Shown: positions 1-64,000 of the stretch, in pieces
How positions within the stretch are numbered: the stretch's first letter is position 1
How the letters are laid out: each line of letters begins with the position of its first letter
Source: a virus
Reading direction: 5' to 3' (one strand)
Length of the DNA: 64,000 bases
IMG/VR virus record: IMGVR_UViG_3300009506_000015
Location: 11,429 to 75,428 of that record
Made by a program: the position numbers and the translations under genes
Notes under the pieces: generated by a model
Databases searched by the model: none
The model's input: only the letters and a program-made list of their open reading frames with translations
Told to the model about the DNA's origin: nothing

Positions 1-414
1 CAATTCAGACATTATGGTCGGTAGCCACTGTGATATGTCACGTGGGTACTTTTTGCGCATCGTATTCATTTCGGCTACGATGACGTCTACGTCACGTAGC
101 ATTACTGCGGAACGGAGCGGGGCTACAAACGTGCCCCACTGGTCTGGCGGGTCTGGCTTCTTCCAGATATCTATGAGTTCGTTCCATCGTTCTGGCTTAA
201 TGCCGTTCGTGCTGAACGACATCACGGTCAGGGGGTTGACATCCGCTCCCTGCATCCTTAACTTTATTGCCGCTTCCACCGTCGAAGCGTACAATGGGTC
301 CGAAAACCATCTACGTGACACACCGCGCAGTATCAGGTCGTCTACGATTGTTGGGTTTGCTGCGATATGTCGGATGATTGACTGCTCTGCTGAGAGATTC
401 CTAGCCGGGTCCAT
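1..414 (-). CDS. dnaB: DnaB-like replicative helicase, N-terminal part (runs off the left edge)
   Basis: Not in the ORF track. ATG at 414, open to base 1: MDPARNLSAEQSIIRHIAANPTIVDDLILRGVSRRWFSDPLYASTVEAAIKLRMQGADVNPLTV, matching the DnaB N-domain pattern (AEQxxL...F...I..L...G..ID..T). The ATPase domain is outside the window. Confidence 0.7.
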   Translation of the reverse strand, partial: MDPARNLSAEQSIIRHIAANPTIVDDLILRGVSRRWFSDPLYASTVEAAIKLRMQGADVNPLTVMSFSTNGIKPERWNELIDIWKKPDPPDQWGTFVAPLRSAVMLRDVDVIVAEMNTMRKKYPRDISQWLPTIMSEL

Positions 415-887
415 AGTGTTTTTGAAACCTCGTATTTAATGTCACCTATGATATCCTTTAGCCAATCTTCGTTCTTCCGTGGATCATCCCGTAGGTAGAT
501 ACCGTCCCATGCGCCACACTTTATGGCCTGTTCGCCGTACCTGCGCACCCACTTGTCGTAGTCTGCGCTGTATATCTCTGGAGGGTCTGGTGGTCTTAGG
601 AACCGTTCCATGAGCGGAGGCTCGCCCCATGAATATAGTATCTCCATCCCGTCGATAGGAAGCCTGGGCAGCTTGTTCTCCTCGTACCCAAACTCCCAAT
701 ACCTACCGCCAACGATGGCGTCTAGTGCTGCAATGATAGCGTCTGGATCGTACTTCATTTCGTGTATGAGGACACGTGCGGCTTTCATATGCCTGCCACG
801 AAAGTCTGCGAGTGTCCACTTGCGATTAGCGACGTTGTTCACGAACCAGTGAGCCAGTTCGTATGTCGGGCCTGATGCTTTAGGCAT
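342..887 (-). CDS. hypothetical protein, possible replication initiator/helicase loader
   Basis: 181-aa ORF immediately upstream of and overlapping the DnaB-like gene; function inferred from position only. Confidence 0.6.
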   Translation of the reverse strand: MPKASGPTYELAHWFVNNVANRKWTLADFRGRHMKAARVLIHEMKYDPDAIIAALDAIVGGRYWEFGYEENKLPRLPIDGMEILYSWGEPPLMERFLRPPDPPEIYSADYDKWVRRYGEQAIKCGAWDGIYLRDDPRKNEDWLKDIIGDIKYEVSKTLWTRLGISQQSSQSSDISQQTQQS

Positions 888-1062
888 ATTCCTCCCAGTC
901 TTCGGTGTACATCCAGTATTCTACGTCTGTGAGTAGAGCGTTGTCCTGGGGCTTATCGACTATGCGGATAAGTATATATTTCCTTAGAGTCGATATCCAC
1001 AGGACAACGCCCAAGATGCGCGGGTCTTTCCGGTTGTGTACTTTAGACCCTACGTGTATCAT
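880..1062 (-). CDS. small hypothetical protein
   Basis: 60 aa, overlaps both neighbours in the same direction. Confidence 0.5.
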   Translation of the reverse strand: MIHVGSKVHNRKDPRILGVVLWISTLRKYILIRIVDKPQDNALLTDVEYWMYTEDWEEYA

Positions 1063-1089
1063 TATAACATATCCGGCGGAATCTGTAAA
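1061..1089 (-). promoter_or_regulatory. sigma70-type promoter, phage motif copy 1
   Basis: TTTACA-gattccGCCggatatgt(17)-TATAAT on the minus strand. Confidence 0.7.
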
Positions 1090-1751
1090 TCAATTTGTGC
1101 TAGCCACCCTAGCATGTCAAACTTGATATGATACGGAACGGGTTCACCGTTGATCGCGGCGACAACTTCTCGCGCCGCCAGCGATGCTAGGAACATCCCG
1201 TTGTACGCCACCGAGCGCATCGAGCATGGAATCTCCATAGGGTGGTCGTCCAGTATCGAGCTTGTGTATGCCTCTGACGTGAGCGTTGGTGGCGTGACAT
1301 GATACAGTTCCACCACGTTGCTGCCCATGCGGCAGTCAAAGTAGTATTCCCACCAGTTCGATGCCGCCAGCGTCTTGGCTATCGCTTCGCGTGATTCGTG
1401 AGAGTCCACGGCGGATACGACTATGACATCATCGTTGAAGTTGTAGAACTCTTCTTCGGTCCCGTTCCACCTGAACGCGCCCGGTACTATGGATACGTCG
1501 TCCACGAACTCGAGCACGTTCTTGACGATGGCTGTGACCTTCTTGTCGGGAACATCACTTGGCTTGTAGAACTGTGGCTCGATGTTCTCCGGCGACACTA
1601 TGTCGTCGTCGTACACGTTGATCGTGCCAACGCCCAGCTTGGCGAGCAGGTACACCAGATTGCTGCCAACGGCACCAGAGCCAACCACGACTACAATCCT
1701 GCTTTTCAGGATATCGTGATCGACAAGATCGTCCGAGCGTGACCTATCCAT
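1062..1751 (-). CDS. ThiF/E1-family ubiquitin-like activating enzyme
   Basis: VVGSGAVGS Rossmann loop, YDDDIVSPENIEPQFY, SAVDSHESR, DCRMG, single candidate catalytic Cys in EIPCSMRS; no paired CxxC zinc sites. Confidence 0.9.
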   Translation of the reverse strand: MDRSRSDDLVDHDILKSRIVVVVGSGAVGSNLVYLLAKLGVGTINVYDDDIVSPENIEPQFYKPSDVPDKKVTAIVKNVLEFVDDVSIVPGAFRWNGTEEEFYNFNDDVIVVSAVDSHESREAIAKTLAASNWWEYYFDCRMGSNVVELYHVTPPTLTSEAYTSSILDDHPMEIPCSMRSVAYNGMFLASLAAREVVAAINGEPVPYHIKFDMLGWLAQIDLQIPPDML

Positions 1752-2688
1752 ACGCCGACTCCATCACGCTGTAGAGCGCGTCATAGCACTTGTCGCACAG
1801 CGCCAGGTCGGGCATACCGTCTATACCTGGCACGATGTTGACATGCCCCTCGATATCACCGGCGCAGGTGAAGCACTTCATTTCACCTACGTGCGCACAC
1901 TCCAGGCAGATAGGCGGGGTCGCGCTGTCCAGACAGTTCTCGCACACTTCGGCAGCACACAGGCCGCATGTACGCAGTCTGCCAACTTCGTGGCACAGCT
2001 CGCACACACCGTAGTTCATTACTCTATCGTAGCCATGCAGGTGTGGCCGATGCACCGAGCCGTTCTTCGGAGACTTGAACTTGTCATAAAGTGGCTGGTT
2101 GACTCCGTACTCCAGCGTGACATTCAAGTCTTCGTAGCTGCCCAGCGTGTCGCGCCTGGCGATCACGATATCGGACCCGAACTCGATAGACACCGTGGTT
2201 GCGTCTTCAGACTGCTGCATCTTCAGCGCGTCTTCTATGGCGTCCAGGTCAGTACCGGACCAGAACGCCGACATGGGATGTCTGTGGACCCAGGCGAAGC
2301 GATACTCGTCCAGGTCGTAGCCATCATCCATAGCGAGCATGACTGCCTGAGCGTAGTGCATAGCAGTAAGCTCCGTCGTGGCATGGGAGTCGTTTTCGTG
2401 TTCGCTGAGTACGTACAGCCTAACGACGTGCATATCGCCACTTTCGGTTTCCCTATACAGCCCGTAACCGGACCACTCCAGGGATGTCGCATGGTTCAGG
2501 ACCAGCGCTCGAACAGTCACTTCGCTGTCTAGGTGGATAGTATGGATGGTTGGCAACTGGTCCTTACGTGGCTTGAGCGGTAGTTGGTGGAATTGTTTCA
2601 CTACGGGTGGCGTAGAACTTTGCCTGTACCCCTGCGTCACGCTCCGGTTCCTATGCTTCTTCTTGAACAGTTTATCCATCAGTCGCAT
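1744..2688 (-). CDS. JAB/JAMM (MPN+) metallo-isopeptidase with C-terminal Cys-rich zinc fingers
   Basis: LEWSGYG (catalytic E) and WVHRHPMSAFWSGTD (HxH..SxxD); C-terminal CELC, CGLC, CENC, CLEC, CFTC, CDKC. Confidence 0.85.
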   Translation of the reverse strand: MRLMDKLFKKKHRNRSVTQGYRQSSTPPVVKQFHQLPLKPRKDQLPTIHTIHLDSEVTVRALVLNHATSLEWSGYGLYRETESGDMHVVRLYVLSEHENDSHATTELTAMHYAQAVMLAMDDGYDLDEYRFAWVHRHPMSAFWSGTDLDAIEDALKMQQSEDATTVSIEFGSDIVIARRDTLGSYEDLNVTLEYGVNQPLYDKFKSPKNGSVHRPHLHGYDRVMNYGVCELCHEVGRLRTCGLCAAEVCENCLDSATPPICLECAHVGEMKCFTCAGDIEGHVNIVPGIDGMPDLALCDKCYDALYSVMESAYG

Positions 2689-3337
2689 GTATCACCTCGT
2701 GCAGTCTACACCTGCCACCCATATGGCAGTAGCTACTCGGGCAGGTACGCGGGATGTGGACGTTACAGTAGTAGCCGAACGTCCTGGCGCACCTGTACCC
2801 GATCTCCTCGGACAAACATGATGGGCATAGCTTACGCCCACAGAACTCGCAATGATGGTACGAGCGCGGGGCGTACCATTCGCCCTTGTGCGATGGGCAC
2901 TCCTCCGCGTCCGGGTTATACTTTGAGTTGGTCCACCAGCCTTCGTATGCCCCAGGAATGTAGATACTGCGCAGGAAATCGACGGACATGCCGTACAAAG
3001 CGACTATGTCGCCCTCTCTTAGCAGCACGTCGAACCCGTCTTTCGTGTTGCCCATGCATGGGTGGCCCATATGCACGTGCGGGTGCGGCTGGCCGCGCAT
3101 GACCACGCCGCCCTTGACCCTCCTGCCGGTGAACTCAAGTTCGTACTTGCCGAAGTTAAAGTCATCCAGCTCCGGCGCTATGATATCGTCGGTAGTAACA
3201 ATGGCGCTGCCTACCTTTACCTTCCACACCCTGCCATCCCATTCGGTTTCATAGTATCCGCCAGAACCTCTGGGCGCTCTGCTCATAGCTTTCTTGAACA
3301 CGCCCGTGTATATCAGATTTGGTACGTCTGTTATCAT
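2672..3337 (-). CDS. prokaryotic E2-like conjugating enzyme with C-terminal Cys/His-rich domain
   Basis: HPHVHMGHPCMGN resembles the E2 HP[N/H]...C active-site motif; lies between Ubl and JAB. Start moved to ATG 3337 behind GGAG. Confidence 0.75.
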   Translation of the reverse strand: MITDVPNLIYTGVFKKAMSRAPRGSGGYYETEWDGRVWKVKVGSAIVTTDDIIAPELDDFNFGKYELEFTGRRVKGGVVMRGQPHPHVHMGHPCMGNTKDGFDVLLREGDIVALYGMSVDFLRSIYIPGAYEGWWTNSKYNPDAEECPSHKGEWYAPRSYHHCEFCGRKLCPSCLSEEIGYRCARTFGYYCNVHIPRTCPSSYCHMGGRCRLHEVIHATDG

Positions 3338-3353
3338 TATGCTCTCCAAACAC

Positions 3354-3385
3354 AAAAGCCGGGGGGACGTGGCAATCCCCCCGGC
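3354..3385 (-). terminator. intra-operon hairpin plus short U-tract between Ubl and E2
   Basis: 10-bp stem GCCGGGGGGA/TCCCCCCGGC, 8-nt loop, followed by TTTTGTG on the minus strand. Confidence 0.65.
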
Positions 3386-3400
3386 ACAAGATGTAGACCG

Positions 3401-3760
3401 TCAAGCTCCCTTGACGGTGCCACTAAAGACGAGAACCTGACCGGGAGCTACGTGATCCATTTCCTCTGCGTAGCTGCCGTTCATGATCACCTGCATTGCC
3501 TCGGCGTCTTCCCTGCCCATAGATACGAGCCGCTTGCGCAGCGTCCCTACGGTTTCATCGTGGGCGACCTCCACGGTCATCGGTCTGCCGTTGTGGAACA
3601 TCACCCTCACCGAGCCAGCAGGGACCGTCAGGTCTACCATTTCTGGCTCATCATCAAAGTCATCCTCGATCTCGTCGTCGTCATCGAAGATGGCGTAGAT
3701 TTCTTCGTCATCGAAATCATCGTCTTCCTCGAGTGGCGGCCTCTCATTCCAGTCTGTCAC
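3401..3760 (-). CDS. ubiquitin-like (beta-grasp) modifier with acidic N-terminal extension
   Basis: VRVMF-HNGR-MTVEV..ETVGTLRKRL..QVIMNG..GQVLVF pattern of the ubiquitin fold; ends VKGA; strong SD GGAGGTG; first gene of the E2-JAB-E1 operon. Confidence 0.8.
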   Translation of the reverse strand: MTDWNERPPLEEDDDFDDEEIYAIFDDDDEIEDDFDDEPEMVDLTVPAGSVRVMFHNGRPMTVEVAHDETVGTLRKRLVSMGREDAEAMQVIMNGSYAEEMDHVAPGQVLVFSGTVKGA

Positions 3761-3793
3761 GATGCATCACCTCCATTTTTAATGTGCTACAAG

Positions 3794-3822
3794 ATTATAA
3801 CATTTGCGGCTGGAAGTGTAAA
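3794..3822 (-). promoter_or_regulatory. sigma70-type promoter, phage motif copy 2 (Ubl operon)
   Basis: TTTACA-cttccaGCCgcaaatgt-TATAAT. Confidence 0.8.
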
Positions 3823-4188
3823 TCAAGATTTCCGCGCCACCTTTAGCACATAGTCGGTAGGTTCTCGTATCCTATCCGACATGGTAGTGTAGTGCCAGAT
3901 TCCCTGAGAAAACAAGACGCCCTTGCTGTTGATGACGTGCTGACCATGCGGCCCTCGTCTGTTGACACGATATTTGGGCGGGATAGATATCTGGTGTACT
4001 TCCGCCATATACCCCGCTACTACATACTCGACGTACCAACCATATGGCCTGATGGCGGCACGGACGTAGAACAAACCATACGAGTCCGGCAGCCACCTTG
4101 TGAGCTTATACAGTACGTCCAGCCACCTGGACCTGCTACTATCGGGCCAGATGGCTGTCCGTACCGCAAGGACTATCGACCTATGCAC
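3823..4188 (-). CDS. hypothetical protein
   Basis: 121 aa, SD AGGAAGG, overlaps upstream gene. Confidence 0.6.
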   Translation of the reverse strand: MHRSIVLAVRTAIWPDSSRSRWLDVLYKLTRWLPDSYGLFYVRAAIRPYGWYVEYVVAGYMAEVHQISIPPKYRVNRRGPHGQHVINSKGVLFSQGIWHYTTMSDRIREPTDYVLKVARKS

Positions 4189-4402
4189 CGCCTTCCTCTT
4201 TCTTGTCCAGCATCCGCCAGCCAGTAGCTCCGGGCGGATATATCAGGTCGAAGCTCGGTTGTTCTTCACTGTACTCGGTGTTCACAACCCTGACGATGAT
4301 AGGTCCAGGCTCGAACAGTAGGTCTACGCTGCTCTGCCCATTGACGTTGACGCCCGTGAGCGTCTTTCCTAGAACCTTGGCTATCCACGCATCCCAGTCC
4401 AT
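4181..4402 (-). CDS. hypothetical protein
   Basis: Start moved to MDWDAWIAK directly after the upstream stop. Confidence 0.6.
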   Translation of the reverse strand: MDWDAWIAKVLGKTLTGVNVNGQSSVDLLFEPGPIIVRVVNTEYSEEQPSFDLIYPPGATGWRMLDKKEEGGA

Positions 4403-4403
4403 G

Positions 4404-5075
4404 TTACCCCCAGACAAACCACCGGGTAACGATGGGTGGTTCTTGCGGTTCGGCGCAACCGATAGCCGCCAGGACGTAGAACTTTTTGTCATCAGTGCGG
4501 GCGAGCCGCTGCGCCTCGCGCATTGCTGCGCCTGCGCTATCATGCCTGACAGTGGACGCCAGCGTCCTTTGGTCACTGGATACCACGTAGAACTCCGGCT
4601 TGCCTATTTGGCCTATTTGGTCGGCCAGATATCGCACTATCTTGTCGTCCAGGCGGTCGTATGCAGGTGGCGGCGGTACAACCTCTGCCCAGTCATAGTT
4701 GTTGACCATTTCCGACCGGGAAATGGTCGTCCCGGTCACGGTATCGACAAGCCCGCTGACCGAGTTGTAGTATACCAGCGTGGCTTTCCTGTGGTCGCCA
4801 GTGTTCTTGGCGATCCAGTAGTATTCGCCCATCACAGGCGGGTGGCCGCTGTGCCACCCGTAGTTGTGCCGATACTTGAACTTCGGTTCGTCCATGTCTG
4901 GCGTGAGCGGACCCTTGTGCATCATGTCGGGGACCAGCTCGGGTGCTAGCCGCGCACCCGATGGGCCGCGCAGCATATGGTCGTCGTTGGTGTACCAATA
5001 CACGGCGTCTTCCGTGCCTGGACGCCGTATCCAGTAGAACCCGCTCTCCACGGGTTCGCCTCTAATCCATTCCAT
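4404..5075 (-). CDS. hypothetical protein with two W..G.P...G.YW repeats
   Basis: WIRGEPVESGFYWIR and WHSGHPPVMGEYYWIA; SD GGAGG. Confidence 0.75.
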   Translation of the reverse strand: MEWIRGEPVESGFYWIRRPGTEDAVYWYTNDDHMLRGPSGARLAPELVPDMMHKGPLTPDMDEPKFKYRHNYGWHSGHPPVMGEYYWIAKNTGDHRKATLVYYNSVSGLVDTVTGTTISRSEMVNNYDWAEVVPPPPAYDRLDDKIVRYLADQIGQIGKPEFYVVSSDQRTLASTVRHDSAGAAMREAQRLARTDDKKFYVLAAIGCAEPQEPPIVTRWFVWG

Positions 5076-5077
5076 GT

Positions 5078-5356
5078 TTATCCTCCGTTTTCGTAGATAT
5101 CCAGCACCGAATATTCCTTGCGCACTGGTTCTGTATCAGCCAGCGTCCTATCCGGTTCTGGGATTGGCCCCATCCACTCGAAGTGCTCGGAGCCTAGGAA
5201 GTCAACAACGCCATCGTAAGAACGGTCATCGCCATGTATCCAGATATTCCCCTGAGACAGCAGGACAAGCTCCCGCATGTCCAGATGGTTCCCATACCGT
5301 ATCCAGTAGTAGCCTTCCTGGTCGATTGATACTAGCTTCCCGTCATTCCAGACCAT
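5078..5356 (-). CDS. hypothetical protein, same repeat family
   Basis: MVWNDGKLVSIDQEGYYWIR...MGPIPEP. Confidence 0.65.
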   Translation of the reverse strand: MVWNDGKLVSIDQEGYYWIRYGNHLDMRELVLLSQGNIWIHGDDRSYDGVVDFLGSEHFEWMGPIPEPDRTLADTEPVRKEYSVLDIYENGG

Positions 5357-6056
5357 GCTGCACCAGCTTGTCATACAGCCTGGCGGCGTACTCCCTGGCC
5401 TCGTCGCGTTCCTTCCCGACCTGAGCGTGCCAGCTAGCCCTGTCGCGCAGGGTGTTTCGTGCGACATTCAGCTCTTGTTCCAGCCGCTCCACGTCTAGGA
5501 CGAGTAAGTGCTGTGCGTGTTCCGCCATATTACGGGCAGCGTCCAGTTCCAGAACGCGCCGTTCCAGAAAGGATACACGTCCAGTTGCGCCTTCCGCCCT
5601 GGATTCTGCATCCCGTATGGCCATGTCGCTCGCGTTCCGAGCATCCTGAAGTTCCATATCGTGCTGAGCGTTGACGTGTTCCAGTTCTTGGCTGAGCATG
5701 ACAGCCGTTGCCGACAGTTCGCGGATAGTATCCGTGGCTTCTATGGCGAGTTGCTGGTACGTGGCGCACACCGCACGCCACGTGTTCTGTCCGTGGTAGA
5801 ACTTTCGCGCCCACTCACGAGCTTCGCGCACGTCCGCTACGAGAGCATCTTCACGTGTCACGTAGTCCGGCACGAGCGGCCCTGCATACTCTAGGCCAAG
5901 GAAATACGAGTCCACGTCATATGTCTCCGGCACGTGTGCGGCATAGTACGATATCACGTTGTCCCCAACCACTCTGACGAGCCAGGTGCCGAACAGCGAC
6001 GCCTTAACCCAATAGTAGCCGTCGAAGTCAGGTGTCCCTTGTTGCCATTCAGTCAT
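5343..6056 (-). CDS. hypothetical protein, repeat domain plus coiled coil
   Basis: WQQGTPDFDGYYWVK...AGPLVPD then heptad-rich helical region; SD GAGGAGG. Confidence 0.75.
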   Translation of the reverse strand: MTEWQQGTPDFDGYYWVKASLFGTWLVRVVGDNVISYYAAHVPETYDVDSYFLGLEYAGPLVPDYVTREDALVADVREAREWARKFYHGQNTWRAVCATYQQLAIEATDTIRELSATAVMLSQELEHVNAQHDMELQDARNASDMAIRDAESRAEGATGRVSFLERRVLELDAARNMAEHAQHLLVLDVERLEQELNVARNTLRDRASWHAQVGKERDEAREYAARLYDKLVQHGLE

Positions 6057-6664
6057 GTTTCCTCCTCTCTCGCGGAGTCTATTGCACTCCGCGCTTTTTC
6101 CCTAACCGACTTGATTATCCTGCTGGCGTACAGGGTATTGGTAGACAGAATCGGGGCGAGTTTCCTACTGGAAACGGCCCCGTCCAGTGCTACCATGAAT
6201 TTCAGACATGTGCGTTCGCGTTCGTCAAGGTTGCCCCACAGGTCGTTGAGCCACTGTGGCGTCTCATCGTCCAGGTGGTACTCGTCCGTGACCGCGTTGC
6301 GTTCCTCCATGTCCGATATCACCCCGTTGTCATCTCTGGGCATCTCCAGTTCGTGGTACAGGTGGCGGTTCTGTCTGTGTACGGCGTGCTTGGTACTGTC
6401 CTTGCCAGCTTCGTCCGCCATGGACAGTATGATGCCCTTGCCAATACCTATAACCCATGTCGGGAACGCCGACAATCGTGGGTTATAGTCTTCCTTGCGT
6501 AGCATGGCTGTTTCCCAGGCGGCCTGTACAACGTCGTCTGAAGCCCAGCCCATGCCGCGTATGTACGCATACTTGCGGATAGATTGTTCGATATCTGCGC
6601 CAAATACACGTACATATTCTGCGAACCAGTCAATCTCAATCCGTTGCTTCCTTGCTCTCGTCAT
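6053..6664 (-). CDS. RNA polymerase sigma-70 family (ECF-like) factor
   Basis: Region 2-like DDVVQAAWETAMLRKEDYNPRLSAFPTWVIGI; region 4-like LDERERTCL...SSRKLAPILS..YASRIIKSVREK. Confidence 0.8.
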   Translation of the reverse strand: MTRARKQRIEIDWFAEYVRVFGADIEQSIRKYAYIRGMGWASDDVVQAAWETAMLRKEDYNPRLSAFPTWVIGIGKGIILSMADEAGKDSTKHAVHRQNRHLYHELEMPRDDNGVISDMEERNAVTDEYHLDDETPQWLNDLWGNLDERERTCLKFMVALDGAVSSRKLAPILSTNTLYASRIIKSVREKARSAIDSAREEET

Positions 6665-6905
6665 TGCCAGTCGCCTCCGCCTCAAGGCCATACCGGGACA
6701 GAAAGTCCTCGTAGCTATCGGGGCTAGCGCCCCGATTCATTGCTTCGCAATGAACGAGTACATAGGCCCGGAATGGACTAAGTCCTTGCAGGTCAGCGAC
6801 GCCACAGACAGCGTGTGTAGCATCCATGTGTCTGATGTATGCACGCCGTTCCTGTTGGTGCCACGCGACCTGAATTTCTGTTCTGCGTCTAGCCCAACGG
6901 TTCAC
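6636..6905 (-). CDS. hypothetical protein
   Basis: 89 aa, SD AAAGGGGGTG upstream. Confidence 0.6.
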   Translation of the reverse strand: MNRWARRRTEIQVAWHQQERRAYIRHMDATHAVCGVADLQGLSPFRAYVLVHCEAMNRGASPDSYEDFLSRYGLEAEATGNDESKEATD

Positions 6906-6926
6906 CTATCGTGTCACCCCCTTTCC

Positions 6927-7330
6927 GAAACAAAGCATCCCCCTCGTTATCTTTGTGAAATATTTCACAGCAGGGGATACAACCCTTTCCGCCAGAACAC
7001 ACCGGGCTTTTTAGAGTTTACACCTCATCGAGGGACTCTACTTTCAGCTTCTCCAAATGGAGGGGTGCTCGGTTCCGCTATCCACCCCACAGGCTGGTAT
7101 TAACAGGTCACGGGTTGCTGATTTCGCATGGAACGGTCGGCCCCGCGCTAGCAGGACCACATCGAGTGCCCTTGGACGTGTGCGTATTGCGCTCTGCAAG
7201 GCGTGTCAGCCCGCACACGTTTCGTGTTCGTCGTGCCAGTTGGTGTCGTAGTTCTTGGCAACCTACGGTACTACCGATATTCCGGTCGCCACCATCCTTG
7301 CAGGGATAGCGCAGTTACCAAGGTGTCATA
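6927..7330 (-). ncRNA. candidate ~400-nt structured ncRNA
   Basis: No minus-strand ORF; nested helices 7318-7323/7170-7175, 7308-7313/7188-7193, 7296-7303/7194-7201; crossing 9-bp helix 7212-7220/7176-7184; terminal hairpin 6935-6980 followed by TTTGTTTC. Confidence 0.6.
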
Positions 7331-7332
7331 TA

Positions 7333-7431
7333 CAGGGCGGGTTGGATTCGATACCAACATATCCTGGTCCGCTCACCACGTCCGTGTCTACGTGGCACTT
7401 TCCCAGGTGAGGAACTTTCCTCCACCGCCCT
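7333..7431 (-). ncRNA. tRNA-like RNA with expanded anticodon arm
   Basis: Acceptor AGGGCGG/CCGCCCT, D-stem GAGG/CCTC, CCTGG/CCAGG stem enclosing an extra hairpin, T-arm GTTGG-TATCGAAT-CCAAC; no 7-nt anticodon loop. Confidence 0.7.
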
Positions 7432-7433
7432 AA

Positions 7434-7554
7434 GTTGTGGGGCAGGATTCGAACCTGCTTCCCGCGTTCAGCCCGTCACTGAGTGTCCGGTAGGGTCATG
7501 CATCGGGAACACTAACCCCTATCGCTGCGTGTCACCGTCCACGCCGCCCACAAC
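7434..7554 (-). ncRNA. tRNA-like RNA with ~70-nt insert in place of the anticodon/variable arms
   Basis: Acceptor GTTGTGGG/CCCACAAC, D-arm GCGT-GGACGGTGAC-ACGC, T-arm GCAGG-TTCGAAT-CCTGC. Confidence 0.7.
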
Positions 7555-7559
7555 GTGTA

Positions 7560-7721
7560 CTACCTTTTGCGCTTCGGCTCCGTCTCTTCCGCCTTGGCCT
7601 TCTCGTATTCTTCCATCGCCTTCTCGATATCGGGGATAACTTCGTCCCCCGCCTTGCCAGTGCGGTACTGGTCGTGGATGTCCTCTGCGTCGCGGAGAAT
7701 CCTATCGCTTCTGTTTCCCAT
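7560..7721 (-). CDS. small hypothetical protein (53 aa)
   Basis: MGNRSDRILRDAEDIHDQY...; SD GAGGAGG; below the ORF-track cutoff. Confidence 0.55.
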   Translation of the reverse strand: MGNRSDRILRDAEDIHDQYRTGKAGDEVIPDIEKAMEEYEKAKAEETEPKRKR

Positions 7722-7860
7722 CGTCTTCCTCCTCGAGCGCCCTGCTCAGTTCTTCGCCCAGGTCTTCAAGTTCATCGTAGTGCCTATTCTTGATCCTGCC
7801 CCTGGACGCCTTATCGTTCAGTTGAACGAGGTCTTCTACAATCTGCTGGCTTTTCTTCAT
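7702..7860 (-). CDS. small hypothetical protein (52 aa)
   Basis: MKKSQQIVEDL...; SD GGAG. Confidence 0.55.
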   Translation of the reverse strand: MKKSQQIVEDLVQLNDKASRGRIKNRHYDELEDLGEELSRALEEEDDGKQKR

Positions 7861-7878
7861 GGCACACTCCGTAGGTAT

Positions 7879-7981
7879 GAAAATAGCCCGTCTAGACGGG
7901 CTGCTTGTTAAGATGCGCCTGGTGGGACAGGGCTTGAGGTTCATGGAGTAGCCCTGTCCCGTGGTAGGACGCCCTGCGTTC
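7879..7981 (-). ncRNA. candidate ~100-nt sRNA or attenuator
   Basis: Promoter, then hairpin GGGACAGGGCT/AGCCCTGTCCC, then terminator AGCCCGTCTAGACGGGCT-ATTTT. Confidence 0.5.
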
Positions 7982-7987
7982 ATATTC

Positions 7988-8016
7988 ATTATAACATTTT
8001 GGGCAGAAAGTGTAAA
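7988..8016 (-). promoter_or_regulatory. sigma70-type promoter, phage motif copy 3
   Basis: TTTACA-ctttctGCCcaaaatgt-TATAAT. Confidence 0.8.
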
Positions 8017-8033
8017 TGTCGAGATACGGACGG

Positions 8034-8621
8034 TCATAGCGGCTCTAATTCTGCGATTTCCGCATATACAATATAAGCTCTTTGCGGCAGGCCGTACTTC
8101 TTTATATGCAGGTCTCGCGAATGATCGTAGAACTCCAAGAGCGTGACCGCCCTACGCTTGCCGTCCTTGAATGTGCTCCTTTCGACGTAGTATGCCGGGA
8201 ACTCGTGCGGCACAAACTTTATCCACCACACACTCGACAGGCCGTACCGTTTCCGCAAAGCGCCCACAAAGAAGTCCAGTTCGTACACGTCGTCCACGCG
8301 TATAATCTGGTCTGGCGTTGCGTTGTCCAGCAACCTTACCGATAGAAGCCTTATGGGCTTGCCGTACTTGCTGTCGTAGTATTCCTGCTTTGCCATGTAG
8401 TGCGGCCATTTCGTCTTTCTACCCAACCTGCGGTAGAACGTCTTACAATTCTGAGCTTCGCCTTCGAGTTCTATGAAGTATATCGGGTACGCAAGTCGCT
8501 GTCCTGTTGTGACGCCATCCGTACATCTGCTAGGGTCTTCCAGGCCGGTCCGTCGCTTGATGTAATCTACGTAGGCGTCGTATTCCTTGCTGTCGTAGAC
8601 GACTACAATTCTTTCCACCAT
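8034..8621 (-). CDS. hypothetical protein, two copies of a phage repeat domain
   Basis: RIVVVYDSKEYDAY...YPIYFIE and IIRVDDVYELDFF...FPAYYVE; SD AAGGAGG. Confidence 0.75.
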   Translation of the reverse strand: MVERIVVVYDSKEYDAYVDYIKRRTGLEDPSRCTDGVTTGQRLAYPIYFIELEGEAQNCKTFYRRLGRKTKWPHYMAKQEYYDSKYGKPIRLLSVRLLDNATPDQIIRVDDVYELDFFVGALRKRYGLSSVWWIKFVPHEFPAYYVERSTFKDGKRRAVTLLEFYDHSRDLHIKKYGLPQRAYIVYAEIAELEPL

Positions 8622-8652
8622 AGCTGCCTCCTTTTCTGATTTATCACGCCAG

Positions 8653-8725
8653 TTGCGCGGGCGGGATTCGAACCCGCATATCCAGGCTCATGAAGCCTGT
8701 GCCTTACCAGTCGAGCCACCGCGCA
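8653..8725 (-). tRNA. tRNA with CAT anticodon (Met or Ile2), atypical
   Basis: Full cloverleaf: TGCGCGG/CCGCGCA, anticodon arm CAGGC-TTCATGA-GCCTG, T-arm GCGGG-TTCGAAT-CCCGC; no encoded CCA. Confidence 0.85.
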
Positions 8726-8739
8726 GGTTGTAGGCCCAC

Positions 8740-8922
8740 TTACCTACGTGTTCGCCCCCTAAGTTTATAGGGGTCTTTCCCATTCACATCGAACGGGTCT
8801 TTCTGCCCCAACCGCGACCTGAACGGTTGCGTGAGACCGGCGGATCGCTTTTTCCGCGCACGCCGCTTCTCAGCGCCCCACATGTAAGGCCACGGCCCAC
8901 GGTATTTGTGTGGGATAGCCAT
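8740..8922 (-). CDS. small basic hypothetical protein
   Basis: 60 aa, SD AGGAGGGG. Confidence 0.6.
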   Translation of the reverse strand: MAIPHKYRGPWPYMWGAEKRRARKKRSAGLTQPFRSRLGQKDPFDVNGKDPYKLRGRTRR

Positions 8923-8947
8923 ATTACCCCTCCTAATAACGTGATAA

Positions 8948-9020
8948 TGGGCGCGGCTGGAATCGAACCAGCGACCTGAACCTTATAAGAGCCCTGCTCT
9001 CACCGCTGAGCTACGCGCCC
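8948..9020 (-). tRNA. tRNA-Ile(UAU)
   Basis: GGGCGCG/CGCGCCC, D GCTC/GAGC, anticodon loop CTTATAA, T-arm GCTGG-TTCGATT-CCAGC, discriminator A. Confidence 0.85.
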
Positions 9021-9079
9021 GATGCAAAACAAAAGGAACGCTAGGGCTGCCCACAAGAGCAGCCCTAGCATAAGGACAA

Positions 9080-9253
9080 TCATTCTTCTGCCTTCACCGT
9101 GACTGGTACGGCTACCATCCGCTGGACTTCGTTGCCACACACAGTACACCGCGCCTTGCCGCCCTTGCACAGATTGAACACGCGTTGTTTGTGACCGTAC
9201 TTCTTGTCCTGCCACTCGTGTTCGCACCTGCACGTCATGATGACACTGGGCAT
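9080..9253 (-). CDS. small zinc-ribbon protein (57 aa)
   Basis: MPSVIMTCRCEHEWQDKKYG...RCTVCG; SD AGGAGG. Confidence 0.6.
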   Translation of the reverse strand: MPSVIMTCRCEHEWQDKKYGHKQRVFNLCKGGKARCTVCGNEVQRMVAVPVTVKAEE

Positions 9254-9262
9254 TGTCGCCTC

Positions 9263-9583
9263 CTACGCCAGCATCTTGACTGGCTTGTCGAATACCAGCT
9301 CCCAGAGGATTTCCGCTTGCTGCGTGAACCCGTAGACCATCTGGTACTCTTCCGCCTGGTCCTCGTAGTTGGTCAACCTGCTGATCTTGCAGGTCACTGA
9401 ACCGCACCAACCCTGGTCGCTGATCCGTTCGAGCATGTACGCCGGGTACTCATCTGGGTCTGTCCACTGACTGTTACCATCGGTGTCGTACCTGGCCACG
9501 TGGTCCTCCTCGATGCGCTCCCGGTAGGCGTTCAGCTCTTCTTCGCTTTCCACGACGATCAACCGTTCCGTATCCGAACTCAT
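9263..9583 (-). CDS. hypothetical protein, paralog of the 8034-8621 domain
   Basis: RLIVVESEEELNAY...YPAYMLE. Confidence 0.7.
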   Translation of the reverse strand: MSSDTERLIVVESEEELNAYRERIEEDHVARYDTDGNSQWTDPDEYPAYMLERISDQGWCGSVTCKISRLTNYEDQAEEYQMVYGFTQQAEILWELVFDKPVKMLA

Positions 9584-9588
9584 ACCGA

Positions 9589-9942
9589 TCACCCCCTTTC
9601 CGTTTCGAGTGGTTCTATTTTAGCTTCGAGATATACCGCCGCCGACTCCGGCACTCCATGTTCCTGTATGTATTCCGATGCCAATATGGCGTAATCTCGG
9701 AGCTGTTCTATCCTGACGAAAGCTTTTTGCCATACAACCTCGCCGCCTATTATCGAGCCTTTCTTTTCCAGGTAATATACTGGAAACCTGGATGGTCTTC
9801 CTGCGAAGATCGCCCCTTTGAACGAGATGTCACTGCCAACCTTGTAGTCGTCCAAGCTCGAAGCGCCTACCTCTTCGAGCCAGTAATTGACATATGCGTC
9901 CAGTTCTTCAGCGGTGTTCACTCTTACTAGCCTCGTCTTCAT
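9589..9942 (-). CDS. hypothetical protein, paralog of the 8034-8621 domain
   Basis: RLVRVNTAEELDAY...FPVYYLE. Confidence 0.7.
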   Translation of the reverse strand: MKTRLVRVNTAEELDAYVNYWLEEVGASSLDDYKVGSDISFKGAIFAGRPSRFPVYYLEKKGSIIGGEVVWQKAFVRIEQLRDYAILASEYIQEHGVPESAAVYLEAKIEPLETERG

Positions 9943-9953
9943 CCTGGCCCCCG

Positions 9954-10364
9954 CTAGAATATCAGCGTTTCCTGTTCCTGGCTTTCCTCCTTCTGCTTTC
10001 TGTCAGATATGACAGTTACGTTGAGGGCGGTCAGGTCGTAGCTAGACCTGCACCCACTCGTGTCCTGCCACACGTGAGGAGATTGCTCGCCGTTTTCGGC
10101 GTCGCCGCCGATCTCGCCTTCGACAAGGACCACGCTGCCTTTGGCTACGCGATCATACGCATACTGCGCACGGTCGCCCCAACAGGTAACGCGCCACCAA
10201 GTGGTTAGCGCGTATCCCTGCCCAGCTTCCTTCCAGCCCTTAATCTGCTTCGAGCTGTACTTGCTGGTCGCTACGCTGAACGTCGTCAGCGCCGTTCCAC
10301 TGTTGGTGTACTTCATTTCCGGTTCGCCACCAACGCGCCCTACGATTGTTACTTTGTTAAACAT
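9954..10364 (-). CDS. ssb: single-stranded DNA-binding protein
   Basis: MFNKVTIVGRVGGEPEMKYTNSGTALTTFSVAT...WWRVTCWG...KGSVVLVEGEI; acidic tail ending LIF. Confidence 0.95.
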   Translation of the reverse strand: MFNKVTIVGRVGGEPEMKYTNSGTALTTFSVATSKYSSKQIKGWKEAGQGYALTTWWRVTCWGDRAQYAYDRVAKGSVVLVEGEIGGDAENGEQSPHVWQDTSGCRSSYDLTALNVTVISDRKQKEESQEQETLIF

Positions 10365-10380
10365 ACCATTCTCCGTTTAG

Positions 10381-10567
10381 ACATATAGCGGAGGGCAGGT
10401 CAGAGCGAGTGAGCCTGCCCTCCGCATCAAGAAAGGAGGTGTCCTCTAGGGACCATTGCCTGGGGAGACGCGCACTAACATTGTACCACATATTCATCCC
10501 CCCAGGCGTATGCAAGGAGTTGGCCGGGCTATGTACGGCAGCTACCAGATTTCCGTACACCTTCCGA
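10381..10567 (-). ncRNA. candidate sRNA or structured ssb leader containing an anti-SD sequence
   Basis: Four hairpins after the promoter; CACCTCCTTTCT at 10430-10441; final 12-bp stem 10388-10425. Confidence 0.55.
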
Positions 10568-10573
10568 CACCCT

Positions 10574-10602
10574 ATTATAACATTTCTGGCGCGTTCTGTA
10601 AA
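10574..10602 (-). promoter_or_regulatory. sigma70-type promoter, phage motif copy 4
   Basis: TTTACA-gaacgcGCCagaaatgt-TATAAT. Confidence 0.8.
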
Positions 10603-10617
10603 TGGTGGCGTGCGCGC

Positions 10618-11433
10618 TCACAACGTGCGCAATGACACGTCTATGTCCGGCTGCCCATCGTGGCGGCGCGTTATGTCGATCCTGGCGTATCCCGCGACTG
10701 GCGTCGTACCGCCCCTGTTTTCCAGGTACGTATGTTTCCCGGTGATAGGCATGGATATCACGCCCCACCGCATCTGCGGTTCTTCGTAGCCAGCGCGGTT
10801 CAGGACATCCACACTTTCAGGGAATATCATGCCCCTGTGTGTGTGGGCGACAAGCACCACATCTGCGTTCTTCTTCCAGGTAAGCCGTTGCAGTTTCAAC
10901 GCATCCCCGCCTCTAAGTTCACCTCCGCCCCACCCATGCGTCACGTAGATATCTACGGCATACCTGTATTTCCCGTTTTTATTCCTCAGCCGTACTTTAA
11001 GCCAGCCGGATTGCAGGGTAGAACCAGTATACGGAGCGGACATTCGCTCCGCAATCACCGCCGCGGCGTCGATGTGATACATCTTTGCGGCTTTAGACTC
11101 GTGGTTTCCAGTAACCATCATGGCCCATTTACCTGCCGTCGGTGCCCATATCTTGCAGAATCTAAGGGCCTGTATGTAGAATATGTTATGTATCAGTTCG
11201 GGGACTATGGGGGTTGACAGTTCGTGAGGGTCGAACCTTCTGTCACTTGGGGCTATCGCTTCTATATAGTCACCTGCACCGATGATCATGCCGTATTCGT
11301 CCTCTGCCACTATCTTCGCGAGTCTTCCTTGCTTGTCTTCGCACGATGCCACAGAACCCACGTGCGTGTCGTTTACAGCGTAAAGTCGCAGGACTGGCTT
11401 GTCCCAGTCTATGATGACGGCTTTCCTCTTCAA
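10618..11433 (-). CDS. calcineurin-like metallophosphoesterase
   Basis: DTHVG, GDYIE, GNHE, THG and AHTH motifs in order. Confidence 0.9.
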   Translation of the reverse strand: MKRKAVIIDWDKPVLRLYAVNDTHVGSVASCEDKQGRLAKIVAEDEYGMIIGAGDYIEAIAPSDRRFDPHELSTPIVPELIHNIFYIQALRFCKIWAPTAGKWAMMVTGNHESKAAKMYHIDAAAVIAERMSAPYTGSTLQSGWLKVRLRNKNGKYRYAVDIYVTHGWGGGELRGGDALKLQRLTWKKNADVVLVAHTHRGMIFPESVDVLNRAGYEEPQMRWGVISMPITGKHTYLENRGGTTPVAGYARIDITRRHDGQPDIDVSLRTL

Positions 11434-11446
11434 TGTTCCCTCCTAT

Positions 11447-11480
11447 AAAAATAGGGCATACCGACGTGGTATGCCCTATT
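11447..11480 (-). terminator. intrinsic terminator
   Basis: AATAGGGCATACC/GGTATGCCCTATT stem with TTTT on the minus strand. Confidence 0.7.
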
Positions 11481-11502
11481 CTACAGGATTACGGGATATC
11501 TG

Positions 11503-11787
11503 TCAATCTTTTCCTACGGAACTCAGGACCGACTCCATGAGTTCAAGAGCCTGGTCGAACCAGGGATTGGCGAAGCGGTCGATGCGCTCTTTCGGCGGCA
11601 GGGACTTCCTATCCCTGAACTTGATGGGCGCGACAGCCTGTGCGGCGCTTATGAACCCGCCCTTGTCGAGGATCATCGTCGCCTTGCGGTCCCACGACTT
11701 GTTAGGGTCTTGGTAGATGTCCTTGAACACCTGAGCGAGAGCGCCTATCATGTGGGCTTGAATGAGGGCGATGTCGTCGTCCATCAT
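11503..11787 (-). CDS. hypothetical protein
   Basis: MMDDDIALIQAH..., ATGA overlap with upstream stop. Confidence 0.65.
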   Translation of the reverse strand: MMDDDIALIQAHMIGALAQVFKDIYQDPNKSWDRKATMILDKGGFISAAQAVAPIKFRDRKSLPPKERIDRFANPWFDQALELMESVLSSVGKD

Positions 11788-12272
11788 TCCAGCTTCCTGT
11801 AGCCGCACGCCGGGCAGTCGTTGACGTGTTCTTCGTAGTCCTCGCCGTACTCTTCCACTACTTCGTCGTAGGGTGGCAGGTCGGCCCCGCACGTGCCGCA
11901 CACGCGTGGCTGGATGCGCGTATCGAGTCCCATCTCGCGCACGACCCAGGCCACGAACATGGCTTGTGCCAGGGATGTGATGACGTTGGACAGCACGTAG
12001 TCGTCGTCGTTGATGACGGCGTCATGTACCATCGTGGCCATTTCCACGGTCAAGACGGCTTTCAGGACGGCGAAATTCCCGAATCCTTCCGCTTCTGCCA
12101 GGAACGCGATAGCCTTGCGGGTATCCTTCCTGGTCATCAATTCGGCGGCCAGCGGGTACAGTTCCTCGTCAAGGAATAGCTTCTGAAGCTCGTCCGACGC
12201 GATCAGGAAGTCGTGTTCTTTCATGGTTTCCACGAGTTCGTGGAGCTGTTCTGCGAGTTCTGAACTACGCAT
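11784..12272 (-). CDS. hypothetical protein with C-terminal zinc ribbon
   Basis: CGTC...CPAC; SD AGGAGGG. Confidence 0.7.
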   Translation of the reverse strand: MRSSELAEQLHELVETMKEHDFLIASDELQKLFLDEELYPLAAELMTRKDTRKAIAFLAEAEGFGNFAVLKAVLTVEMATMVHDAVINDDDYVLSNVITSLAQAMFVAWVVREMGLDTRIQPRVCGTCGADLPPYDEVVEEYGEDYEEHVNDCPACGYRKLE

Positions 12273-12645
12273 CGCCCATACCCTCCTGCCACAGCTTGAT
12301 GCACAGACACGTCGCGGCGCGCTCTACAAACACGGTACACTGGATAGCGTTGGAGAACTCCGCGCTTTGCTGTAGCACGGCCAGAGCAGCGGCCTGCGCC
12401 GGTAAAGGCCCGAACAGCGCCTTCACAACGGTCCGGTTCTGGTACGCCGACGTCGTGGAGAGCGGCCTTGCCATCAGGCTAATGACGCCGTCTTGGCTAA
12501 ACAGCTCGTCGTAGATCGGGTACAGAGATTGGTCCAGAAGTATGTCGAGCGACTTCACCAGATCGGGGTCCGAAGCTATGGATTCCTGTTCCATGAGGTA
12601 GTCCCACACGGTCTTGAGCTGGTGCTTCTCTTTCTTTGGTTCCAC
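12265..12645 (-). CDS. hypothetical protein
   Basis: SD GGAGGTG, GTG start. Confidence 0.7.
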   Translation of the reverse strand: MEPKKEKHQLKTVWDYLMEQESIASDPDLVKSLDILLDQSLYPIYDELFSQDGVISLMARPLSTTSAYQNRTVVKALFGPLPAQAAALAVLQQSAEFSNAIQCTVFVERAATCLCIKLWQEGMGDA

Positions 12646-12770
12646 TAGATACTCACCTCCAAGTATATTACACGTTCACAACCTGCGGGCCGAGTCCCTG
12701 GGTTTGTGCAGGTTTGACGTGCCTGTCTCGGTCGTGCCCCCTGCACGTGCAGGGGGCTTTGTGCTACTTT

Positions 12771-14663
12771 TTATATCAGGTCCAGTATGTGCCTGACGCT
12801 GGTCACGACGAACAATTCCGCCATGTCCTGCTCTCCGCCGTCGATTGCCTCGTCAAAGGCCGACTGCTTCGATCTAAGCACCTTAGACATCGTTTCATCT
12901 ATTGTGCCTCGCAGCGCGGGGAATAGCGCCACCACCTGGCCTTTTTGTCCGAACCTCCAAATTCTTCCCAGGGCTTGGATCACGTCCTTGGGCAGCCACG
13001 GTAGGTTTAGGAACACGCCATAGACCGTGTCTGATTCCCCGACGCCACCCTGGAGGTTCATGCCTTCGAACGCGGCGGGTGACAGCAGCAGGACTTTGAT
13101 ATCCTGCCTGGTGTTCCACGCCTGTTGGAGGATGAACCTGCTCTCCTTCGGCACGCTGGAGTCGATGTACGATATGTAGCCTTCCGGGTGCTTGGTGATT
13201 CCTTGCGGGACTAGCTGTTTGTTCCTGACGACCAGGATGTCCAGTTTGTTCTCCTTGCACAGTCGCCTGATGAGCGGTCGTAAAGCGCCTGTCCAGTCCG
13301 AGAACACAACCAGCTTATCGCCGTTACCGATAATCTGGTCGTCAATGAAATTCACCAGCCAATCTTGCTTGGCACCCTTGTCCGAGATAGGAATACTGAG
13401 GTCCGGCGCAAACTCCGGCTTGTGTCCGGCGATGGCGGCGGAGAATTCCTTCGGCGTCATGGTGGTCACTCGCCTGAAGTACATCAACTGCGCGAGTATG
13501 GAACGAATCCTTGTCGGTTCGTACCCATCTTCGCCGTCGTACATCATCAGGAACCCTTCTCGGAGACGCTTGTACAGCGTCTTCTGGTCCGGGGTTGGGT
13601 CCAGCATGACATGTTCGTACTGCGGCTTCGGCGCTTTGATAACTTCCGCACGACGCCAGCGAATCATGCCATACCGCCTCAGTCTGTCGTTCAGTTCTGG
13701 CATATTCCTCTGGTTTGCACCGGAGACATAGCCCCACGAGCTGAACGAACAATACTTGAGCCTGAATTGGTCGAACGACCCCCACGTGGGCGGCCTGGAG
13801 CGGTAGCGTATGGTCAGGGAGTCGACCTTGTCCCTAAAGGGCTTCTGGCCAACCTTGCCCCTATCATACAGCTTGCACGTCTTCTTTCTGGACATCCAGT
13901 GTTCACACCCGTTGCACCCATCGCCGCGCCCTATCAGGTTTCGCTGCTTCCACGATTCCAGCGGGCAGATGCCGTGGATGGGTTCCGGTGGCTTACCCTT
14001 GTACGTCTTATCATACGTGTCGGCGTTGTCGAGCCATGCCACGACGCCCCACAACGAATCAGGTTTGTTCGATAGTGGCGTGCCTGTCAGGGCGACATTG
14101 AACCCGGCGGTGATAGAACGCACGGCGACGGAACGTTTGCGCTCTGACCACTTGATGTAGTGGGCTTCGTCGCAGACTACGGCTAAAAAGAACGGGTGGT
14201 GCCCATCCTTATCTAGCCACTGGAATGTCTGCTGGTGAATCCGAACAAGGTCGTAGTTGACAATCACGAACTTGGGCTTCAGCAGTTTCATGAATTCCAG
14301 TTGTTGGTCCCGTTCGCCAGGGTTGCCGTCGATCACCCAGATATCGGACGGCCTGGGGTTCGCCCATGTCTTTATCTCGTCCAACCAGTTGTACTTGACG
14401 CTGGCTGGCACGATATACAGAACTGGCGATTCTGCGCGTTTGTCCTTCTTCTTGCGCAGATACTCGCGCACCATGTTGATGTAGACGATGGTACTGGGCG
14501 TCTTGCCTGTCCCTACGTCTGCGAACAGCGGCAGCTTGAACCCGTTAAGGTCTTTGCCGCTGGCCTCATAGTACGCTGCCCCTCGCTCCAGGGCGGCTAC
14601 TAGGTCGCGGCGCTGGTACTCGCCACGACCGTCACCGACCAGCTTCTTGAGTATATCGGTCAT
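12771..14663 (-). CDS. SNF2/SWI2-family SF2 helicase/ATPase
   Basis: DVGTGKT (I), VPASVKYNW (Ia), DEAH (II), LTGTP (III), EGMNLQ (V), QALGRIWRFGQ (VI); SD AAGGAGGTG. Confidence 0.92.
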   Translation of the reverse strand: MTDILKKLVGDGRGEYQRRDLVAALERGAAYYEASGKDLNGFKLPLFADVGTGKTPSTIVYINMVREYLRKKKDKRAESPVLYIVPASVKYNWLDEIKTWANPRPSDIWVIDGNPGERDQQLEFMKLLKPKFVIVNYDLVRIHQQTFQWLDKDGHHPFFLAVVCDEAHYIKWSERKRSVAVRSITAGFNVALTGTPLSNKPDSLWGVVAWLDNADTYDKTYKGKPPEPIHGICPLESWKQRNLIGRGDGCNGCEHWMSRKKTCKLYDRGKVGQKPFRDKVDSLTIRYRSRPPTWGSFDQFRLKYCSFSSWGYVSGANQRNMPELNDRLRRYGMIRWRRAEVIKAPKPQYEHVMLDPTPDQKTLYKRLREGFLMMYDGEDGYEPTRIRSILAQLMYFRRVTTMTPKEFSAAIAGHKPEFAPDLSIPISDKGAKQDWLVNFIDDQIIGNGDKLVVFSDWTGALRPLIRRLCKENKLDILVVRNKQLVPQGITKHPEGYISYIDSSVPKESRFILQQAWNTRQDIKVLLLSPAAFEGMNLQGGVGESDTVYGVFLNLPWLPKDVIQALGRIWRFGQKGQVVALFPALRGTIDETMSKVLRSKQSAFDEAIDGGEQDMAELFVVTSVRHILDLI

Positions 14664-14735
14664 AGTCCACCTCCTTGATATTCGACCGCTCACCTTGCCC
14701 TTTGATGCTATCTCAGGGCAAAGTCGGTTGTCGAA

Positions 14736-14975
14736 TCAGTCCATGATTGCCGCTATGACCAGGGCAACCACGGATACGATGGCGAGTATCGTGAATATGA
14801 CTATCGTGGCAGAAACGACCAGTCCGGCGTATATCCACACTGGACTGATCACCCATATCCACTCCCAGTCTATCACGTTAGTCAATTTGAGTCCTACGAA
14901 CAGCACTGTCAGGAGCACGGCCAACAACCCGCCGCACCCTATGGTCCCAGTGGTTGTGGTTCGCTCGTTAGACAC
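14736..14975 (-). CDS. small membrane protein (LKL...IDW.W.WV..P.W family)
   Basis: Two to three hydrophobic segments with a motif common in phage membrane proteins. Confidence 0.75.
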   Translation of the reverse strand: MSNERTTTTGTIGCGGLLAVLLTVLFVGLKLTNVIDWEWIWVISPVWIYAGLVVSATIVIFTILAIVSVVALVIAAIMD

Positions 14976-15177
14976 GACGAGACCTGCCTTTCAGGTGTCG
15001 GAACCCGTTGAGCATATCGACTGCGCCGTGTTCCCGCGCCCACTCGGTTGCCCGGTCCCACCCGTTGGAACGGATCACGCGTTTCAGTTTGTTGCGGATA
15101 TCATGCCGTTCCAGCCAGTACCGCTTCTTCGTTGGCTTCTTCTTGAACCGTCCGAACTGTTTAGGTGCCATCGTCAA
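14968..15177 (-). CDS. small basic hypothetical protein
   Basis: 69 aa, SD GGAGG. Confidence 0.6.
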   Translation of the reverse strand: MTMAPKQFGRFKKKPTKKRYWLERHDIRNKLKRVIRSNGWDRATEWAREHGAVDMLNGFRHLKGRSRRV

Positions 15178-15535
15178 TCGCCTCCAGGTTTAGCTCTCCA
15201 TTTTCAATGGCCTGAATAATGGAGGCCATGAGCGCCCTGCGCCGGTCCCAGGTCTCGTCGTTCAGGTGCCTGTAGACGCCTGACGCGCCGTCCTGCAACA
15301 CGCACACGAGCGCATTGCCTTGCTCTACCTTGTAGAACGTGGCTTCGTAACTGCCAGTGAGCCGCACGAACTGACCGTTTTCCAGGTGGCCCAGTTCGAA
15401 CCACGCGAGTTCGGCCCAGTATGCAGCCTTCTTGTTGCCCAGCGGGACACCCGCCGGTGGTGCTGCGCGTTCTACAAGGCTCCACTTCGCACCGTTGAAG
15501 ACTGTGCTGTTGAAGTAGCCTTGTACTGTATCCAT
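15161..15535 (-). CDS. hypothetical protein
   Basis: SD AGGAGGTG before MDTVQG. Confidence 0.7.
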   Translation of the reverse strand: MDTVQGYFNSTVFNGAKWSLVERAAPPAGVPLGNKKAAYWAELAWFELGHLENGQFVRLTGSYEATFYKVEQGNALVCVLQDGASGVYRHLNDETWDRRRALMASIIQAIENGELNLEAIDDGT

Positions 15536-15560
15536 ACTCACCTCCTGATTATGGGATAAG

Positions 15561-15633
15561 CGGGTCGGGCGGGATTCGAACCCGCAACCTGCGGTTCCAA
15601 GGACCGCTGCTCTACCATTTGAGCTACCGACCT
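15561..15633 (-). tRNA. tRNA-Gln(UUG), atypical
   Basis: Cloverleaf with anticodon arm GCGGT-CCTTGGA-ACCGC; C33 instead of U33, A1xC72 mismatch. Confidence 0.75.
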
Positions 15634-15644
15634 GATTCTTACTC

Positions 15645-15923
15645 CTAGATATCTGTACGTTCTAAGTACAGGCTCACGGACTTTATCTCTTTGCCAGACA
15701 AGTCCGTGGTTGTGGTCAGGACGACGTTCAGGTCGTCACGACCTTCCAATATTTCGCCAATAGCGACCAGCGCCGCAGCTAGGCCGGACTGTGCCAGGAA
15801 TACGCCATCGTCGGCGTTGATGAAGATCACCGCTCCCTGGTCCACAGCGCCCGAATAGTGCGCCGGTTCTATCAGCAGCGTGTCGTTGGTTGTGACTGAA
15901 CGGATATAATGTGATTTTGGCAT
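15645..15923 (-). CDS. hypothetical protein
   Basis: SD GGAGG before MPKSHY; the longer start at 16052 is also possible. Confidence 0.65.
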   Translation of the reverse strand: MPKSHYIRSVTTNDTLLIEPAHYSGAVDQGAVIFINADDGVFLAQSGLAAALVAIGEILEGRDDLNVVLTTTTDLSGKEIKSVSLYLERTDI

Positions 15924-15946
15924 GTGTCCTCCGGTTCTGTCATATT

Positions 15947-16051
15947 TGACAGAACGCCCGACCGGCTCCCGTAGCCTGGTGCCAGGGTACGATGGTGCTG
16001 TCCTGTTCGGTCCCCACGCGGGATTGAACCGCGAGTCAGGCGCATCTGTCA
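15947..16051 (-). ncRNA. T-loop-containing multi-stem element (permuted tRNA-like)
   Basis: ~17-bp closing stem, CGCGG-TTCAATC-CCGCG T-arm, GGCT-ACGGG-AGCC hairpin. Confidence 0.45.
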
Positions 16052-16558
16052 TTTGGGCGGCGCTAGTGCGGCAAGGCTATCCCGTACATACAGTTCGTGC
16101 AGGATAGGGTCTTGCTCGAGCGCCGCATCCGGGTCTACCACCTTGAACGCCCGAAAACAGATGGTACACAGCTTGTCGTCTGGGTCCAGGTCGTAGAGCG
16201 CCTTCCGTTCGAAGGCGTCGGCGTCGTACACAGCGGTTCTGCCGCACACCGGGATATCAGGATTGTCGGGGCGCGGCAGATGCCACGCGCCGTCTTTCCA
16301 TCTGACGTGTCCGGCAACGCCGCCCTTATGTCTGAACATCCAGGTGGGCCTGTGCAGGATCAGGATAGGGCGGATAGGCCAGACCCAGCCGCCGTACTTC
16401 AGCACGTGCAGAAGCAGTTCTATCCTGCCCGCGATGGTCCAGTGCTCCTTGCCGACGACTCTGGACAGCGTGTCGTGGGCTTCCTTGATTTCCCATTCCA
16501 GGGACTTGTTTAAGTCCTCAAGGTAGTTCACTCGCTCCAGAAGTTCATCGTCCGTCAT
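16049..16558 (-). CDS. hypothetical protein
   Basis: SD AAGGAGGTG; H..C..CxxC motif (WHL, VCG, CTIC). Confidence 0.75.
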   Translation of the reverse strand: MTDDELLERVNYLEDLNKSLEWEIKEAHDTLSRVVGKEHWTIAGRIELLLHVLKYGGWVWPIRPILILHRPTWMFRHKGGVAGHVRWKDGAWHLPRPDNPDIPVCGRTAVYDADAFERKALYDLDPDDKLCTICFRAFKVVDPDAALEQDPILHELYVRDSLAALAPPK

Positions 16559-16575
16559 AGTTCACCTCCTTTGAA

Positions 16576-16670
16576 CTAGTCACGCCTACCCTTGCGGGTA
16601 TCACCGACTCTACGGTGACTGGGATGTACGCCCGGCCCAAGTAGCGTACACCCCGCGCACGACTGACTAG
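16576..16670 (-). ncRNA. intergenic four-way-junction RNA element
   Basis: Closing CTAGTCA/TGACTAG with three hairpins, one capped by a GCAA tetraloop on the minus strand. Confidence 0.5.
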
Positions 16671-17071
16671 CCTTTCTTCTCCGCCCAGCAGATGGAGTAC
16701 CCTTCGCAATTCGGGTTGCACTCCTCCTTGGGCTTATCGGGCATGACGCCCTTGCCCACCAACCACGCGAGCAGCCGGTTGGACACCAGTTCGGCGTCCC
16801 GCACGATCTCGATGGCGGTTTCTGCGCCTGCTTCTGCGGCGGACCCTATCATGGCAGCCATCAGTGGGTTGCTTGCTATGATCATGTAGTGGGACATTTC
16901 TTCCTCGCTTGTCCCCGAGTCTGACATGAACTCGTAGGGGTCCAGACCTTCCAGGCTCACGCCGTTGATTTCGCCTACCGTCTCCTTGGGCGGTTCGGGA
17001 ACCTTGAACTCGGTTGCCATAGGCGAGAACAACAGGCTCGAATACTGGTCTTCTGCTTTTGTTGCGCTCAT
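16667..17071 (-). CDS. hypothetical protein
   Basis: SD AGGAGGTG before MSATKAE. Confidence 0.7.
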   Translation of the reverse strand: MSATKAEDQYSSLLFSPMATEFKVPEPPKETVGEINGVSLEGLDPYEFMSDSGTSEEEMSHYMIIASNPLMAAMIGSAAEAGAETAIEIVRDAELVSNRLLAWLVGKGVMPDKPKEECNPNCEGYSICWAEKKG

Positions 17072-17089
17072 CGTACACCTCCTGTGTGC

Positions 17090-17118
17090 ATTATAGCATA
17101 ATTGGCTTGGGCCGCAAC
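17090..17118 (-). promoter_or_regulatory. extended -10 promoter, variant of the phage motif
   Basis: GTTGCG-gcccaaGCCaattatgc-TATAAT. Confidence 0.55.
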
Positions 17119-17158
17119 CATTGTCCCGGTGACTAGGGGGATTGCACCGGGACAATAG

Positions 17159-17398
17159 TCACTGTCCAGCGCCCTTGGTGGGCTTTGGGGCGTCCGCCGT
17201 GGCGTTCGCCCTGGTCGCTTCCGTGGTCGCTGCCGACGACGTCTGGGCGTCCTTGATCTTCGTGACTGCCGTCGAGCAGCTGCCGTCTGAGTCATCGCTG
17301 TAGCACGGTGGTCCGCCGGTACGTTCGCCGCACGCCGTGGTGGCGAGCAAGATCACGATGATGAAGACCAGGATGGCGGCCTGGTTTCTAGTCTTCAT
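17159..17398 (-). CDS. small lipoprotein
   Basis: MKTRNQAAILVFIIVILLATTAC signal peptide with lipobox Cys. Confidence 0.7.
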   Translation of the reverse strand: MKTRNQAAILVFIIVILLATTACGERTGGPPCYSDDSDGSCSTAVTKIKDAQTSSAATTEATRANATADAPKPTKGAGQ

Positions 17399-17880
17399 CG
17401 TATCTTGCACGATACGGACGAGTACCGGACATCCGCTTGAGGTTCCACGTGACACTCGCACCCGTCTGGCAACTTGTTGCCACGCATTTCCTCGGCGTCC
17501 AGTGCTATCAGGATGGAGTCTTCGCCCTTGTCCATGCGCCACGAAGCGGTACGCATGAACACGGTCTTGTAGGACCGTGGGTCTTGCACGTTCGCCGTCC
17601 ACGTGATCGACCAGTTCAGGTTGTCCCGGTTGGCGATCTCATGCAGACGCCCACGGTGCTTTAGCGGCACGTGGAACAGGATAGTGCTGCCCCAGTAGTC
17701 AACCGATTCCGCTATGCCCAGCAGGTCTCCCAGCTTGTACTTTTTCAGCACTCGCTTCAGGTAGCGGATACTAGCCCGGTCAGTCTTGAGCTGCTGCTTG
17801 TGACTCTCAATCTTATTGGCGAGAATCACGTCCAGCAGTTCCAGGCCGCCAGTTCCAGTTGCTTCTAACTGACTGTGCAT
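17395..17880 (-). CDS. hypothetical protein
   Basis: 161 aa, SD GAGGAGGTG. Confidence 0.75.
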   Translation of the reverse strand: MHSQLEATGTGGLELLDVILANKIESHKQQLKTDRASIRYLKRVLKKYKLGDLLGIAESVDYWGSTILFHVPLKHRGRLHEIANRDNLNWSITWTANVQDPRSYKTVFMRTASWRMDKGEDSILIALDAEEMRGNKLPDGCECHVEPQADVRYSSVSCKIR

Positions 17881-17952
17881 TTGACACCTCCTCAGTGTTT
17901 TAGGCCGCCACCGCTGCCTGTATCACGTGCAGATACAGGCAATCGTGGATGT

Positions 17953-18135
17953 CTAAAGCTCGTCCAGTATACGGATAAGGTACGCCTTATCATCGTCCGT
18001 GAACCACGCCGGTAGCTCGTCTGCGAACTCGGTACAGTAGTACGCTACTCGCTCGCTAGCCGGGATAGATGGATCGTCGGAGCCTGAGTCTATCAGGATT
18101 GCCAGCTCCGTAAGCACAGCGCCCTTCTCGTCCAT
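17953..18135 (-). CDS. small acidic hypothetical protein
   Basis: SD GGGAGGTG before MDEKGAV. Confidence 0.65.
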   Translation of the reverse strand: MDEKGAVLTELAILIDSGSDDPSIPASERVAYYCTEFADELPAWFTDDDKAYLIRILDEL

Positions 18136-18255
18136 AGCGGGTACACCTCCCTTCTGTTGGATAATGGACAAGTGACGTGGTAGGAGATTCCTACCACGAT
18201 GAACCTGGCCACTATCGGGTACCGTAGTGGGATGCGGGATACACCTGGCGGGCAC

Positions 18256-18459
18256 TCACCAGCGGGACAGGATACCTGGTCGTCCGATGGGATCTCTGCT
18301 CCGATACACGGCGCAGCTACCCCTCAGCGGGCAGACCTGGCACTTCTGACCTGGTCGTGTGCAGCCCCCGGCAGTCCTGACCAGGACGGGCGAGAGCTTG
18401 CCTTGAACCCTGCTAGCTGTGGGCATCGCTGGGCGATACCGACGTTTTGTCTTACTCAT
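18256..18459 (-). CDS. small protein with Cx6Cx2Cx5C motif
   Basis: SD GGGAGGTGATC; CTRPGQKCQVCPLRGSC. Confidence 0.6.
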   Translation of the reverse strand: MSKTKRRYRPAMPTASRVQGKLSPVLVRTAGGCTRPGQKCQVCPLRGSCAVYRSRDPIGRPGILSRW

Positions 18460-18688
18460 CTAGGATCACCTCCCCTCAAGGTTAGTCAATACGGCACGGC
18501 AGGGTAGAACGATTGTTCTACCCTAGCGTGCCGGGTTGACCAGACCCGGCTATTCAATTCGGCAGCGTTTGTTTAGCGGGGGCTGCCGCTCCCGCAACTA
18601 TGACATTCTATTTTCGATCAAATGTTCTACCTCCAGTAGAATTGGGTGAGGGGTGAGACATCATTGTCTCACCCCTCGCGTCCGACCT

Positions 18689-19543
18689 TTAGGATTGGGG
18701 CCACCAATCCTTCCGGTGCCAGAACGAGCCGTAGTAGGTGCCCTCGTTCTTAGCGAAGAAGTCTTTGAGCGCTGCCTCGAGCATCTCTGCCGTTTTGCCC
18801 TCAGCGATTGTCCCGATGTCCTGCCCGTTCCTAGTAGCAGTCACTTTGTGGGTGCCGTTTTCCAGTGTATGGGTGTAACCATACTTTGAACCGCCCCCAC
18901 CGCTACCGCTGTTGCGCGGTTTGCGGCTGCCACCGCCTGTCGTGAGGGTGATCTTCCCATCATCGGATATCTTGCATCCGACCTTGAGAATCTTGCGATC
19001 AACTCCCTCGTTTTTGGCCACGCCGTCCACGATGCTAAAGATATGGGCTTCCGCCAATCTCAGCATATCGGGTACTTTCGCTGCCGCCTTCGCGAGGTCA
19101 CTGTCGATCTTGATCTTGTACTCAGCGCCCAGGATGTCCTCGTTCTCGACATCGGTGCCGATCTTGACCCAGCTTTTGGCCGCCCCGGAATATTCACAGG
19201 ACGTCGGCAGTCCGGCTTCTTCGAGCAACTGGCGGAAGTAGGAGAGCGCGCCTGTATAGTCTGCAATCGACTTTTTCAGGCTCCTATTGCTCTTGAGTGC
19301 CTTGGCGATCACTGGGGCCGCGAGTTCCTGGAGGTCGGGCACGACCTCTTCAGGCTTTGCAGCCTTTTTGAACACACTGGACATCGCCTGCACAGCCGTC
19401 CATGCATTGTCCCGTGCTGCGGACTCGGGCATCTTGAGGTCTGTGAATCTCTTCACGAGGTCTTCAAACGCCGTGAAGACCTCACCAGGTACCTCAAAAC
19501 GTCCTGCGCTCACTTCTACCACATGCTTCTCATTCTCTGCCAT
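18689..19543 (-). CDS. hypothetical protein
   Basis: 284 aa, SD GGGAGGTG; followed by hairpin 18648-18677. Confidence 0.8.
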   Translation of the reverse strand: MAENEKHVVEVSAGRFEVPGEVFTAFEDLVKRFTDLKMPESAARDNAWTAVQAMSSVFKKAAKPEEVVPDLQELAAPVIAKALKSNRSLKKSIADYTGALSYFRQLLEEAGLPTSCEYSGAAKSWVKIGTDVENEDILGAEYKIKIDSDLAKAAAKVPDMLRLAEAHIFSIVDGVAKNEGVDRKILKVGCKISDDGKITLTTGGGSRKPRNSGSGGGGSKYGYTHTLENGTHKVTATRNGQDIGTIAEGKTAEMLEAALKDFFAKNEGTYYGSFWHRKDWWPQS

Positions 19544-19582
19544 TGTAGTACACCTCCCTGAAGTTTGTAATATCACCTGGCA

Positions 19583-19903
19583 TAGTGACATCTGCTAAAG
19601 CATAAGGCCCATTGTATCACCTCACGCCGGATGCTTGCAGACTACAATCTCGTGTCCCATTACCGGATCGAGACTGTCAGTCATCCTATGATGCTTCGTG
19701 AAGAATTTAGGCGGAGCATCATACATGGTAGCATAGATGGGAAAACCGCACAGCGGGCAATAGATATACATCCCGCATAGCTGTAGACTGACATCCACTC
19801 GATTATATGTCATCTTATAGGTCACTGTGAATTTTATCCTAGGCTCAGCCATAATCACCCTCCCTCACATGGTAGTGACCTTATGCCCTAGCAGATGTCA
19901 CTA
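19583..19903. repeat. 25-bp inverted repeat enclosing ORF 19622-19852
   Basis: 19583-19607 TAGTGACATCTGCTAAAGCATAAGG versus 19879-19903 CCTTATGCCCTAGCAGATGTCACTA; two differences. Confidence 0.9.
19622..19852 (-). CDS. small zinc-ribbon hypothetical protein
   Basis: SD GGGAGGGTG; CPLC. Confidence 0.65.
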   Translation of the reverse strand: MAEPRIKFTVTYKMTYNRVDVSLQLCGMYIYCPLCGFPIYATMYDAPPKFFTKHHRMTDSLDPVMGHEIVVCKHPA

Positions 19904-20255
19904 ACTAACTAACTGTATATCACTGCCACCTGGTCACTATATACAAGCGTTCCTATAATCAGTTTAACGTGATGTCAGGCCAGATGGCCGCATCTAGTTT
20001 AATCTTCACTACCATACTGGACTCAAAGGCAATGTAGCCTTGTAGCATGGTAGCACCATATACCATATACTTGCCACTGGCGGATAACCTCAGCTTCCCT
20101 GTCATGCTAAAGCAGATGTCCCCAAACCTCTGAACCGTTACTGTCTTGCCCAGTAGATTGTTTAACTCCTCAGACATTGTACCCTCCTATGGTATGATAC
20201 GCTTGTATACAGTGACCAGGCGCCAGTGACTACCCTACATTCAGTAGTTAGTGAC
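19897..20255. repeat. ~55-bp imperfect inverted repeat enclosing ORF 19959-20177
   Basis: Core 19920-19950 versus 20199-20229 (31 bp, three differences) plus distal GTCACTAACTA/TAGTTAGTGAC. Confidence 0.9.
19959..20177 (-). CDS. small hypothetical protein
   Basis: 72 aa, SD AGGAGGG. Confidence 0.7.
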   Translation of the reverse strand: MSEELNNLLGKTVTVQRFGDICFSMTGKLRLSASGKYMVYGATMLQGYIAFESSMVVKIKLDAAIWPDITLN

Positions 20256-20730
20256 GCCTTGTTTCCTTTTTCACAATCTCCGGTCGGTTCCGGTCACGCG
20301 CCCAGCCGGAGGTGTGGCGTGGCGCGCTTGCTCCCGTGTCTTCTCATTCTATGATGCCAGTGACGCTCAGATGCTATACGTACACACGGTCACTACTCGC
20401 AGCACAGCTTAGGATGCTATCGGGAGACTGCTATGTCAGGCTGACAAGGTAGAGCGAAAGTATCACGCGCCGCATCTAGTCTAGCAGACAAACCGCCCTG
20501 CCTACAGAGGTTCGCCCTCCACCGCGCTAATTCATGGGAGTTGTCTTTCACCGTGAGGTCAGGTCTAGGTAAGGCGTTACACCGTAGCGTTCCAGTGATA
20601 CACTAGACGCGTCCGGCTGCCCGCACTCGAGTCGAAGCACATTCACGCGGCAGCGATTGCCTGTTGTCCGTTCCAGATGACTAACTTGCGTTTTCGCGTT
20701 CCCTATGCTGTTGTTAACGTTCCTTACTAT
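20256..20730 (-). ncRNA. candidate long structured leader or ncRNA
   Basis: ~470 nt without an ORF, several complementary segments, downstream of TTTACC..TATACT. Confidence 0.45.
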
Positions 20731-20874
20731 CTATAGTATACCCCATTTTTCGGAGCGTAGGTAAACCTGTTTTCGACCACGCGGGCGGGGGTAGACCCTC
20801 ACGTAAAAATTAGGGTAGTCAGGACTTTGATTGAGGTTAGTGGGGGGAGATTGTTAGGTCTCCCCCCGATGGGA

Positions 20875-21300
20875 TTACAAGAGGAATGGGAATCCGGGGG
20901 CACCTGTTCTATCGGTCAGGTGTTTCATGATTTGGGACATGAGTCGTTCTGGTGTATCTTCTTTATGGCGGAGGACCACGGGTTCTTGCCATATCCAGGC
21001 ACCGTAGTTTGTTTTGCGTTTAGTTTGTTGTTCTATGGCGGCGTATTCTGTTTTGCTGATATCGTGGAACAGGTGTTTATAGGAATGTACCTGTCCTATA
21101 TAGTAGGTTTCCACTGATTTCCAGCCATGGAAGCCGCCTCTGGCTACGGCCCAATGGGTATCGGGTTCGTAGTAGATGATAAATTCGGCATCGTTGCCAT
21201 AAGAGTACCGCCAGAACTTTGGGTAAGGCGGGTCGAAGAAGGCGGTATTGAACTTGACGCCTTGTGCGCGTATGATAGTTCCGACTTCCTGGGCGTTCAT
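20875..21300 (-). CDS. hypothetical protein
   Basis: 141 aa, followed by hairpin 20842-20867. Confidence 0.65.
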   Translation of the reverse strand: MNAQEVGTIIRAQGVKFNTAFFDPPYPKFWRYSYGNDAEFIIYYEPDTHWAVARGGFHGWKSVETYYIGQVHSYKHLFHDISKTEYAAIEQQTKRKTNYGAWIWQEPVVLRHKEDTPERLMSQIMKHLTDRTGAPGFPFLL

Positions 21301-21333
21301 GGTTGTTCTTCGATGTATTCTACCATAAGGTAT

Positions 21334-21585
21334 TTAATCGCTTTCATCATCCATATTCCCTTCGAGAATCATTTGGGCGATAACGCGTTTTACGCCTTTA
21401 TCGGCTATGTCGTTGGCTATGGTGGCGAGGACCGTGAGTTGGTCGATGTACCACTGTTGGTCGCCGTCATCCGTTTCAGCCGCGACGACGAGTCCCACCA
21501 TACAGGACAGGATGCATTGTACGTCGTCGCGGCCAAACGTAGTAGCCAGGTATTTTAGCATGGTTAGCTTATCTTCGCTGGTCAC
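21334..21585 (-). CDS. hypothetical protein
   Basis: GTG start MTSEDKL after AGGGGG. Confidence 0.6.
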   Translation of the reverse strand: MTSEDKLTMLKYLATTFGRDDVQCILSCMVGLVVAAETDDGDQQWYIDQLTVLATIANDIADKGVKRVIAQMILEGNMDDESD

Positions 21586-21593
21586 TATACCCC

Positions 21594-22025
21594 CTATGCG
21601 TAGTAGGCGATTATGCCGAACTTGATTTCCACGTGTTTGGCGGCTTCGCCAATGGTGGCGATCTGTTGGGCATAGTTCCGCTTGAAGTTCTGTACGGTGA
21701 TGTCGCGTGTTTCTGCCGATATCGGGTAGTCGTCCCCGAAATTGACATGTACGCCACACGGGCTGTGGTTTCCGACGATAACCCAGTAGTCGGAATCGAC
21801 GTTTTCGATCTGTGACAGAGATTCGTCGTCGCCCAGGACGTCGTACAGGGTAGCAGTACGTTCGCGTACTACGGGTACGAGTTCCTTGCCGCACAGCGGA
21901 CAGAACTTGTAGTTACTGTGGGTTGATCTCCCGCAGCCAGGGCACATATGTCCTGATTCATATTCGATTTTTGGCGGCGTTGCCGTGAGATAGGCTCCTA
22001 CGAACACGTTTGCGTCTACACTCAT
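21594..22025 (-). CDS. zinc-ribbon protein
   Basis: CPGCG...FCPLCG. Confidence 0.7.
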   Translation of the reverse strand: MSVDANVFVGAYLTATPPKIEYESGHMCPGCGRSTHSNYKFCPLCGKELVPVVRERTATLYDVLGDDESLSQIENVDSDYWVIVGNHSPCGVHVNFGDDYPISAETRDITVQNFKRNYAQQIATIGEAAKHVEIKFGIIAYYA

Positions 22026-22261
22026 GATGTTACCGTCACTTCCAGCCATTCTATGGCGTCTGGCAAAGAACCGTCAGGGTTCTCTGGGTGGTACTCGGTA
22101 TATCGCTGCACGGATATTGTAGCTTCTGGGATGTGTTCGTAGCGCATATACTCGAGCAACATTTGCCCGACCTCCATCGACAGAGTGCGTCGGGCATGTT
22201 CGTCTATTTCGGGCGTCGATGGTTGCCGTAGTGCGATACCTTGTCTCAGTTCGCGTATCAT
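22022..22261 (-). CDS. hypothetical protein
   Basis: ATGA-coupled on both sides. Confidence 0.65.
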   Translation of the reverse strand: MIRELRQGIALRQPSTPEIDEHARRTLSMEVGQMLLEYMRYEHIPEATISVQRYTEYHPENPDGSLPDAIEWLEVTVTS

Positions 22262-22629
22262 AGGTCTACGTCTCCCTGGCTGACGACGCCATCGTCTACC
22301 GTTAGGGTAGAAATGCTGTCTCCGCCTTCCCAGACGACCAAGGCTTCCAGGCGGCCCTTGCTACGGCGCAGGATATCCAGAAAGTCATCCCAGGAATTGC
22401 CAGAACCGTCACTATAGGTTGTGATTTCCGTCACAGACAGAACGTTCATATCGTCCCTGCGACCCTGTAGTATGTACCCCTCGGACAGGTTGGCGTCGAG
22501 TTGCCACACTCCGCCATTGAACAGGACCAGTCGTGCGTATTGCAGATGGTTACACGCCTCGAGCAGGTCGGCAATGGCGAACGTCAGGTTTTGCTTCTTG
22601 ACTCGGAACGCTGTTATGTTATAGGACAT
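22258..22629 (-). CDS. hypothetical protein
   Basis: MSYNITAF...WEGGDSI; SD GAGGAG. Confidence 0.7.
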   Translation of the reverse strand: MSYNITAFRVKKQNLTFAIADLLEACNHLQYARLVLFNGGVWQLDANLSEGYILQGRRDDMNVLSVTEITTYSDGSGNSWDDFLDILRRSKGRLEALVVWEGGDSISTLTVDDGVVSQGDVDL

Positions 22630-22630
22630 C

Positions 22631-22858
22631 TTATACATTCTCCTCATCTTGTAGGTTTTGTAACACGACACGCATGGCGTTATAGTGTGCGCCTTCGGCT
22701 GTGCCGACCATTTCGATCAGCTTTTCTGCCAGGGCGTCCACTTCCGCCACGAACTCTTCGATGATACGCACCCTGTCGTTGTTACAGTGGTAGCACATGT
22801 ACGCCGTACCGCCACATTCAGGGCACGGGACTCCGCTTACCAGCATCTTTAGGGTCAT
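22631..22858 (-). CDS. small zinc-finger protein
   Basis: CPECGG..CYHC; ATGA-coupled. Confidence 0.6.
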   Translation of the reverse strand: MTLKMLVSGVPCPECGGTAYMCYHCNNDRVRIIEEFVAEVDALAEKLIEMVGTAEGAHYNAMRVVLQNLQDEENV

Positions 22859-23292
22859 ATCAAATCGCCCAGATACTCGAGTGCGGCTATCATGTGGTCG
22901 AACACGATGTCGGCGGCTTCCAGCACGAACGCGTGGCGGTGCGGGTTGTCTTCGGGCATCACCACGATGGTGTGCTTGTGCTGTCTGTAGGCCCAGGCGA
23001 GTTCCATCATGCAGCCGATACTGACCTTTTCCGCGCCGGTGAGGTCCACCAGGACGATGTTCGCCAGGCTCACCATCCACGAATCACGTTCGATGATGGC
23101 GTGGTCCGTAGACGCGGGTATCTGGTAGCCCGTGGGCTTCAGTTCCTTTTCGGTGCGCAGGTACGACTTGCCGCGCATGGGCGACAGCACCATATAGCCG
23201 AGCAGTCGCAGTTGGTGTTCCAGAGTGTTAAAGTACGTCATCACGTCGTCGTAGGCCAGTCCGGTGATCGGGTGCGCCAGATAGACTATCAT
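22855..23292 (-). CDS. nucleoside 2-deoxyribosyltransferase/N-glycosidase-like protein
   Basis: VYLAHPITG...RDSWMVSLANIVLVDL...SIGCMMELAWA (catalytic E). Confidence 0.8.
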   Translation of the reverse strand: MIVYLAHPITGLAYDDVMTYFNTLEHQLRLLGYMVLSPMRGKSYLRTEKELKPTGYQIPASTDHAIIERDSWMVSLANIVLVDLTGAEKVSIGCMMELAWAYRQHKHTIVVMPEDNPHRHAFVLEAADIVFDHMIAALEYLGDLI

Positions 23293-23346
23293 TTCATGCC
23301 TCCTGATTATAGGATAGCTGCCCAGTTCGCGCTGGGCAGCTATAGC

Positions 23347-23655
23347 TTACTTGAACGTCGAGATTAAGAGTTGTATGGCGTAGTAGTCCGGGTTCATCAA
23401 CTGGCCTATAACGCACGCCAGGACGAATACGATTATGAACGCCAGGACGACTTCCAGAACTGCGGCCCAGAACTTGTTTTCCCTATCCGACGTCCGTTTC
23501 CGGTACTCGTTCGTGAAGACGAATACGATTACGGCAAACCAGCCCCAGATTGAAAGCTGCAACGCCTGGACGAACACCTGCGCCCTATAGACGCCCCACA
23601 CGACAGAACTTGCTTCCTTGACGAACTCCATGATCTGCTGGAATACTTCAGTCAT
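23347..23655 (-). CDS. membrane protein
   Basis: Two TM segments, ends NPDYYAI; SD GGAGGAGG. Confidence 0.7.
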   Translation of the reverse strand: MTEVFQQIMEFVKEASSVVWGVYRAQVFVQALQLSIWGWFAVIVFVFTNEYRKRTSDRENKFWAAVLEVVLAFIIVFVLACVIGQLMNPDYYAIQLLISTFK

Positions 23656-23911
23656 CGCTTCCTCCTCCGAAGCACCATGCACTCACACCTTTCATGTAGA
23701 AGATGTAGCACAGGTTGTCACGCTTTGCGTCGTACATTTGGTACACCGATCCGGTAAGCCCGAAACTGCCGATCTGCTGAATGTCCACCGACGCCGCGTC
23801 GGCCTTTTCAGGACCGCCTGGCACGGGCGTTGCGTGTCCGCACGTACCGGCGGACACGCCGATGAGCAGGACGATAAGGATGGCTGCTAGGTATACGGTT
23901 TCATCTTTCAT
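23648..23911 (-). CDS. small exported protein or lipoprotein
   Basis: Hydrophobic N-terminus followed by AGTC. Confidence 0.55.
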   Translation of the reverse strand: MKDETVYLAAILIVLLIGVSAGTCGHATPVPGGPEKADAASVDIQQIGSFGLTGSVYQMYDAKRDNLCYIFYMKGVSAWCFGGGSDD

Positions 23912-24032
23912 CAGGAACGCTCCAGGCAGATACAAAAGAACCATAGCGCGAATGTGGTATATCTCACGCCATCATAAAAGGCGTGATAAATCCCAATCAA
24001 TCGGTCTATGCGTTCTCGGTAAATGCGCAACA

Positions 24033-24482
24033 TTAGTATACCGCCCCTATCAGTTCTGGCAATCCGCTTGAACCGATGCTCTCCGTATAGTAGATGACCA
24101 CGTCTGACTCTGTGATTTCGTGTTCGCATACCGTTACGCCTGACTCGTGGCATATGTCTGGTTCGGTCTTGACGTAGTTATTCGCCTTTGAATCCGGTAT
24201 GTCGAACGTGTACTTCTTGCCAGCGTCGGGCACGGGCAGGACGCCCTTGCCACCTGGGTTGAGCTGCGTGGCCGACTCCACTTGTATAGTCCACAACCAC
24301 TTGCACCCACCGCTGTCACAGAACAGCTTTGCCGTTGTTAAGGTTCCCTTGACCTCGATGATCTGCGTGTCCACGTACTTACCCTTGAAAGGCTGGGCGA
24401 TAAGCGTGCCAAGTCCGACGACGATCAGTACGATAGCCACAACGACCATCCAGGTAATTAACGTCCTCTTTCCAGAATCCAT
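24033..24482 (-). CDS. membrane-anchored protein
   Basis: N-terminal TM helix; SD AAGGAGG. Confidence 0.75.
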   Translation of the reverse strand: MDSGKRTLITWMVVVAIVLIVVGLGTLIAQPFKGKYVDTQIIEVKGTLTTAKLFCDSGGCKWLWTIQVESATQLNPGGKGVLPVPDAGKKYTFDIPDSKANNYVKTEPDICHESGVTVCEHEITESDVVIYYTESIGSSGLPELIGAVY

Positions 24483-24492
24483 GTTTCCTCCT

Positions 24493-24675
24493 TTATTGAC
24501 AGAATTCGCTGCATTGGCAGAACGGCGTGATAAGCGGGCATCCGCCCGGCTTGTTCGTTATCTCCCCGTTGGCGCACGTGGTCAGGTGTCGCAGTTCCCT
24601 GTCGGGCGCACACCCGCACGACGCCACCAAGAACAGCAGGACGACCAGCAGGACGATAAGAATCTTACCAGCCAT
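24493..24675 (-). CDS. small Cys-rich lipoprotein
   Basis: MAGKILIVLLVVLLFLVASC lipobox. Confidence 0.6.
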   Translation of the reverse strand: MAGKILIVLLVVLLFLVASCGCAPDRELRHLTTCANGEITNKPGGCPLITPFCQCSEFCQ

Positions 24676-24961
24676 CACGGTTCCACTCCCACTCGCTGAT
24701 CACTTCCAGCACGTCGGCGTGAAGATGTTTTAGCAGTTCGTAGTCTTTCATGACTATAGAGCCGACGACTGCATGGTGGAACAGGTTTACGGTGCTGGAC
24801 CCCGGGCTTATGCCGTTGTCATACATCCACCGCAGGTAGGCCGCCGCCTTCTCCAAGACTTCGGCGCGGTACTGCACCTGTTCTGCGAACGTCTTCTGCG
24901 CCCGCATGTCCATCACCGCCTGATACTCCTCGTCGTTCAGAGTTATTGTATGTAGCGGCAT
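24665..24961 (-). CDS. hypothetical protein
   Basis: 98 aa within a tightly packed run. Confidence 0.65.
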   Translation of the reverse strand: MPLHTITLNDEEYQAVMDMRAQKTFAEQVQYRAEVLEKAAAYLRWMYDNGISPGSSTVNLFHHAVVGSIVMKDYELLKHLHADVLEVISEWEWNRDGW

Positions 24962-25240
24962 CTAACACCACCTTTCTAGCGCAGCCAGGACATCGTTCTG
25001 GTCCACGCTGTCCACGACGTACAAGTCCTGTAGCGCCGTGGCTTCGCTGTTGAACCTCGTGCGCAAGACGCCCAACTTCCCCTTGCGCCAGTACCGGCAG
25101 AACGCGAACGTCGATGTGACGGACGTCACAAACCCGTACTCCACATCCTTGTGGCCGAGGTGTCCGTTGGCGTGCGTAGGGATGTATGCGACCTGCGTAC
25201 CCCTGCGCAACTGGTCACTCGTCACGGCCATCTGGTTCAC
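24962..25240 (-). CDS. hypothetical protein
   Basis: G.QV.Y.P.HA...H.D.E.GFVTS motif. Confidence 0.65.
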   Translation of the reverse strand: MNQMAVTSDQLRRGTQVAYIPTHANGHLGHKDVEYGFVTSVTSTFAFCRYWRKGKLGVLRTRFNSEATALQDLYVVDSVDQNDVLAALERWC

Positions 25241-25496
25241 CCATGAGCACCATCCTGGCGACTACGCGGTCCCTGATCGCGCAGTCCCCATCAGACGGGC
25301 ATCGTTTACACAGGTCATGCTTGATACACTTCTCGGCCAGAAGCTCGGCCACCAGCATGGGGCCGTATAGCACTTCCAGGGTGTCCAGTATGAGCCGACC
25401 CATGTCCTTGGGGACATGGCCGACATATTCGATCAAATCCTCGATCTTCGCCATCTCCCCTGGCTTTATATCATTCCTATCGACATTCGTCACCAT
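25215..25496 (-). CDS. hypothetical protein
   Basis: SD AAGGAGG before MVTNVD; Cys cluster. Confidence 0.65.
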   Translation of the reverse strand: MVTNVDRNDIKPGEMAKIEDLIEYVGHVPKDMGRLILDTLEVLYGPMLVAELLAEKCIKHDLCKRCPSDGDCAIRDRVVARMVLMGEPDGRDE

Positions 25497-25503
25497 TACC
25501 TCC

Positions 25504-25824
25504 TTAGATTGTGAACTGCCACCATACCTGGCAGCCGTACACCACCGACCCATCGTCCATGACGATCTTAGGGTTTGCAGTTAACACGGTATGCATCGCG
25601 CCTGCCGCTAGTAGCTGGCCGACGCGTTCCGGGCTGGGCAGTTCTTCGGCATCCGTCAGGGACACGATGATCCCGTCCGGCATGTGGAATATGTGAACTT
25701 CCACGTCATCCGCGTAGACGCCCATGCCCAGGTATTTCGTGCCGTCACCCGACCACACTTTCACCCGTGTACCCTGCGTAGCCCTGCGTAACTGTGGTTC
25801 TTCTTTTGGCACGTAGATTCCCAT
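25504..25824 (-). CDS. hypothetical protein
   Basis: Ends NPKIVMDDGSVVYGCQVWW; SD GGGGAGG. Confidence 0.7.
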   Translation of the reverse strand: MGIYVPKEEPQLRRATQGTRVKVWSGDGTKYLGMGVYADDVEVHIFHMPDGIIVSLTDAEELPSPERVGQLLAAGAMHTVLTANPKIVMDDGSVVYGCQVWWQFTI

Positions 25825-26068
25825 TGTCGTCTAATTCCTCCCCTAACATCCTCCCCGTTACTTCGGGTTCTTCGTTGGTCCCGCTTATCAGTATGTCGAA
25901 CAGCGTTGGATTGTAGCTCGGGCGAGGGTACGCATTGACGGCCAGACCGTTCTTGAGCCACTCCACGTGTACGGAAAACATATCGGTGTATATGTACACT
26001 TCTTCGCCCTCGTCCAGCTCGACATCGAGAGCGCCGTCACCGTCCAGCGTGTCCACTTTCATCGACAT
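25745..26068 (-). CDS. acidic hypothetical protein
   Basis: SD GGAGG. Confidence 0.6.
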   Translation of the reverse strand: MSMKVDTLDGDGALDVELDEGEEVYIYTDMFSVHVEWLKNGLAVNAYPRPSYNPTLFDILISGTNEEPEVTGRMLGEELDDNGNLRAKRRTTVTQGYAGYTGESVVG

Positions 26069-26804
26069 CCTCCGCTCGCGGGTCGTCCTGCGTCACCGCC
26101 GCTACGACTCCACGGTCTGCGTACTTTTCAGGCACTTCCGTATCGTTCCTGCCTAGCACGTAGACAATGTCCGTGATCCACGACAGCCCGAACACGCCCT
26201 GGTGAAACTCCGTGCGCGTGTACTCCATAAAGTCATCGAGCGTGTCGTCTCTGTCCATGTCCGATACGAACTTGTAGAACTCTGTGTGCGGGTGCAGCAG
26301 GTAGCTGTCATCACCCACCCTGCCAAGAGATTCCGCGTCGCGCCACGGCCTGGTGTCGATCTCCGCTACGTCAAAGTACCTGTCCACGAACTGCCAGTCG
26401 CCAGTGGGTACGGACACGAACCCCTCCACGTGCATCATCAGCACGGGATACGGTGGCGTCAGGCTTGGCACGCCACTAATTCGTCTGGATACACCTAGAC
26501 GCCGCGTCTCCTCGATTACGTCCCATACATGGTCGTACCCGAACGACTTACCCCACAGATCGGCTACGCCGTACTGTGGCAACCCGGCGAAAGGCCCATT
26601 CCCATCGCCGCGTGCTTCCAGTCGCATTGCACGCAATGTCGCGCCTACGTCTATCATTTGGTAAGATTTAGGATTCGCTATTCGATCCTCAAACGGCGCT
26701 ACGAGCGCCGTGAACGGTAGCAACCCGCCGCCTGGGGCCATACGCCCGATTGCGTACAGCCCCTTGCGCGGCCTACCGCATTTCCGGTTAGGCAACACTA
26801 TCAT
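26037..26804 (-). CDS. hypothetical protein
   Basis: 255 aa, SD GGGAGGTG; R.CG...GLY and E...LGVSRRI motifs. Confidence 0.8.
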   Translation of the reverse strand: MIVLPNRKCGRPRKGLYAIGRMAPGGGLLPFTALVAPFEDRIANPKSYQMIDVGATLRAMRLEARGDGNGPFAGLPQYGVADLWGKSFGYDHVWDVIEETRRLGVSRRISGVPSLTPPYPVLMMHVEGFVSVPTGDWQFVDRYFDVAEIDTRPWRDAESLGRVGDDSYLLHPHTEFYKFVSDMDRDDTLDDFMEYTRTEFHQGVFGLSWITDIVYVLGRNDTEVPEKYADRGVVAAVTQDDPRAEDVDESGHAGR

Positions 26805-27033
26805 GTGGTATCACCTCCCTCCAGTGTGAAACATCTTTGCCCAACTCTTTCGCCCTAGCGACCACCTCGTCCATGCTGAATGGCCCAAAGTACGGCTCGC
26901 TAGTGTCAGGTCCGGTTAGCGCCCACATCGTGAGGCAGATATCACACCTGCACTCGCAACCATGATCTGCACCGGACATAAGGGCTGCATATACGTCGTC
27001 GCTGATTCCTAGCAACTTTGCCAATCCTGACAT
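26788..27033 (-). CDS. small Cys-containing protein
   Basis: SD AAGGAGGTG; HGCECRCDIC. Confidence 0.7.
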   Translation of the reverse strand: MSGLAKLLGISDDVYAALMSGADHGCECRCDICLTMWALTGPDTSEPYFGPFSMDEVVARAKELGKDVSHWREVIPHDSVA

Positions 27034-27051
27034 GATGCACCTCCTTATGTT

Positions 27052-27080
27052 ATTATAACATTATGGCTAAAAACCGTAAA
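27052..27080 (-). promoter_or_regulatory. sigma70-type promoter, phage motif copy 5
   Basis: TTTACG-gtttttaGCCataatgt-TATAAT. Confidence 0.8.
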
Positions 27081-27620
27081 TCAGATGCCACCGTCATCTG
27101 GATCGCTGGTCCACGCCATAAGGACCGCCGCAGCTTCCTGTTCCGCCAGAACGCCAACGCACGTATCGCCCTCTTCCGGTATCACGAACCTGCCATCCTT
27201 TAGGCAGACGACGACTAGGTCTTCCGGTGTGTCGTCGGGCAGTTCTTCGTGCTTGAATGGCTTGAACGCTTCACCTACCGTGGAACCGCTGATCCAGCCA
27301 CCGAACAGCCAGCTCGAGATACGCGGGTACGTCAGTCCAATACCGTGGGCGACTACGAGCAGCCGGTCGTGGTTCGCCTTGATGTGCGCCGTCTTGCGCA
27401 CACATTCCTGGCCACATATAGGACACACACTAATAGGACCGTTATAATAGATGCCAACATAACGCTTGGCAGCGCGAGCGGTCCCCTCGTTGCAGCTAAA
27501 GTCTGCCGCGATTTTGGATAGCGGTTCTCGTTCGAGGTAGTCCCGGTGTCGTTCGTACAAGTGTTGTCCGAGTGATGAGAATCGTTCGCCGCAGAAAGTA
27601 CACGTTCTAAAATGTCCCAT
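27081..27620 (-). CDS. C2H2 zinc-finger/HTH protein, putative regulator
   Basis: CTFC..HLYERH and CPIC..HIKANH, each followed by an HTH-like segment. Confidence 0.65.
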   Translation of the reverse strand: MGHFRTCTFCGERFSSLGQHLYERHRDYLEREPLSKIAADFSCNEGTARAAKRYVGIYYNGPISVCPICGQECVRKTAHIKANHDRLLVVAHGIGLTYPRISSWLFGGWISGSTVGEAFKPFKHEELPDDTPEDLVVVCLKDGRFVIPEEGDTCVGVLAEQEAAAVLMAWTSDPDDGGI

Positions 27621-27720
27621 AGTTCTCTTACATCCCTTTCGTCCGCCATAAGGTGCAGCTTGCGCCAGGACAGCACGGTACTGTGCAGCCACGCCTTATA
27701 TGCTATGATCTCCCCGTCCG

Positions 27721-28098
27721 TTATGGTGTCTTGGTCGATTGCGTCCATACTACCTTGTATTCCTTTTCGTCTATGTAAAACTCGCCGTCTACGGTGATTT
27801 GCACACACTTGGCCCCTGGGGCATGTGGATACCTGGACCTGTCGGCATAACCGATGATCGGTATCTCTGTCGGTCTTTTCAGCTTTATGAGCAGCCGAGC
27901 CTTGCCCCGACGCCCATGAGCTTCATTGTACGGCCAAGACAAAATGCCCGCCTGTTCCATGCGACGCATAGAAGCCCAAACCTCTTTGGAGCTTACATAC
28001 CCTATGCGCATACACACCCACCGAACAGACGGGCATATGTCCGTGTCATTGTCAATGCAGTATTCGATTATCGCTTCCAGAACTTCCCTGTCGGTCAT
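27721..28098 (-). CDS. LexA-N-like winged-helix DNA-binding protein
   Basis: EVLEAIIEY....PSVRWVCMRIGYVSSKEVWASMRRMEQAGIL; no peptidase domain. Confidence 0.65.
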   Translation of the reverse strand: MTDREVLEAIIEYCIDNDTDICPSVRWVCMRIGYVSSKEVWASMRRMEQAGILSWPYNEAHGRRGKARLLIKLKRPTEIPIIGYADRSRYPHAPGAKCVQITVDGEFYIDEKEYKVVWTQSTKTP

Positions 28099-28117
28099 TC
28101 ATGCTTCCTACAGAATT

Positions 28118-28149
28118 AAAAATGGCTCGGCATATTGCTATGCCGAGCC
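28118..28149 (-). terminator. intrinsic terminator after the AAA+ gene
   Basis: GGCTCGGCATA/TATGCCGAGCC stem, then ATTTTT on the minus strand. Confidence 0.75.
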
Positions 28150-28177
28150 GGTGTTACTAGCCAGGTGACAAAAAAAC

Positions 28178-29620
28178 CTAGAGCGGGACTCCGGTGGCCT
28201 CTTGGAACTTTTCCACGGTCACGAACCGACCGTCCACGACCTTGGCGACCGATTTCTCGAACGCCGTGCTCATGGGGTCGTCCACCTCTTCCTTGACGTC
28301 GGCCATCAGCTCGTACTGCGGGCGGAGTTCGGTCAGCGCGTCGATGACGTCCTGAACCGTGATGTCCTTGGCGTCGCGTCCGCCTGAAATGGCGTACATC
28401 GACGCCCTCTGCGTGGCGTTGGCGACGAACGCAGCCGGGTACTTGAGCGCGGCCTGGTGCAGACCGTCCTTCTCGGCTTCCGTCATGTCAGCCACGTTCA
28501 GAACGGACGAGTAGACCCCGACGAGTTCTGCGACGCTGTCCCTGTCCAGATCACCGAGCTTGATGATAGCATCCACGCGACCGGGCCGGAGCATGGCGCG
28601 GTTGATGCGGTTCAGGTGGTTGGTGGTCAAGATGGTCATCACGGCGTCGTTCTTGCCGATGATGCCGTCTGCGGTGTTCAGGATCTCGTTCACGTGCGTG
28701 GTGCGCTCGCTGCCGCTGATCTCGGAGTCGATGTCCTCGAAGAACACGACTGCGGGCTGGAACAGCTTTGCGAACCGCAGCGACGGCGCGATGCTGTCAC
28801 CAGGGCGGACGTAGATAAACGTCCAGCCGTATTCTGTGGACAGTTGTGACGCCCGGAGCGCGGTCAGCGTCTTGCCCGAACCGTAAGGCCCGTACAGGAG
28901 CACCGTGCGTTTGACGTTCACGCCCAGCCCACGCAGCGTGTCGCGGTGGGTGATTGGGCTGAACAGGTTGGCCTCGAGCTGGCGGCGTTCCGCCCGGCTG
29001 TAGACCAGGCGGCTGGTGTCCCCAGTCATGTCAAGGAACTCGAACCCGGAGTTGATCGCCTTGCCTGCGAAGATGCTGTTGTCCCGCAGGTACGCTTTCC
29101 AGGTGTTGTCGATGTCGAGGACGTAGGGTTCGAATTTGCGGCGGTACTTGTACAGCACCCGCACGTACCCTTGCAGCGGCTCTTCACCGTTGTAGCGGTG
29201 ACTGACCTCCATGATGAAATCATCCTCGAGGCCGGGGATCACGATGCGGCCTGACACAACGGGCCGCGACTGGTTGTACCCAGTCGTGATGGTGACCTCG
29301 CCGGGCAGGTCGCTGAAGAAGCCACGGATGACGTTGCCGAACACGTTTCCGAACTTTTCGCGCAGCACGACGTCCAGGGCGTTCAGGCCATCGTCGGGGT
29401 AGCACCTGACGACCGACTCCCGCTCGGTGGCGGATTCCATCTTTTTCAGGTATGACTGCAAGGCATTGATGCCGTCAGCCACGCTTGACATGTGGGCGGG
29501 CAGAATAATCTGGTCCCCCTCAAAGATGACCGCCTGTTGCGCCTGGTACTGCTGCACCAGAGCGCGCTCGAGCGATTCCTTTGCCTTTTGAATAGCAGTT
29601 TTCCTCGCTGGTGTTTCCAT
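28178..29620 (-). CDS. classic-clade AAA+ ATPase (single AAA domain)
   Basis: GPYGSGKT Walker A, VVFFEDID Walker B, TTNHLNRINRAMLRPGRVD second region of homology; SD GGGAGG before METPARK. Confidence 0.92.
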   Translation of the reverse strand: METPARKTAIQKAKESLERALVQQYQAQQAVIFEGDQIILPAHMSSVADGINALQSYLKKMESATERESVVRCYPDDGLNALDVVLREKFGNVFGNVIRGFFSDLPGEVTITTGYNQSRPVVSGRIVIPGLEDDFIMEVSHRYNGEEPLQGYVRVLYKYRRKFEPYVLDIDNTWKAYLRDNSIFAGKAINSGFEFLDMTGDTSRLVYSRAERRQLEANLFSPITHRDTLRGLGVNVKRTVLLYGPYGSGKTLTALRASQLSTEYGWTFIYVRPGDSIAPSLRFAKLFQPAVVFFEDIDSEISGSERTTHVNEILNTADGIIGKNDAVMTILTTNHLNRINRAMLRPGRVDAIIKLGDLDRDSVAELVGVYSSVLNVADMTEAEKDGLHQAALKYPAAFVANATQRASMYAISGGRDAKDITVQDVIDALTELRPQYELMADVKEEVDDPMSTAFEKSVAKVVDGRFVTVEKFQEATGVPL

Positions 29621-29672
29621 ATTTGCCTCCCTTTTTAATGTGCGCGTTAGGGTACATGTACCCCCGCATATT

Positions 29673-29701
29673 ATTATAACATTTCGGGCTAAAAGTGTAA
29701 A
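29673..29701 (-). promoter_or_regulatory. sigma70-type promoter, phage motif copy 6 (AAA+ gene)
   Basis: TTTACA-cttttaGCCcgaaatgt-TATAAT. Confidence 0.8.
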
Positions 29702-29726
29702 TTCCTGGCACCCAAAAAATTTGAGG

Positions 29727-29755
29727 TTGACAAATAGAATGATGGCGGTTATAAT
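29727..29755 (+). promoter_or_regulatory. consensus sigma70 promoter (divergent, packaging operon)
   Basis: TTGACA-17-TATAAT. Confidence 0.85.
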
Positions 29756-29761
29756 GGACGC

Positions 29762-30064
29762 ATGAGGTATGCACACAAGGTGGACGATAATCAGGGAGAC
29801 CTCATTCAAGTAGCCAGGTCTATAGGTGCAGCCGTACAACCGCTATCTATGGTCGGTGGCGGCTGTCCAGACGTCCTAGTAGCGTTCCGTGGGCTGTGGT
29901 ACGTCGCGGAGATTAAGGACGGTAACAAACCGCCGTCGCGCAGAAAGCTGACAAAGCGCGAACGCGAGTGGCATGACGTGTTCGGTGCTGTAGCGCCGGT
30001 ACATATCTGGGAGACGAGGGAAGATGTATTCAGGACGTTGGGTGTTGTAGATGAAATGGGATGA
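29762..30064 (+). CDS. VRR-NUC / PD-(D/E)xK nuclease
   Basis: KVDDNQ...GGCPDVLV....VAEIKDG...LTKRE. Confidence 0.85.
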   Translation: MRYAHKVDDNQGDLIQVARSIGAAVQPLSMVGGGCPDVLVAFRGLWYVAEIKDGNKPPSRRKLTKREREWHDVFGAVAPVHIWETREDVFRTLGVVDEMG

Positions 30065-30836
30065 CTGGCACGACGTCCCTCAGGACGTCGTAGAGAAGAC
30101 GAAGACTCTAAAGACATATCAGAAATTGGCGTATACCTACTGCAACAAGAATGGTATGCGCTACGAAGACATGACAGACGACGACTGGCGTCAGGTATAC
30201 TACGAACGGTCCGTCAGTCGCAACAAATACTACCGCAAGCACGAACTATTGAAAATGGCCGAGGAGTCCGTTGGCGAAGAACTGCCGCCAGCTCCAGACC
30301 ATGCCAGGCTCGTGACCGTCGATCAATACCTATCCTACTATTCCGACCCCGCCCCTAACGACATCGAAGCTATCAAGCAGCTCGTGTCCATGCAGAACCA
30401 ACTGGTGATCATAGATGAACGCATACAGGCGGAACTCGAAGCGGAAGAACTGTCCACTAAGCGGTGGGGCGACCTGGCCAAGATACAGAAAGAACTATCA
30501 GCAGAGACCAGGCTCTTGCAGGACAACCTTGGCATATCGCGGAAGCTGCGCGATTCCCGCAAGGAACAGGAAGAACTGGCAGACTACTTGCAGGAGAACA
30601 TCAAGCAGGCGCGTGAGCTGCTACAGGACTACGGGTTTGAGATCGTCTGCCCTCATTGTCTGGCCAAGGGCACGAAGATACTGGCGGGTAGGGGATATCA
30701 CCACTTTCCAGAAATGGGACTTACTATCAAGACGCGGTGCCACGCTTGCCAGCAGGAATACGAGATCGTGAGGCAGCCGACCGTGTGGCACAGGGAGATC
30801 AAGAAGAATGGCGCTACAAGAACGAATCCCAGTTGA
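30051..30836 (+). CDS. putative terminase small subunit
   Basis: Helical protein directly upstream of terL; C-terminal CPHC..CHAC; positional call. Confidence 0.55.
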   Translation: MKWDDWHDVPQDVVEKTKTLKTYQKLAYTYCNKNGMRYEDMTDDDWRQVYYERSVSRNKYYRKHELLKMAEESVGEELPPAPDHARLVTVDQYLSYYSDPAPNDIEAIKQLVSMQNQLVIIDERIQAELEAEELSTKRWGDLAKIQKELSAETRLLQDNLGISRKLRDSRKEQEELADYLQENIKQARELLQDYGFEIVCPHCLAKGTKILAGRGYHHFPEMGLTIKTRCHACQQEYEIVRQPTVWHREIKKNGATRTNPS

Positions 30837-32481
30837 CGACCTCGCCCTGGGCCTGGTACTGATAGACCCGCTGCTGATTATGCTGCGCTTCTGGGAAGGC
30901 GACATGACCATGCCAGACGGGTCGCAGGAGATCAGCCTTGAACAGCGGTCGTTCCTGTGCGACGAGTCCGACAGGGTACTACTGTGTTCCGGCAGACAGA
31001 TTGGCAAGACGCTATCCCTGGAGCGCGATATCATCCAGATAGGCATCACGCACGAACGCATAGGCACGCTGGACGAAGGTATCTTCTTCACGCCAGGACA
31101 GGCGCAGATGGACCCCGTGCGCGACCGCATATTCTCCAAGATTGTCCGTGAGCCTCTGTTCTACGAAATGATAGAACGCTCGACTCGCGGCACGGCCATG
31201 CTATCCAAGGGCGATGGCTACATCCAGTTCAAGACGGGGTACAAGTGGCAACTGCGTATCGAGGGCACGTCAGGCACAGACACGAACATGGTCGGTCTGC
31301 GCAACAGGTTCATCATCGGTGACGAAATGGCGTTCGGTAATGAACTGTGCCACAGGTCCAGGGTGAACTCGGCGCAGCCGGGCTGCAAGTGGAAGTATTG
31401 CGGCGTGCCAAACGGCGTGCGCGGCACTCCTTTCTGGAAGCTGGACCAGACAGAAGCAGGTTCCGCGTGGTCCAGGCACAAATACCCGCAGTTCGCCAAC
31501 CCGATCTTTGCTTCAGAATCCGAACGCAAGCGGCTGATCACCGACCATGGCGGCGAACACACTCATAGCTACATCACCCAGGTGCTAGGCATGTGGGGCG
31601 ACGAAGTGATGTCGTCTTTCCCGCCTGGGACTATCGCCACGTACAGCAGCGGCCAGTATAGCTACCACCTGCACGAATGGACAAAGTCGATGGGCACGAG
31701 GGCCACATACAGGGCCGAACACCTGGATTCGCTGGTGAAACAGCTCGGGGAAGAAGGCCAGGACAGGTGCGTGATAGGGTGGGACTACGGTATGTCGCCG
31801 GACCCCTGCGCTATATCTCTGTTCTTCGAACACCAGCCCGGAGTGTGGTATCTGCGCGTGATGTACGTTATGTACGGTATCCCGTTCCCGCACCAATGTG
31901 AATTTTTGAACCAGCTCGAGGACAGGTTTAACGTTGCGTTCTTATGTACTGATGAGGCCCTTGGAGTCCAGCAATTATCATACGACGCTCGCTGGACTCC
32001 GTATAGCGAAGAGGAGGTAACAGGCAACATCCAGTGGGCAAACCTAAACGGCAGGATCGAACTGCTTGACGGTCTAGGTATGCCCGTACTGGACGAGCTT
32101 GGAAACACCATTAAAGAACAACGCAAGAAGTGGTCCACCGACGAACTGCGCAATGCGATGATCCACGCTCGCGAGAACCTCACATATCCTTACAAGATAT
32201 GGCTTCCAGAAGAAGACAAGTATCTTCTGGACGAGCTTATGGGCACGACGGAACACAAGACCGCCGGGGGGTACACGCAGTACCTCACCGCCAAGAAGAC
32301 CGAAGGCAGCAAGTCCCCTGACGACCACAGGACTGACGCCTGTAGATACGCCGTGCTAGGCATGTACAGCCTGTTGGGTAGCAAGTACGTCGAGCGGCGT
32401 CGTCCGTTCAGCGAATACCGCTCCCACATGGGCTGGTCCAGGGGCGGTTCCAAGAACTGGAAGGCTCCCTGGGGCAAGTAG
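30808..32481 (+). CDS. terL: terminase large subunit
   Basis: SGRQIGKT Walker A, IIGDE Walker B, IGWDYG and DDHRTDACRY nuclease motifs. Confidence 0.92.
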   Translation: MALQERIPVDDLALGLVLIDPLLIMLRFWEGDMTMPDGSQEISLEQRSFLCDESDRVLLCSGRQIGKTLSLERDIIQIGITHERIGTLDEGIFFTPGQAQMDPVRDRIFSKIVREPLFYEMIERSTRGTAMLSKGDGYIQFKTGYKWQLRIEGTSGTDTNMVGLRNRFIIGDEMAFGNELCHRSRVNSAQPGCKWKYCGVPNGVRGTPFWKLDQTEAGSAWSRHKYPQFANPIFASESERKRLITDHGGEHTHSYITQVLGMWGDEVMSSFPPGTIATYSSGQYSYHLHEWTKSMGTRATYRAEHLDSLVKQLGEEGQDRCVIGWDYGMSPDPCAISLFFEHQPGVWYLRVMYVMYGIPFPHQCEFLNQLEDRFNVAFLCTDEALGVQQLSYDARWTPYSEEEVTGNIQWANLNGRIELLDGLGMPVLDELGNTIKEQRKKWSTDELRNAMIHARENLTYPYKIWLPEEDKYLLDELMGTTEHKTAGGYTQYLTAKKTEGSKSPDDHRTDACRYAVLGMYSLLGSKYVERRRPFSEYRSHMGWSRGGSKNWKAPWGK

Positions 32482-32482
32482 A

Positions 32483-32806
32483 TTACCTAGACAGCTCTAT
32501 GGCCCACCACTGTTTGGCTATCGTCATGGATAGGTATTGGTCGTCCTCTGGCAGCAGCAGAAACATGTCCCTGAGCCGCTCGCAGTATGATTTGTGGTCA
32601 AAGTCCACCCATTCACATAGCCACTGGCACCATTCGGATTCTGCAAAGGTTATCACCTGAGAAACCGAGTTGGCGTCGAATGTCTCTCGCCTGTTAAGGT
32701 AAGATTCCATCACGTATACGTAGTGGTACAAGATGCCGAACGCGAGTTGTCGCCACGGTTCAGTCGGCAACTCGTTTTCTCCGCTCGAATAACCCTGCAT
32801 CTTCAC
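32483..32806 (-). CDS. hypothetical protein
   Basis: 107 aa, downstream of the HNH gene, converges on terL. Confidence 0.6.
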   Translation of the reverse strand: MKMQGYSSGENELPTEPWRQLAFGILYHYVYVMESYLNRRETFDANSVSQVITFAESEWCQWLCEWVDFDHKSYCERLRDMFLLLPEDDQYLSMTIAKQWWAIELSR

Positions 32807-33044
32807 GACTCATTAAACCCCGTGATATCTGTATCTCTATTACGTCATACTTTGGTATCTGACCGTTATGTACCTTGGAATGACAGTTGCTACATAACGA
32901 TATGATCGCTTTCGGGTCGTCATTCATGCGCCCGAACATGTGGTGCGGGTCCGTAGCGTCTTTTGTGACGCCGCACGCGTGTAGATGGTACTGACATACG
33001 AACCGATCTCTTTGTAGTGCTACCCAGCTCGCGTCGGTCCTCAT
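32760..33044 (-). CDS. HNH endonuclease
   Basis: LQRDRFVCQ...C....DPHH....DD...ISLCSNCHSKVH; SD GGAGG. Confidence 0.85.
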   Translation of the reverse strand: MRTDASWVALQRDRFVCQYHLHACGVTKDATDPHHMFGRMNDDPKAIISLCSNCHSKVHNGQIPKYDVIEIQISRGLMSREDAGLFERRKRVAD

Positions 33045-33063
33045 ATCTGCCTCCGTGTATACC

Positions 33064-33092
33064 ATTATAACATTTTTGGCAAGAACTGTAAA
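33064..33092 (-). promoter_or_regulatory. sigma70-type promoter, phage motif copy 7
   Basis: TTTACA-gttcttGCCaaaaatgt-TATAAT. Confidence 0.8.
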
Positions 33093-33103
33093 TCCATAAA
33101 CCG

Positions 33104-33132
33104 TTGACAAGTTGGCTGGCGTGTGGTATACT
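33104..33132 (+). promoter_or_regulatory. sigma70 promoter for the portal/glycosylation operon
   Basis: TTGACA-17-TATACT with TG extension. Confidence 0.8.
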
Positions 33133-33170
33133 TGCAGTACAGTATTATCACACACATGTACAGGAGTAAT

Positions 33171-35474
33171 ATGAACGATCTCGAGGGTGTCCGAATATAC
33201 AACAAGGAGAGGGGGATCGGCGGATACGACCCGACCACGCAGAAATGGCGCGACGGTATGGGTCGTTTTGCTAAAAGGGAAGATGTAGAACGAAACCCGA
33301 TCTCGTCAGGCAGGTTCGTTGCGATACCGACATTCAACAGGGTGTCGAAGCTGGCGACGGACCTCGAGCTTATTATAGGCGGCCTGGACCCCAACCAGCT
33401 ACGCGTTGCGGAAGCCGCCGTAGAACCCATGCCGTCTGCCATGCTGGCCATGATGCGCCTGTCCGAGTTCTACTGTCGCACGGAGGGCGACATATTCCAG
33501 ACGATTGAAGTGCCTCTGGACGTCGCATTGAAGCCGCTTGAGTTCGAATCTCCTGACGCCGGGTATCAGAAGGAACTCGAAGAACTGTACAGCGAATATA
33601 ACCTAGATATATACCAGAACCTATACTATATCTGGCTGTGCAGCGGTATCTACGGGCAGGCGTTCCCCTACGAGATATGGGGTGAAAGCCCGGAAGACAC
33701 GCGTATTGTCTTGCTACCGCCCAAGAATGTGGACGTGGGCCAATCGTTCAGCCTGTACGGTGGCGGGCTGTCAATCGCCACGGATAGCAGGATACGCTGG
33801 ACGGAACAACTGATAGCCACGAACTTCCCGCCCATGATGTACAATAGGCGATCCGCAGACTGGAACGAAGCGGTAGCGCAGGGGATCAACCTGCCGATCA
33901 GGTCGGAAGACTGCTACCCTGTGCGCGAGAAGTCCCTGCCGTTCCAGCGGTACGCGGTCCCGCCGGTGGTCAGGGCCAGTAGGGCGATATCCACGCGCCG
34001 CGTGTTCGAGGAAATGCGCCGCGCCACAGTAGAAGGCTACAAGAACCAGCTCTGGCTATTCCTGCTTGGCGACGCAGAAAACAGACCGCTGCCAGACGAG
34101 ATCGCGCACCTGGCCGACGAAGTCGAGGGTATCGGCGGCGAGCGCACAGGCGTCATGGTCTGGACGGGCGACCTGCGCGTGGAGGTAATCGCGCCGAACG
34201 CACCGGACAAGATGATGGCGAACGAGACGTACATCGGCCTGACTCTGGAAGTGTTCAGGAAGATGGGCATTAGCCTGATGGTCGTGTCAGGTGAGCGCGG
34301 CCCTATGGGCGGGTCAGGCAAGACTGGCGATATGAACATCGACATCAGCATCATGCTCGAACGACTGAAGTTCAAAGTGAACCAGATGCTACGGTGGGAA
34401 CGCCAGTTCAGGAACAAGCTGGCCAAGAAGATGGGTCCGAAGGCTGTAAAGGCCAACAAGGACACCAGGGTCCATTTCGGGAAGATTGGAATGGAAGTGG
34501 AACGAGAGATTAGGGAGCGGTTACTGCCAGCATACCAGGCCGGGCCGCTGTCCATCCAGACGTTCCTGCAAGAAGGTGGCTGGAAGTGGGTCACGGAACT
34601 GGAACGCAAAAAGGACGAGGAGAAGCTCCGCGAACTGTTCAGCCCACCAGCCACGTATGCGCAGCAGGTGGTGAACCAGCAGGGTCAGGCGGTAAAGGAA
34701 ATCAAACAGGTTCCGTCACCTGGCCGACCGCCTAACAAGCTCGAGTCGCCACAGGCTATGGTCAAGAAGGAACAGAGGGACCAGCAGGTCAAGGCCGGGT
34801 TCTACCTGGAAGCGTCCGCCAATTTCGACACGTATGTCGAAGAGGTATACGACGCCTATGATCGCATGATAGCCTACAAGGACGTGCCCAGCTTCATCAG
34901 CGAACTGAAGCAGATCAACGAGGACTACATGCTGGACTTCGCCAAGGATGGCTATGAGTCCGTTGGTGGCGCGTTCGACGTGGACGCAGAATGGGTTGAC
35001 GGCGCTGTGGCGTTTGTGAATTCTTACGCAGACTCATTCGGGCAGAGGCTCGAGGGTGCGATTGACGACACAACCGCGCTCGAAGACAAACGGTACAACG
35101 CATACCTGTATCCACAGGAAGGCAGACACCTGGCGTACATGTACGGCGTGCAACAGGCCATGAAGGAAAAGGGTGCCAGGGGGTGGCGCAGGGTGCTGCA
35201 CCCCGAGCTGTCCAAGACAGGTCCGTGTCAGCAATGCATGGCGGATTCTGCGCTTGTGCATCCTATCACAGAAGGGTTCTTCGAGTTCCATCCTAACGGC
35301 GTTTGTTCCGCTCAGGGGGTCGCTTTCTACACATCGACCGCAGAAATCCCGGTAGAAATCCCCGTTCCCGGCAAGGTATTCGACAGGGAATTGATCATGA
35401 AATTCCTCAGAAAACTAGGTAGGGCTATCACTGGCCCGATACAGAACATAGTAAGAAGGGTGAGGAGTGACTAA
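33171..35474 (+). CDS. portal protein fused to a MuF/gp7-like minor head domain
   Basis: First large gene after terL; portal-like IYGQAFPY; C-terminal WRRVL...GPCQQC...FHPNGVC typical of MuF domains; SD AGGAG. Confidence 0.75.
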   Translation: MNDLEGVRIYNKERGIGGYDPTTQKWRDGMGRFAKREDVERNPISSGRFVAIPTFNRVSKLATDLELIIGGLDPNQLRVAEAAVEPMPSAMLAMMRLSEFYCRTEGDIFQTIEVPLDVALKPLEFESPDAGYQKELEELYSEYNLDIYQNLYYIWLCSGIYGQAFPYEIWGESPEDTRIVLLPPKNVDVGQSFSLYGGGLSIATDSRIRWTEQLIATNFPPMMYNRRSADWNEAVAQGINLPIRSEDCYPVREKSLPFQRYAVPPVVRASRAISTRRVFEEMRRATVEGYKNQLWLFLLGDAENRPLPDEIAHLADEVEGIGGERTGVMVWTGDLRVEVIAPNAPDKMMANETYIGLTLEVFRKMGISLMVVSGERGPMGGSGKTGDMNIDISIMLERLKFKVNQMLRWERQFRNKLAKKMGPKAVKANKDTRVHFGKIGMEVEREIRERLLPAYQAGPLSIQTFLQEGGWKWVTELERKKDEEKLRELFSPPATYAQQVVNQQGQAVKEIKQVPSPGRPPNKLESPQAMVKKEQRDQQVKAGFYLEASANFDTYVEEVYDAYDRMIAYKDVPSFISELKQINEDYMLDFAKDGYESVGGAFDVDAEWVDGAVAFVNSYADSFGQRLEGAIDDTTALEDKRYNAYLYPQEGRHLAYMYGVQQAMKEKGARGWRRVLHPELSKTGPCQQCMADSALVHPITEGFFEFHPNGVCSAQGVAFYTSTAEIPVEIPVPGKVFDRELIMKFLRKLGRAITGPIQNIVRRVRSD

Positions 35475-35476
35475 GG

Positions 35477-36583
35477 TTGAAGATACTATACGTGTATGCC
35501 GACGTAGCTGGTTCGGACGGCGGTTATTGTTCTAGCTGGCTGTGCGCGTTTCCCGTAACGGCCCTGGAGAGGGCGGGGTACGACGTGGACATGGTACACG
35601 CTACGGAGTTCATAGCAGATAGGCCGAAAGCAGACATCATCGTCGTAGAGCGTCTTCTCTGGGTTGGCAACGAGGGTTTCGATCTGTCCGAATATCCAGA
35701 TGGGCCGCGCAAGAATTCGCTCCGGTATTACACAAGGATGAACACACTGGACGCCATCACGGACGCCCAGGAGAATGGCAGCAAGGTCATAGCCGTTCTG
35801 GACGACTACTACGAAGCTCATCCAGGCGGCAAGTTCAAGTTCATCAGGGACATGTGGCTCGATGGCGTGAGCCGTGGCGTTGACATGGGCTTCAAGCCCA
35901 TAGAAGACCTGAAAGCGGTGCTCGGAGTTGTGGACGCCGTGATGACTCCGTCCAAGTTCCTGACGTTCCATTATGGCCAATATGCACACAAGGCATACTA
36001 TGTCCATAATAGGCCGATACTCGATATGTTCCCGACAAGACCAGTCGATACCGTATCCGGCGATAAGATAGTCATAGGCTGGAGTGGTACTGGACAACAC
36101 GTCGAAACGTGGGTCGATAACCCAATGATTGACGCCCTCGCAAGGCTCAGGAAGGACATTGTCGTGTCTGGCGTCATACCGGACATGGTGTGTGACATCA
36201 TAGAACATGCGGGCGTAGAGGTACGGCAGATAGGTCCGGTAGAGATAGAAAAGTTCCCGCACGTCGTGGCTGGTTACGACATAGGCATCTGCCCGCTATG
36301 GGGTGAATACGACAAGGGGAGGTCGTGGATCAAGTGGCTGGAGTGCAGCCTAATGGGCAAGCCGGTCGTAGCACAAGACCTGGCTGGCGTGTATTCAGAG
36401 TGTAAGGGTGGATATCTTGCGTCCACGCCAGAAGAATGGCACGATGCTCTCAGCACGCTCGTATATGATGAACGAGCGAGGCGTGGAGAGTCGCTAGCCG
36501 GACTGTCGTGGTCGTGGCGGCAGGGGCTAGAAGAAAATCTGGACGAACTCCTGGGGGTGTTTGATGAAGTCAGGCATGGATGA
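35477..36583 (+). CDS. GT-B (GT4-like) glycosyltransferase
   Basis: IGWSGTGQH, DIGICPL....KGRSWIKWLECSLMGKPVVA. Confidence 0.85.
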   Translation: MKILYVYADVAGSDGGYCSSWLCAFPVTALERAGYDVDMVHATEFIADRPKADIIVVERLLWVGNEGFDLSEYPDGPRKNSLRYYTRMNTLDAITDAQENGSKVIAVLDDYYEAHPGGKFKFIRDMWLDGVSRGVDMGFKPIEDLKAVLGVVDAVMTPSKFLTFHYGQYAHKAYYVHNRPILDMFPTRPVDTVSGDKIVIGWSGTGQHVETWVDNPMIDALARLRKDIVVSGVIPDMVCDIIEHAGVEVRQIGPVEIEKFPHVVAGYDIGICPLWGEYDKGRSWIKWLECSLMGKPVVAQDLAGVYSECKGGYLASTPEEWHDALSTLVYDERARRGESLAGLSWSWRQGLEENLDELLGVFDEVRHG

Positions 36584-37361
36584 ATTCAAGACGGACGTTG
36601 TGGTGCCGACGTACAATCAGTTCAATCTGGTGACACAGTGCATCGCGTCACTGTCTGGGCAGGAAGGTATAGGGACTATCATCGTTGTGGACGACGCATC
36701 CACGGACTTTGCGACCGTGGAGTATCTAAGCTATATGCACAACGAGGGGTCGATAAGGCTTCTACGATCTGACAGCAACCGTGGGTTTATCAGGTCGGTC
36801 AATGCAGGTATGAAGATGGTAGAGACCCAGTACGCAGTAATCGTGAATTCCGACACGGTGCCGACGGGCCGGTACGCGCTGTATAATCTTGTTGTGGGCG
36901 TACATAACGCCAGGGCGCAGGTGGGTGGTGCGAAGCTGCTGTTCATGCCAGGTTCGAAATACGGAAAGAGGTTCACAATCCAGCACGCTGGCATAGCGTT
37001 CGACCCAGAGCTGGTGCCCTATCATCCGTTCATGCACTTGCACCGCGACACGAAAGCCGCGAACGTTACCAGGAAGGTGAACGCCGTGACAGGGGCGATA
37101 TTCTGTGTGGAGGTCGATACGTGGACGAAGGTCGGTGGATTCGACCCAGTGTTCGGTGGTGGTGTGTACGAGGATGTGGACTACTGCCTGAGAGCTGGCG
37201 ATGTGATGTACATATCTGGTTCAGAATGGCTACATATGATGCACGGTTCACAGACGCAGGGACACGATCTGTTTGATCTGTCGGACCACAACCTGGAAAT
37301 ATTGCACAAGAAGTGGCGGCACGCGCTGAAGTGCGACCAGAAACTATTCTACGGAGTATAA
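36576..37361 (+). CDS. GT2 glycosyltransferase
   Basis: VVVPTYN, IVVDDASTD, NRGF..SVNAG, NSDT, AVTGA, YEDVDYCLR. Confidence 0.92.
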   Translation: MDEFKTDVVVPTYNQFNLVTQCIASLSGQEGIGTIIVVDDASTDFATVEYLSYMHNEGSIRLLRSDSNRGFIRSVNAGMKMVETQYAVIVNSDTVPTGRYALYNLVVGVHNARAQVGGAKLLFMPGSKYGKRFTIQHAGIAFDPELVPYHPFMHLHRDTKAANVTRKVNAVTGAIFCVEVDTWTKVGGFDPVFGGGVYEDVDYCLRAGDVMYISGSEWLHMMHGSQTQGHDLFDLSDHNLEILHKKWRHALKCDQKLFYGV

Positions 37362-37362
37362 G

Positions 37363-38382
37363 GTGAAGATAGGTGTCATCAGCGAGGTATATGGCGGCAT
37401 AACGACGCCGCCTAAGAACTACGGTGGCATTTCGGCATCGGTACACAATCTGACTGAGGCGCTTATAGCTCGTGGGCACGACGTGACGCTATTTGCACCT
37501 GCGGGTTCGTGGACTAGCGGCAGGCTGGTGGTCGTTGCCGGTGGGGACGCTCCGTCTAATGACGGGTCCAAGATGCCACCATACGTGTACGACTGTATGG
37601 CGGAAGTAGGCAACATTGATGTATGGATAGATGGGTCGCACCACAAGAGGTTCGCCCGGTACTGTAAAGAATACGAACCGTGGGTGCCGATCCTGTGCCC
37701 CTCGTGGAACCCTAACAAGGCAGACCTGCCACAGAATACCGTGTGCCAGTCGCCACACATGCCATCGGTTATAGGTGACATGCCAGATGATACTCCGTGG
37801 ATGTTCGCCGGTATCCCGTCCGAGCAATACAGCACATCAGAGGGACCATATGGCCCGGCAGTATCCATCAATGTCATAGCGCCGTACAAGGGCATCGACC
37901 TGCTCGTCCGTGCTGCGGCCAAATATAACATACCGCTTGTCCTTTATGGGCATTGCCCTAGCCAGAAGTGGTACGACCAGGCGGTGGGTCCGTATGTGGA
38001 CAAATCTGACAACATCGAGTACAAAGGGCTGATAGGCAACGAGCGCATCGACATACTGGCGCACGCCGTAGCCTCGTTCACCCTGGCGAACTGGCCCGAA
38101 CCTGGGTCCAGAGTGTCCATAGAATCGTTTGCTAGTGGCTGCCCCGTTATTGCGACGAAGTGCGGTTGTTTTCCATACTATATAGAGGACGGTATAAACG
38201 GCTCGCTCGTTGACCAAAATGAAGAATCGGTATATAATGGATGGCGACAGGTTATTGATAGTGGAGACGCCATGAGGAAAGCGGCCAGAATGACGGCGGA
38301 GACAAAATTCGATATGGAACACTGGGTATCTGGTTGGGAGACACTGATGCAAAGGGTGATAGGTGGGGAGAGGTGGGAGTAA
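37363..38382 (+). CDS. GT4 glycosyltransferase
   Basis: PPKNYGG, GHDVTLFA, KG, WPEPGSRVSIESFASGCPVIA. Confidence 0.92.
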   Translation: MKIGVISEVYGGITTPPKNYGGISASVHNLTEALIARGHDVTLFAPAGSWTSGRLVVVAGGDAPSNDGSKMPPYVYDCMAEVGNIDVWIDGSHHKRFARYCKEYEPWVPILCPSWNPNKADLPQNTVCQSPHMPSVIGDMPDDTPWMFAGIPSEQYSTSEGPYGPAVSINVIAPYKGIDLLVRAAAKYNIPLVLYGHCPSQKWYDQAVGPYVDKSDNIEYKGLIGNERIDILAHAVASFTLANWPEPGSRVSIESFASGCPVIATKCGCFPYYIEDGINGSLVDQNEESVYNGWRQVIDSGDAMRKAARMTAETKFDMEHWVSGWETLMQRVIGGERWE

Positions 38383-39404
38383 GGATTCCAGTAAGCAGAC
38401 CGACGACACATTCTATACTCAGGACTGCCACGGCGATTGGCCCCGCAATGCAGCGCGGTATCCTGACCAACAATGGGCCGATAGTCAGCGAATTTGAAAG
38501 ATCAATCTCTGAGACAGTACATGCGCCGTTCGTAGCAATGGCGAACGGGACGCTCGCCCTCGAAGCGGCCCTATCCGTCCTATTCCCCAGACCAGTACCT
38601 ATAGGCATACCGTCGTTCACGTTCGTCGCCGTCGCGTCGTCTGTAGTCAGGTGCGGACATACGCCAGTATTCATCGACATAGATATGGATACCTGGACAA
38701 TGGACCCTGACCTTGCAGCCAGGAAGATGGCGCACGTCGCCGGGTTCATCGTGGCCAACACCTTCGGTGTGCAGCCGCATGAATTCTTCAGCGGCGGCAT
38801 GATAACGATCTACGACAATGCGGAAGGGTTTGGCACGACAGACAGGCGCTTTGGGACTATGGACACGTACTCGTTCCATGCTACCAAGGTGGTCAACTCG
38901 TGCGAGGGCGGCGGTGTCGTATGCGCGTCACAGGAAGATGCTGTGGAGCTTAGGAAGTGGCGCAACTTCGGCCTGGACGGTGTCACGGGCGACGCCGACA
39001 TGGTCGGGTCCAATGCGAAGATGAGCGAAATTCACGCCGCGTTCGGCTTGCAATCTCTAAGGGACGCGGATAGACAGGTCAATGCCCGTCACGACCTGCT
39101 CGGCATGTACAAGGAACGACTGGAAGGATATGTCGTGTTTCAGTCCGGCAATCCGTTGAACTGCGTCGTGCTGGTAGACGACAGGAGTGCGGTGGAGAAA
39201 GCCCTGGACGATGCTGGCATAGACACCAGGGCGTATTTCTTCCCCATACATAAGATGAAACCGTATGCCAGGTATACCACAGAACATCTGCCGGTGACGG
39301 ACTACATATCCAGCAGGTCGTTAGCCCTGCCACTGTGGGCTGGCATGACCGCAGACACGGTAGAGTGTATTTGCGACATTATCAGGGAGGCGATAGATGG
39401 ATGA
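38373..39404 (+). CDS. DegT/DnrJ-family NDP-sugar aminotransferase, VioA-like
   Basis: LTNNGP, ANGTLAL, PSFTFVA, SFHATK (PLP lysine), EGG, NFG, GSNAKMSE. Confidence 0.92.
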   Translation: MGVRIPVSRPTTHSILRTATAIGPAMQRGILTNNGPIVSEFERSISETVHAPFVAMANGTLALEAALSVLFPRPVPIGIPSFTFVAVASSVVRCGHTPVFIDIDMDTWTMDPDLAARKMAHVAGFIVANTFGVQPHEFFSGGMITIYDNAEGFGTTDRRFGTMDTYSFHATKVVNSCEGGGVVCASQEDAVELRKWRNFGLDGVTGDADMVGSNAKMSEIHAAFGLQSLRDADRQVNARHDLLGMYKERLEGYVVFQSGNPLNCVVLVDDRSAVEKALDDAGIDTRAYFFPIHKMKPYARYTTEHLPVTDYISSRSLALPLWAGMTADTVECICDIIREAIDG

Positions 39405-40080
39405 CATGATCATCGTGGGTGCGTCTGGCGGTATCGGCGTCGTGTTAGCGAACGCGTTCCGCAAAGAATACAACCTGTACCTGACGCATAATGACAACCC
39501 GCTATATACATTCCAATCCACGCAGGTGGACCTTTCCGGTCCTGATATCTTCGGATACGTTGACAGCATTGCCAACGTCCTGTCCGACAAAGTAATCGTG
39601 GTCAACTGTGCTGGCGTTACTAGGAGCGCGATGGGCCACGTGATGGGCATACCATCGTTCGAAATGTTGCTGAACATTAACCTAGTCGGTGCGTTTAGGG
39701 TGTGCAGCGCGGTCCTGCCAATCATGCGCAAGAAGGGTTGGGGCAGGATCATCAACCTGTCGTCCGTGGTGGGCCACTTAGGCGTGCCTGGGACGAGTGC
39801 ATACTCCGCATCGAAAGCTGGCCTCGAGGGTATGACCAGGACGCTGGCCGTAGAGAACGCGTCCAAGGGCATAACGGTGAACTCGATTGTCCTGGGCTAC
39901 ATGGAAGCTGGTATGATAACATCTGTCCCAATGGGCTACCTGGAATCGGTTGTAAAGCTGATCCCGATGAAAAGGCTCGGCGGTGTGGTAAACATTGTCG
40001 AAGCGGTGAGGTTCCTGGTGGCCGCCGATTATGTCACCGGGACAAGCATAACGGTTGACGGAGGGTTGTTATGCGCGTAG
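39397..40080 (+). CDS. short-chain dehydrogenase/reductase, FabG-like
   Basis: GASGGIG, NCAG, GRIINLSSV, YSASK, VDGG. Confidence 0.92.
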   Translation: MDDMIIVGASGGIGVVLANAFRKEYNLYLTHNDNPLYTFQSTQVDLSGPDIFGYVDSIANVLSDKVIVVNCAGVTRSAMGHVMGIPSFEMLLNINLVGAFRVCSAVLPIMRKKGWGRIINLSSVVGHLGVPGTSAYSASKAGLEGMTRTLAVENASKGITVNSIVLGYMEAGMITSVPMGYLESVVKLIPMKRLGGVVNIVEAVRFLVAADYVTGTSITVDGGLLCA

Positions 40081-40604
40081 GGAAAGATGTCACAATCTAT
40101 CCGTGGTGCAGGGTTGTGCGCCCAGATATGATAGAAATAGGGGATCACGTTATCATAGACGACTTCGTGTTCCTAGACGGTGGCAGAGGGACGACCATAG
40201 GGGATTACGTGCATATCGCCGCGCATACGGCGATAATGGGTGGCGGTTCGCTTATCATGGAGGACTTCAGTGGCTTCTCCGGCGGCGTCCGGGTGTACAC
40301 TGGCGGTGATGACTATCTGGGCAATTACCTCACGAACCCGACGATACCGGACAAGTACAGGGGCAAATACTTCAGTTTCATACACATGCATAAACATGCC
40401 CTGATAGGGAGTGGCTGTATCGTACTCGCACCGCCGGAAGGTCTAATCGTAGGAGAGGGAGCTGCGGTCGGCGCGATGTCGCTCGTCAAGGACAATCTGG
40501 AACCGTGGACGTTATACGCTGGCGTGCCAGCAAAACCGATCAAGAGCCGCAACAGGGAAAGGATGCTGGCGCTTGAACGACAGCTTAGGGAGGATTTGGG
40601 ATGA
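40071..40604 (+). CDS. hexapeptide-repeat acyltransferase, VioB-like
   Basis: IGDHVIIDDF, IGDYVHIA, DDYLGNYLTNPTIP, GAAVGAMSLV, GVPAKPIK. Confidence 0.9.
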   Translation: MRVGKDVTIYPWCRVVRPDMIEIGDHVIIDDFVFLDGGRGTTIGDYVHIAAHTAIMGGGSLIMEDFSGFSGGVRVYTGGDDYLGNYLTNPTIPDKYRGKYFSFIHMHKHALIGSGCIVLAPPEGLIVGEGAAVGAMSLVKDNLEPWTLYAGVPAKPIKSRNRERMLALERQLREDLG

Positions 40605-42400
40605 AAGCCTGTATCACAACGTCGCATCTTTATGGAATGGGTGGCGGGGCTAAGGCAGTCTTCGCCGTGGCATCAGCACTGAAGCATATGTACGGGCACG
40701 TGACCATTTTTGTTAGGTCACAGATACCGGAGCTGGTTCTGGACGAAAAGCCAGACGGGATGCTGTACGCATCGTGGTATGAAGGGTGCGCGTTGGGCTA
40801 CGACGTGCTGTTCAACGTAGATCATTTCCATTACACAAAGCCGCAAGCCGCTAAGAACTATGCGTTAATATTCCATCCTCACAGTATGAACAAGCCACCG
40901 GAAGGATACGACATGCTGTTCTCCATCAGTGAGTATACACAGGTCGAGGTCGAAAGGCTATGGGGTCTAAAGTCCACGCTGTTGTATCTGCCTGTAGAGG
41001 ATGATTATTACACGGGCGTCAAAGACAAAGTAATCCTCCACGTATCCAGATTCTCCGCGCCAAACCAATATGCAGACAAGGGCCACAGGCAGATGATCAC
41101 GGCGTTCAAGTCCATATCGGACCTTGGCTGGTCATTCATCTTGGCTGGGTCTGTAGACCCGAAGCAGGCTGGGTATCTATCGTCCCTGATGGCCGATGCG
41201 TCGGGCTACGATATACAGTTTGCCATATCGCCATCTAGGAAAGAACTTCTCGGTCTATACGCCAACGCGTCTATCTACTGGCACGCAACTGGCATAGGGA
41301 TGAGGAAGGTAGTGGGCGCTCAGGAACACCTGGGCCTGACAACTATAGAGGCGATGGCTTCTGGCTGTGTCCCGGTCGTATATGGTACTGGCGGCCAGAA
41401 GGAGATCGTGAAGAGTGGCATCAACGGTATCCTTGTCGGTAGCGAGAAGGATATGGCTAGGGCTACGGTCGAGCTTACTAAGAAGCTCGACGTGTGGTCT
41501 ATATTGCAACAGCAAGCAGCGAGGAGCGGCAAGGCATGGTGTGGACTTGATGGGTTCTACGATAGGTTCGAAGAAGCATTGTCCGGTGTAGACAACGGCG
41601 TTCCATCGGGATACGTGCCGAGCTTGAAGTATAAGAGATCAGACGTGGACATCATCATACCGGTGTGGAACAGCACGACGATACACAGATGTCTCGATGG
41701 CATACCAGAGGGGCCAAATGTCATCGTCGTTGACAACGGTTCAGACAATATCGTAGAACACCCACGTATCGACAAATATATCAGACTCGAAGAAAACAGA
41801 GGGTTCAGCGGTGGCAACATGGCTGGATTTGCAGAGTCTACGAGGCCGCTCGTGCTGGCCCTAAACGACGATTGCATCCCCAGTGGTGAAATGTGGCTCG
41901 ATATCATGTTGCTGTCCATGAGCGAAGAGGGCGTCGGCGTAGTCGGCGCTAAGTTGACATACCCAGATGGCAGGCTTCAACATGCTGGCGTGTTGATAGA
42001 CTGGAACAGGGAGGATATATGCTTCCATAGGTGGTACGGCGGTGCTGACCACCCTGCGGCAAACGTGATGACTAAGGTAACGGCAGTCACCGGGGCATGT
42101 CTGTTGTGTAAGAGGGAGCTGTTCGATATGCACCCAGAGCTATACAAACTTGGCAACTATGAAGACGTCCACTTGTGTCTCAGTGCATGGATGAATGGCT
42201 ACTCGGTGATATATCAACCTGGCGCATCGTTGATACACATTGAAGCCGTCACGAAGTCGGGTACGGATGTGGATTATACAGCCACAAACAGGCCCGAGTT
42301 CGTCCGCCAGTGGCGAAGTGTGTACCTCGATTCCGAAGAGATGAAAGTCGTTCGGGAGGTGAATGATGCCTCAGGGTGGGGCAGAACTAGTAATGACTAA
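40601..42400 (+). CDS. bifunctional GT4-GT2 glycosyltransferase
   Basis: N-half EHLGLTTIEAMASGCVPV; C-half IIIPVWN, VVDNGSD, LNDD, YEDV. Confidence 0.92.
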   Translation: MKACITTSHLYGMGGGAKAVFAVASALKHMYGHVTIFVRSQIPELVLDEKPDGMLYASWYEGCALGYDVLFNVDHFHYTKPQAAKNYALIFHPHSMNKPPEGYDMLFSISEYTQVEVERLWGLKSTLLYLPVEDDYYTGVKDKVILHVSRFSAPNQYADKGHRQMITAFKSISDLGWSFILAGSVDPKQAGYLSSLMADASGYDIQFAISPSRKELLGLYANASIYWHATGIGMRKVVGAQEHLGLTTIEAMASGCVPVVYGTGGQKEIVKSGINGILVGSEKDMARATVELTKKLDVWSILQQQAARSGKAWCGLDGFYDRFEEALSGVDNGVPSGYVPSLKYKRSDVDIIIPVWNSTTIHRCLDGIPEGPNVIVVDNGSDNIVEHPRIDKYIRLEENRGFSGGNMAGFAESTRPLVLALNDDCIPSGEMWLDIMLLSMSEEGVGVVGAKLTYPDGRLQHAGVLIDWNREDICFHRWYGGADHPAANVMTKVTAVTGACLLCKRELFDMHPELYKLGNYEDVHLCLSAWMNGYSVIYQPGASLIHIEAVTKSGTDVDYTATNRPEFVRQWRSVYLDSEEMKVVREVNDASGWGRTSND

Positions 42401-42698
42401 ATATCCACCGACTAAGGAAGACCTGTGGAAGCAGAACTGCGATCTACAGGAGCGCATGTTAAAAGTGATAGAGCGCAACAACGAAGTAATAACCAAGAAC
42501 ACAGAAGCGCAAACCAGCATGAACAGCATGATTGCTTCTATGCAGTCATCCCTAGACATGCTCGTGAAGCAGTTGCTTACTGTGTCCAACGGCGTGCCGC
42601 TGAGGGTATTTATGATCGTCGTGGTCACGCTTGTGGTGATCCTGTTCATAGTTGTCGGCATCAGCATGTCGGACATTCAAAGACTAGTAGGAGGATGA
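42393..42698 (+). CDS. small coiled-coil membrane protein (possible holin-like)
   Basis: Coiled coil followed by one C-terminal TM helix. Confidence 0.55.
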   Translation: MTKYPPTKEDLWKQNCDLQERMLKVIERNNEVITKNTEAQTSMNSMIASMQSSLDMLVKQLLTVSNGVPLRVFMIVVVTLVVILFIVVGISMSDIQRLVGG

Positions 42699-42699
42699 C

Positions 42700-43488
42700 G
42701 TGTTAGTAGGGTTGACGGTTGTGAAAAATGCAACAAAGATGGGCTACCCGTGGGTAGAGTCCATCCTGTCCGTGATAGACTATGTAGACCACTTCCATAT
42801 CGGGTACGGTCATTCCGAGGATAACACGTGGGAAGTGATAGAGACGATGATGCACAGCGACCGTTTCGGGCCGAAGATATCGGTTAGCACGTTCGAGTGG
42901 CCCACGATGGACACCGGATTTGCGATAGGTGCGGCGACGAATGACGCCCTAGCGCACATCAGGAAGTTCGGCGGCAAGGTGCTATATGTCCAGGCAGACG
43001 AACTGTGGCATCCAGAGTCCGTGGAAGAAATGGTAAGGCTGTCTGGCGAGGACTATGATGCGTACTCCGTCCCATATTTGCATCTGGAACACAACTTGCA
43101 GATAGTACAGGAAGGGGCTGGCTACCAGAGGGCTATCCGCATGGTAGCCAATAGGCCAGAGATCGTCGCCCACAGGGACGCCTGGACGTTCGAGGGGTAT
43201 TCCAAGCTGCTCGACATCCATTCGCTGCCACACCCGCTTGTACATTGCAACTACTTCCTGTGGGACAACGTGCCTGTCAAGAAGTGGGTCCAGGCCACAG
43301 AGCTGTACCAGGACTTGGGTCACTACAAGATGGCGGCAGAGCTGGCGTTCGGTGAGTGGAAGAAGCACGACGTTCCGCCGGAAATGTTCTTGGAACGCAC
43401 ATCGCCATTCGCAGAACATCTGCCAGAATGTATATTGCCGATGCTAGGCAAAAGGCGATATTATGTAAGGGAAGGCTTGATACAATGA
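42700..43488 (+). CDS. GT-A (GT2-like) glycosyltransferase
   Basis: VKNATKMGYPWVESILS, SEDNT, YVQADE. Confidence 0.8.
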   Translation: MLVGLTVVKNATKMGYPWVESILSVIDYVDHFHIGYGHSEDNTWEVIETMMHSDRFGPKISVSTFEWPTMDTGFAIGAATNDALAHIRKFGGKVLYVQADELWHPESVEEMVRLSGEDYDAYSVPYLHLEHNLQIVQEGAGYQRAIRMVANRPEIVAHRDAWTFEGYSKLLDIHSLPHPLVHCNYFLWDNVPVKKWVQATELYQDLGHYKMAAELAFGEWKKHDVPPEMFLERTSPFAEHLPECILPMLGKRRYYVREGLIQ

Positions 43489-43706
43489 CGGGAGTCGATG
43501 ATTGTACAGTAACGGTAGGCGTATTCGGCACGCCTAAGATGGGAGCCTGGGAGTGCCCGCGTTGCCACATGATCAACGCGCCGTGGGTGGAGCAATGTAA
43601 TTGCCAGCCACAGCGTCGCGTCGTAACGTGGCCCGACCAAAATGCCACAGATGCGACAAGTGAGTACGGGCACGTATACCCTGTTGGGGAGGTGGTTTAT
43701 GGGTGA
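43485..43706 (+). CDS. small zinc-ribbon protein
   Basis: WECPRCHMINAPWVEQCNC. Confidence 0.65.
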   Translation: MTGVDDCTVTVGVFGTPKMGAWECPRCHMINAPWVEQCNCQPQRRVVTWPDQNATDATSEYGHVYPVGEVVYG

Positions 43707-44301
43707 TTGCGTTGTCGTACTCAGTAACCACAGAACCGGGAGCAGCGCGTTGGCTGGCGCACTATACCACCTCGGTGTGTATATGGGCGACCCAAGGCAC
43801 ATCACGAAAGAAGGTACGAACTTCGAAGCATACGATCTGTATCAAGAACACGTCAAGATGATGCCCGTGTGGACGCACCCAGAATATCTGACAATGGATG
43901 ACGTGTACCCGCCCGAGAGCTACGTGGAACTTGTGCGCAAGCGGGAGCGGCGCAAGCTGTGGGGCGTCAAAGACCCGCGACTGTGCTTCCTGTTCCCGGT
44001 ATTCCTGAGTGCCCTGTCGGAAAAGACTAAGGAAGTCAAGGTTATCTCTATGGAAAGGTCGCTAGAGGCGTCCGTACAGAGCCTCGTTGCCCGTGACGGG
44101 CTGGACTTTGACGAAGCGAGGCGCATCATCGTAGCCTACGAGAACGCAAGGTCGGGTATGCTGGAACTGTATGGACCTCATTTCCAAATGCTGGCCGTGT
44201 ACTATAGCGACCTGCGTGATAACCCGAGGAGGCAAGTTACCAGGATTGCCGATTTCCTTGGCGTGGAGGTTACTGACGAAGCGGTAGATCACATCAAATG
44301 A
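43699..44301 (+). CDS. PAPS-dependent sulfotransferase family protein
   Basis: HRTGSSAL (5'-PSB loop), WGVKDPRL, ERSLEASVQSL (3'-PB), YSDLRDNP...IADFLG. Confidence 0.85.
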   Translation: MGDCVVVLSNHRTGSSALAGALYHLGVYMGDPRHITKEGTNFEAYDLYQEHVKMMPVWTHPEYLTMDDVYPPESYVELVRKRERRKLWGVKDPRLCFLFPVFLSALSEKTKEVKVISMERSLEASVQSLVARDGLDFDEARRIIVAYENARSGMLELYGPHFQMLAVYYSDLRDNPRRQVTRIADFLGVEVTDEAVDHIK

Positions 44302-45038
44302 AGATAGTCACCTACTGTATAACCTTTCCAGACGAAGCAGACATCCTGCCGAACATGATAGCCCAGGCGAGCAAGCTGGGCGACGTATGGCTGTTCGACG
44401 GCGGTAGGGTGGGCAGTCATTGCCAGAACAACAAGCGTGCGCCATCTGGCATTATGATAACCGACGACGGTCTACAGTATGCACCCGAGGATATCGAAAT
44501 ACCGGATGATGCTATACAGAAGATAGAAGGGTGCAGGTATACCTCCCTGCCCTGGCCTGGAAGCCCTGGCAAGCAGCGCAATGCTGCGCTGGACATAATG
44601 GGTAACGAGTACGACTGGATCATCCAGAACGACAGTGACGAGGTGTGGACCGACCAGGCAGTAGAAATGATTCCCAAACTGCTAGGTGAAGTGAGTCATA
44701 ACATAACAAACATCCTGGTAAAGATGCTCCATCTAGTCAAAGACGAGGACCATTACTGGCGCAGACACTACAGGCACTTGGTACACGCGAGGATACACAG
44801 GCCGGGTTCTGCCAGGTGGGTCGAGGGCTGGCATGAACATCAGAACTACACAGGACAGAGGATGTCAACAGACATGGTCTTGCTGCACACGAAGCACCTG
44901 TTCGTGAACAGGCTACAGAGGTTCTACGGTAAGGGGCTGGAAATGTGGGGCGACCTGGACTACACGCCGCTGCCGCCAGGGAGGTTCGGTCTGACGTGGC
45001 CAGATATGGTGTACCCCAGGGAGGACAGACATACGTAA
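44298..45038 (+). CDS. GT-A (GT2-like) glycosyltransferase
   Basis: LFDGG, QRNAAL, WIIQNDSDE, WHEH. Confidence 0.75.
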   Translation: MKIVTYCITFPDEADILPNMIAQASKLGDVWLFDGGRVGSHCQNNKRAPSGIMITDDGLQYAPEDIEIPDDAIQKIEGCRYTSLPWPGSPGKQRNAALDIMGNEYDWIIQNDSDEVWTDQAVEMIPKLLGEVSHNITNILVKMLHLVKDEDHYWRRHYRHLVHARIHRPGSARWVEGWHEHQNYTGQRMSTDMVLLHTKHLFVNRLQRFYGKGLEMWGDLDYTPLPPGRFGLTWPDMVYPREDRHT

Positions 45039-45750
45039 GCGGGTCGGGTTCGCCGTAGACAATGTGGACGACGTTGTGCGCAGATATATGACCGCCGCCG
45101 GTACTGACAAGGCGATCACGGGCGAGCACTGTGGTACGTGGCGTGATTTCCATGCCTGGACATACAACCGATACTGGAAGCGCCTGAAGGTTGTGGTCGT
45201 GATGTCCAACCGTTTTGTGCCGTATCTCGAGTATGAACGACACAAGACTGGCATAAGGTTCGTCGCTCTTGATACATACGAACGCGTATTCGGCTTCGAG
45301 TTTGATAGGCGTCTATCGGCGCACGACGTCGGGTGGGGCGTGGACACGGAGCAATATGACTCTGTAGTGAATACCAGGCCGTGGTCTAGAAGTCCGGTAT
45401 TCTTCTTTGCGAATGGTATGAATGACCTCGCCAATGATATTGTCGCCCTGGGGTATGACGTCACGGACCAGATGGTACTCGGAAACGTAGCGGTCATACA
45501 GGACGCGGAAGTAGTACCGATGAACATATACGCCGCTGCCGCCGCTGGCATGGCCGTTGTTACTACGGAGAGGAACGCCAGGTGGCTGGACGCTGTAGTT
45601 GACTTTGGCGTATACACAGAGGATGGGGCCGCTGGAATAGTGAAGGCGGTGGCGGGGGCAGACTACAAATTCGCTGGCATGATGTCTAGGGACATAGTCC
45701 CGAGCATGGACGACTTTGAAAATAGGTTCAAAAACCTATTGATGTTTTAG
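45031..45750 (+). CDS. hypothetical protein, possibly a divergent GT-B glycosyltransferase; probable ATA start
   Basis: VGWGVDT and AAAAGMAVVTT recall GT-B motifs; GGGAGG lies 6 nt before ATA 45031. Confidence 0.55.
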   Translation: MRKRVGFAVDNVDDVVRRYMTAAGTDKAITGEHCGTWRDFHAWTYNRYWKRLKVVVVMSNRFVPYLEYERHKTGIRFVALDTYERVFGFEFDRRLSAHDVGWGVDTEQYDSVVNTRPWSRSPVFFFANGMNDLANDIVALGYDVTDQMVLGNVAVIQDAEVVPMNIYAAAAAGMAVVTTERNARWLDAVVDFGVYTEDGAAGIVKAVAGADYKFAGMMSRDIVPSMDDFENRFKNLLMF

Positions 45751-45767
45751 ACATCGTATGGTATATT
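45739..45767 (+). promoter_or_regulatory. probable sigma70 promoter
   Basis: TTGATG-17-TATATT with TG extension. Confidence 0.5.
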
Positions 45768-45785
45768 TGTTTCAGGAGATGAGAT

Positions 45786-46244
45786 ATGACAGACTACTTT
45801 GAAGTTATCCACCCGCTAGAACTCAGGGACGCCGATGGCGACGAAGTGAACGCGTCCCTTCTGAGGAAGTGGTCGGACCAGGGCGATGGGTCGCACTCAC
45901 CTGCCAGCTCCGGTTCGTCCAGTGCGGTGCAGATGAATTCGGCAGATACAGCCACGGCTGCGGCAGACACGGCGGTGGCGATCACATACGCCGCCACTGC
46001 CAGCGTCGCGCACAAGTTCAGGAAGCTCGTATGGTCGTACAGTGAAGACCCGACTGGCGGTGCGCTGACCATTACCGATGGCGGGACCACCGTGTTTCAG
46101 ATCAATATCACGGCTGGTGGGCCTGGGTTCATACCGCTGGATGACATGAAGTTCACATCCAATTCCGCTGTCGTGGTGACACTAGCCGCAGGTGGCGGGA
46201 CTTGCGTTGGTATGCTGAATGTGATTGGTAAGTCCACGGAATAG
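45786..46244 (+). CDS. probable virion structural protein (beta-rich)
   Basis: Ala/Thr/Gly-rich; SD AGGAG. Confidence 0.6.
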   Translation: MTDYFEVIHPLELRDADGDEVNASLLRKWSDQGDGSHSPASSGSSSAVQMNSADTATAAADTAVAITYAATASVAHKFRKLVWSYSEDPTGGALTITDGGTTVFQINITAGGPGFIPLDDMKFTSNSAVVVTLAAGGGTCVGMLNVIGKSTE

Positions 46245-46248
46245 GGCT

Positions 46249-48039
46249 ATGGGACTAGGTGGCATTAGTGCGCTGTCTGGTTTGTCCGGCGTCGTTGGTG
46301 CGTCTCCTGGCGAACCAGCCACAAGGCTGGTGGTATCTATAGACAACTCCGCTGGTGGAGATTTGGTAGATTACCAGATAAGTGCAACCATACCATTCAC
46401 AGAAGGCATGGAGGCAGACTTCTCTGATGTCAGATTCAGAGACACAAATGGTTCCACTCTCCTTGACTTTTGGATAGAGTCGTACACAGAGAGCACTTCT
46501 GCGCTCGTGTGGGTCAAGGTTCCAAGCATAGGCGCAAGTTCCTCAAAGACTATCTATGCGTACTATGGGGACTCTGAGGCTGAAGGTGGTAGTGATATAT
46601 GCGCCACGTTTGTTTTTGGTGATGATTTCAACCGCACAAATCTAAACCCGACTTGGACAAAGAGCGCGTCTAACCCACTTACTGCCGCTGGATATGGCGA
46701 TCCTGGTGTGTTCTATGAGTCAGAGACTTTCTACATATTTGTAGATAACTTCTCAACTGGCAACATCGATCTACTAACTTCCAGTGACGGAACGACACTA
46801 TCGAGCCAGGGTTCGGTTTTAGACAAAGGTTCTGAGGGCGCATGGGACGACTACTTTGTCCGTGATCCAAGTATCGTAAAGATAGGCAGCACGTACCATA
46901 TGTGGTTTGCAGGCCAGACCGACGCGGAGGGTGGTACGACGACCCACAAAATTGGACATGCTACTGCGCCAGCTATAACTGGTCCGTGGACTAAAGATGC
47001 AAGCAACCCTATAATAGACCGTAGCGGGGATGGATACGGCTGTAACGAACCATGCGTTGTCTATGATCCAGACGACGATGGATACGAGTATAAGATGCTG
47101 TACACCTATGGGACGTTTGATAAGGGCGACGTCGGCGCTGAAAACATAGGGTATGCGTATTCATCTGATGGATCGTCATTCACACTATACGGCCAGGTTA
47201 TGGATTTTGGCGATATGCAGGACCAGTTTGTTGTCAAGGAGGGCAAGGTTTATACCTGTCTTGTTGACAACTCCTCTGCCGCTGTGCTCAGGACTATATC
47301 GAAGGACTTCATAAATTGGTTAGCGACTACAACCATCGGTGGTATTCCTGAGGGCGGAATCGGTGAGTACGATCACGACGGGGTATATGCTCCTTGCGTT
47401 GTTCTTGTAGACGGAACATACTACTGCTACTATCAATCTGCGGATGCTGGCGACCACACTATATCTCTAGCAACAACGACAGACCCTCTGAATATGGCAA
47501 ATTGGGTTAACTACGTTGCAAACCTGTTTACGATTAGTGATAACAGGATGTATAAGTCGTTAGTATCTACTGGGAGCTGGCGCTCGTCAAAGATTGGGTG
47601 GGGGTTCGACCCTCCGTATATTGTCGAGTGTGAGATAGAGTTTCAGTACCAAGATGACGGTGCATACCACGCTGGCATATCAATCGGTGATATTTCCGGT
47701 TATCATGTTATAGTCATCTTCGACGTTAACTCAGACGTTACCGCCATAGCTCTGACGCAGTATCCAGATTATGGTAGCGGCGGGTCGTCTCTTGGAACAT
47801 CTACAGATGTGTCTCTATCTCTATCTACCGTGTATAAGATTCGCGCAATCGTGACTTCGTCCTCGGTGCAGGTCGATCTATATGATGGAAGCTGGCATAC
47901 AAACATTCTGAGTAGCGAACAATCTATGCTGACAGGGTATCCAGCGGGATATGGATATAACAACGATAATGAATTTTTCATTGACAACTTCCGTATCCGT
48001 AAGTATGCCAGCACGGAACCATCCGTAGAGGTGAGTTAA
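46249..48039 (+). CDS. DUF2341-domain protein with GH43/32-like beta-propeller and ConA-like domain
   Basis: DFSDVRF..LLDFWIE..VWVKVP..IYAYYG (DUF2341); repeated WTK.ASNP, DPSIV..YHMWF, IGYA.S.DG blades. Confidence 0.75.
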   Translation: MGLGGISALSGLSGVVGASPGEPATRLVVSIDNSAGGDLVDYQISATIPFTEGMEADFSDVRFRDTNGSTLLDFWIESYTESTSALVWVKVPSIGASSSKTIYAYYGDSEAEGGSDICATFVFGDDFNRTNLNPTWTKSASNPLTAAGYGDPGVFYESETFYIFVDNFSTGNIDLLTSSDGTTLSSQGSVLDKGSEGAWDDYFVRDPSIVKIGSTYHMWFAGQTDAEGGTTTHKIGHATAPAITGPWTKDASNPIIDRSGDGYGCNEPCVVYDPDDDGYEYKMLYTYGTFDKGDVGAENIGYAYSSDGSSFTLYGQVMDFGDMQDQFVVKEGKVYTCLVDNSSAAVLRTISKDFINWLATTTIGGIPEGGIGEYDHDGVYAPCVVLVDGTYYCYYQSADAGDHTISLATTTDPLNMANWVNYVANLFTISDNRMYKSLVSTGSWRSSKIGWGFDPPYIVECEIEFQYQDDGAYHAGISIGDISGYHVIVIFDVNSDVTAIALTQYPDYGSGGSSLGTSTDVSLSLSTVYKIRAIVTSSSVQVDLYDGSWHTNILSSEQSMLTGYPAGYGYNNDNEFFIDNFRIRKYASTEPSVEVS

Positions 48040-48041
48040 TT

Positions 48042-50036
48042 ATGGGCCTGACTGGTCTATCTGGTCTATCGGGGATAAGTGGTGCGTTCGGCGGCTCCGA
48101 ATGGACGCCACTAAGCCTTGGCAGCAGTTTGGTTCTATGGCTATCTGCTGAGGATGTTGGCGGTTCAGATGGTAGTGTTATAAGTGCCTGGGTATCTAGG
48201 GAAGGCAACAGCTACCTCTTTCATCAGAACAACCTGTCCAAACAGCCCGTCCTCAAGACTGGTGCGAATGGCATCAACGGGTACAGTGTTGTCAGATTTG
48301 ACGGTTCTGATGACTTGTTGGCCTACAACGGCACACTGACGACGGCAACCGATGGGGTAGTCGTTGCCCTTATCAGGCTGTCATCTGGCTTTGCCGCATA
48401 TCAGACCGTGTTGGCGTCGTGTGATGTGGGTGCCTCAACAAGATACTTCGCCCTGCGTGCCTATGAGGACATAGACCCACGGTTTGCTATATCCATTGCA
48501 CAGCGGGATAACGACACTGCCGAAGATATGTACGGGAACTCCGAGGTAACCAGCGACGTTCCGTATGTAATGTCGTGGATCAGCACCGGGACCGAATACC
48601 GTATGCGACACAATGGCGTTGAGCAATCTGTGAATATCCAGGCTGGCGCTAACAATGGCGACTGGTTCGGTGACACGACACAGAGGGACACTGTCACATT
48701 GGGAGCCTTACAGCGAAACACTGAAGCCCAATTCCTGAAGGGTGATATATGCGAACTGGTTATATGCGCACCGAATATTTCAAGCGCAGACCTCTCCAGG
48801 CTAGAACAGTACATGTCCGAACGTGGAGATGTCGTACTTGGTGGGTGGGAGTTGGCAAGTGGCGCAGAGGGAGCGTCCGGTTCTTGGTGCTGGTTTGCAC
48901 AGCCACGAGCAGTAGTGAGTGGTGGCAAGACCTATGCTGGATGGGCGACGCCAACAGGCAAAGTTGTGTATTCAGCGATTGAAGCTGGTGAGTCGCCGTC
49001 CAGCCCATACGTCCTGCACGACTTCAGCGCACCCGATGACCATATGAACCCTGCGTTCTTTGTACGTGCCGATGGGACGCTGTTCGCTTTCTACTCCGAC
49101 CACTCGGGTGGCGCTCTGTACATCATGGAATCCGTCAGGCCATACGAGGGTGTGTGGCTCAAGGAAATCGACCTAGACAGCCAGCTAGAGGAAGCCAACT
49201 ATACATACCCGCACCCCATACAACTGACCGGGGAGACGAACGATCCGATCTACCTGTTCTACAGGTCTGCTGACTCTGGTACGTCTGGCGAAGGGTGTCA
49301 CTTTTCTACATCGGAAGACGGGGGCGTGACGTGGGCTACCAGCCAGGCGCTACTGACGAATGGCGACGAGCGACCGTACTTCGTAGTGGCCCAGAACGGC
49401 GATGACAGGATCGATATCGCCATCAACGACGGGCACCCCACCAGTGTCACAACGAACTGCACGTATCACGGCTATATCACCGGCGGCAACCTGTACAAAT
49501 CGGACGGCACACTGGTTGGGGCTATCGGTTCAGGACCATACTCACCGAGTGACCTAACCCTGGTATACGATGGCACTACATACAGGTCTTGGGTCTGGGA
49601 CATAGCCATAGACGACAGCGGCTATCCGGTCATAGCCTACGCCGACTTTGTATCCACTACCGACCACCGCTATAGATACGCGAGGTGGACTGGTTCCGCC
49701 TGGGACGACCATGAGATTGTTGCTGCTGGCGGGACTATTTATCCAGTTGCGGGATCGCAGGATTATTATAGTGGCGGCATTAGCATAGACAGGGCCGACA
49801 CGTCAATCGTGTACCTATCGCGTGAGGTGAGTGGAGTGCATGAAGTATACAAGTACACGACTTCCGATGGTGGTACGAACTGGTCGGCGGTTGCGATAAC
49901 GTCGGGTTCGGAGAATGGCAACTACCGACCATTCGTCCCGTACAATGCCATTGAGGACTCCCCGATGTTCTACATGGCCGGGGTGTACACGACATACGAA
50001 GATTTTGCGACAGAGATCACGGCATATCTGCCGTAG
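48042..50036 (+). CDS. LamG/ConA-like domain plus BNR-repeat propeller, probable virion carbohydrate-binding protein
   Basis: LVLWLSA, VRFDGSDD; GSWCWF..PRA, DDHMNP, YTYP, SEDGGVTW and TSDGGTNW Asp-boxes. Confidence 0.75.
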   Translation: MGLTGLSGLSGISGAFGGSEWTPLSLGSSLVLWLSAEDVGGSDGSVISAWVSREGNSYLFHQNNLSKQPVLKTGANGINGYSVVRFDGSDDLLAYNGTLTTATDGVVVALIRLSSGFAAYQTVLASCDVGASTRYFALRAYEDIDPRFAISIAQRDNDTAEDMYGNSEVTSDVPYVMSWISTGTEYRMRHNGVEQSVNIQAGANNGDWFGDTTQRDTVTLGALQRNTEAQFLKGDICELVICAPNISSADLSRLEQYMSERGDVVLGGWELASGAEGASGSWCWFAQPRAVVSGGKTYAGWATPTGKVVYSAIEAGESPSSPYVLHDFSAPDDHMNPAFFVRADGTLFAFYSDHSGGALYIMESVRPYEGVWLKEIDLDSQLEEANYTYPHPIQLTGETNDPIYLFYRSADSGTSGEGCHFSTSEDGGVTWATSQALLTNGDERPYFVVAQNGDDRIDIAINDGHPTSVTTNCTYHGYITGGNLYKSDGTLVGAIGSGPYSPSDLTLVYDGTTYRSWVWDIAIDDSGYPVIAYADFVSTTDHRYRYARWTGSAWDDHEIVAAGGTIYPVAGSQDYYSGGISIDRADTSIVYLSREVSGVHEVYKYTTSDGGTNWSAVAITSGSENGNYRPFVPYNAIEDSPMFYMAGVYTTYEDFATEITAYLP

Positions 50037-50044
50037 GAGGGAAA

Positions 50045-51604
50045 GTGCTAGAGATTCACACCATACCCCATCACCATTGGGGCACTGACAGGAATTGGTT
50101 TGCCGAAGTTCGTTCCGCCGGAGGTGAACACTTCCACAAGGTAGTGTGGGGCGGGCTGCCACCGTATGCAGATGACATGCCAGCGGGGTCTATCTACGTG
50201 TACCGCAACTATGACTTCGATGACCCAGACCAGCCTTACCGCAGGATGATGGCTACGGACCCGCTAGGGCTGGCGGACCTGCACGTCCAATCCAGCGTCA
50301 AATCGTCTGCGTGGCTTGAAGCGCATGGCGTGTCCAAGGACCACCAGCTATTCACCAGCGTAAATGAGCCGCACATCTGGAGCGACGAAACTCCGCACAA
50401 CGTCGCCGTATACGGGGCGCGGTTCCTTAATGGCCTGCACGCTCACGGTCTTCATGGTGGCTGGCCAGAGTTGAGCGTAGGGTGGCCTGGGAACGGCAGA
50501 AACGCCTCGCTAGGCAATCCTGGCAGCAAAGACCCGCCACACTGGGCGTGGGCGCAGCCAGCCATAGAAGCGATGAACGACGGTGACTACCTTACAGTCC
50601 ACGAATACTGGGCCGATGGTGGCGCACGTGAAATGTGGGGCTGGTGGGGTGGTCGCGTACTGCAATGCCCGTATCACGTCAGGATTCTCGTCACCGAGAC
50701 AGGCATCGACATGGGCGTAAAGTACCCGCAGCTAGACGTCTATAAGGGCTGGCTGGCGCTACCAGGGACTACGGACGAGAAGGCGCGACGCTACACCGAC
50801 GAACTGTGGGACTACATGGGCCTTATGGCCGAGGATTCACGGGTGCGGGGCGTGTTCCCGTTCACGTATGATGGCGCGGGGGACAAATGGGCATGGTTCG
50901 AACAGCGGAACGAACAACTACAGGCCGCTCACAGGCGAAAGTGGGCGCTGGAAGGCATACCACATCCTAGACCGTACAACCCTGGCGACGATCCTGACCC
51001 GCCGCCGACGTGGCCGCCTGACCCAGACCCGCTGCCAGAACCAGAGTTCGCGGTAGAATATGTGGTAGGTGGCCCATACATTGTTGGGAGCTACCCGCAG
51101 AAGGGCGCGATGCTGGTCCTGCGCGACCCGTGGGGCAACACTACGCACTGTACGGCGGGTGACAAACCAGAGTATGGGCCTGGAGGGTTCCTGTTCACAG
51201 CCATTCCTGGGTATGCATCTACCATCGTGGCTGGCGGGCAGGACTACAGAGTGGAGGTGAAGCCTGGAAATACATCTAAGGTAACATTCGGCACTATCCC
51301 AGACCCGATAGAACCGCCACCAGACCCGGACCCAGACCCCGAACCTGGAGAGTACCACATCGAATACGCCCCAGGTCTGCCACTTGTCGTTGGCAACTAC
51401 ACAAGGGCTGGCGCTGATATGCTGTTACGTGACCCGTGGGGCAACGAGCAGCGCGTCAGGTCTGGAAGCAAGCCAGAGTATGGTAGCGGTGGATTCGAGT
51501 TCATTGGGATTGTCGGTGGGCAAGTCTACACACTGATCGTAGATGATGTAGTATGGCCCGTAGAGACAATGGCTGGCATGATAGCCACAATAAAGTGGTC
51601 CTAG
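50045..51604 (+). CDS. TIM-barrel glycoside hydrolase with two C-terminal repeats; putative endolysin
   Basis: VNEP, HEYW, VTETG; Pro/Asp linkers; two LRDPWGN...KPEYG.GGF repeats; directly upstream of a holin-like gene. Confidence 0.65.
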   Translation: MLEIHTIPHHHWGTDRNWFAEVRSAGGEHFHKVVWGGLPPYADDMPAGSIYVYRNYDFDDPDQPYRRMMATDPLGLADLHVQSSVKSSAWLEAHGVSKDHQLFTSVNEPHIWSDETPHNVAVYGARFLNGLHAHGLHGGWPELSVGWPGNGRNASLGNPGSKDPPHWAWAQPAIEAMNDGDYLTVHEYWADGGAREMWGWWGGRVLQCPYHVRILVTETGIDMGVKYPQLDVYKGWLALPGTTDEKARRYTDELWDYMGLMAEDSRVRGVFPFTYDGAGDKWAWFEQRNEQLQAAHRRKWALEGIPHPRPYNPGDDPDPPPTWPPDPDPLPEPEFAVEYVVGGPYIVGSYPQKGAMLVLRDPWGNTTHCTAGDKPEYGPGGFLFTAIPGYASTIVAGGQDYRVEVKPGNTSKVTFGTIPDPIEPPPDPDPDPEPGEYHIEYAPGLPLVVGNYTRAGADMLLRDPWGNEQRVRSGSKPEYGSGGFEFIGIVGGQVYTLIVDDVVWPVETMAGMIATIKWS

Positions 51605-51607
51605 CTA

Positions 51608-51636
51608 TTGACAAATTTATAGACTTAACATATAAT
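51608..51636 (+). promoter_or_regulatory. consensus sigma70 promoter for holin/head/tail genes
   Basis: TTGACA-17-TATAAT. Confidence 0.85.
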
Positions 51637-51656
51637 CCACTTAGGAGGAGCAAAAA

Positions 51657-51953
51657 ATGGGTGGTTTGCCTGATTGGTCAGCGTATGGAACACCGGCGCT
51701 CGTATGGCTAGTTGCAACGATCAACTACCTGAAGGAAAATTTCGGGCTGGAAACGAAGTATGCCCTTCCGGTGGCGGTTGCTATTTCCGCCGCGATTGGC
51801 ACTGCTCTGTATTTTGGGCAGATGTATAAGGTCGTAATGGACGTCACTAATATCGTTCTAGGGGCGGTCCTATTAGGGTTTGCGGCGACCGGATACTACA
51901 GCGGCACGAAGAAGAATGTTGAAACCAGGAACGGATCGAAGACAGAGGAATAA
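51657..51953 (+). CDS. holin
   Basis: 98 aa, three hydrophobic segments, LGFAATGYYSGTK and charged C-tail. Confidence 0.75.
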   Translation: MGGLPDWSAYGTPALVWLVATINYLKENFGLETKYALPVAVAISAAIGTALYFGQMYKVVMDVTNIVLGAVLLGFAATGYYSGTKKNVETRNGSKTEE

Positions 51954-51956
51954 ATC

Positions 51957-53405
51957 ATGCCCTACCCAGGTGTGCCTAAAGATAAATGGCCAGCTATGGA
52001 AGAGTGTGTGGCTGGCATTATGAAGGACCACGAAGGGGAGAAAGATTTTGACAAGGGCAACGCGATTGCCATTTGTCACAATAGGATCATGGGCGAATTT
52101 GTAGTGGAGATCGTAGAAGACCCGACGTCGATCAATGAGGCGCTCGGTGCAAACTACATGCCAGGCGAACTATTGCGGTTCGAAGGTATGGAGCTGGCCC
52201 ACGTCGGTACTAACGCCAATCAAGACGAGTACAACGACGACAATATAGGCGAACTCGCGTCCACGCTACCTTTAATGCCGATCACTGACGAACATGGGCG
52301 CGATAGGGTTGTCGGTGTGTTCACGGCTGCGAAGAAGACTGGCGATGGCGCTCTATCGACAGATGGGCTTGTGTACGCAAGACGCTTCCCAGAAGTGGCC
52401 CAGGACATCCTAGAAGGCATCAAGAGGCCATCTGTGGAGGCGTATGCAGATGTGGCGATGTGTTCTATCTGCGGCGAGGAGTTCATCACCGCGAAGGACT
52501 ACTGCAACCACCTGCGAGATAGGCGGGGGAGCGGCGCATCGCGCCGCTTTAAGAATATGCACGCTGTTGGTGGTGGCGTTGTACGGCGACCAGCCGACAG
52601 CAGAGCTAAGTTCGACATGGATTCCATATACATTATGGCGTCCCACGAGGAGGCGCACCCAGAGGCAGAGCGAGGCGACCTAGCTACGTTTCTGGCAGTC
52701 CTGGCTTTTGGTGAAGACCAGCCGGACGACGGTGTGCTTGAGGCGGCTAAGAAGAAGTGGAGCAAGGACGTCGATTTGGACGAAGGTTCTCTTACAGCGT
52801 TGGGCTGGCCGTCTGGACAGAAGATAGCGTCCAATATCGAAAATGGCAAGGTATCATACGCTAAAGCAATCCAGAAACTAGGGTATCTTGCCAACGTATC
52901 GAAAGACAGCGCCACGGCTTCGAAAGCCAGAAGCATCATGCAGATGCTCAAGAACCGATTCAGAAAACAAAAATCGGAGGGTTCAATGACCATTGAAGAG
53001 GTCCAGGCTCAACTTGATGAAGCACTGGCCAAGTTGGGACTACTGGAAACCAGTAACGCAGACCTCACATCGAAGCTCGATGAAGTCCAGGCGAGCCTAG
53101 ATGCGGCAAACGCCGGTCTTGAAGCGGCAAATGTCAGCCTTGCCGCCAAAGACGAAGAGGTCGCCGGATTGCAGTCGAGTCTCGCTGGTGTGAAGGAAGC
53201 GAACAGGCGTATGGTCCTGGCGCATATCTTCACCGAAGAGGAATTCGACGCACAAAAAGAGGCCATCATGGCTATGCCAGAGGCCGCCGTAACCGTTTTC
53301 GCTGCGAAGTTCGAAGACACACCGCAACCTAAGAGTGAGCAGTTGAAGACGAACCTCGGCGGGTCTGGTGAAGACCACGATGGTACTAAGAAGCTCGGCC
53401 TGTAG
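51957..53405 (+). CDS. prohead protease/scaffold fusion
   Basis: NANQD, EH, PSVE, CSICG..CNHL protease-like N-half; C-terminal coiled coil; upstream of decoration and capsid genes. Confidence 0.75.
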   Translation: MPYPGVPKDKWPAMEECVAGIMKDHEGEKDFDKGNAIAICHNRIMGEFVVEIVEDPTSINEALGANYMPGELLRFEGMELAHVGTNANQDEYNDDNIGELASTLPLMPITDEHGRDRVVGVFTAAKKTGDGALSTDGLVYARRFPEVAQDILEGIKRPSVEAYADVAMCSICGEEFITAKDYCNHLRDRRGSGASRRFKNMHAVGGGVVRRPADSRAKFDMDSIYIMASHEEAHPEAERGDLATFLAVLAFGEDQPDDGVLEAAKKKWSKDVDLDEGSLTALGWPSGQKIASNIENGKVSYAKAIQKLGYLANVSKDSATASKARSIMQMLKNRFRKQKSEGSMTIEEVQAQLDEALAKLGLLETSNADLTSKLDEVQASLDAANAGLEAANVSLAAKDEEVAGLQSSLAGVKEANRRMVLAHIFTEEEFDAQKEAIMAMPEAAVTVFAAKFEDTPQPKSEQLKTNLGGSGEDHDGTKKLGL

Positions 53406-53416
53406 GGAGGAGAGCA

Positions 53417-53875
53417 ATGGCAACTGAAGTATTCGCGGGTGATGTCTATGGGACTGCAACCCGCCACGGAAAAGATATCTACGCCGCAACAAGCGAAGAT
53501 ATCAAGCCTGGTATGCTTTGTATGCTTACGTCTGGAAGTAGCGTCACGAAGGCTTCTGCGTCGGACGCGCCGGAAGGTGTAGCTTACGGGGCTCGTCATC
53601 AGGCGTACCGCCCAGACAGCAAGACCTTTGATGATGGTGAAGAGATGGTCCTGCTCATGGGCGACGTCTGGTGTCTTTATTCAAGCGACTTCTTCGTAGG
53701 TGGCACCCTGCCAACGGCAGATAACACCCTGTACTCCGCCGCAGGTGGACTTATGGACACCAGTGGTACGTACAAGGTCGGGCGCTGCATTAAGGTAGGG
53801 ACGCGCATCGAACAGGTCGCCGGTGTTGGCACTAGCCAGAGCCTCGCGCTCGTCCAGCTAGAGCTTAAGCCTTAA
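53417..53875 (+). CDS. head decoration/cement protein
   Basis: 152-aa beta-rich gene between scaffold and capsid. Confidence 0.65.
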   Translation: MATEVFAGDVYGTATRHGKDIYAATSEDIKPGMLCMLTSGSSVTKASASDAPEGVAYGARHQAYRPDSKTFDDGEEMVLLMGDVWCLYSSDFFVGGTLPTADNTLYSAAGGLMDTSGTYKVGRCIKVGTRIEQVAGVGTSQSLALVQLELKP

Positions 53876-53889
53876 AGGAGGCCGAGGAA

Positions 53890-54843
53890 ATGACTGAAGT
53901 GATTAAACTAAAGGATGCAATCAAGTTCGACCCTGCACAGTCCAACTACGTGATTGCGGAGGAATTCAGCCAGACTGACGTGGACGAACTCTTGCGGTCT
54001 ATCGCCTACGAGACTATGGCGGGCTATGACTTGCAGGAAACCCACGAACTGCTCGCGCAGAACATCCTCGAACCTATCCGCCAGAGCGTTCCGTACACCG
54101 AGATGTACCGCATGTTCTTCACCGAACATCCGGTCGGTGAACTTGAAGACCCTGCATACCCAATCGAAGACCTGCCGGTCATCGTCTGGGAAACGCACCG
54201 CGACGGTGAGATTATGTTCGTTCGGGCGAACTACCGCTGGACTCGACCAGAATTCACCACGTATGATACTGGTATCGAGGTACAGTGGGACGACCTGCGA
54301 CGTGCTGGCTGGAACTACTTGGCGCGGCAGATGATGTACGCGACCGAGGAACTCGCCCGCAAGCGCGACGCAGACGCTAAGACCGTTCTGGATGCGGCCA
54401 TCGTATCTGGGCAGAACCATTCGGTTTCCGGCGGAAGCCTGACACGCGCATCGTTGCGTGCCGTCATCAAGGCTGCCGTAGCCATCGGGTTCCCGATGAC
54501 CCAGTGCTTGGTCAACTCCGGTACGATTATCGACGTCGGTGACGACGACTGGCCAGAGGGCTTTAGTATGCCCGAGGCGGAACAGCGCGAGCTGCTCACC
54601 AACCTGTATCTAGGCCAGTTTGGGCGCTGCAACTTCTACACCAACCCGCACGCCGAAGCCTCGACGCTGTACTTCAGCGGGCCTCCGGCTGGTATCGGTT
54701 GGCACATGACCAGGGGCACGACACGCAGCGTGTCTGACATTGACATCAGGAAGAAAGTAGACCTGCACGCTATTCTCGACCAGGACCACACGTGGGTAGT
54801 TGGCAACGCGTATAACCTGCGCACACTGACCATTACTGCCTAG
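53890..54843 (+). CDS. major capsid protein
   Basis: 317 aa, position, SD AAGGAGG; ELARKRD spine-helix-like segment of the HK97 fold. Confidence 0.8.
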   Translation: MTEVIKLKDAIKFDPAQSNYVIAEEFSQTDVDELLRSIAYETMAGYDLQETHELLAQNILEPIRQSVPYTEMYRMFFTEHPVGELEDPAYPIEDLPVIVWETHRDGEIMFVRANYRWTRPEFTTYDTGIEVQWDDLRRAGWNYLARQMMYATEELARKRDADAKTVLDAAIVSGQNHSVSGGSLTRASLRAVIKAAVAIGFPMTQCLVNSGTIIDVGDDDWPEGFSMPEAEQRELLTNLYLGQFGRCNFYTNPHAEASTLYFSGPPAGIGWHMTRGTTRSVSDIDIRKKVDLHAILDQDHTWVVGNAYNLRTLTITA

Positions 54844-54865
54844 TGCAACATAGGAGGAAATCAGG

Positions 54866-55420
54866 GTGAGTGAACAAGAGAATAAATCTGGTAGGTGGCT
54901 AATCGTCAAGAACGAAGAAATCGGGCCAATCATGTTTCCGAACCCAGATAGGGACGCGAGGGACAGCGACGACCTGGACCTCGCAGGGTTTGAGGAGAAG
55001 GTGATTGATAGCCTGTGGCTAGACGTACCACACTTCGTCCGGGCAGTGGATTCGGGCAGGGTGTCCGTATATCGTAGCGATACCCTGCCCAGGTCCGACT
55101 TCCTGGTAGCAACTGTGGTAAGCGAACTCACGGCGAGGGGCTGGTCTAACAACGCCGCCCTGACAATCTATAACATCTGCGCGTCCGAGCCGATACCGCC
55201 GGAGTTCGACCAGTTCATCGACCTGGCACCGTCACGCGATAGCAAGACGCAGAACGGACCGGACACCACGATCATCGGGCCACGGTGGGACTTACTCAGG
55301 CAGCACCTACCGTTCCTGCGCGAGATCCTCGCGCTAGAGCTGAAGTGGCGTAAAAGGCCAGCGATTGTAAAGCGACTGAGAGCAAGAATCAGAGAACTGG
55401 AGTCCAGGGCACGTGTATGA
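54866..55420 (+). CDS. hypothetical protein (head region)
   Basis: SD AGGAGG. Confidence 0.65.
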   Translation: MSEQENKSGRWLIVKNEEIGPIMFPNPDRDARDSDDLDLAGFEEKVIDSLWLDVPHFVRAVDSGRVSVYRSDTLPRSDFLVATVVSELTARGWSNNAALTIYNICASEPIPPEFDQFIDLAPSRDSKTQNGPDTTIIGPRWDLLRQHLPFLREILALELKWRKRPAIVKRLRARIRELESRARV

Positions 55421-56213
55421 TCTGAAGTCCAGGGGCGTAAAGGATTTTAGGCTCGCGGTAGATAGGTTAAAATATGCCGTGCGCGACCCTCTCGAGGGCA
55501 GCGTGGGCACTAACACGGTATTCCGTGCCAGGTTCTACCCCATATCCAGCACGCCAACACCAGTCATCTATTCCACGTCTGGCTCCGTAGACCCGAGCGG
55601 GTACGAGCTGGATACCGAAACTGGTACTGTTGTGTTCGACAGTGCGCCGACCGCACAGCCGACCATGACGTACAAATGGTCAAATATGACAGATACGGAA
55701 GTGGTTGATATACTGGTCCTGGCGTTTCAGGATATGGAAAGCAGATGGCCAAGGAAGTTCAAGCTGGTTGACTCCGACAGTTCCGAAGTGTTATACCCGA
55801 GTGAAGCCACGGAAGTGAACGTGGTAGATACGGACGGTAACGATCCGACATGCGGTACGGCGACATTCAGCACGTCCACGGTGGAGCGTGATATGCTGAT
55901 GAAGTGCGCCAGATATAGTAACCTGGCCGCAAAGATGGACATGGCGGCGGAACAATACTTCATGTTCCGCGAGGACAGGGGCGTCACGGTAGACAAGACG
56001 AAGATACCTGCTAACCTTGACCTCGCCCTGAAACGTGCAGACGCCGACGTGAAACGCGCCGTGCGAGCAGCGCAGTCAAAATACTATACGAGCGGTGCGC
56101 ACTTAGGCGAAGCACAAAAGTCGCCCGGCACACAGGACTACTTCACAGACTACGAATGGCAGACGGGAAGCCGGGACGACGACTACAGGACAACTTATGC
56201 TGGATCGTCGTAG
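55413..56213 (+). CDS. head-tail adaptor with inserted beta domain
   Basis: LKYAVRD....TDTEV adaptor pattern around YELDTETGTVVFDSAP. Confidence 0.6.
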   Translation: MYDLKSRGVKDFRLAVDRLKYAVRDPLEGSVGTNTVFRARFYPISSTPTPVIYSTSGSVDPSGYELDTETGTVVFDSAPTAQPTMTYKWSNMTDTEVVDILVLAFQDMESRWPRKFKLVDSDSSEVLYPSEATEVNVVDTDGNDPTCGTATFSTSTVERDMLMKCARYSNLAAKMDMAAEQYFMFREDRGVTVDKTKIPANLDLALKRADADVKRAVRAAQSKYYTSGAHLGEAQKSPGTQDYFTDYEWQTGSRDDDYRTTYAGSS

Positions 56214-56676
56214 CAATCGCTGGTTCGTTGATAACACCCTGCATGAGATACGCAGGGGATACAGAGATATAGCAGTCGTATACCCGACCGAAGAGACCGT
56301 GTGTACGGAATGTGGCGGTCAGGAAGAGTTCACGCAATCGGCGTTCGACGCGTTCTGTACTACGTGTAACGGTACAGGGTACACTTTTACATGGGCCACC
56401 GTGCTTATCAGTGGCCGGATACAACACTACGACTTCGTCAAGCTATCACAGGCCGGACTACCGCCTGGCATAGAGATCGGTGATGCGGTCATATACGTTA
56501 GCGTTGCCGCCAAGGAAGCAATAGAAGAAGTTAGAGGCTCGCCATACGGCTATGTGTACATTGACGGACAGACGTATAGACCCTGGAGCATAGAACCAAC
56601 GGGTGTCATGTATGCAGACGATTGGCGGGTTGAGCTTAAACGATCAGAGGTCAAGGCACATGCTTCGGGATACTGA
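56197..56676 (+). CDS. head closure/stopper protein with zinc finger
   Basis: CTEC..CTTCNGTG, YIDGQTY; position. Confidence 0.6.
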   Translation: MLDRRSNRWFVDNTLHEIRRGYRDIAVVYPTEETVCTECGGQEEFTQSAFDAFCTTCNGTGYTFTWATVLISGRIQHYDFVKLSQAGLPPGIEIGDAVIYVSVAAKEAIEEVRGSPYGYVYIDGQTYRPWSIEPTGVMYADDWRVELKRSEVKAHASGY

Positions 56677-56938
56677 TCTGGACAAGACGATTAACTGTGC
56701 TATCGCCAAGATACTGGCAGCGATTGACGAGAACGATAGCAATATACGCAACATCGTACTGGACGAGTTAAATGCCATCAAGCGGTACTTTAGGAGAATT
56801 TATCGTACAGCTACGGCTCCAGAGGGACAAGTTGCAGCAAGCTGCGCCGATACTGGCGAACAGGTTCGCAGACGCCCTCGTGGAGGAACTGACGGCGAGG
56901 GTTCCGGGGCCATCAAAGCATCCGAACGCTTCCGGTAA
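56660..56938 (+). CDS. small hypothetical protein overlapping the next gene
   Basis: MLRDTDLDKTIN...ILAAIDE..IVLDELNAIKR fills the gap; 167-nt overlap. Confidence 0.45.
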   Translation: MLRDTDLDKTINCAIAKILAAIDENDSNIRNIVLDELNAIKRYFRRIYRTATAPEGQVAASCADTGEQVRRRPRGGTDGEGSGAIKASERFR

Positions 56939-57542
56939 CTTGTTTCGGGCCATCACGGCCCGGACTGCACCGTATAGGCGCGGGTCGTATGTCGTAGTAG
57001 GTATCGGTAACAAGGCTCTGCTTGGCGAACGGGGTGTCAAGTCGTATTCACCGGAACCGATTAGGGCGTTCCTAGACTGGTGGATGCAGGAACGTGAGGA
57101 AGGCAGGGCGTACAGGGCACAGCGCACGGCAGAACAGCGCGTGGAACACGCCAGGCAGCAGGAGATCGCCCGGCAGATACGCGCAGCGGAAAAGGCCGCA
57201 CAGCTCGAGATAGGCGCGGCCAGGGCCAGGATAGAGGCAGCGGAAGAACTGGTAGAAACGACGAAGAAGGCACTCAGGAAGACGTTGCAGGAGTACAGGG
57301 CCGTAGCGGAACGGATTGAACGATACTCGTCAGTGTACGCGGAATATCTAGCGGTTGGCAGGAGATACATCCAGTTCAAAAGCGGCCAGAGAAGGCCACT
57401 GTCGTGGATAACTGGACAGATAGCAATATTGACGGAAAAGGAAAACCTGTTACGGACGACGATAAAGACCAGGCGCGACGAAGTAAACTATGCCGTAAGG
57501 CAACTACGGGAGCTGAGGAAGCTATATGCCTGGCTTCAGTAA
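56772..57542 (+). CDS. neck protein, HK97 gp10-like N-half plus coiled coil
   Basis: ELTARVP....SGNLFRAI. Confidence 0.55.
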   Translation: MPSSGTLGEFIVQLRLQRDKLQQAAPILANRFADALVEELTARVPGPSKHPNASGNLFRAITARTAPYRRGSYVVVGIGNKALLGERGVKSYSPEPIRAFLDWWMQEREEGRAYRAQRTAEQRVEHARQQEIARQIRAAEKAAQLEIGAARARIEAAEELVETTKKALRKTLQEYRAVAERIERYSSVYAEYLAVGRRYIQFKSGQRRPLSWITGQIAILTEKENLLRTTIKTRRDEVNYAVRQLRELRKLYAWLQ

Positions 57543-57804
57543 TTTCCCGACAGGCAGCAAGTATGCCTGGTGGAAGCTAAATAGTGCCAAGAAGCAAGTC
57601 CTCCAGAAGGAGAGGCTCGGTAGTCGATTCGGCGGTGAAACTGCCGCAGGTATAGGGGCAGCACCGTACTTTTGGTCACAGGAATATGGAAACGAAAGGG
57701 CAGCGATAACTGCGCAACACTTTGCAGAAAGATCGTGGGAAGCGTTCCAGGTTAGAGTACCTAACATAATAAGCGAAGTTGTGCGAGAAGTAATGGGCCG
57801 TTAA
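57526..57804 (+). CDS. neck protein, HK97 gp10-like C-half
   Basis: APYFWSQEYG....AQHFAERSWE. Confidence 0.55.
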   Translation: MPGFSNFPTGSKYAWWKLNSAKKQVLQKERLGSRFGGETAAGIGAAPYFWSQEYGNERAAITAQHFAERSWEAFQVRVPNIISEVVREVMGR

Positions 57805-57856
57805 GCCGCCGCCCGGTGGTCCTTATTTCTGTTGAAGGGCAGAACCCTTAAACGAT

Positions 57857-58396
57857 ATGCAACACAACCGTAATATACGTATCAGTGTTAAAGATCATAT
57901 TTCCTCTGCGTTCACATCGCCCGGTGTGGGTGGCCCGTCGTCGCCGTTAAACGTGTACGGCGAGAACAGCTTACCGTGGCGTAGCCCTTCATTCACTCCG
58001 ACACAGCCATATCTGTTCATCGTGGACAGTAACATATCACCAACTCTGGCGTCTCTACCATTCATCGTCGTAGAACTATCGCTGATAAGCAAGAGGCCAT
58101 CGGAGTTGGGCAGGCAGGCTAGGACGGCAACGCTTAACCTCCACGTGTTCGGTCGCAACCGTGGCGAGCGGGATGATTTGGCGTCGTACTTACAGGATTG
58201 GCTTGCGACTTCCGGTTCTGGTAATAAGGTATCTGTAAAAGACTACGGCACGGCGGGCTGGCCCGAGGTAGACACAGCCCTGGTCACTAGTGGCGTAGGA
58301 GTGGTACAGGTACAGCCGACCGAGGAGCGCATGGAATCCGCCAGCACGGACAACTGGAATATTGTCTCGTGCGTATTACAGTTCAAGACAAAATAA
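57857..58396 (+). CDS. tail terminator/completion protein
   Basis: LPFIVV...LHVFGRNRGERDDLASYL; upstream of the tail tube gene. Confidence 0.7.
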   Translation: MQHNRNIRISVKDHISSAFTSPGVGGPSSPLNVYGENSLPWRSPSFTPTQPYLFIVDSNISPTLASLPFIVVELSLISKRPSELGRQARTATLNLHVFGRNRGERDDLASYLQDWLATSGSGNKVSVKDYGTAGWPEVDTALVTSGVGVVQVQPTEERMESASTDNWNIVSCVLQFKTK

Positions 58397-58408
58397 TGTG
58401 GAGGCAAC

Positions 58409-59425
58409 ATGCCATCAGAACCGCTAGAAGTAGCAATTAGAGCACATCAAGCGTATATGTTCCTGCATAACACGGACACGTATGCCTCGTATGGCGAGAT
58501 CTACGTGGACCGTGTTCAATCTGCGGAACCGACGCAGACTATCCGCCAGGACAAGTCCTACGAACTCGGGCGTAAGGGACCGACTGGCGCTAGTGAAGAC
58601 CCGCCCGACTTCCGATTCGTTTGGGAAGAGAACTGGGCCAAGTGGGAATCCGCGCTGTACCAGGCAGGGAAAGACCCGTCTACGGACACATCCTTTAACC
58701 TGGGCGACATCGTGGACAATACGGATGTCGATATCTACGTCGTGACCGAAGATAGTGACGGCGTTGCCCAGAACGAATACGTGTACGAGCAGTCGTCCTT
58801 GTCCGAACTGGCTATGTCCTGGCGTATGGGTTCTCCAATCACCGTCAGGTATACCAGGGACGCCATCAACGGTAAGATTTACCGCCAGGGCGCTCTGACG
58901 CACACGGCTAGGACCGCGCTGGACGACGCGAGTCCAGGCAGTATCAACCCGAAGGACGCTCGTGTGTTCTTCTACAGCTCCGGCTGTACGCCAGCGGACA
59001 CCGACCGCGTGTACAGGCTGCAAGGGTTCGATATCACCGCACGGTTCCCGTCCTTCAGCGTCCTCGAGATCGGGCGACGCGACAAGGTCGGCGTGCTGAT
59101 TGACCCGCCCGATGTGTCCTGCACGATGGACGCCCAACCAGGCGACGACCAGCCGTGGGATAGGTTCTTCGATGACGCCGGTACGTATCTGGACCTGAAT
59201 ACGCTCCAGGCGCAGAACGGTCTGATTCGTATCTACGACCCGGAAGAGACTGAAGCATCGTCTGTCCTTGGTTCGGTCGTTCTTGAGAACCTGAAGTCCA
59301 CTGGTGGAACACCGCTCCGCGCCCAGGTGCGTGGTCTGTCAACATCCCGCATCAGCGCAGACGTCAGCAAGGAAGTAACCGAGAACTCTGGCGGGATGAT
59401 CTGCTACGTTGGCGACATCCCATAG
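58409..59425 (+). CDS. major tail tube protein
   Basis: 338 aa, two similar halves (RVQS..YELG and RLQG..LEIG); position. Confidence 0.7.
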   Translation: MPSEPLEVAIRAHQAYMFLHNTDTYASYGEIYVDRVQSAEPTQTIRQDKSYELGRKGPTGASEDPPDFRFVWEENWAKWESALYQAGKDPSTDTSFNLGDIVDNTDVDIYVVTEDSDGVAQNEYVYEQSSLSELAMSWRMGSPITVRYTRDAINGKIYRQGALTHTARTALDDASPGSINPKDARVFFYSSGCTPADTDRVYRLQGFDITARFPSFSVLEIGRRDKVGVLIDPPDVSCTMDAQPGDDQPWDRFFDDAGTYLDLNTLQAQNGLIRIYDPEETEASSVLGSVVLENLKSTGGTPLRAQVRGLSTSRISADVSKEVTENSGGMICYVGDIP

Positions 59426-59440
59426 TCGGGAGGCAGGAAG

Positions 59441-60148
59441 ATGGAATTGCAAATGCAGTTGGATGACCTATTCAATGTGGAAGCAACAGTAACCTTGCCC
59501 GGTGGCGAGGCTATAATCGTGCGTACCCTTACCGACGCGGAGATACAGATGCGCGATAAGGCGTCGATAACGGCGGCGGCTGCTGTAGAGGCGAAACTTC
59601 TTGACAAGGAAAGTGACGAGCACAAGGAAATGATAGAACCTCTACAGCAGCTAGGCCGCGACGACCTGATTATCATCATCATGGCCGTTGCGGATGTAAC
59701 TACCAGGGCAGAAGTAGAGCGCGAATACCCTTACAGGTACGTGCCACTCCCAGACGATGCTTCCGAGGAAGAAAAGCGCGAGGTCACGCGCCGACAGGAA
59801 GAGTCGGAAGCACGTGTCCTGCACCTACGCTCAGAAGAAGTTAGCACCAGGCTTACTGATATCGCAAACAAGCTAAGCGAGCTGGACGAGGATAAGCTGC
59901 GCAGCAGGGCTGTCAATGCGGCCATGCAGTCAAGCATCTTTAACGCCAAGTACGAGGAATTTATCGTTCAGACTGTGTATATGAGCGCCAGGATTGGGAG
60001 CGGCAAGGGCAGGAACAGGTTCGACCTTGAACATGTGAAGGGCCACGGCAAGAAGGACGGACTCAACGAGAATGTGTTCCGCTATCTCTTGCAGGTGTAC
60101 GGGACGGTAGATACTGCTGACCCGTGGGAACTTCAAAAAAAACTTTAG
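59441..60148 (+). CDS. tail assembly chaperone (gpG-like)
   Basis: Acidic, between tail tube and tape measure; ends in a slippery site. Confidence 0.8.
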   Translation: MELQMQLDDLFNVEATVTLPGGEAIIVRTLTDAEIQMRDKASITAAAAVEAKLLDKESDEHKEMIEPLQQLGRDDLIIIIMAVADVTTRAEVEREYPYRYVPLPDDASEEEKREVTRRQEESEARVLHLRSEEVSTRLTDIANKLSELDEDKLRSRAVNAAMQSSIFNAKYEEFIVQTVYMSARIGSGKGRNRFDLEHVKGHGKKDGLNENVFRYLLQVYGTVDTADPWELQKKL

Positions 60149-60185
60149 ACGGGGTATTCTGGGGCATGTTGCAGTCCAATACCCC
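60136..60185 (+). other. -1 programmed ribosomal frameshift signal
   Basis: A AAA AAA (60136-60142) followed 8 nt later by the GGGGTATT/AATACCCC stem. Confidence 0.85.
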
Positions 60186-60408
60186 GATTAACGATGAATG
60201 GGATGGGAGGAATGAACCCTGGCACTGGGCATTGATTAAGGTCATGTACAAACATTGTCAGGGGGTGCTGGAAGACCCGACCCTGCGCGACCTTGATGGC
60301 CATCCTCCGCCGAAGGACATATGGTTTGAGTCGAAACAGCTCGAAGCATGGCGGCGTGATAGGGAACGGGAACGTGACATAAAGGCAAAGCGAGAGAGTC
60401 GTGTCTGA
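60142..60408 (+). CDS. tail chaperone frameshift extension (gpGT-like)
   Basis: -1 frame open to 60408, overlapping the tape measure start. Confidence 0.8.
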   Translation, partial: TLDGVFWGMLQSNTPINDEWDGRNEPWHWALIKVMYKHCQGVLEDPTLRDLDGHPPPKDIWFESKQLEAWRRDRERERDIKAKRESRV

Positions 60409-63400
60409 ACAATTCGAATCGCTATACACGGTAGGGGTAAATACCGAACCCGCCGAGAACTCACTAGAGCGGCTGATAGAGCTAGCTACGCGAGGCACTG
60501 TCGCTCTAGGTACTATGGTGGCCCAGATCGAAAAGATGGGCAAGACGATGGCGTCTTTGGGCGACATTGCGGAGACTGGCTTCGACAATGTAGTGGATGC
60601 CGTCAACACCTGGGGCGACTCTATCAACACAGCCGTAGGCGGACTGGGGAAAGAACTGCCTAAAGTCACCAAGAAGCTCACGGAGATCACCGGGCTTCTG
60701 AAGACCATGTCCGAATCCACGAGCGCGGCGGTCGGAGAACAGGCGTCGAATGAAGTAGCGGCGTACACCCGCAAGCTGGACGAAGCCACAATGAAGCTGC
60801 AAGAACTCCAGCTAACACTCAAGCAGCTAGGCGGCAAGGCCGTCATGCCTGGGTTCTCGGACGAAACCATGAGAGAACTGTTCCCTGATATCGAGACATT
60901 CGAAAAGTCTCGCAGGGAATGGGAAGAGATACTGCGTAATCCCTATACTGAGCGACGAATCCCGGTTGAAGTTACGAACAAAGCTGGTGCGACGTTCATG
61001 TCAACCAGGCTGGAGCAGACACCGAACTACCCAGAGATTGACATAGCGCGTGCCCATGCCGCTTCGAAGTTCGAGAGCTTCCCAGAGCTGGTGAAATACA
61101 TAAACGCGCTGCGTGAGGTTGAGGAAGCAGAACAGCGCGTCGCCCTGCTCTCAGAACAGACTGCGGAAGTTCGGAAGCGGGCTGGTATGGAGGCAGCAGA
61201 GGAGGCGGAGCGCGAGATAGAACTGGCCCGGCGCAAGGCAGAAGCGGCGGCACAGGCGCAGATACAGGCCGCAGAATCCACGCAGAAGCTAACGGAATAC
61301 TTCACCAAAGAACAGCAATCGCCCTGGTCGGAGCAGTACGGGTTCGGCAAGATCACGCAATTTCAGGAATCAATGCTTAAAGTCCTGGCCGCGTTCGACC
61401 AGATAAGTTCTGCCGGTAAGGATACGAACGTCACCTTCGAATCGCTTGTAGAATCCCTGACATATATTCAGGGCATGAGGTTCCAGAGAACGAGTACAAG
61501 CCTCATGGCCATCAGGGAACGATTGCGCGAATCGCACAGCGTGGCCCTTGAGCTAATAATGGCCCTGGAAAAGATATACAGTTTCAGCGGGCAGATGCCA
61601 CAGCTCATGCCGAACCAGGCCATACCGCAAGCGGCAGAGGTGATGCCGACAGAGCAGAACCCCGCATCCTACTGGGCAATGCAAGCTGGTGGTGCGCCTG
61701 ATGTTAGCGAGACGATCCACCAGATGGCAGTGGACTCCGCTAGGGAGTTCGAACAAATAGCCCCTGCGGCCAAGACGGTGTTTGATAGGATCATTGAAGC
61801 CGCACTTGAGCTAAAGCGTAGGATGGTTGACCAGTCCATCATCCCCGACATGGTGCGTGACATAAATGCGTGGCTGGCACAGATACGCTTTCCGCAGAAC
61901 GTCGCAGACGAATTACAGGCCGCCGCAGATGCAGCTACCGCAGGCGTGGCCCTATCTACAAAGACCACGCAGCCAGGTCCGGTAGCTGGCTACGGTCGCA
62001 ACGTTACCACGGAGTTCTGGAAGGGTGGCGAACTTGAGAAGACCGTGGTCAATTATGCCAAAGCGTTCACCACGGTGGACGACATCACCGGCAAGGTCGG
62101 GCAATCCATACAGCAGGTCCAGAAAGAATATAACGCACTTGGTGATACTCTTGGCGGGTCGTCCACAACAGTTACCAAGTTCGCTGATGGCATGGTCAGG
62201 GTCAAGCGGGAGGTGGATGGGTCTGGCAAGGCGTTCGGTGATGCCACGCTGATGGCCAGCCGGTTCCTGCGGCACATCACCTGGATTCTACAGGGTATCG
62301 TAGTTTGGGGTGCCATCCGCAGGATACAGGAAATGGGACGCCAGTACGTCGAAACGTTCAGCGAGATAGAACAGCAGGCGGTACGCACGGCGTTCGTTAT
62401 TCAGACTACCACCGAACAGATACAGCTCGCGCAGTCCAGGCAGGCTGTGTCCGTGGCTCAATACGGTATAGACCCAACGTCATCCGCATCGGCAAGCACG
62501 ATCATGGCGCAGTATGGTGTAGCCGACGAGCAGACGAGGATCAACGCCGCCAGACTAGCCATGACCGCGCAGATGGATATGGCGGACGCCACCAGGGCGC
62601 TGCTATCCGTACAGCGACAGTGGAACATGAGCGGCGCTGAAGGCGCACAGGTCTTGGATACGCTGGCAACCATGTACGCGAACGCTCCGGGCGAAATGAA
62701 GGATTTCCTAGACCTCATGCAGGAAGGTCCAGCCCTGGCGGAACAGATGGGCCAGTCATTTGAAGAGAACATGCTGCTGATCTCCAGGGCGATGTCATAC
62801 CTACCTGGCAGGACGCCAGGTAACATATCCAGCCTCATGGGCCGCACGCTCAGCCGCGTCTACAGCCCGGACACGGCGGAAACACTCGCCAGGCGCTACA
62901 ACATCAGGGTGTTTGATCCAGATACGCTACAGCGCGAGTCTGGCCTGGACGTGCTGGACCAGATTGCCCAGAAGTTCCAAGAGGTTCGTACCGAATCTGA
63001 GAAGGCCGCCCTTGCCGAACTCGTCGCAGGGACCAGGCAAGGTACTGCCTGGCGTGATGCATACGTACTGCTACAGAACTGGACAGGGGGCATCAGGGAT
63101 GCCAACACGGAGCTACGCAGCTTCGATGACCTAGCATCTGGCGTGGAAGAAACCTGGAAGAATACGACCGACGAACTTACAGCTTCGTGGAAGATATTCT
63201 TGCAAGAACTTGGAAAGACTGGTGGCATCCTGCACGGCATACAGGACGCAATGGAGGAAATGTCCGAGGGGTTTCAGAAGAGCACAAGGTGGGAAGCACT
63301 GGACGCCGCGTTGTCTAAGTACGGCATGGGCCTGCACGGCTTGAACGCGGATAGAATGTTGCAGATGTATGAAGAATCGGGCGGCGGGCGAGGCTTCGAG

Positions 63401-64000
63401 CGCGCCGGATCAGGCTTTTCTGTGCCTACAGACGAGTTCTTAGATTGGGTACAAGCCTTTGTAGATAAGCTGGAAGCCGAGCCTATCGGTCGAGGCTTCG
63501 GGTCCGCGGCACGTGCTAGAGGGGCGGATAGCTTCGGGCAATTCCGTTCGGCTGCGCAGGCCGCAGCGGATGATATCAGGTCTGCTGGCCAGTCGCTAAA
63601 GGACAGCGTTGAGGAAGCTGGCGAGGACTGGAAACTGAACATCCTAGCTACGATGCTCAAAGGTGGCTGGACGCCTCCTAGTAGCATCGTAGACCTGACA
63701 GGGCCGAAAGAACACCCGTACACGATGACGCAGGTGAACGAGGCTATAGCCCAAAGCAGGGCTGAGACGCAGCGGATGATAGAGTCTTACAGGTCATTCC
63801 TACAGACGTCTGGGCTTGGCGGCGGCGCGATAGAAGAGGCCATGAAGAACTTCACCGACAAGCTGATGCTCCAACTACAGTTCTTCAGGCTGCCGGGTGG
63901 GGAGATACGCCTCATGGAAGGGCGTGACCTGCTGTTCTACCTATCCAAGATAGAGGAGAACACAAGGCCGCTGGAAGGTATCTGGAACGTACCTGAAGGT
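60401..64000 (+). CDS. tape measure protein (runs off the right edge)
   Basis: GTG 60401 MSEQFESLYTVGVNT..., in frame with TRPLEGIWNVPEG at the window end; absent from the ORF track, consistent with no stop; Ala/Glu/Gln-rich helical sequence. Confidence 0.9.
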   Translation, partial: MSEQFESLYTVGVNTEPAENSLERLIELATRGTVALGTMVAQIEKMGKTMASLGDIAETGFDNVVDAVNTWGDSINTAVGGLGKELPKVTKKLTEITGLLKTMSESTSAAVGEQASNEVAAYTRKLDEATMKLQELQLTLKQLGGKAVMPGFSDETMRELFPDIETFEKSRREWEEILRNPYTERRIPVEVTNKAGATFMSTRLEQTPNYPEIDIARAHAASKFESFPELVKYINALREVEEAEQRVALLSEQTAEVRKRAGMEAAEEAEREIELARRKAEAAAQAQIQAAESTQKLTEYFTKEQQSPWSEQYGFGKITQFQESMLKVLAAFDQISSAGKDTNVTFESLVESLTYIQGMRFQRTSTSLMAIRERLRESHSVALELIMALEKIYSFSGQMPQLMPNQAIPQAAEVMPTEQNPASYWAMQAGGAPDVSETIHQMAVDSAREFEQIAPAAKTVFDRIIEAALELKRRMVDQSIIPDMVRDINAWLAQIRFPQNVADELQAAADAATAGVALSTKTTQPGPVAGYGRNVTTEFWKGGELEKTVVNYAKAFTTVDDITGKVGQSIQQVQKEYNALGDTLGGSSTTVTKFADGMVRVKREVDGSGKAFGDATLMASRFLRHITWILQGIVVWGAIRRIQEMGRQYVETFSEIEQQAVRTAFVIQTTTEQIQLAQSRQAVSVAQYGIDPTSSASASTIMAQYGVADEQTRINAARLAMTAQMDMADATRALLSVQRQWNMSGAEGAQVLDTLATMYANAPGEMKDFLDLMQEGPALAEQMGQSFEENMLLISRAMSYLPGRTPGNISSLMGRTLSRVYSPDTAETLARRYNIRVFDPDTLQRESGLDVLDQIAQKFQEVRTESEKAALAELVAGTRQGTAWRDAYVLLQNWTGGIRDANTELRSFDDLASGVEETWKNTTDELTASWKIFLQELGKTGGILHGIQDAMEEMSEGFQKSTRWEALDAALSKYGMGLHGLNADRMLQMYEESGGGRGFERAGSGFSVPTDEFLDWVQAFVDKLEAEPIGRGFGSAARARGADSFGQFRSAAQAAADDIRSAGQSLKDSVEEAGEDWKLNILATMLKGGWTPPSSIVDLTGPKEHPYTMTQVNEAIAQSRAETQRMIESYRSFLQTSGLGGGAIEEAMKNFTDKLMLQLQFFRLPGGEIRLMEGRDLLFYLSKIEENTRPLEGIWNVPEG

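Follow-up and report, generated by a model that had tools for sequence, protein, structure and literature searches.

In rRNA operons, the sequences flanking 16S and 23S rRNA pair into helices, known as RNase III stalks, and the RNase III signals of phage T7 are local intergenic hairpins. The T7 early precursor contains five processing signals, and the ideal substrate of the E. coli enzyme is 22 bp in length (PMC3867540). Pairing between the two ends of a single message occurs in the hbs mRNA of B. subtilis: a 14-bp interaction of the 5'- and 3'-UTRs controls RNase access and shields an RNase Y site (PMC5737220). Among phage elements, the PeSL cassettes of T4-type phages are many-copy direct repeats with a promoter and a local terminator hairpin, and combine a role at the RNA level with that of a recombination joint (PMC2839356). 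MPMEs are mycobacteriophage elements of a few hundred bp with inverted repeats (IR-L), which are near-identical in several phages and add 6 bp on insertion (PMC3029335). The first-step-transfer DNA of T5 contains conserved inverted repeats, including those of Repeat Region 1, for which a DNA-level interpretation has been given (bioRxiv 10.1101/866236). The original prediction for the locus described here, in which two consecutive small genes are each enclosed by a long inverted repeat, knew of no named system with such a layout for protein-coding genes, and our literature searches agree with this statement.

The locus is found in the 75-kb circular genome (~106 genes) of an uncultured phage from sediment, of which a stretch of 64,000 nucleotides (the window) was analysed. 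ORF1 and ORF2 are adjacent small genes on the minus strand, and each lies, together with its SD sequence, between its own pair of complementary arms (Table 1). The order is the same in both cassettes (arm, SD, ORF, and arm), with the arms located just outside the SD sequence and the stop codon, at distances of 21-26 nt from the start codon on the 5' side and 8-14 nt from the stop codon on the 3' side. The arm-ORF-arm units are 321 and 310 bp in length, and neither arm pair is related to the other. Stem 2 is lengthened by an outer helix beyond an internal loop of 15 x 12 nt, and every one of the three frames meets a stop codon in the run that contains the 3' strand of this helix. Because the outer helix of stem 2 uses bases 19897-19903, which also lie in the 5' arm of stem 1, these two pairings compete. 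The next gene (18689-19546) has its start codon 36 nt past the end of the 3' arm of stem 1.

Table 1. Features of the ORF1-ORF2 locus, in the order of the minus-strand transcript
Feature	Position	Strand	Remarks
Outer helix, 5' strand	20245..20255	-	GUCACUAACUA on the mRNA; perfect 11-nt inverted repeat with 19897-19907
Stem 2, 5' arm (31 nt)	20199..20229	-	Partner 19920-19950; one G-G mismatch
ORF2 spacer (21 nt), inside the loop	20178..20198	-	SD AGGAGGG at 20182-20188, by sequence reading
ORF2 (72 aa)	19959..20177	-	From the ORF list
Stem 2, 3' arm	19920..19950	-	Begins 8 nt past the ORF2 stop codon
Outer helix, 3' strand	19897..19907	-	Inside the run TTAGTTAGTTAG
Stem 1, 5' arm (25 nt)	19879..19903	-	Partner 19583-19607
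ORF1 spacer (26 nt), inside the loop	19853..19878	-	SD GAGGGAGGG at 19858-19866, by sequence reading
ORF1 (76 aa)	19622..19852	-	From the ORF list
Stem 1, 3' arm	19583..19607	-	Begins 14 nt past the ORF1 stop codon
Contig stop/restart, 8-nt overlap CATAGTGA	19581..19588		Outer edge of the stem 1 arm; Logan contigs, run X1

The enclosing repeats of 25 bp and 31+11 bp, ribosome-binding sites included, were confirmed as first described: 23/25 positions are complementary in stem 1 and 28/31 in stem 2, and these repeats rank first and second among all inverted repeats of the window. Their scores were 38.2 and 34.2 bits. In 40 Markov-shuffled genomes (repeats within 2 kb), the best repeat averaged 27.7 bits with a maximum of 36.2 bits, and the second best did not exceed 28.2 bits; two repeats of this strength in one genome were found in 0/40 shuffles. 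No true gene-bracketing repeat of comparable strength was detected in ~580 kb of unrelated viral loci. The two strong repeats in this control set were iterons (L044) and repeated palindromic hairpins (L060), neither bracketing a gene. On the other hand, such stems are present on only 2 of ~106 genes and are therefore not a genome-wide expression strategy, which weighs against an RNA function.

The limitation to two adjacent genes of a singleton phage is also what would be expected of functionless repeats, left behind recently by inverted duplication or template switching at gene insertion. We regard this origin as very improbable because the two independent and unrelated arm pairs have the same geometry relative to the SD sequence and the stop codon, all arm differences but one keep pairing on the coding strand, and T5-like phages have conserved this layout (see below).

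The core arms differ from perfect complementarity at five positions (2 + 3): four transitions and one transversion. As had been claimed, the four transitions all yield G-U pairs on the minus (coding) strand and A-C mismatches on the plus strand; the transversion is a mismatch on either strand. The G-U count alone is weak evidence, because 4/4 gives only p = 1/16 and part of the count could stem from C-to-T bias on the non-template strand. The duplex energies showed the same asymmetry: -41.7 (minus) versus -36.7 (plus) kcal/mol for stem 1, and -55.2 versus -44.6 kcal/mol for stem 2. Stem 1 consists of 25 uninterrupted pairs on the minus strand, two of which are G-U. Fold z-scores were -9.0 (minus) and -6.6 (plus), and the minus-strand MFE and centroid folds contained both stems. 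In a 1.4-kb minus-strand ensemble, the pair probability of stem 2 was ~1.0, and that of the inner 16 pairs of stem 1 was 0.97 or higher. The outer helix had a probability of ~0.9 on the minus strand versus 0.05 on the plus strand. Competition of the two stems for UAGUGAC (19897-19903), also part of the original prediction, was thus seen in this ensemble: the outer helix displaced the outer 7 pairs of stem 1, which was reduced to ~17-18 bp. The loop interiors were unstructured (z of +0.28 and -0.81) and folded no better than shuffles, indicating that the excess structure is confined to the arms.

Terminator prediction gave nothing convincing between the arms; the sole nearby candidate on the minus strand, located in the upstream leader (20509-20496), was weak, with a stem of 5 bp. 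This leader (20256-20830) was considered as a structured element, but its folding energy gave no support (z = +0.84 for 20230-20800). Rfam gave no relevant match in 18000-22000, and neither a group I intron nor a large ncRNA was detected there. Promoter prediction and sequence reading yielded no sense promoter of good quality inside the arms. On the plus strand, an antisense promoter-like site (TGGTCA-17-TATAAT) is located at 19931-19959 and was identified by consensus match only.

The arms are complementary and in statistical excess, their pairing is stronger on the coding strand, and the stems dominate the predicted folds. That the two repeats act as RNA, forming long-range closing helices in the early mRNA, is the reading that we favor, at a likelihood approaching, although not reaching, an even chance. 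Each small cistron and its SD sequence would be closed into a loop of ~250-270 nt on the minus-strand early transcript. Since the helix clears the start codon by 21-26 nt and the stop codon by 8-14 nt, ribosomes could translate the loop with the stem unmelted. The helices would partition the polycistronic RNA, and host RNase III may cut them to give single-gene messages, the 5' and 3' ends of which would still be paired. Alternatively, the helices may serve as clamps, keeping exonucleases and 5'-end-dependent RNases away from the ends. Because UAGUGAC is shared, each stem would depend on the other: with the outer helix of stem 2 standing, stem 1 would be limited to ~17-18 bp, and after stem 2 has been cut or melted, it could reach 25 bp. 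In their full lengths, stem 1 (25 bp) and stem 2 (31 (+11) bp) both reach the ideal of ~22 bp for RNase III; stem 1 is at ~17-18 bp in the ensemble.

Such an arrangement resembles the rRNA stalks in that flanks pair over hundreds of nt to form a helix of at least 20 bp around a whole unit, and in that consecutive units are separately enclosed in one transcript. The difference is that the enclosed units here are small protein-coding cistrons with ribosome-binding sites rather than rRNAs, and no boxA/antitermination context was evident. As in the T7 early mRNA, double-stranded elements would split an early polycistronic phage transcript into single-gene messages; however, the helix here is built by the two flanks of one gene, and the ends of the message would stay paired. 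Similarly to hbs, the 5'- and 3'-UTRs of one cistron are predicted to pair across the coding sequence, although the interaction in hbs is 14 bp and concerns a host gene, whereas 25-42 bp and two tandem phage cistrons are involved here.

An analogue is provided by the T5 pre-early gene T5.008, which is enclosed by inverted repeats of Repeat Region 1 and, together with its counterparts in 10 relatives, lies in each case within a 24-bp long-range helix. Alignment of this helix revealed 0/264 broken cells, two pairs with double (compensatory) changes, and six columns with one-sided changes, all of which are G-U on the coding strand. The likeness to the sediment phage locus extends to a small early gene and its SD sequence inside an inverted repeat of 24-38 nt, to coding-strand-only G-U pairs, and to similar geometry, with the arms ~30 nt before the start codon (32 nt in T5.008) and ~7 nt after the stop codon. 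The two loci do not resemble each other in sequence. According to our reading of the alignment, the T5 arms coincide with promoter cores, which is not the case here, and a DNA-level role is therefore possible in T5 too. Comparative support is on the side of the T5 helix, whereas the ORFs here are singletons, and this locus alone is no proof of RNA function. The original prediction had attributed the arms to selection on RNA and to the excision of single-gene, possibly circularisable messages. The RNA reading is favored by the stronger coding-strand stems, the fold z of -9, the unstructured loops, the shared geometry, and the covariation in the T5-like phages; regarding processing, however, a Pfam search of the 61 minus-strand early-block proteins gave no match to RNase III or RNA ligase.

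If the helices do act as RNA, the principle of rRNA maturation and hbs would extend to protein-coding genes of phages, and individual early genes would acquire their own stability and output inside one transcript, the enclosing arms providing a compact, portable expression "socket". The question is testable in a model system because T5-like phages are culturable and rnc mutant hosts exist. What the present locus contributes is a pair of helices that interlock and, possibly, a connection with a break in the DNA at the edge of an arm. A more general proposal, which we consider distinctly unlikely, is that private helices constitute a phage mRNA architecture by which early genes are excised as end-paired, possibly ligatable messages, the same helices also serving as gene-swap joints. 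The pseudo-circular message would resist exonucleases, and the stop codon, brought beside the ribosome-binding site, may permit re-initiation; this locus would then exemplify it with two interlocked helices that are processed one after the other.

The AT-rich cassettes and a contig break at the edge of an arm point to a history at the DNA level. The GC content was 0.43-0.49 across 19500-20300 versus 0.55-0.58 in the flanks, in agreement with the AT-richness that had been predicted. In run X1, a contig of 15,038 nt (depth 11.1) ends at 19588 and one of 30,204 nt (depth 17.1) begins at 19581. This break is known from one run only, possibly the source sample, and is a weak hint; the remaining two ends of the X1 contigs lie within ordinary genes, so that the break may reflect a random gap in coverage. 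Runs X2 and X3 gave short pieces of less than 90% likeness, which were taken as unrelated. These observations bear on the alternative that the arms are boundaries of DNA cassettes (acquired modules, tiny non-autonomous mobile elements, or recombination joints) and that RNA pairing is a by-product. We judge this to be rather unlikely, while noting that several features fit it. The units are compositionally foreign, of MITE size and in tandem, their ORFs have no homologs, and a GTCACT/AGTGAC motif is common to the unit ends. The phage encodes a Rad52-type annealing protein and an Mre11-like nuclease (Pfam), which could recombine short homologies. The 8-nt overlap with a step in depth from 11.1 to 17.1 is what a variable junction would be expected to leave, and the MPMEs cited above are a precedent for ultra-small elements that are bounded by inverted repeats and carry an ORF.

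On the other side, the search proposed for the same arms around different ORFs was negative: there were no other copies of the arms in the genome, IMG/VR, or the metagenome and genome contigs. Searches were by exact pattern, which diverged copies could escape. No match was found for the stem 2 arm in IMG/VR or for the arms in 32 million genome contigs. A degenerate 17-mer of the stem 1 arm had 63 matches in IMG/VR, approximately the number estimated by chance, and an arm 21-mer had one match in 241 million metagenome contigs, covering these 21 nt alone without the partner arm, which we regard as chance. Therefore, the arms do not represent a repeat family. There is also no target-site duplication, as no direct repeat flanks either unit, and a "TA" beside unit 1 may equally be the inverted repeat extended by 2 nt. 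The whole genome has no match to PF00589 or PF00239 (integrase/resolvase), and the scan of 61 early-block proteins revealed no transposase or other recombinase family. Moreover, the two arm pairs are not related, and the coding-strand bias of all four transitions likewise argues against cassette boundaries. No joint or inversion was present in the contigs of the sequencing runs, although contigs drop rare variants. Thus, of the exchangeable cassettes in the original prediction, the foreign composition and the contig break remain in their favor, whereas the unique arms and the lack of a target-site duplication and a recombinase do not fit.

Several specific elements were compared with the locus. 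A MITE or MPME-like element has terminal repeats, as here, but further copies and a target-site duplication were absent. MPMEs carry one small ORF (~123 aa) and repeats of ~11 bp, in contrast to arms of 25-31 bp, ORFs of 72-76 aa, and no second copy in the collections searched. An integron gene cassette does not agree with the absence of a tyrosine recombinase and with repeats on both sides of each ORF; for an inverton, no invertase or recombinase was found nearby, although a host enzyme is conceivable. The 8-nt contig overlap was not accepted as attP in a genome without an integrase, or as the site of an intragenomic rearrangement because, from our reading of the motif contexts, its sequence occurs once in the genome. 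PeSLs are similar in that short non-coding elements flank homolog-less small genes in variable regions of phages, but the arms here are inverted, gene-specific, and not self-complementary, with no local hairpin and no good sense promoter.

The GTCACT motif raised another possibility: a protein-binding array of NGTCACTR in both orientations, functioning in the control of packaging, replication, or injection and perhaps located beside a genome end at 19581-19588, with the long repeats as extended paired sites similar to those in the repeat-rich, first-injected DNA of T5. Nine of the 13 intergenic copies of GTCACT in the genome are located within 19584-20389, the genome-wide count being at chance, and an ORF-free stretch of ~600 nt adjoins the region. 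The 8-nt overlap would be as for filled-in 5' cohesive ends, together with the step in depth, and the reading of the T5 inverted repeats as DNA features is consistent with such an array. However, the complementarity extends over 25-31 nt, far longer than a motif of 7-8 nt, and the arms precisely bracket translation units. No dyad symmetry was seen around 19581-19588 by inspection, the terminase genes are 10 kb away, and the assembly circularises across 19581-19588. Overall, we consider the array improbable. A replication origin with DnaA boxes was rejected, since there is no such box near the locus.

The phage has no close relatives in the databases searched. No related loci were retrieved from IMG/VR via the 285-aa neighbor, the AAA ATPase, or the large terminase, megablast against INPHARED gave no match, and tblastn with the terminase gave matches at 21-29% identity only. 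The 285-aa neighbor was a singleton in protein searches, as were ORF1 and ORF2, and no match to Pfam or PHROGs was found for ORF1, ORF2, or the neighboring genes. Neither product has a hydrophobic, membrane-like stretch, and a hok-type type I toxin mRNA, which encodes a small hydrophobic toxin and is accompanied by an antisense RNA, does not fit either of them. The codon score of ORF1 was 0.04, the best of six frames yet lower than the 5th percentile for true coding chunks; its codon usage is atypical, and its translation is plausible but less certain than that of ORF2. A HMMER search against 1.84 billion representatives retrieved ORF1 itself and one match (P0004), a repeat peptide that we regard as spurious and did not accept as a homolog, and the AF2 model had a pLDDT of 51. 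ORF2 had a codon score of 0.19, within the coding range and the best of six frames, and matched only itself among 5.8 billion proteins. Its single-sequence AF2 model had a pLDDT of 73, and the top Foldseek and VIA matches were all Sm/LSm proteins, although weak (E 0.08-0.3; Z 5.0-5.4). As a lead only, this predicted structure suggests that the ORF2 product may be an Sm-like small beta-barrel.

The two adjacent inverted repeats, 25 and 31 nt long, whose coordinates in the original prediction were all right, were the strongest within 2 kb in the whole window. Their scores were 38.2 and 34.2 bits, compared with a mean of 27.7 bits (maximum, 36.2) for the best repeat in 40 Markov-shuffled genomes, in which the second best never exceeded 28.2 bits. 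The repeats are real, non-random and unusual. Each encloses one small ORF on the minus strand, and the perfect 11-nt pair outside the second (the outer helix) shares bases 19897-19903 with the 5' arm of stem 1; each arm-ORF-arm unit is referred to as a cassette. When upstream-downstream duplex energies were scanned for ~106 heuristically called genes, ORF2 ranked first and ORF1 third, and no long continuous enclosing helix was found at any other gene. Further arm copies were not detected in this genome, and exact-pattern scans of IMG/VR gave no match for arm 2 and only chance-level matches for a degenerate 17-mer of arm 1. When a 21-mer was searched for in 241 million metagenome contigs, the single match had nothing else in common with the locus and no partner arm, and scans of 32 million genome contigs yielded none. 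For an approximate background rate, the unrelated viral loci retrieved through chance arm matches (~580 kb) were examined: none had a true gene-bracketing repeat of such strength, and the two strong repeats in this set were an iteron array and a palindromic hairpin family.

Order of features across the two cassettes, read 5' to 3' on the minus strand
Feature	Position	Strand	Remark
Stretch without convincing ORFs, ~600 nt	20256-20870	minus	contains weak promoter-like site
Outer helix, first strand	20255-20245	minus	
Stem 2, 5' arm	20229-20199	minus	
Spacer, stem 2 arm to ORF2, 21 nt		minus	bears AGGAGGG
ORF2, 72 aa	19959-20177	minus	8 nt to stem 2 3' arm
Stem 2, 3' arm	19950-19920	minus	12 nt to second outer helix strand
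Outer helix, second strand	19907-19897	minus	overlaps stem 1 5' arm
Stem 1, 5' arm	19903-19879	minus	
Spacer, stem 1 arm to ORF1, 26 nt		minus	bears GAGGGAGGG
ORF1, 76 aa	19622-19852	minus	14 nt to stem 1 3' arm
Stem 1, 3' arm	19607-19583	minus	36 nt to 285-aa gene

The five differences between the arms consisted of four transitions and one transversion, and all four transitions gave a G-U pair on the minus strand and an A-C mismatch on the plus strand, confirming the predicted strand bias. On the coding strand, therefore, stem 1 comprises 25 uninterrupted pairs, and stem 2 24 and 6 pairs around one mismatch. The duplex energies were -41.7 and -55.2 kcal/mol on the minus strand versus -36.7 and -44.6 kcal/mol on the plus strand. 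A 721-nt minus-strand fold had a z-score of -9.0, with both stems present in the MFE and centroid structures; since neither loop, folded alone, exceeded its shuffles in stability (z = +0.28 and -0.81), the excess structure was entirely in the arms. The proposed competition between the two stems proved to be real: in a 1.4-kb context, in which pair probabilities were ~1.0 for stem 2 and ~0.9 for the outer helix, the model favoured the latter, the formation of which displaced the outer 7 pairs of stem 1 and left 17-18 bp. A third, partial copy of arm 1 was present inside ORF2 (20104-20125; 17/22 identical to 19883-19904 as a direct repeat and 15/17 complementary to 19587-19603), and could offer an alternative pairing partner to the 3' arm of stem 1.

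Both ORFs had strong, well-spaced Shine-Dalgarno sequences. Codon usage was scored as log-odds, with 22 long genes of the phage as the training set. ORF2 (0.19) was in the coding range; ORF1 (0.04) scored higher in its own frame than in the other five, and higher than 95% of off-frame chunks, but fell short of the 5th percentile for true coding chunks. No homolog of ORF2 other than itself was found among 5.8 billion proteins, and a HMMER search of 1.84 billion representatives with ORF1 retrieved only itself and one spurious repeat peptide. The single-sequence AlphaFold model of ORF2 (pLDDT 73) had a helix at the N-terminus and then four to five strands; Sm/LSm proteins ranked first, weakly, in Foldseek and VIA (E 0.08-0.3; Z 5.0-5.4), and an ESM Atlas structure search returned the same small-barrel class. 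The modelled similarity to Sm/LSm proteins is a lead and not a finding, and ORF2 may be a small RNA-binding protein. By eye, its N-terminal half, LLGKTVTV...G...TGKL, resembled the Sm1 motif. ORF1 gave no usable structural model.

The 75,428-base contig has identical first and last 144 bases and is, therefore, a circular assembly of ~75.3 kb, classed in the database as a complete virus. It originated from a marine sediment metagenome and represents a tailed phage without close relatives, encoding a large terminase, SNF2 helicase, AAA ATPase, SSB, Rad52-type annealing protein, Mre11-like nuclease, a sigma-factor domain and three tRNAs. The cassettes belong to a long block of early or middle genes on the minus strand. 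Downstream of the 285-aa gene (18689-19546), several strong local intergenic hairpins at 18485-18540 and 18650-18675 (one with arms of 26 nt around a 4-nt loop) probably serve as terminators or processing sites ending this transcription unit. Upstream of the cassettes, a structured leader was not supported by energy: the fold of the ORF-free stretch (20230-20800, minus strand) was no better than shuffles (z = +0.84). The spacer of a promoter-like TTTACC-19-TATACT (about 20735-20766) is too long. On the plus strand, a near-consensus sigma-70-like site (TGGTCA-17-TATAAT, 19931-19959; a consensus match only) places its -35 within a stem 2 arm and is directed antisense through ORF2. Between the cassettes, CTAACTAACTAA (19900-19911) provides stops in all three frames of both strands.

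Of the readings considered, the likeliest is that these repeats form RNA closing helices around ORF1 and ORF2, to which we give slightly less than an even chance: the mRNA would carry a pair of interlocked long-range helices, each enclosing one cistron. The G-U pattern on the coding strand, the shared geometry, in which the stems stay out of the way of ribosomes at initiation and termination, and the lack of a repeat-family, duplication or recombinase signature point to this reading, as does the T5 analogue tested below. A functionless relic is most improbable, given that two independent arm pairs share one geometry. On the other hand, the cassettes were AT-rich, as had been proposed (GC 0.43-0.49 vs 0.55-0.58 in the flanks), and this foreign composition, the MITE-like size and tandem arrangement of the units, and the annealing and nuclease genes carried by the phage itself would suit a DNA cassette boundary, which we consider rather unlikely. 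The GTCACT/AGTGAC motif occurs in 40 copies genome-wide, at chance frequency, and 9 of the 13 intergenic copies lie within 19584-20389, at or near arm ends, in the form NGTCACTR and in both orientations. This cluster may be a protein-binding site and, together with the adjoining non-coding stretch, favours a binding-site or terminus array; however, such an array leaves unexplained the 25-31 nt complementarity set precisely around translation units, and is distinctly improbable.

Both the DNA boundary and the array are also hinted at by a contig break at 19581-19588. The Logan contigs came from the sole sequencing run containing this phage, a run from which the 75,428-base contig may itself derive. 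One of 15,038 nt (depth 11.1) stops at 19588 and another of 30,204 nt (depth 17.1) starts at 19581; their 8-nt overlap (CATAGTGA), shorter than k-1, falls precisely where the stem 1 arm has its outer edge. Possible explanations are that reads truly stop and start here, as they would at a physical terminus whose 5' overhang had been filled in, that the population has alternative (mosaic) junctions sharing the 8-mer, or that coverage failed by chance at modest depth. The far ends of both contigs are inside ordinary genes, so accidents occur in this assembly, and the break is a weak hint, not evidence, of a DNA-level discontinuity. An attP reading of the overlap is unlikely because the genome contains no integrase or resolvase.

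Processing stalks of rRNA are an RNA-level precedent for enclosing stems, and the closing-helix reading is akin to these and to 5'/3'-UTR closure. The hbs mRNA has a 14-bp 5'/3'-UTR pairing (PMC5737220), and the T7 early precursor contains five RNase III signals, the ideal substrate being 22 bp (PMC3867540). PeSL cassettes (PMC2839356) and MPME elements (PMC3029335) are DNA-level precedents. By analogy with PeSLs, an RNA element can double as a recombination joint, and the readings are not mutually exclusive. No paper describing long-range helices private to individual protein-coding genes of phages emerged from literature searches.

The support for RNA helices at the present locus is limited, coming from four informative sites at a locus for which no homologs were found; the locus by itself adds little proof of the closing-helix reading, and the enclosing-stem layout is testable in T5. 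An inverted repeat (4683-4707 / 4951-4975; 24-38 nt) surrounds the small pre-early gene T5.008 (4715-4918, minus strand) of phage T5 (AY543070) with similar geometry: 32 nt ahead of the start and 7 nt past the stop. T5 was compared with ten relatives (77-95% identical over the query region), and RNAalifold of the 11 phages predicted a long-range helix of 24 bp, in which every one of the 264 cells was intact. Changes on both sides were seen in two pairs (AU/UA at 6:5; CG to UA via a UG intermediate), and the one-sided changes in six columns were all G-U on the coding strand, the duplex of which was 4-9 kcal/mol more stable than that of the opposite strand in all phages compared. In Seafire, the stem was retained though the loop contains two ORFs. 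This stretch is "Repeat Region 1" in the T5 literature, treated solely as DNA (bioRxiv 10.1101/866236). In our reading of the alignment, the T5 arms overlie promoter cores, the 3' arm coinciding with the spacer and -10 of the promoter that follows, and concerted evolution of promoter copies could, therefore, contribute in T5, whereas no such coincidence was seen at the present locus. T5 has a second long inverted repeat (5275-5311 / 6260-6296; 37 nt, 86% complementary), which encloses the HNH endonuclease gene hegG and its promoter.

Follow-up and report, generated by a model that had tools for sequence, protein, structure and literature searches.

Mycobacteriophages Che8 (gp108-110), Corndog and Myrna glycosylate their capsid and tail-tube proteins (Freeman et al. 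2023, as cited in PMC12363180 and PMC12619734). The glycans are added to cytoplasmically made subunits of capsid and tail tube and have been demonstrated on their C-termini. Like the mycobacteriophage cassette, a gene island of the phage studied here (genes A to L and a zinc-ribbon ORF) encodes soluble glycosyltransferases (GTs) without export machinery, as judged from the hydropathy of all ORFs. It differs from the cassette in its 13 genes and seven to eight GT domains, compared to a handful, and in bringing an amino-sugar acylation pathway of its own, together with a sulfotransferase-fold protein. When B, C, G and I were searched against 50,697 phage records by tblastn, no mycobacteriophage match was found, including Che8 gp110 and Corndog gp38.

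In giant viruses, nucleotide-sugar tailoring serves the particle surface, as in the Mimivirus fibril cluster and the chlorovirus capsid glycans. The island resembles these clusters in carrying a DegT aminotransferase and an N-acyltransferase alongside several GTs, and aminotransferase D matches Mimivirus L136 of the fibril cluster with E = 7.6e-11. However, giant viruses have eukaryotic hosts and other enzymes; the likeness is one of pathway logic and not of family membership. Anthrose caps the BclA exosporium glycan of Bacillus anthracis and B. cereus, which is protein-linked, is made in the mother-cell cytoplasm and belongs to a particle that is later released. The island shares with the AntC/AntD anthrose pathway a full-length AntD match (F) and a C-4 aminotransferase (D), whereas its GTs are unrelated. 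Since it has a FabG-like reductase instead of AntA, the acyl group probably differs from that of anthrose. The combination of many GTs and sugar-nucleotide enzymes in a lytic marine phage is also seen in marine cyanomyoviruses (S-SCSM2R with 13 GTs; P-SSM2; PMC12801897). Their GT regions are read as auxiliary and cell-wall-acting, whereas the block described here is fixed in the portal unit. The phage lacks hallmarks of two further systems: lysogenic conversion of the GtrABC/Oac type, as the genome has no polytopic membrane ORF and no tyrosine integrase, and an ABC-transporter polysaccharide pathway, as there is no Wzm/Wzt and no priming phosphoglycosyltransferase.

The source is an uncultured marine-sediment phage with a complete genome of 75,428 bp with DTR. 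All coordinates refer to the window, the whole stretch of 64,000 nucleotides that was analysed. TerL (30808-32481; phrog_2) is followed by a 783-aa ORF (33123..35474, +; likely true start ATG 33171, behind AGGAG) for a Mu-type portal fused to a MuF-like C-terminal domain, with 63% identity to the sister phage. This ORF had no Pfam match and no PDB sequence match; in the ESM-Atlas it comes closest to viral Portal_Mu/Phage_Mu_F clusters (0.96). Directly after it lies the island (35477-45750, +), whose 13 genes are tightly packed, with junctions of -49 to +35 nt and mostly 1-10 nt overlaps. Exact matches to TTGACA-N16-18-TATAMT occur three times in the window, all on the + strand in the structural region, against a chance expectation of 0.03. 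One of these, P2 (33104..33132, +; TTGACA-17-TATACT with TG), is the predicted start of the portal and island transcription unit, and another, P3 (51608..51636, +; TTGACA-17-TATAAT), precedes the scaffold, cement and capsid genes. Between 33132 and 47378 no terminator-like site was found on the + strand. Island and portal are thus predicted to form one transcription unit under the common consensus promoter P2, and the gene order suggests that the island is expressed late.

A sequence-only reading of this DNA had described 13 coupled genes linked to the portal gene, and both points were confirmed by this analysis. It had also placed the island between portal and capsid; the island does follow the portal directly, but the major capsid gene (53890-54843; phrog_2522) is not adjacent and lies 8 kb downstream, beyond three sugar-hydrolase-like genes, a scaffold-like gene and the cement protein gene. 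The rest of the P2 unit (45786..51604, +) comprises four genes particular to this phage, which encode a Ser/Thr-rich 152-aa protein, a protein with DUF2341 and GH43, a protein with a virion-structural N-terminus and BNR_4, and a 519-aa protein whose ESM-Atlas leads to a sugar-hydrolase-like fold are weak (all scores <0.9). All four proteins are missing from the sister phage.

The island most likely builds a multi-sugar chain on at least one virion protein, before or during assembly, a candidate function that we hold with middling confidence. Its enzymes are soluble: hydropathy analysis revealed no membrane segments in any of the 11, and only the 111-aa protein H was predicted to be a membrane protein. 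Pfam, AF2/Foldseek and hhalign gave three GT-B domains (A, C and the N-terminal half of G), four GT-A domains (B, the C-terminal half of G, I and K) and one doubtful GT-B remnant (L), exactly the count proposed before. The other members, D (aminotransferase), E (SDR), F (N-acyltransferase), J (sulfotransferase-fold), H and the zinc-ribbon ORF, include the sugar-modifying enzymes and the sulfotransferase that had also been recognised in that reading.

The first core gene, A (35477..36583, +), encodes a GT4-like GT-B enzyme with a PF13692 match just below the Pfam cut-off (25.7 bits); its AF2 model has a pLDDT of 80, with GlgM/MshA/BshA/PimA as Foldseek top matches, and it is retained in distant relatives at 24-50% identity. 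B (36561..37361, +) is a GT2 (GT-A) enzyme (PF00535, 64.9 bits) and C (37363..38382, +) a GT4 (GT-B) enzyme (PF00534, 53 bits, and PF13439). The most conserved island protein is I (42700..43488, +), with 70% identity to the sister phage. It has no Pfam match, and its assignment as a GT-A enzyme follows from a fold model (AF2 pLDDT 95) that matches the GT-A proteins WrtF, TarS, K4CP, SunS and SpsA in Foldseek (E = 1e-7); TarS/TarP are generic matches here. A DxD-type motif, QADE, is invariant across 24 homologues. All 40 homologues of the I family are metagenomic, several on 74-81-kb contigs, and no match was found in 185,579 species genomes (GTDB) or 50,697 phage records. Core gene K (44298..45038, +; PF00535, 20.3 bits) encodes a GT-A-like paralogue of I, whose alignment to the I family (hhalign 90%, E = 1.4e-6) includes the DSDE/QADE motif. 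Neither family was found in cellular genomes (GTDB), and by these searches the two core GT-A families are found in phage or metagenomic DNA only. The 228-aa protein L (45064..45750, +) is a doubtful GT with a GT-B C-terminal signature only (hhalign 78% over 43 columns).

G (40601..42400, +) is a core gene whose Pfam domains show a two-domain GT4 + GT2 enzyme. It is present in all relatives (37-61% identity) and is a candidate chain-extending enzyme. Full-length GT4-GT2 cellular homologues (30-34% identity) were found in Dehalococcoidia, other Chloroflexota and one Verrucomicrobiota genome; on the Dehalococcoidia chromosome CP070630.1 the cluster reads RmlA / RmlB ... Wzm / Wzt / methyltransferase / G-homologue / GT4. 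The likeness to such ABC-dependent clusters lies in this homologue of G, which stands beside a GT4 and rml genes. Unlike them, the phage has no Wzm/Wzt, priming enzyme or terminating methyltransferase, and phage G lacks ~160 N-terminal residues that the cellular homologues carry. The role of the closest cellular homologues of G in lipid-linked, ABC-exported polysaccharide pathways counts against a virion glycan. The same is true for H (42363..42698, +), a small coiled-coil protein that has a single membrane segment at its C-terminus (hydropathy peak of 3.45 at residue 81), is kept within the island and has a 34%-identical homologue in the equivalent slot of L015/L016, and for a polytopic membrane ORF of 278 aa that lies in the island of the sister phage.

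The cellular homologues of G would fit a rival reading, which we consider less likely than a virion glycan: the soluble enzymes would remodel a host lipid-linked precursor at the cytoplasmic membrane face, with a host ABC transporter or ligase exporting the product. O-polysaccharide, a teichoic-acid-like polymer or an S-layer glycan precursor could serve as substrate, and the benefit might be receptor masking, which would keep progeny from being wasted on infected cells or debris, or exclusion of rival phages. Prophage TarP offers a precedent, being a soluble phage enzyme without its own exporter that modifies a host polymer at the cytoplasmic face, which the host then exports. H might anchor enzymes at the membrane, the sister phage has its polytopic membrane ORF within the island, and the large GT clusters of marine cyanomyoviruses are usually given an envelope reading (PMC12801897). 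On the other side, hydropathy analysis of every ORF of the complete genome revealed none with at least four predicted membrane segments, and no flippase, polymerase, ABC exporter, ligase or Bac_transf match (that is, no priming transferase) was found anywhere in it. No tyrosine integrase was found in the complete genome either, so nothing points to lysogenic conversion. The fixed place of the island in the portal unit of deeply diverged phages, and not at an early or moron site, the lack of matches to I and K in cellular genomes and the shorter N-terminus of G likewise speak against action on the envelope. The sequence-only reading had concluded from the lack of flippase, polymerase and GtrAB that a host-surface role is unlikely. 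This machinery is indeed missing genome-wide, but the conclusion does not follow, because soluble phage enzymes such as TarP alter host polymers in the cytoplasm and leave export to the host; the location of G homologues in Wzm/Wzt clusters weakens it as well.

Next to the GTs, the island encodes enzymes for sugar tailoring. D (38334..39404, +; likely start GTG 38373) is a PLP-dependent sugar 4-aminotransferase of the DesI/AntC/perosamine-synthase type (PF01041, DegT family, 185 bits), with DesI as best NCBIfam match and PDB matches to 3ju7, DesI 2po3, perosamine synthases and Mimivirus L136. Family matches place E (39397..40080, +) among classical SDRs of the FabG/acetoacetyl-CoA-reductase type. 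F (40071..40604, +) is an AntD-like left-handed beta-helix (hexapeptide) N-acyltransferase that matches the PDB 3vbi-3vbp series over residues 2-172 (E = 1e-36), of which 3vbn is AntD of B. cereus (PMC6031040). Both members of the C-4 aminotransferase and AntD-type N-acyltransferase pair of an anthrose-type pathway are therefore present. The island ORFs contain no AntA-type enoyl-CoA hydratase, with the FabG-like SDR in place, and no RmlA/RmlB domains; a domain search of the island revealed no nucleotidyltransferase and no 4,6-dehydratase. The zinc-ribbon ORF (43485..43706, +; 73 aa, WxCxxC...CxC), the 13th gene, occupies a variable slot and overlaps the stop of gene I via ATGA. J (43642..44301, +) is a sulfotransferase-fold protein (Sulfotransfer_1 PF00685, 29.6 bits, above the cut-off of 22), although the match covers only its C-terminal 45 residues. 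Weak PDB matches (E = 0.001-0.01) were to cytosolic and protein-tyrosine sulfotransferases, and the likely start ATG 43699 places an SNHRTGSS motif near the N-terminus. A glycan made by the island would be acylated and probably sulfated.

The same enzymes might instead attach sugars to modified bases of the phage DNA and so block restriction, which we regard as very improbable. The seven to eight GT domains with acyl and sulfate tailoring exceed DNA glycans by far, and to our knowledge no DNA glycan of such complexity has been described. The island genes also lie apart from the replication genes. In favour of DNA modification, a protein of the nucleoside 2-deoxyribosyltransferase family is encoded in the early region. 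When the complete genome was searched in six frames with PF00303, PF12851, PF00145 and PF01702, nothing matched at E <= 1, and no ThyA-like hydroxymethylase, TET/JBP dioxygenase, C5-cytosine methyltransferase or TGT/DpdA was found, which weakens this explanation. As positive controls, 14 control genomes yielded thymidylate synthase in 10, TET/JBP in three (below cut-off), C5-methyltransferase in 12 and TGT in all 14. The earlier preference against DNA hypermodification thus holds in view of the missing acceptor-base enzymes, but the late, structural location on which it leaned does not suffice as an argument, because phage gene clusters whose enzymes attach mono- to trisaccharides to 5hmC can have structural genes as neighbours (Pyle et al., preprint, bioRxiv 10.1101/2023.12.21.572611).

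The sister phage has the island in synteny, with identities of 38-70%, similar to those of the portal (63%) and the capsid (62%). In distant relatives (portal 29-41%, capsid 35% identity; implied genomes ~80 and ~132 kb) the genes A-G-I-K persist as an ordered core that lies between the portal gene and those for scaffold and capsid. Variable slots between the core genes hold sulfotransferase-, methyltransferase- and cytidylyltransferase-like ORFs, as read from sequence motifs only. This comparison indicates that the island is old and that, throughout a deep clade of phages, it has been conserved within the portal transcription unit. An I homologue also stands among the virion genes of an unrelated 44-kb phage whose portal and capsid belong to other families, adjoining a GT-methyltransferase, a cytidylyltransferase-like ORF and a GT2.

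The junction between portal and scaffold could also be an insertion hot spot whose cargo makes another product, such as an oligosaccharide that stays free or is secreted, a glycolipid, a small molecule with attached sugars or the glycan of a protein outside the virion; we find this doubtful. In the more distant relative L028, the equivalent junction holds other carbohydrate genes (GT2, CMP-sugar synthetase, two sugar ABC-importer permeases and rhamnosyl O-methyltransferase), and because of these permeases the site may in part be a hot spot of accessory cargo. Mobile elements were found there as well (TnpB in the sister phage, HNH-endonuclease-like ORFs in L021 and L024), and the source phage has its three extra sugar-hydrolase-like genes at this junction. 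The order A-G-I-K, however, is kept at 35% capsid identity, which fits a fixed particle function better than swappable cargo. The cargo in L028 and the lack of mycobacteriophage matches for B, C, G and I are also counted against a virion glycan.

Glycosylation of the virion is supported by the persistence of the island within the portal transcription unit throughout a deep clade, by the finding of two core GT-A families in phage or metagenomic DNA only and by the recurrence of the I family in the virion module of an unrelated phage. It remains the best single reading, as had been proposed earlier, but two steps of the argument are weaker than was stated then. The island is most likely a cytoplasmic glycan-assembly line that is part of the head-assembly programme. 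The host would provide common nucleotide sugars, including dTDP-4-keto-6-deoxyglucose, which D would aminate at C-4. E may reduce a 3-ketoacyl thioester such as acetoacetyl-CoA, and F would move the 3-hydroxyacyl group onto the amine, giving an anthrose-like N-(3-hydroxyacyl)-4-amino-4,6-dideoxyhexose. The phage-only enzymes I and K, and possibly A, would start the chain on a putative phage acceptor; G, whose cellular relatives act in polysaccharide pathways, would extend it, B and C would add further sugars, and J may sulfate the product with host PAPS.

Among the phage proteins no acceptor was identified, which we count against a virion glycan. The capsid protein has no Ser/Thr-rich tail and no C-terminal extension; its C-terminus (...LTITA) belongs to a conserved ...L-x-I-T-(A/S) end with a conserved Thr, which is possibly purely structural.

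If the virion is glycosylated, this would be a much larger version of the glycosylation known from a few mycobacteriophages, and the sugar coat might protect the particle, make it more stable or change its adhesion to surfaces.

Between 35477 and 45750, 13 plus-strand ORFs (genes A to L and a 73-aa zinc-ribbon ORF) follow one another with junctions of -49 to +35 nt, mostly short overlaps, and are thus as tightly coupled as the sequence-only reading had claimed. That reading had also counted three GT-B domains, four GT-A domains and one doubtful glycosyltransferase, a tally that we reproduced exactly: GT-B in A, C and the N-terminal half of G, GT-A in B, the C-terminal half of G, I and K, and L as the doubtful case, in which only a GT-B C-terminal signature is left. 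C belongs to GT4, and B and the C-terminal half of G to GT2. The Pfam match of A was slightly below threshold, and hhalign showed no significant similarity between A and C (12%), so that the fold of A was settled by structure prediction instead; the AF2 model (pLDDT 80) matches GlgM, MshA, BshA and PimA. I has no Pfam match and was assigned to GT-A by an AF2 model (pLDDT 95) that matches WrtF, TarS, K4CP, SunS and SpsA. Its QADE motif is invariant across 24 homologues, and K is its paralogue (hhalign 90%).

The remaining genes include sugar-tailoring enzymes. The top matches of D, a DegT-family aminotransferase, are C-4 aminotransferases throughout (DesI, perosamine synthases and Mimivirus L136), and E is a classical SDR similar to FabG and acetoacetyl-CoA reductases. 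F matches over its full length the PDB series 3vbi-3vbp (E = 1e-36), structures of the Bacillus cereus N-acyltransferase AntD, which serves in anthrose synthesis (PMC6031040). A predicted amino-sugar pathway through D and F is well supported by homology: by aminotransferase and N-acyltransferase steps, they would convert dTDP-4-keto-6-deoxyglucose to an N-acylated 4-amino-4,6-dideoxyhexose, and E plausibly makes a 3-hydroxyacyl thioester. The keto-sugar and PAPS would have to come from the host. The calculated mass of a 3-hydroxybutanoyl-4-amino-4,6-dideoxyhexose residue is 231.11 Da, to which a sulfate would add 79.96 Da. J is above the Sulfotransfer_1 threshold in its C-terminal part only; an SNHRTGSS loop lies close to its probable start codon (43699). 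None of the island enzymes contains a membrane segment. H has a coiled coil and only one membrane segment, at its C-terminal end, and on account of these two features we rejected a GtrA/ArnE-type flippase as its identity.

The window covers positions 11429-75428 of the virus record, which is 75,428 bp long, has 144-bp direct terminal repeats and is rated complete. As far as 29839, the minus strand encodes replication and host-interaction functions, namely SNF2, DnaB, SSB, Rad52, Dam, ThiF, an AAA ATPase and a sigma-70 region-2 protein. Also encoded on this strand within 1-29839 is a member of the nucleoside 2-deoxyribosyltransferase family (PF05014, E = 1.6e-8). Virion genes occupy the plus strand from 30051 onwards, among them TerL (30808-32481; phrog_2), a cement protein (53417-53875; PF22758) and the major capsid protein (53890-54843; phrog_2522), followed 3′ by tail genes, one ORF of which extends past the window end. 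The island had been described as lying between portal and capsid genes. A portal candidate, a 783-aa ORF at 33123-35474, is indeed located directly upstream, but the capsid gene is not a direct neighbour: the island is followed by genes for a Ser/Thr-rich 152-aa protein, a DUF2341 and GH43 protein, a BNR_4-propeller protein whose N-terminus is of virion-structural type, a 519-aa protein, a small membrane protein with two segments, a scaffold-like protein and, last, the cement protein. Sequence searches of Pfam, PHROG and PDB gave no match for the portal candidate. In the Atlas, it comes closest to viral clusters of Portal_Mu and Phage_Mu_F (0.96), and its conserved C-terminus bears an HP...C..C pattern, which we take to be of the MuF-protein type. 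From these features and the TerL gene upstream, the ORF appears to encode a Mu-type portal fused to a MuF-like minor-head-protein domain.

The sequence TTGACA-N16-18-TATAMT has three exact matches in the 64 kb, where 0.03 would be expected, all of them in the structural region and on its plus strand. These predicted sigma-70 consensus promoters (TTGACAA...TATAAT/TATACT) lie 5′ of the terminase genes (29727-29755), directly 5′ of the portal gene (33104-33132) and 5′ of the scaffold and capsid genes (51608-51636), and divide the virion genes into a terminase unit, a portal and glycan unit and a scaffold-capsid-tail unit. No plus-strand terminator-like sites were found in 33132-47378. Together with the promoter at 33104, this makes a single portal-led unit most likely, in line with the proposed co-transcription of island and portal. 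We infer the timing of island expression from gene order; no RNA runs were present among the sequencing runs matching the phage DNA.

The sister phage IMGVR_UViG_3300002446_000068 (72,957 bp; locus L005) carries the same island, with 38-70% identity between the proteins, comparable to that of portal (63%) and capsid (62%). J is missing there and a TnpB gene is present on the opposite strand; this TnpB/IS605 OrfB with a Cas12f-like TNB domain (L005:11170-12330, minus) is inserted where the present phage has its zinc-ribbon and sulfotransferase genes. An extra 278-aa polytopic membrane ORF without Pfam match (L005:4906-5742) is located between B and C, a slot that holds sulfotransferase-like ORFs in other relatives and is empty in the present phage. 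The three large genes at 46225-51604, which are specific to the present phage and part of the portal and island unit (DUF2341 and GH43; BNR_4; 519-aa), have no counterpart in the sister phage, which carries a ConA-like lectin ORF instead. Their products might be fibres on the head or tail that bind or cut sugars. For the 519-aa protein there were weak, sugar-hydrolase-like Atlas leads only (TIM-barrel hydrolase), its nearest Atlas clusters being often from Chloroflexota, and PDB sequence and profile searches with this protein and the portal candidate gave nothing useful. The 98-aa product of the ORF at 51657-51953, directly 5′ of the scaffold gene, is predicted to have two membrane segments and is conserved in the sister phage (57% identity).

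In the loci that we fetched and aligned, the order portal, A, G, I, K and scaffold-cement-capsid is kept even in relatives with no more than 29-41% identity in the portal and 35% in the capsid, and distant carriers of this core include one 79.7-kb contig and one groundwater contig. The groundwater contig ERZ1292632 (264,808 bp) contains a 20.8-kb locus twice, 132,033 bp apart, and is probably an assembled dimer of a ~132-kb phage genome of the same clade. The D, E and F trio was found in closer relatives only, and the slots between the core genes hold differing ORFs in each relative. Judged by motifs alone, these comprise two sulfotransferase types (TPGRTGT and HIPKTGGSS loops) as well as SAM-methyltransferase-like, HxGH cytidylyltransferase-like and HNH-endonuclease-like ORFs. 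Island ORFs of distant relatives (L021:11765-12535 and L018:3706-4401) contain PF00749, the class-I Glu/Gln tRNA-synthetase catalytic domain, and could serve in aminoacyl addition to a glycan.

At the same junction of a more distant relative (locus L028; capsid 41%), we found a GT2, a CMP-sugar synthetase, two ABC importer permeases and a rhamnosyl O-methyltransferase; the two BPD_transp_1 permeases and a 475-aa ORF occupy L028:3203-6343, 5′ of the scaffold gene. This gene content and the mobile elements suggest that the island might be hot-spot cargo making another product, which we regard as quite unlikely, as it fits poorly with an ordered and deeply conserved core.

I has 40 homologues in a large protein collection, all metagenomic and several on 74-81-kb contigs, and no match in GTDB contigs (one genome per species) or cultured phages. 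A 44-kb phage that is unrelated, its portal and capsid being of other families, likewise carries an I homologue among its virion genes, beside more sugar enzymes. Full-length homologues of G are present in Chloroflexota and Verrucomicrobiota genomes. In the Dehalococcoidia chromosome CP070630.1, the G homologue lies within a cluster running from RmlA/RmlB to Wzm/Wzt, a methyltransferase, the G homologue and a GT4, which is a typical ABC-transporter-dependent polysaccharide locus.

No ORF with at least four predicted membrane segments was found in the whole genome, and six-frame family searches, to which control genomes responded, detected neither a Bac_transf priming enzyme nor a tyrosine integrase. 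The phage thus has nothing for independent export of a lipid-linked glycan. The sequence-only reading had taken the lack of a flippase to make host O-antigen conversion unlikely, a step that does not hold, as the host itself could export a polymer modified by the island enzymes. Such modification of a host lipid-linked polymer is the main rival explanation; the ancestry of G and the membrane protein H fit it, and we consider it unlikely overall. DNA modification is very improbable. DNA-glycosylating clusters can also adjoin structural genes (preprint 10.1101/2023.12.21.572611), but no base-preparing enzyme was found: the same searches gave no thymidylate-synthase-like hydroxymethylase, TET/JBP dioxygenase, C5-cytosine methyltransferase or TGT/DpdA, and hence the known routes to a sugar-accepting DNA base are missing.

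The best-supported reading, whose chances we consider about even, is that the island is a cytoplasmic assembly line linked to head morphogenesis that glycosylates virion proteins. I and K would begin the chain on a phage protein, as their phage-only distribution and high conservation suggest, and G, with its two-domain architecture and cellular relatives, would lengthen it. No acceptor protein was found: the capsid has a conserved ...L-x-I-T-(A/S) end without an acceptor-like tail, and a Che8-like Ser/Thr-rich C-terminal acceptor tail was not found on capsid, cement or tail proteins. More speculatively, this previously unrecognised clade of phages from marine and groundwater sites might build, in the cytoplasm and directly on its virion proteins, a long, repeating, sulfated glycan with an anthrose-like N-(3-hydroxyacyl) amino sugar, primed on protein by I and K and extended by G, a GT4-GT2 enzyme repurposed from polysaccharide pathways, giving a capsule-like coat whose decoration differs between lineages by slot swapping.

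The sequencing runs matching the phage are marine-sediment metagenomes from one study only, and one run may be the source sample. None of 50,697 phage records is a close relative; with the 20-kb late region as megablast query, the phage collection gave no match, and with TerL as tblastn query two remote matches only. When 401 Chloroflexota genomes were screened with the capsid profile for prophages of this kind, three weak partial matches came up and no others, and a capsid-related gene is absent from both genomes with G homologues. Chloroflexota as host is only a hint.

In its presumed mode of working, the island can be likened to the virion-glycosylation genes of mycobacteriophages (Freeman et al. 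2023, as cited in PMC12363180 and PMC12619734). There is no detectable homology between the systems, and B, C, G and I have no mycobacteriophage match. In complexity and logic the giant-virus glycosylation clusters are closer. A further parallel is the anthrose/BclA system of Bacillus spores, in which cytoplasmic synthesis yields a glycan attached to protein, destined for a particle that is released afterwards. To our knowledge, virion glycosylation of bacteriophages has been shown in a few mycobacteriophages only, with small gene sets. What would be new here are non-homologous enzymes, a much larger pathway with its own rare-sugar branch and sulfation, a conserved core with variable slots, and a new phage clade. 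Large glycosyltransferase sets also occur in marine cyanomyoviruses, where the host wall was taken to be their target (PMC12801897).

The conserved core with its variable slots is a clear target for culture or co-expression work. If the island coats the particle, about 14% of the genome would be devoted to a glycan equal in complexity to those of giant viruses, with its own rare-sugar pathway and sulfation. The I and K families would then be new soluble protein-glycosylating enzymes, and the coat would be relevant to how stable the phages are, how they adsorb to particles and mucus, their recognition by antibodies or lectins, and their host range.
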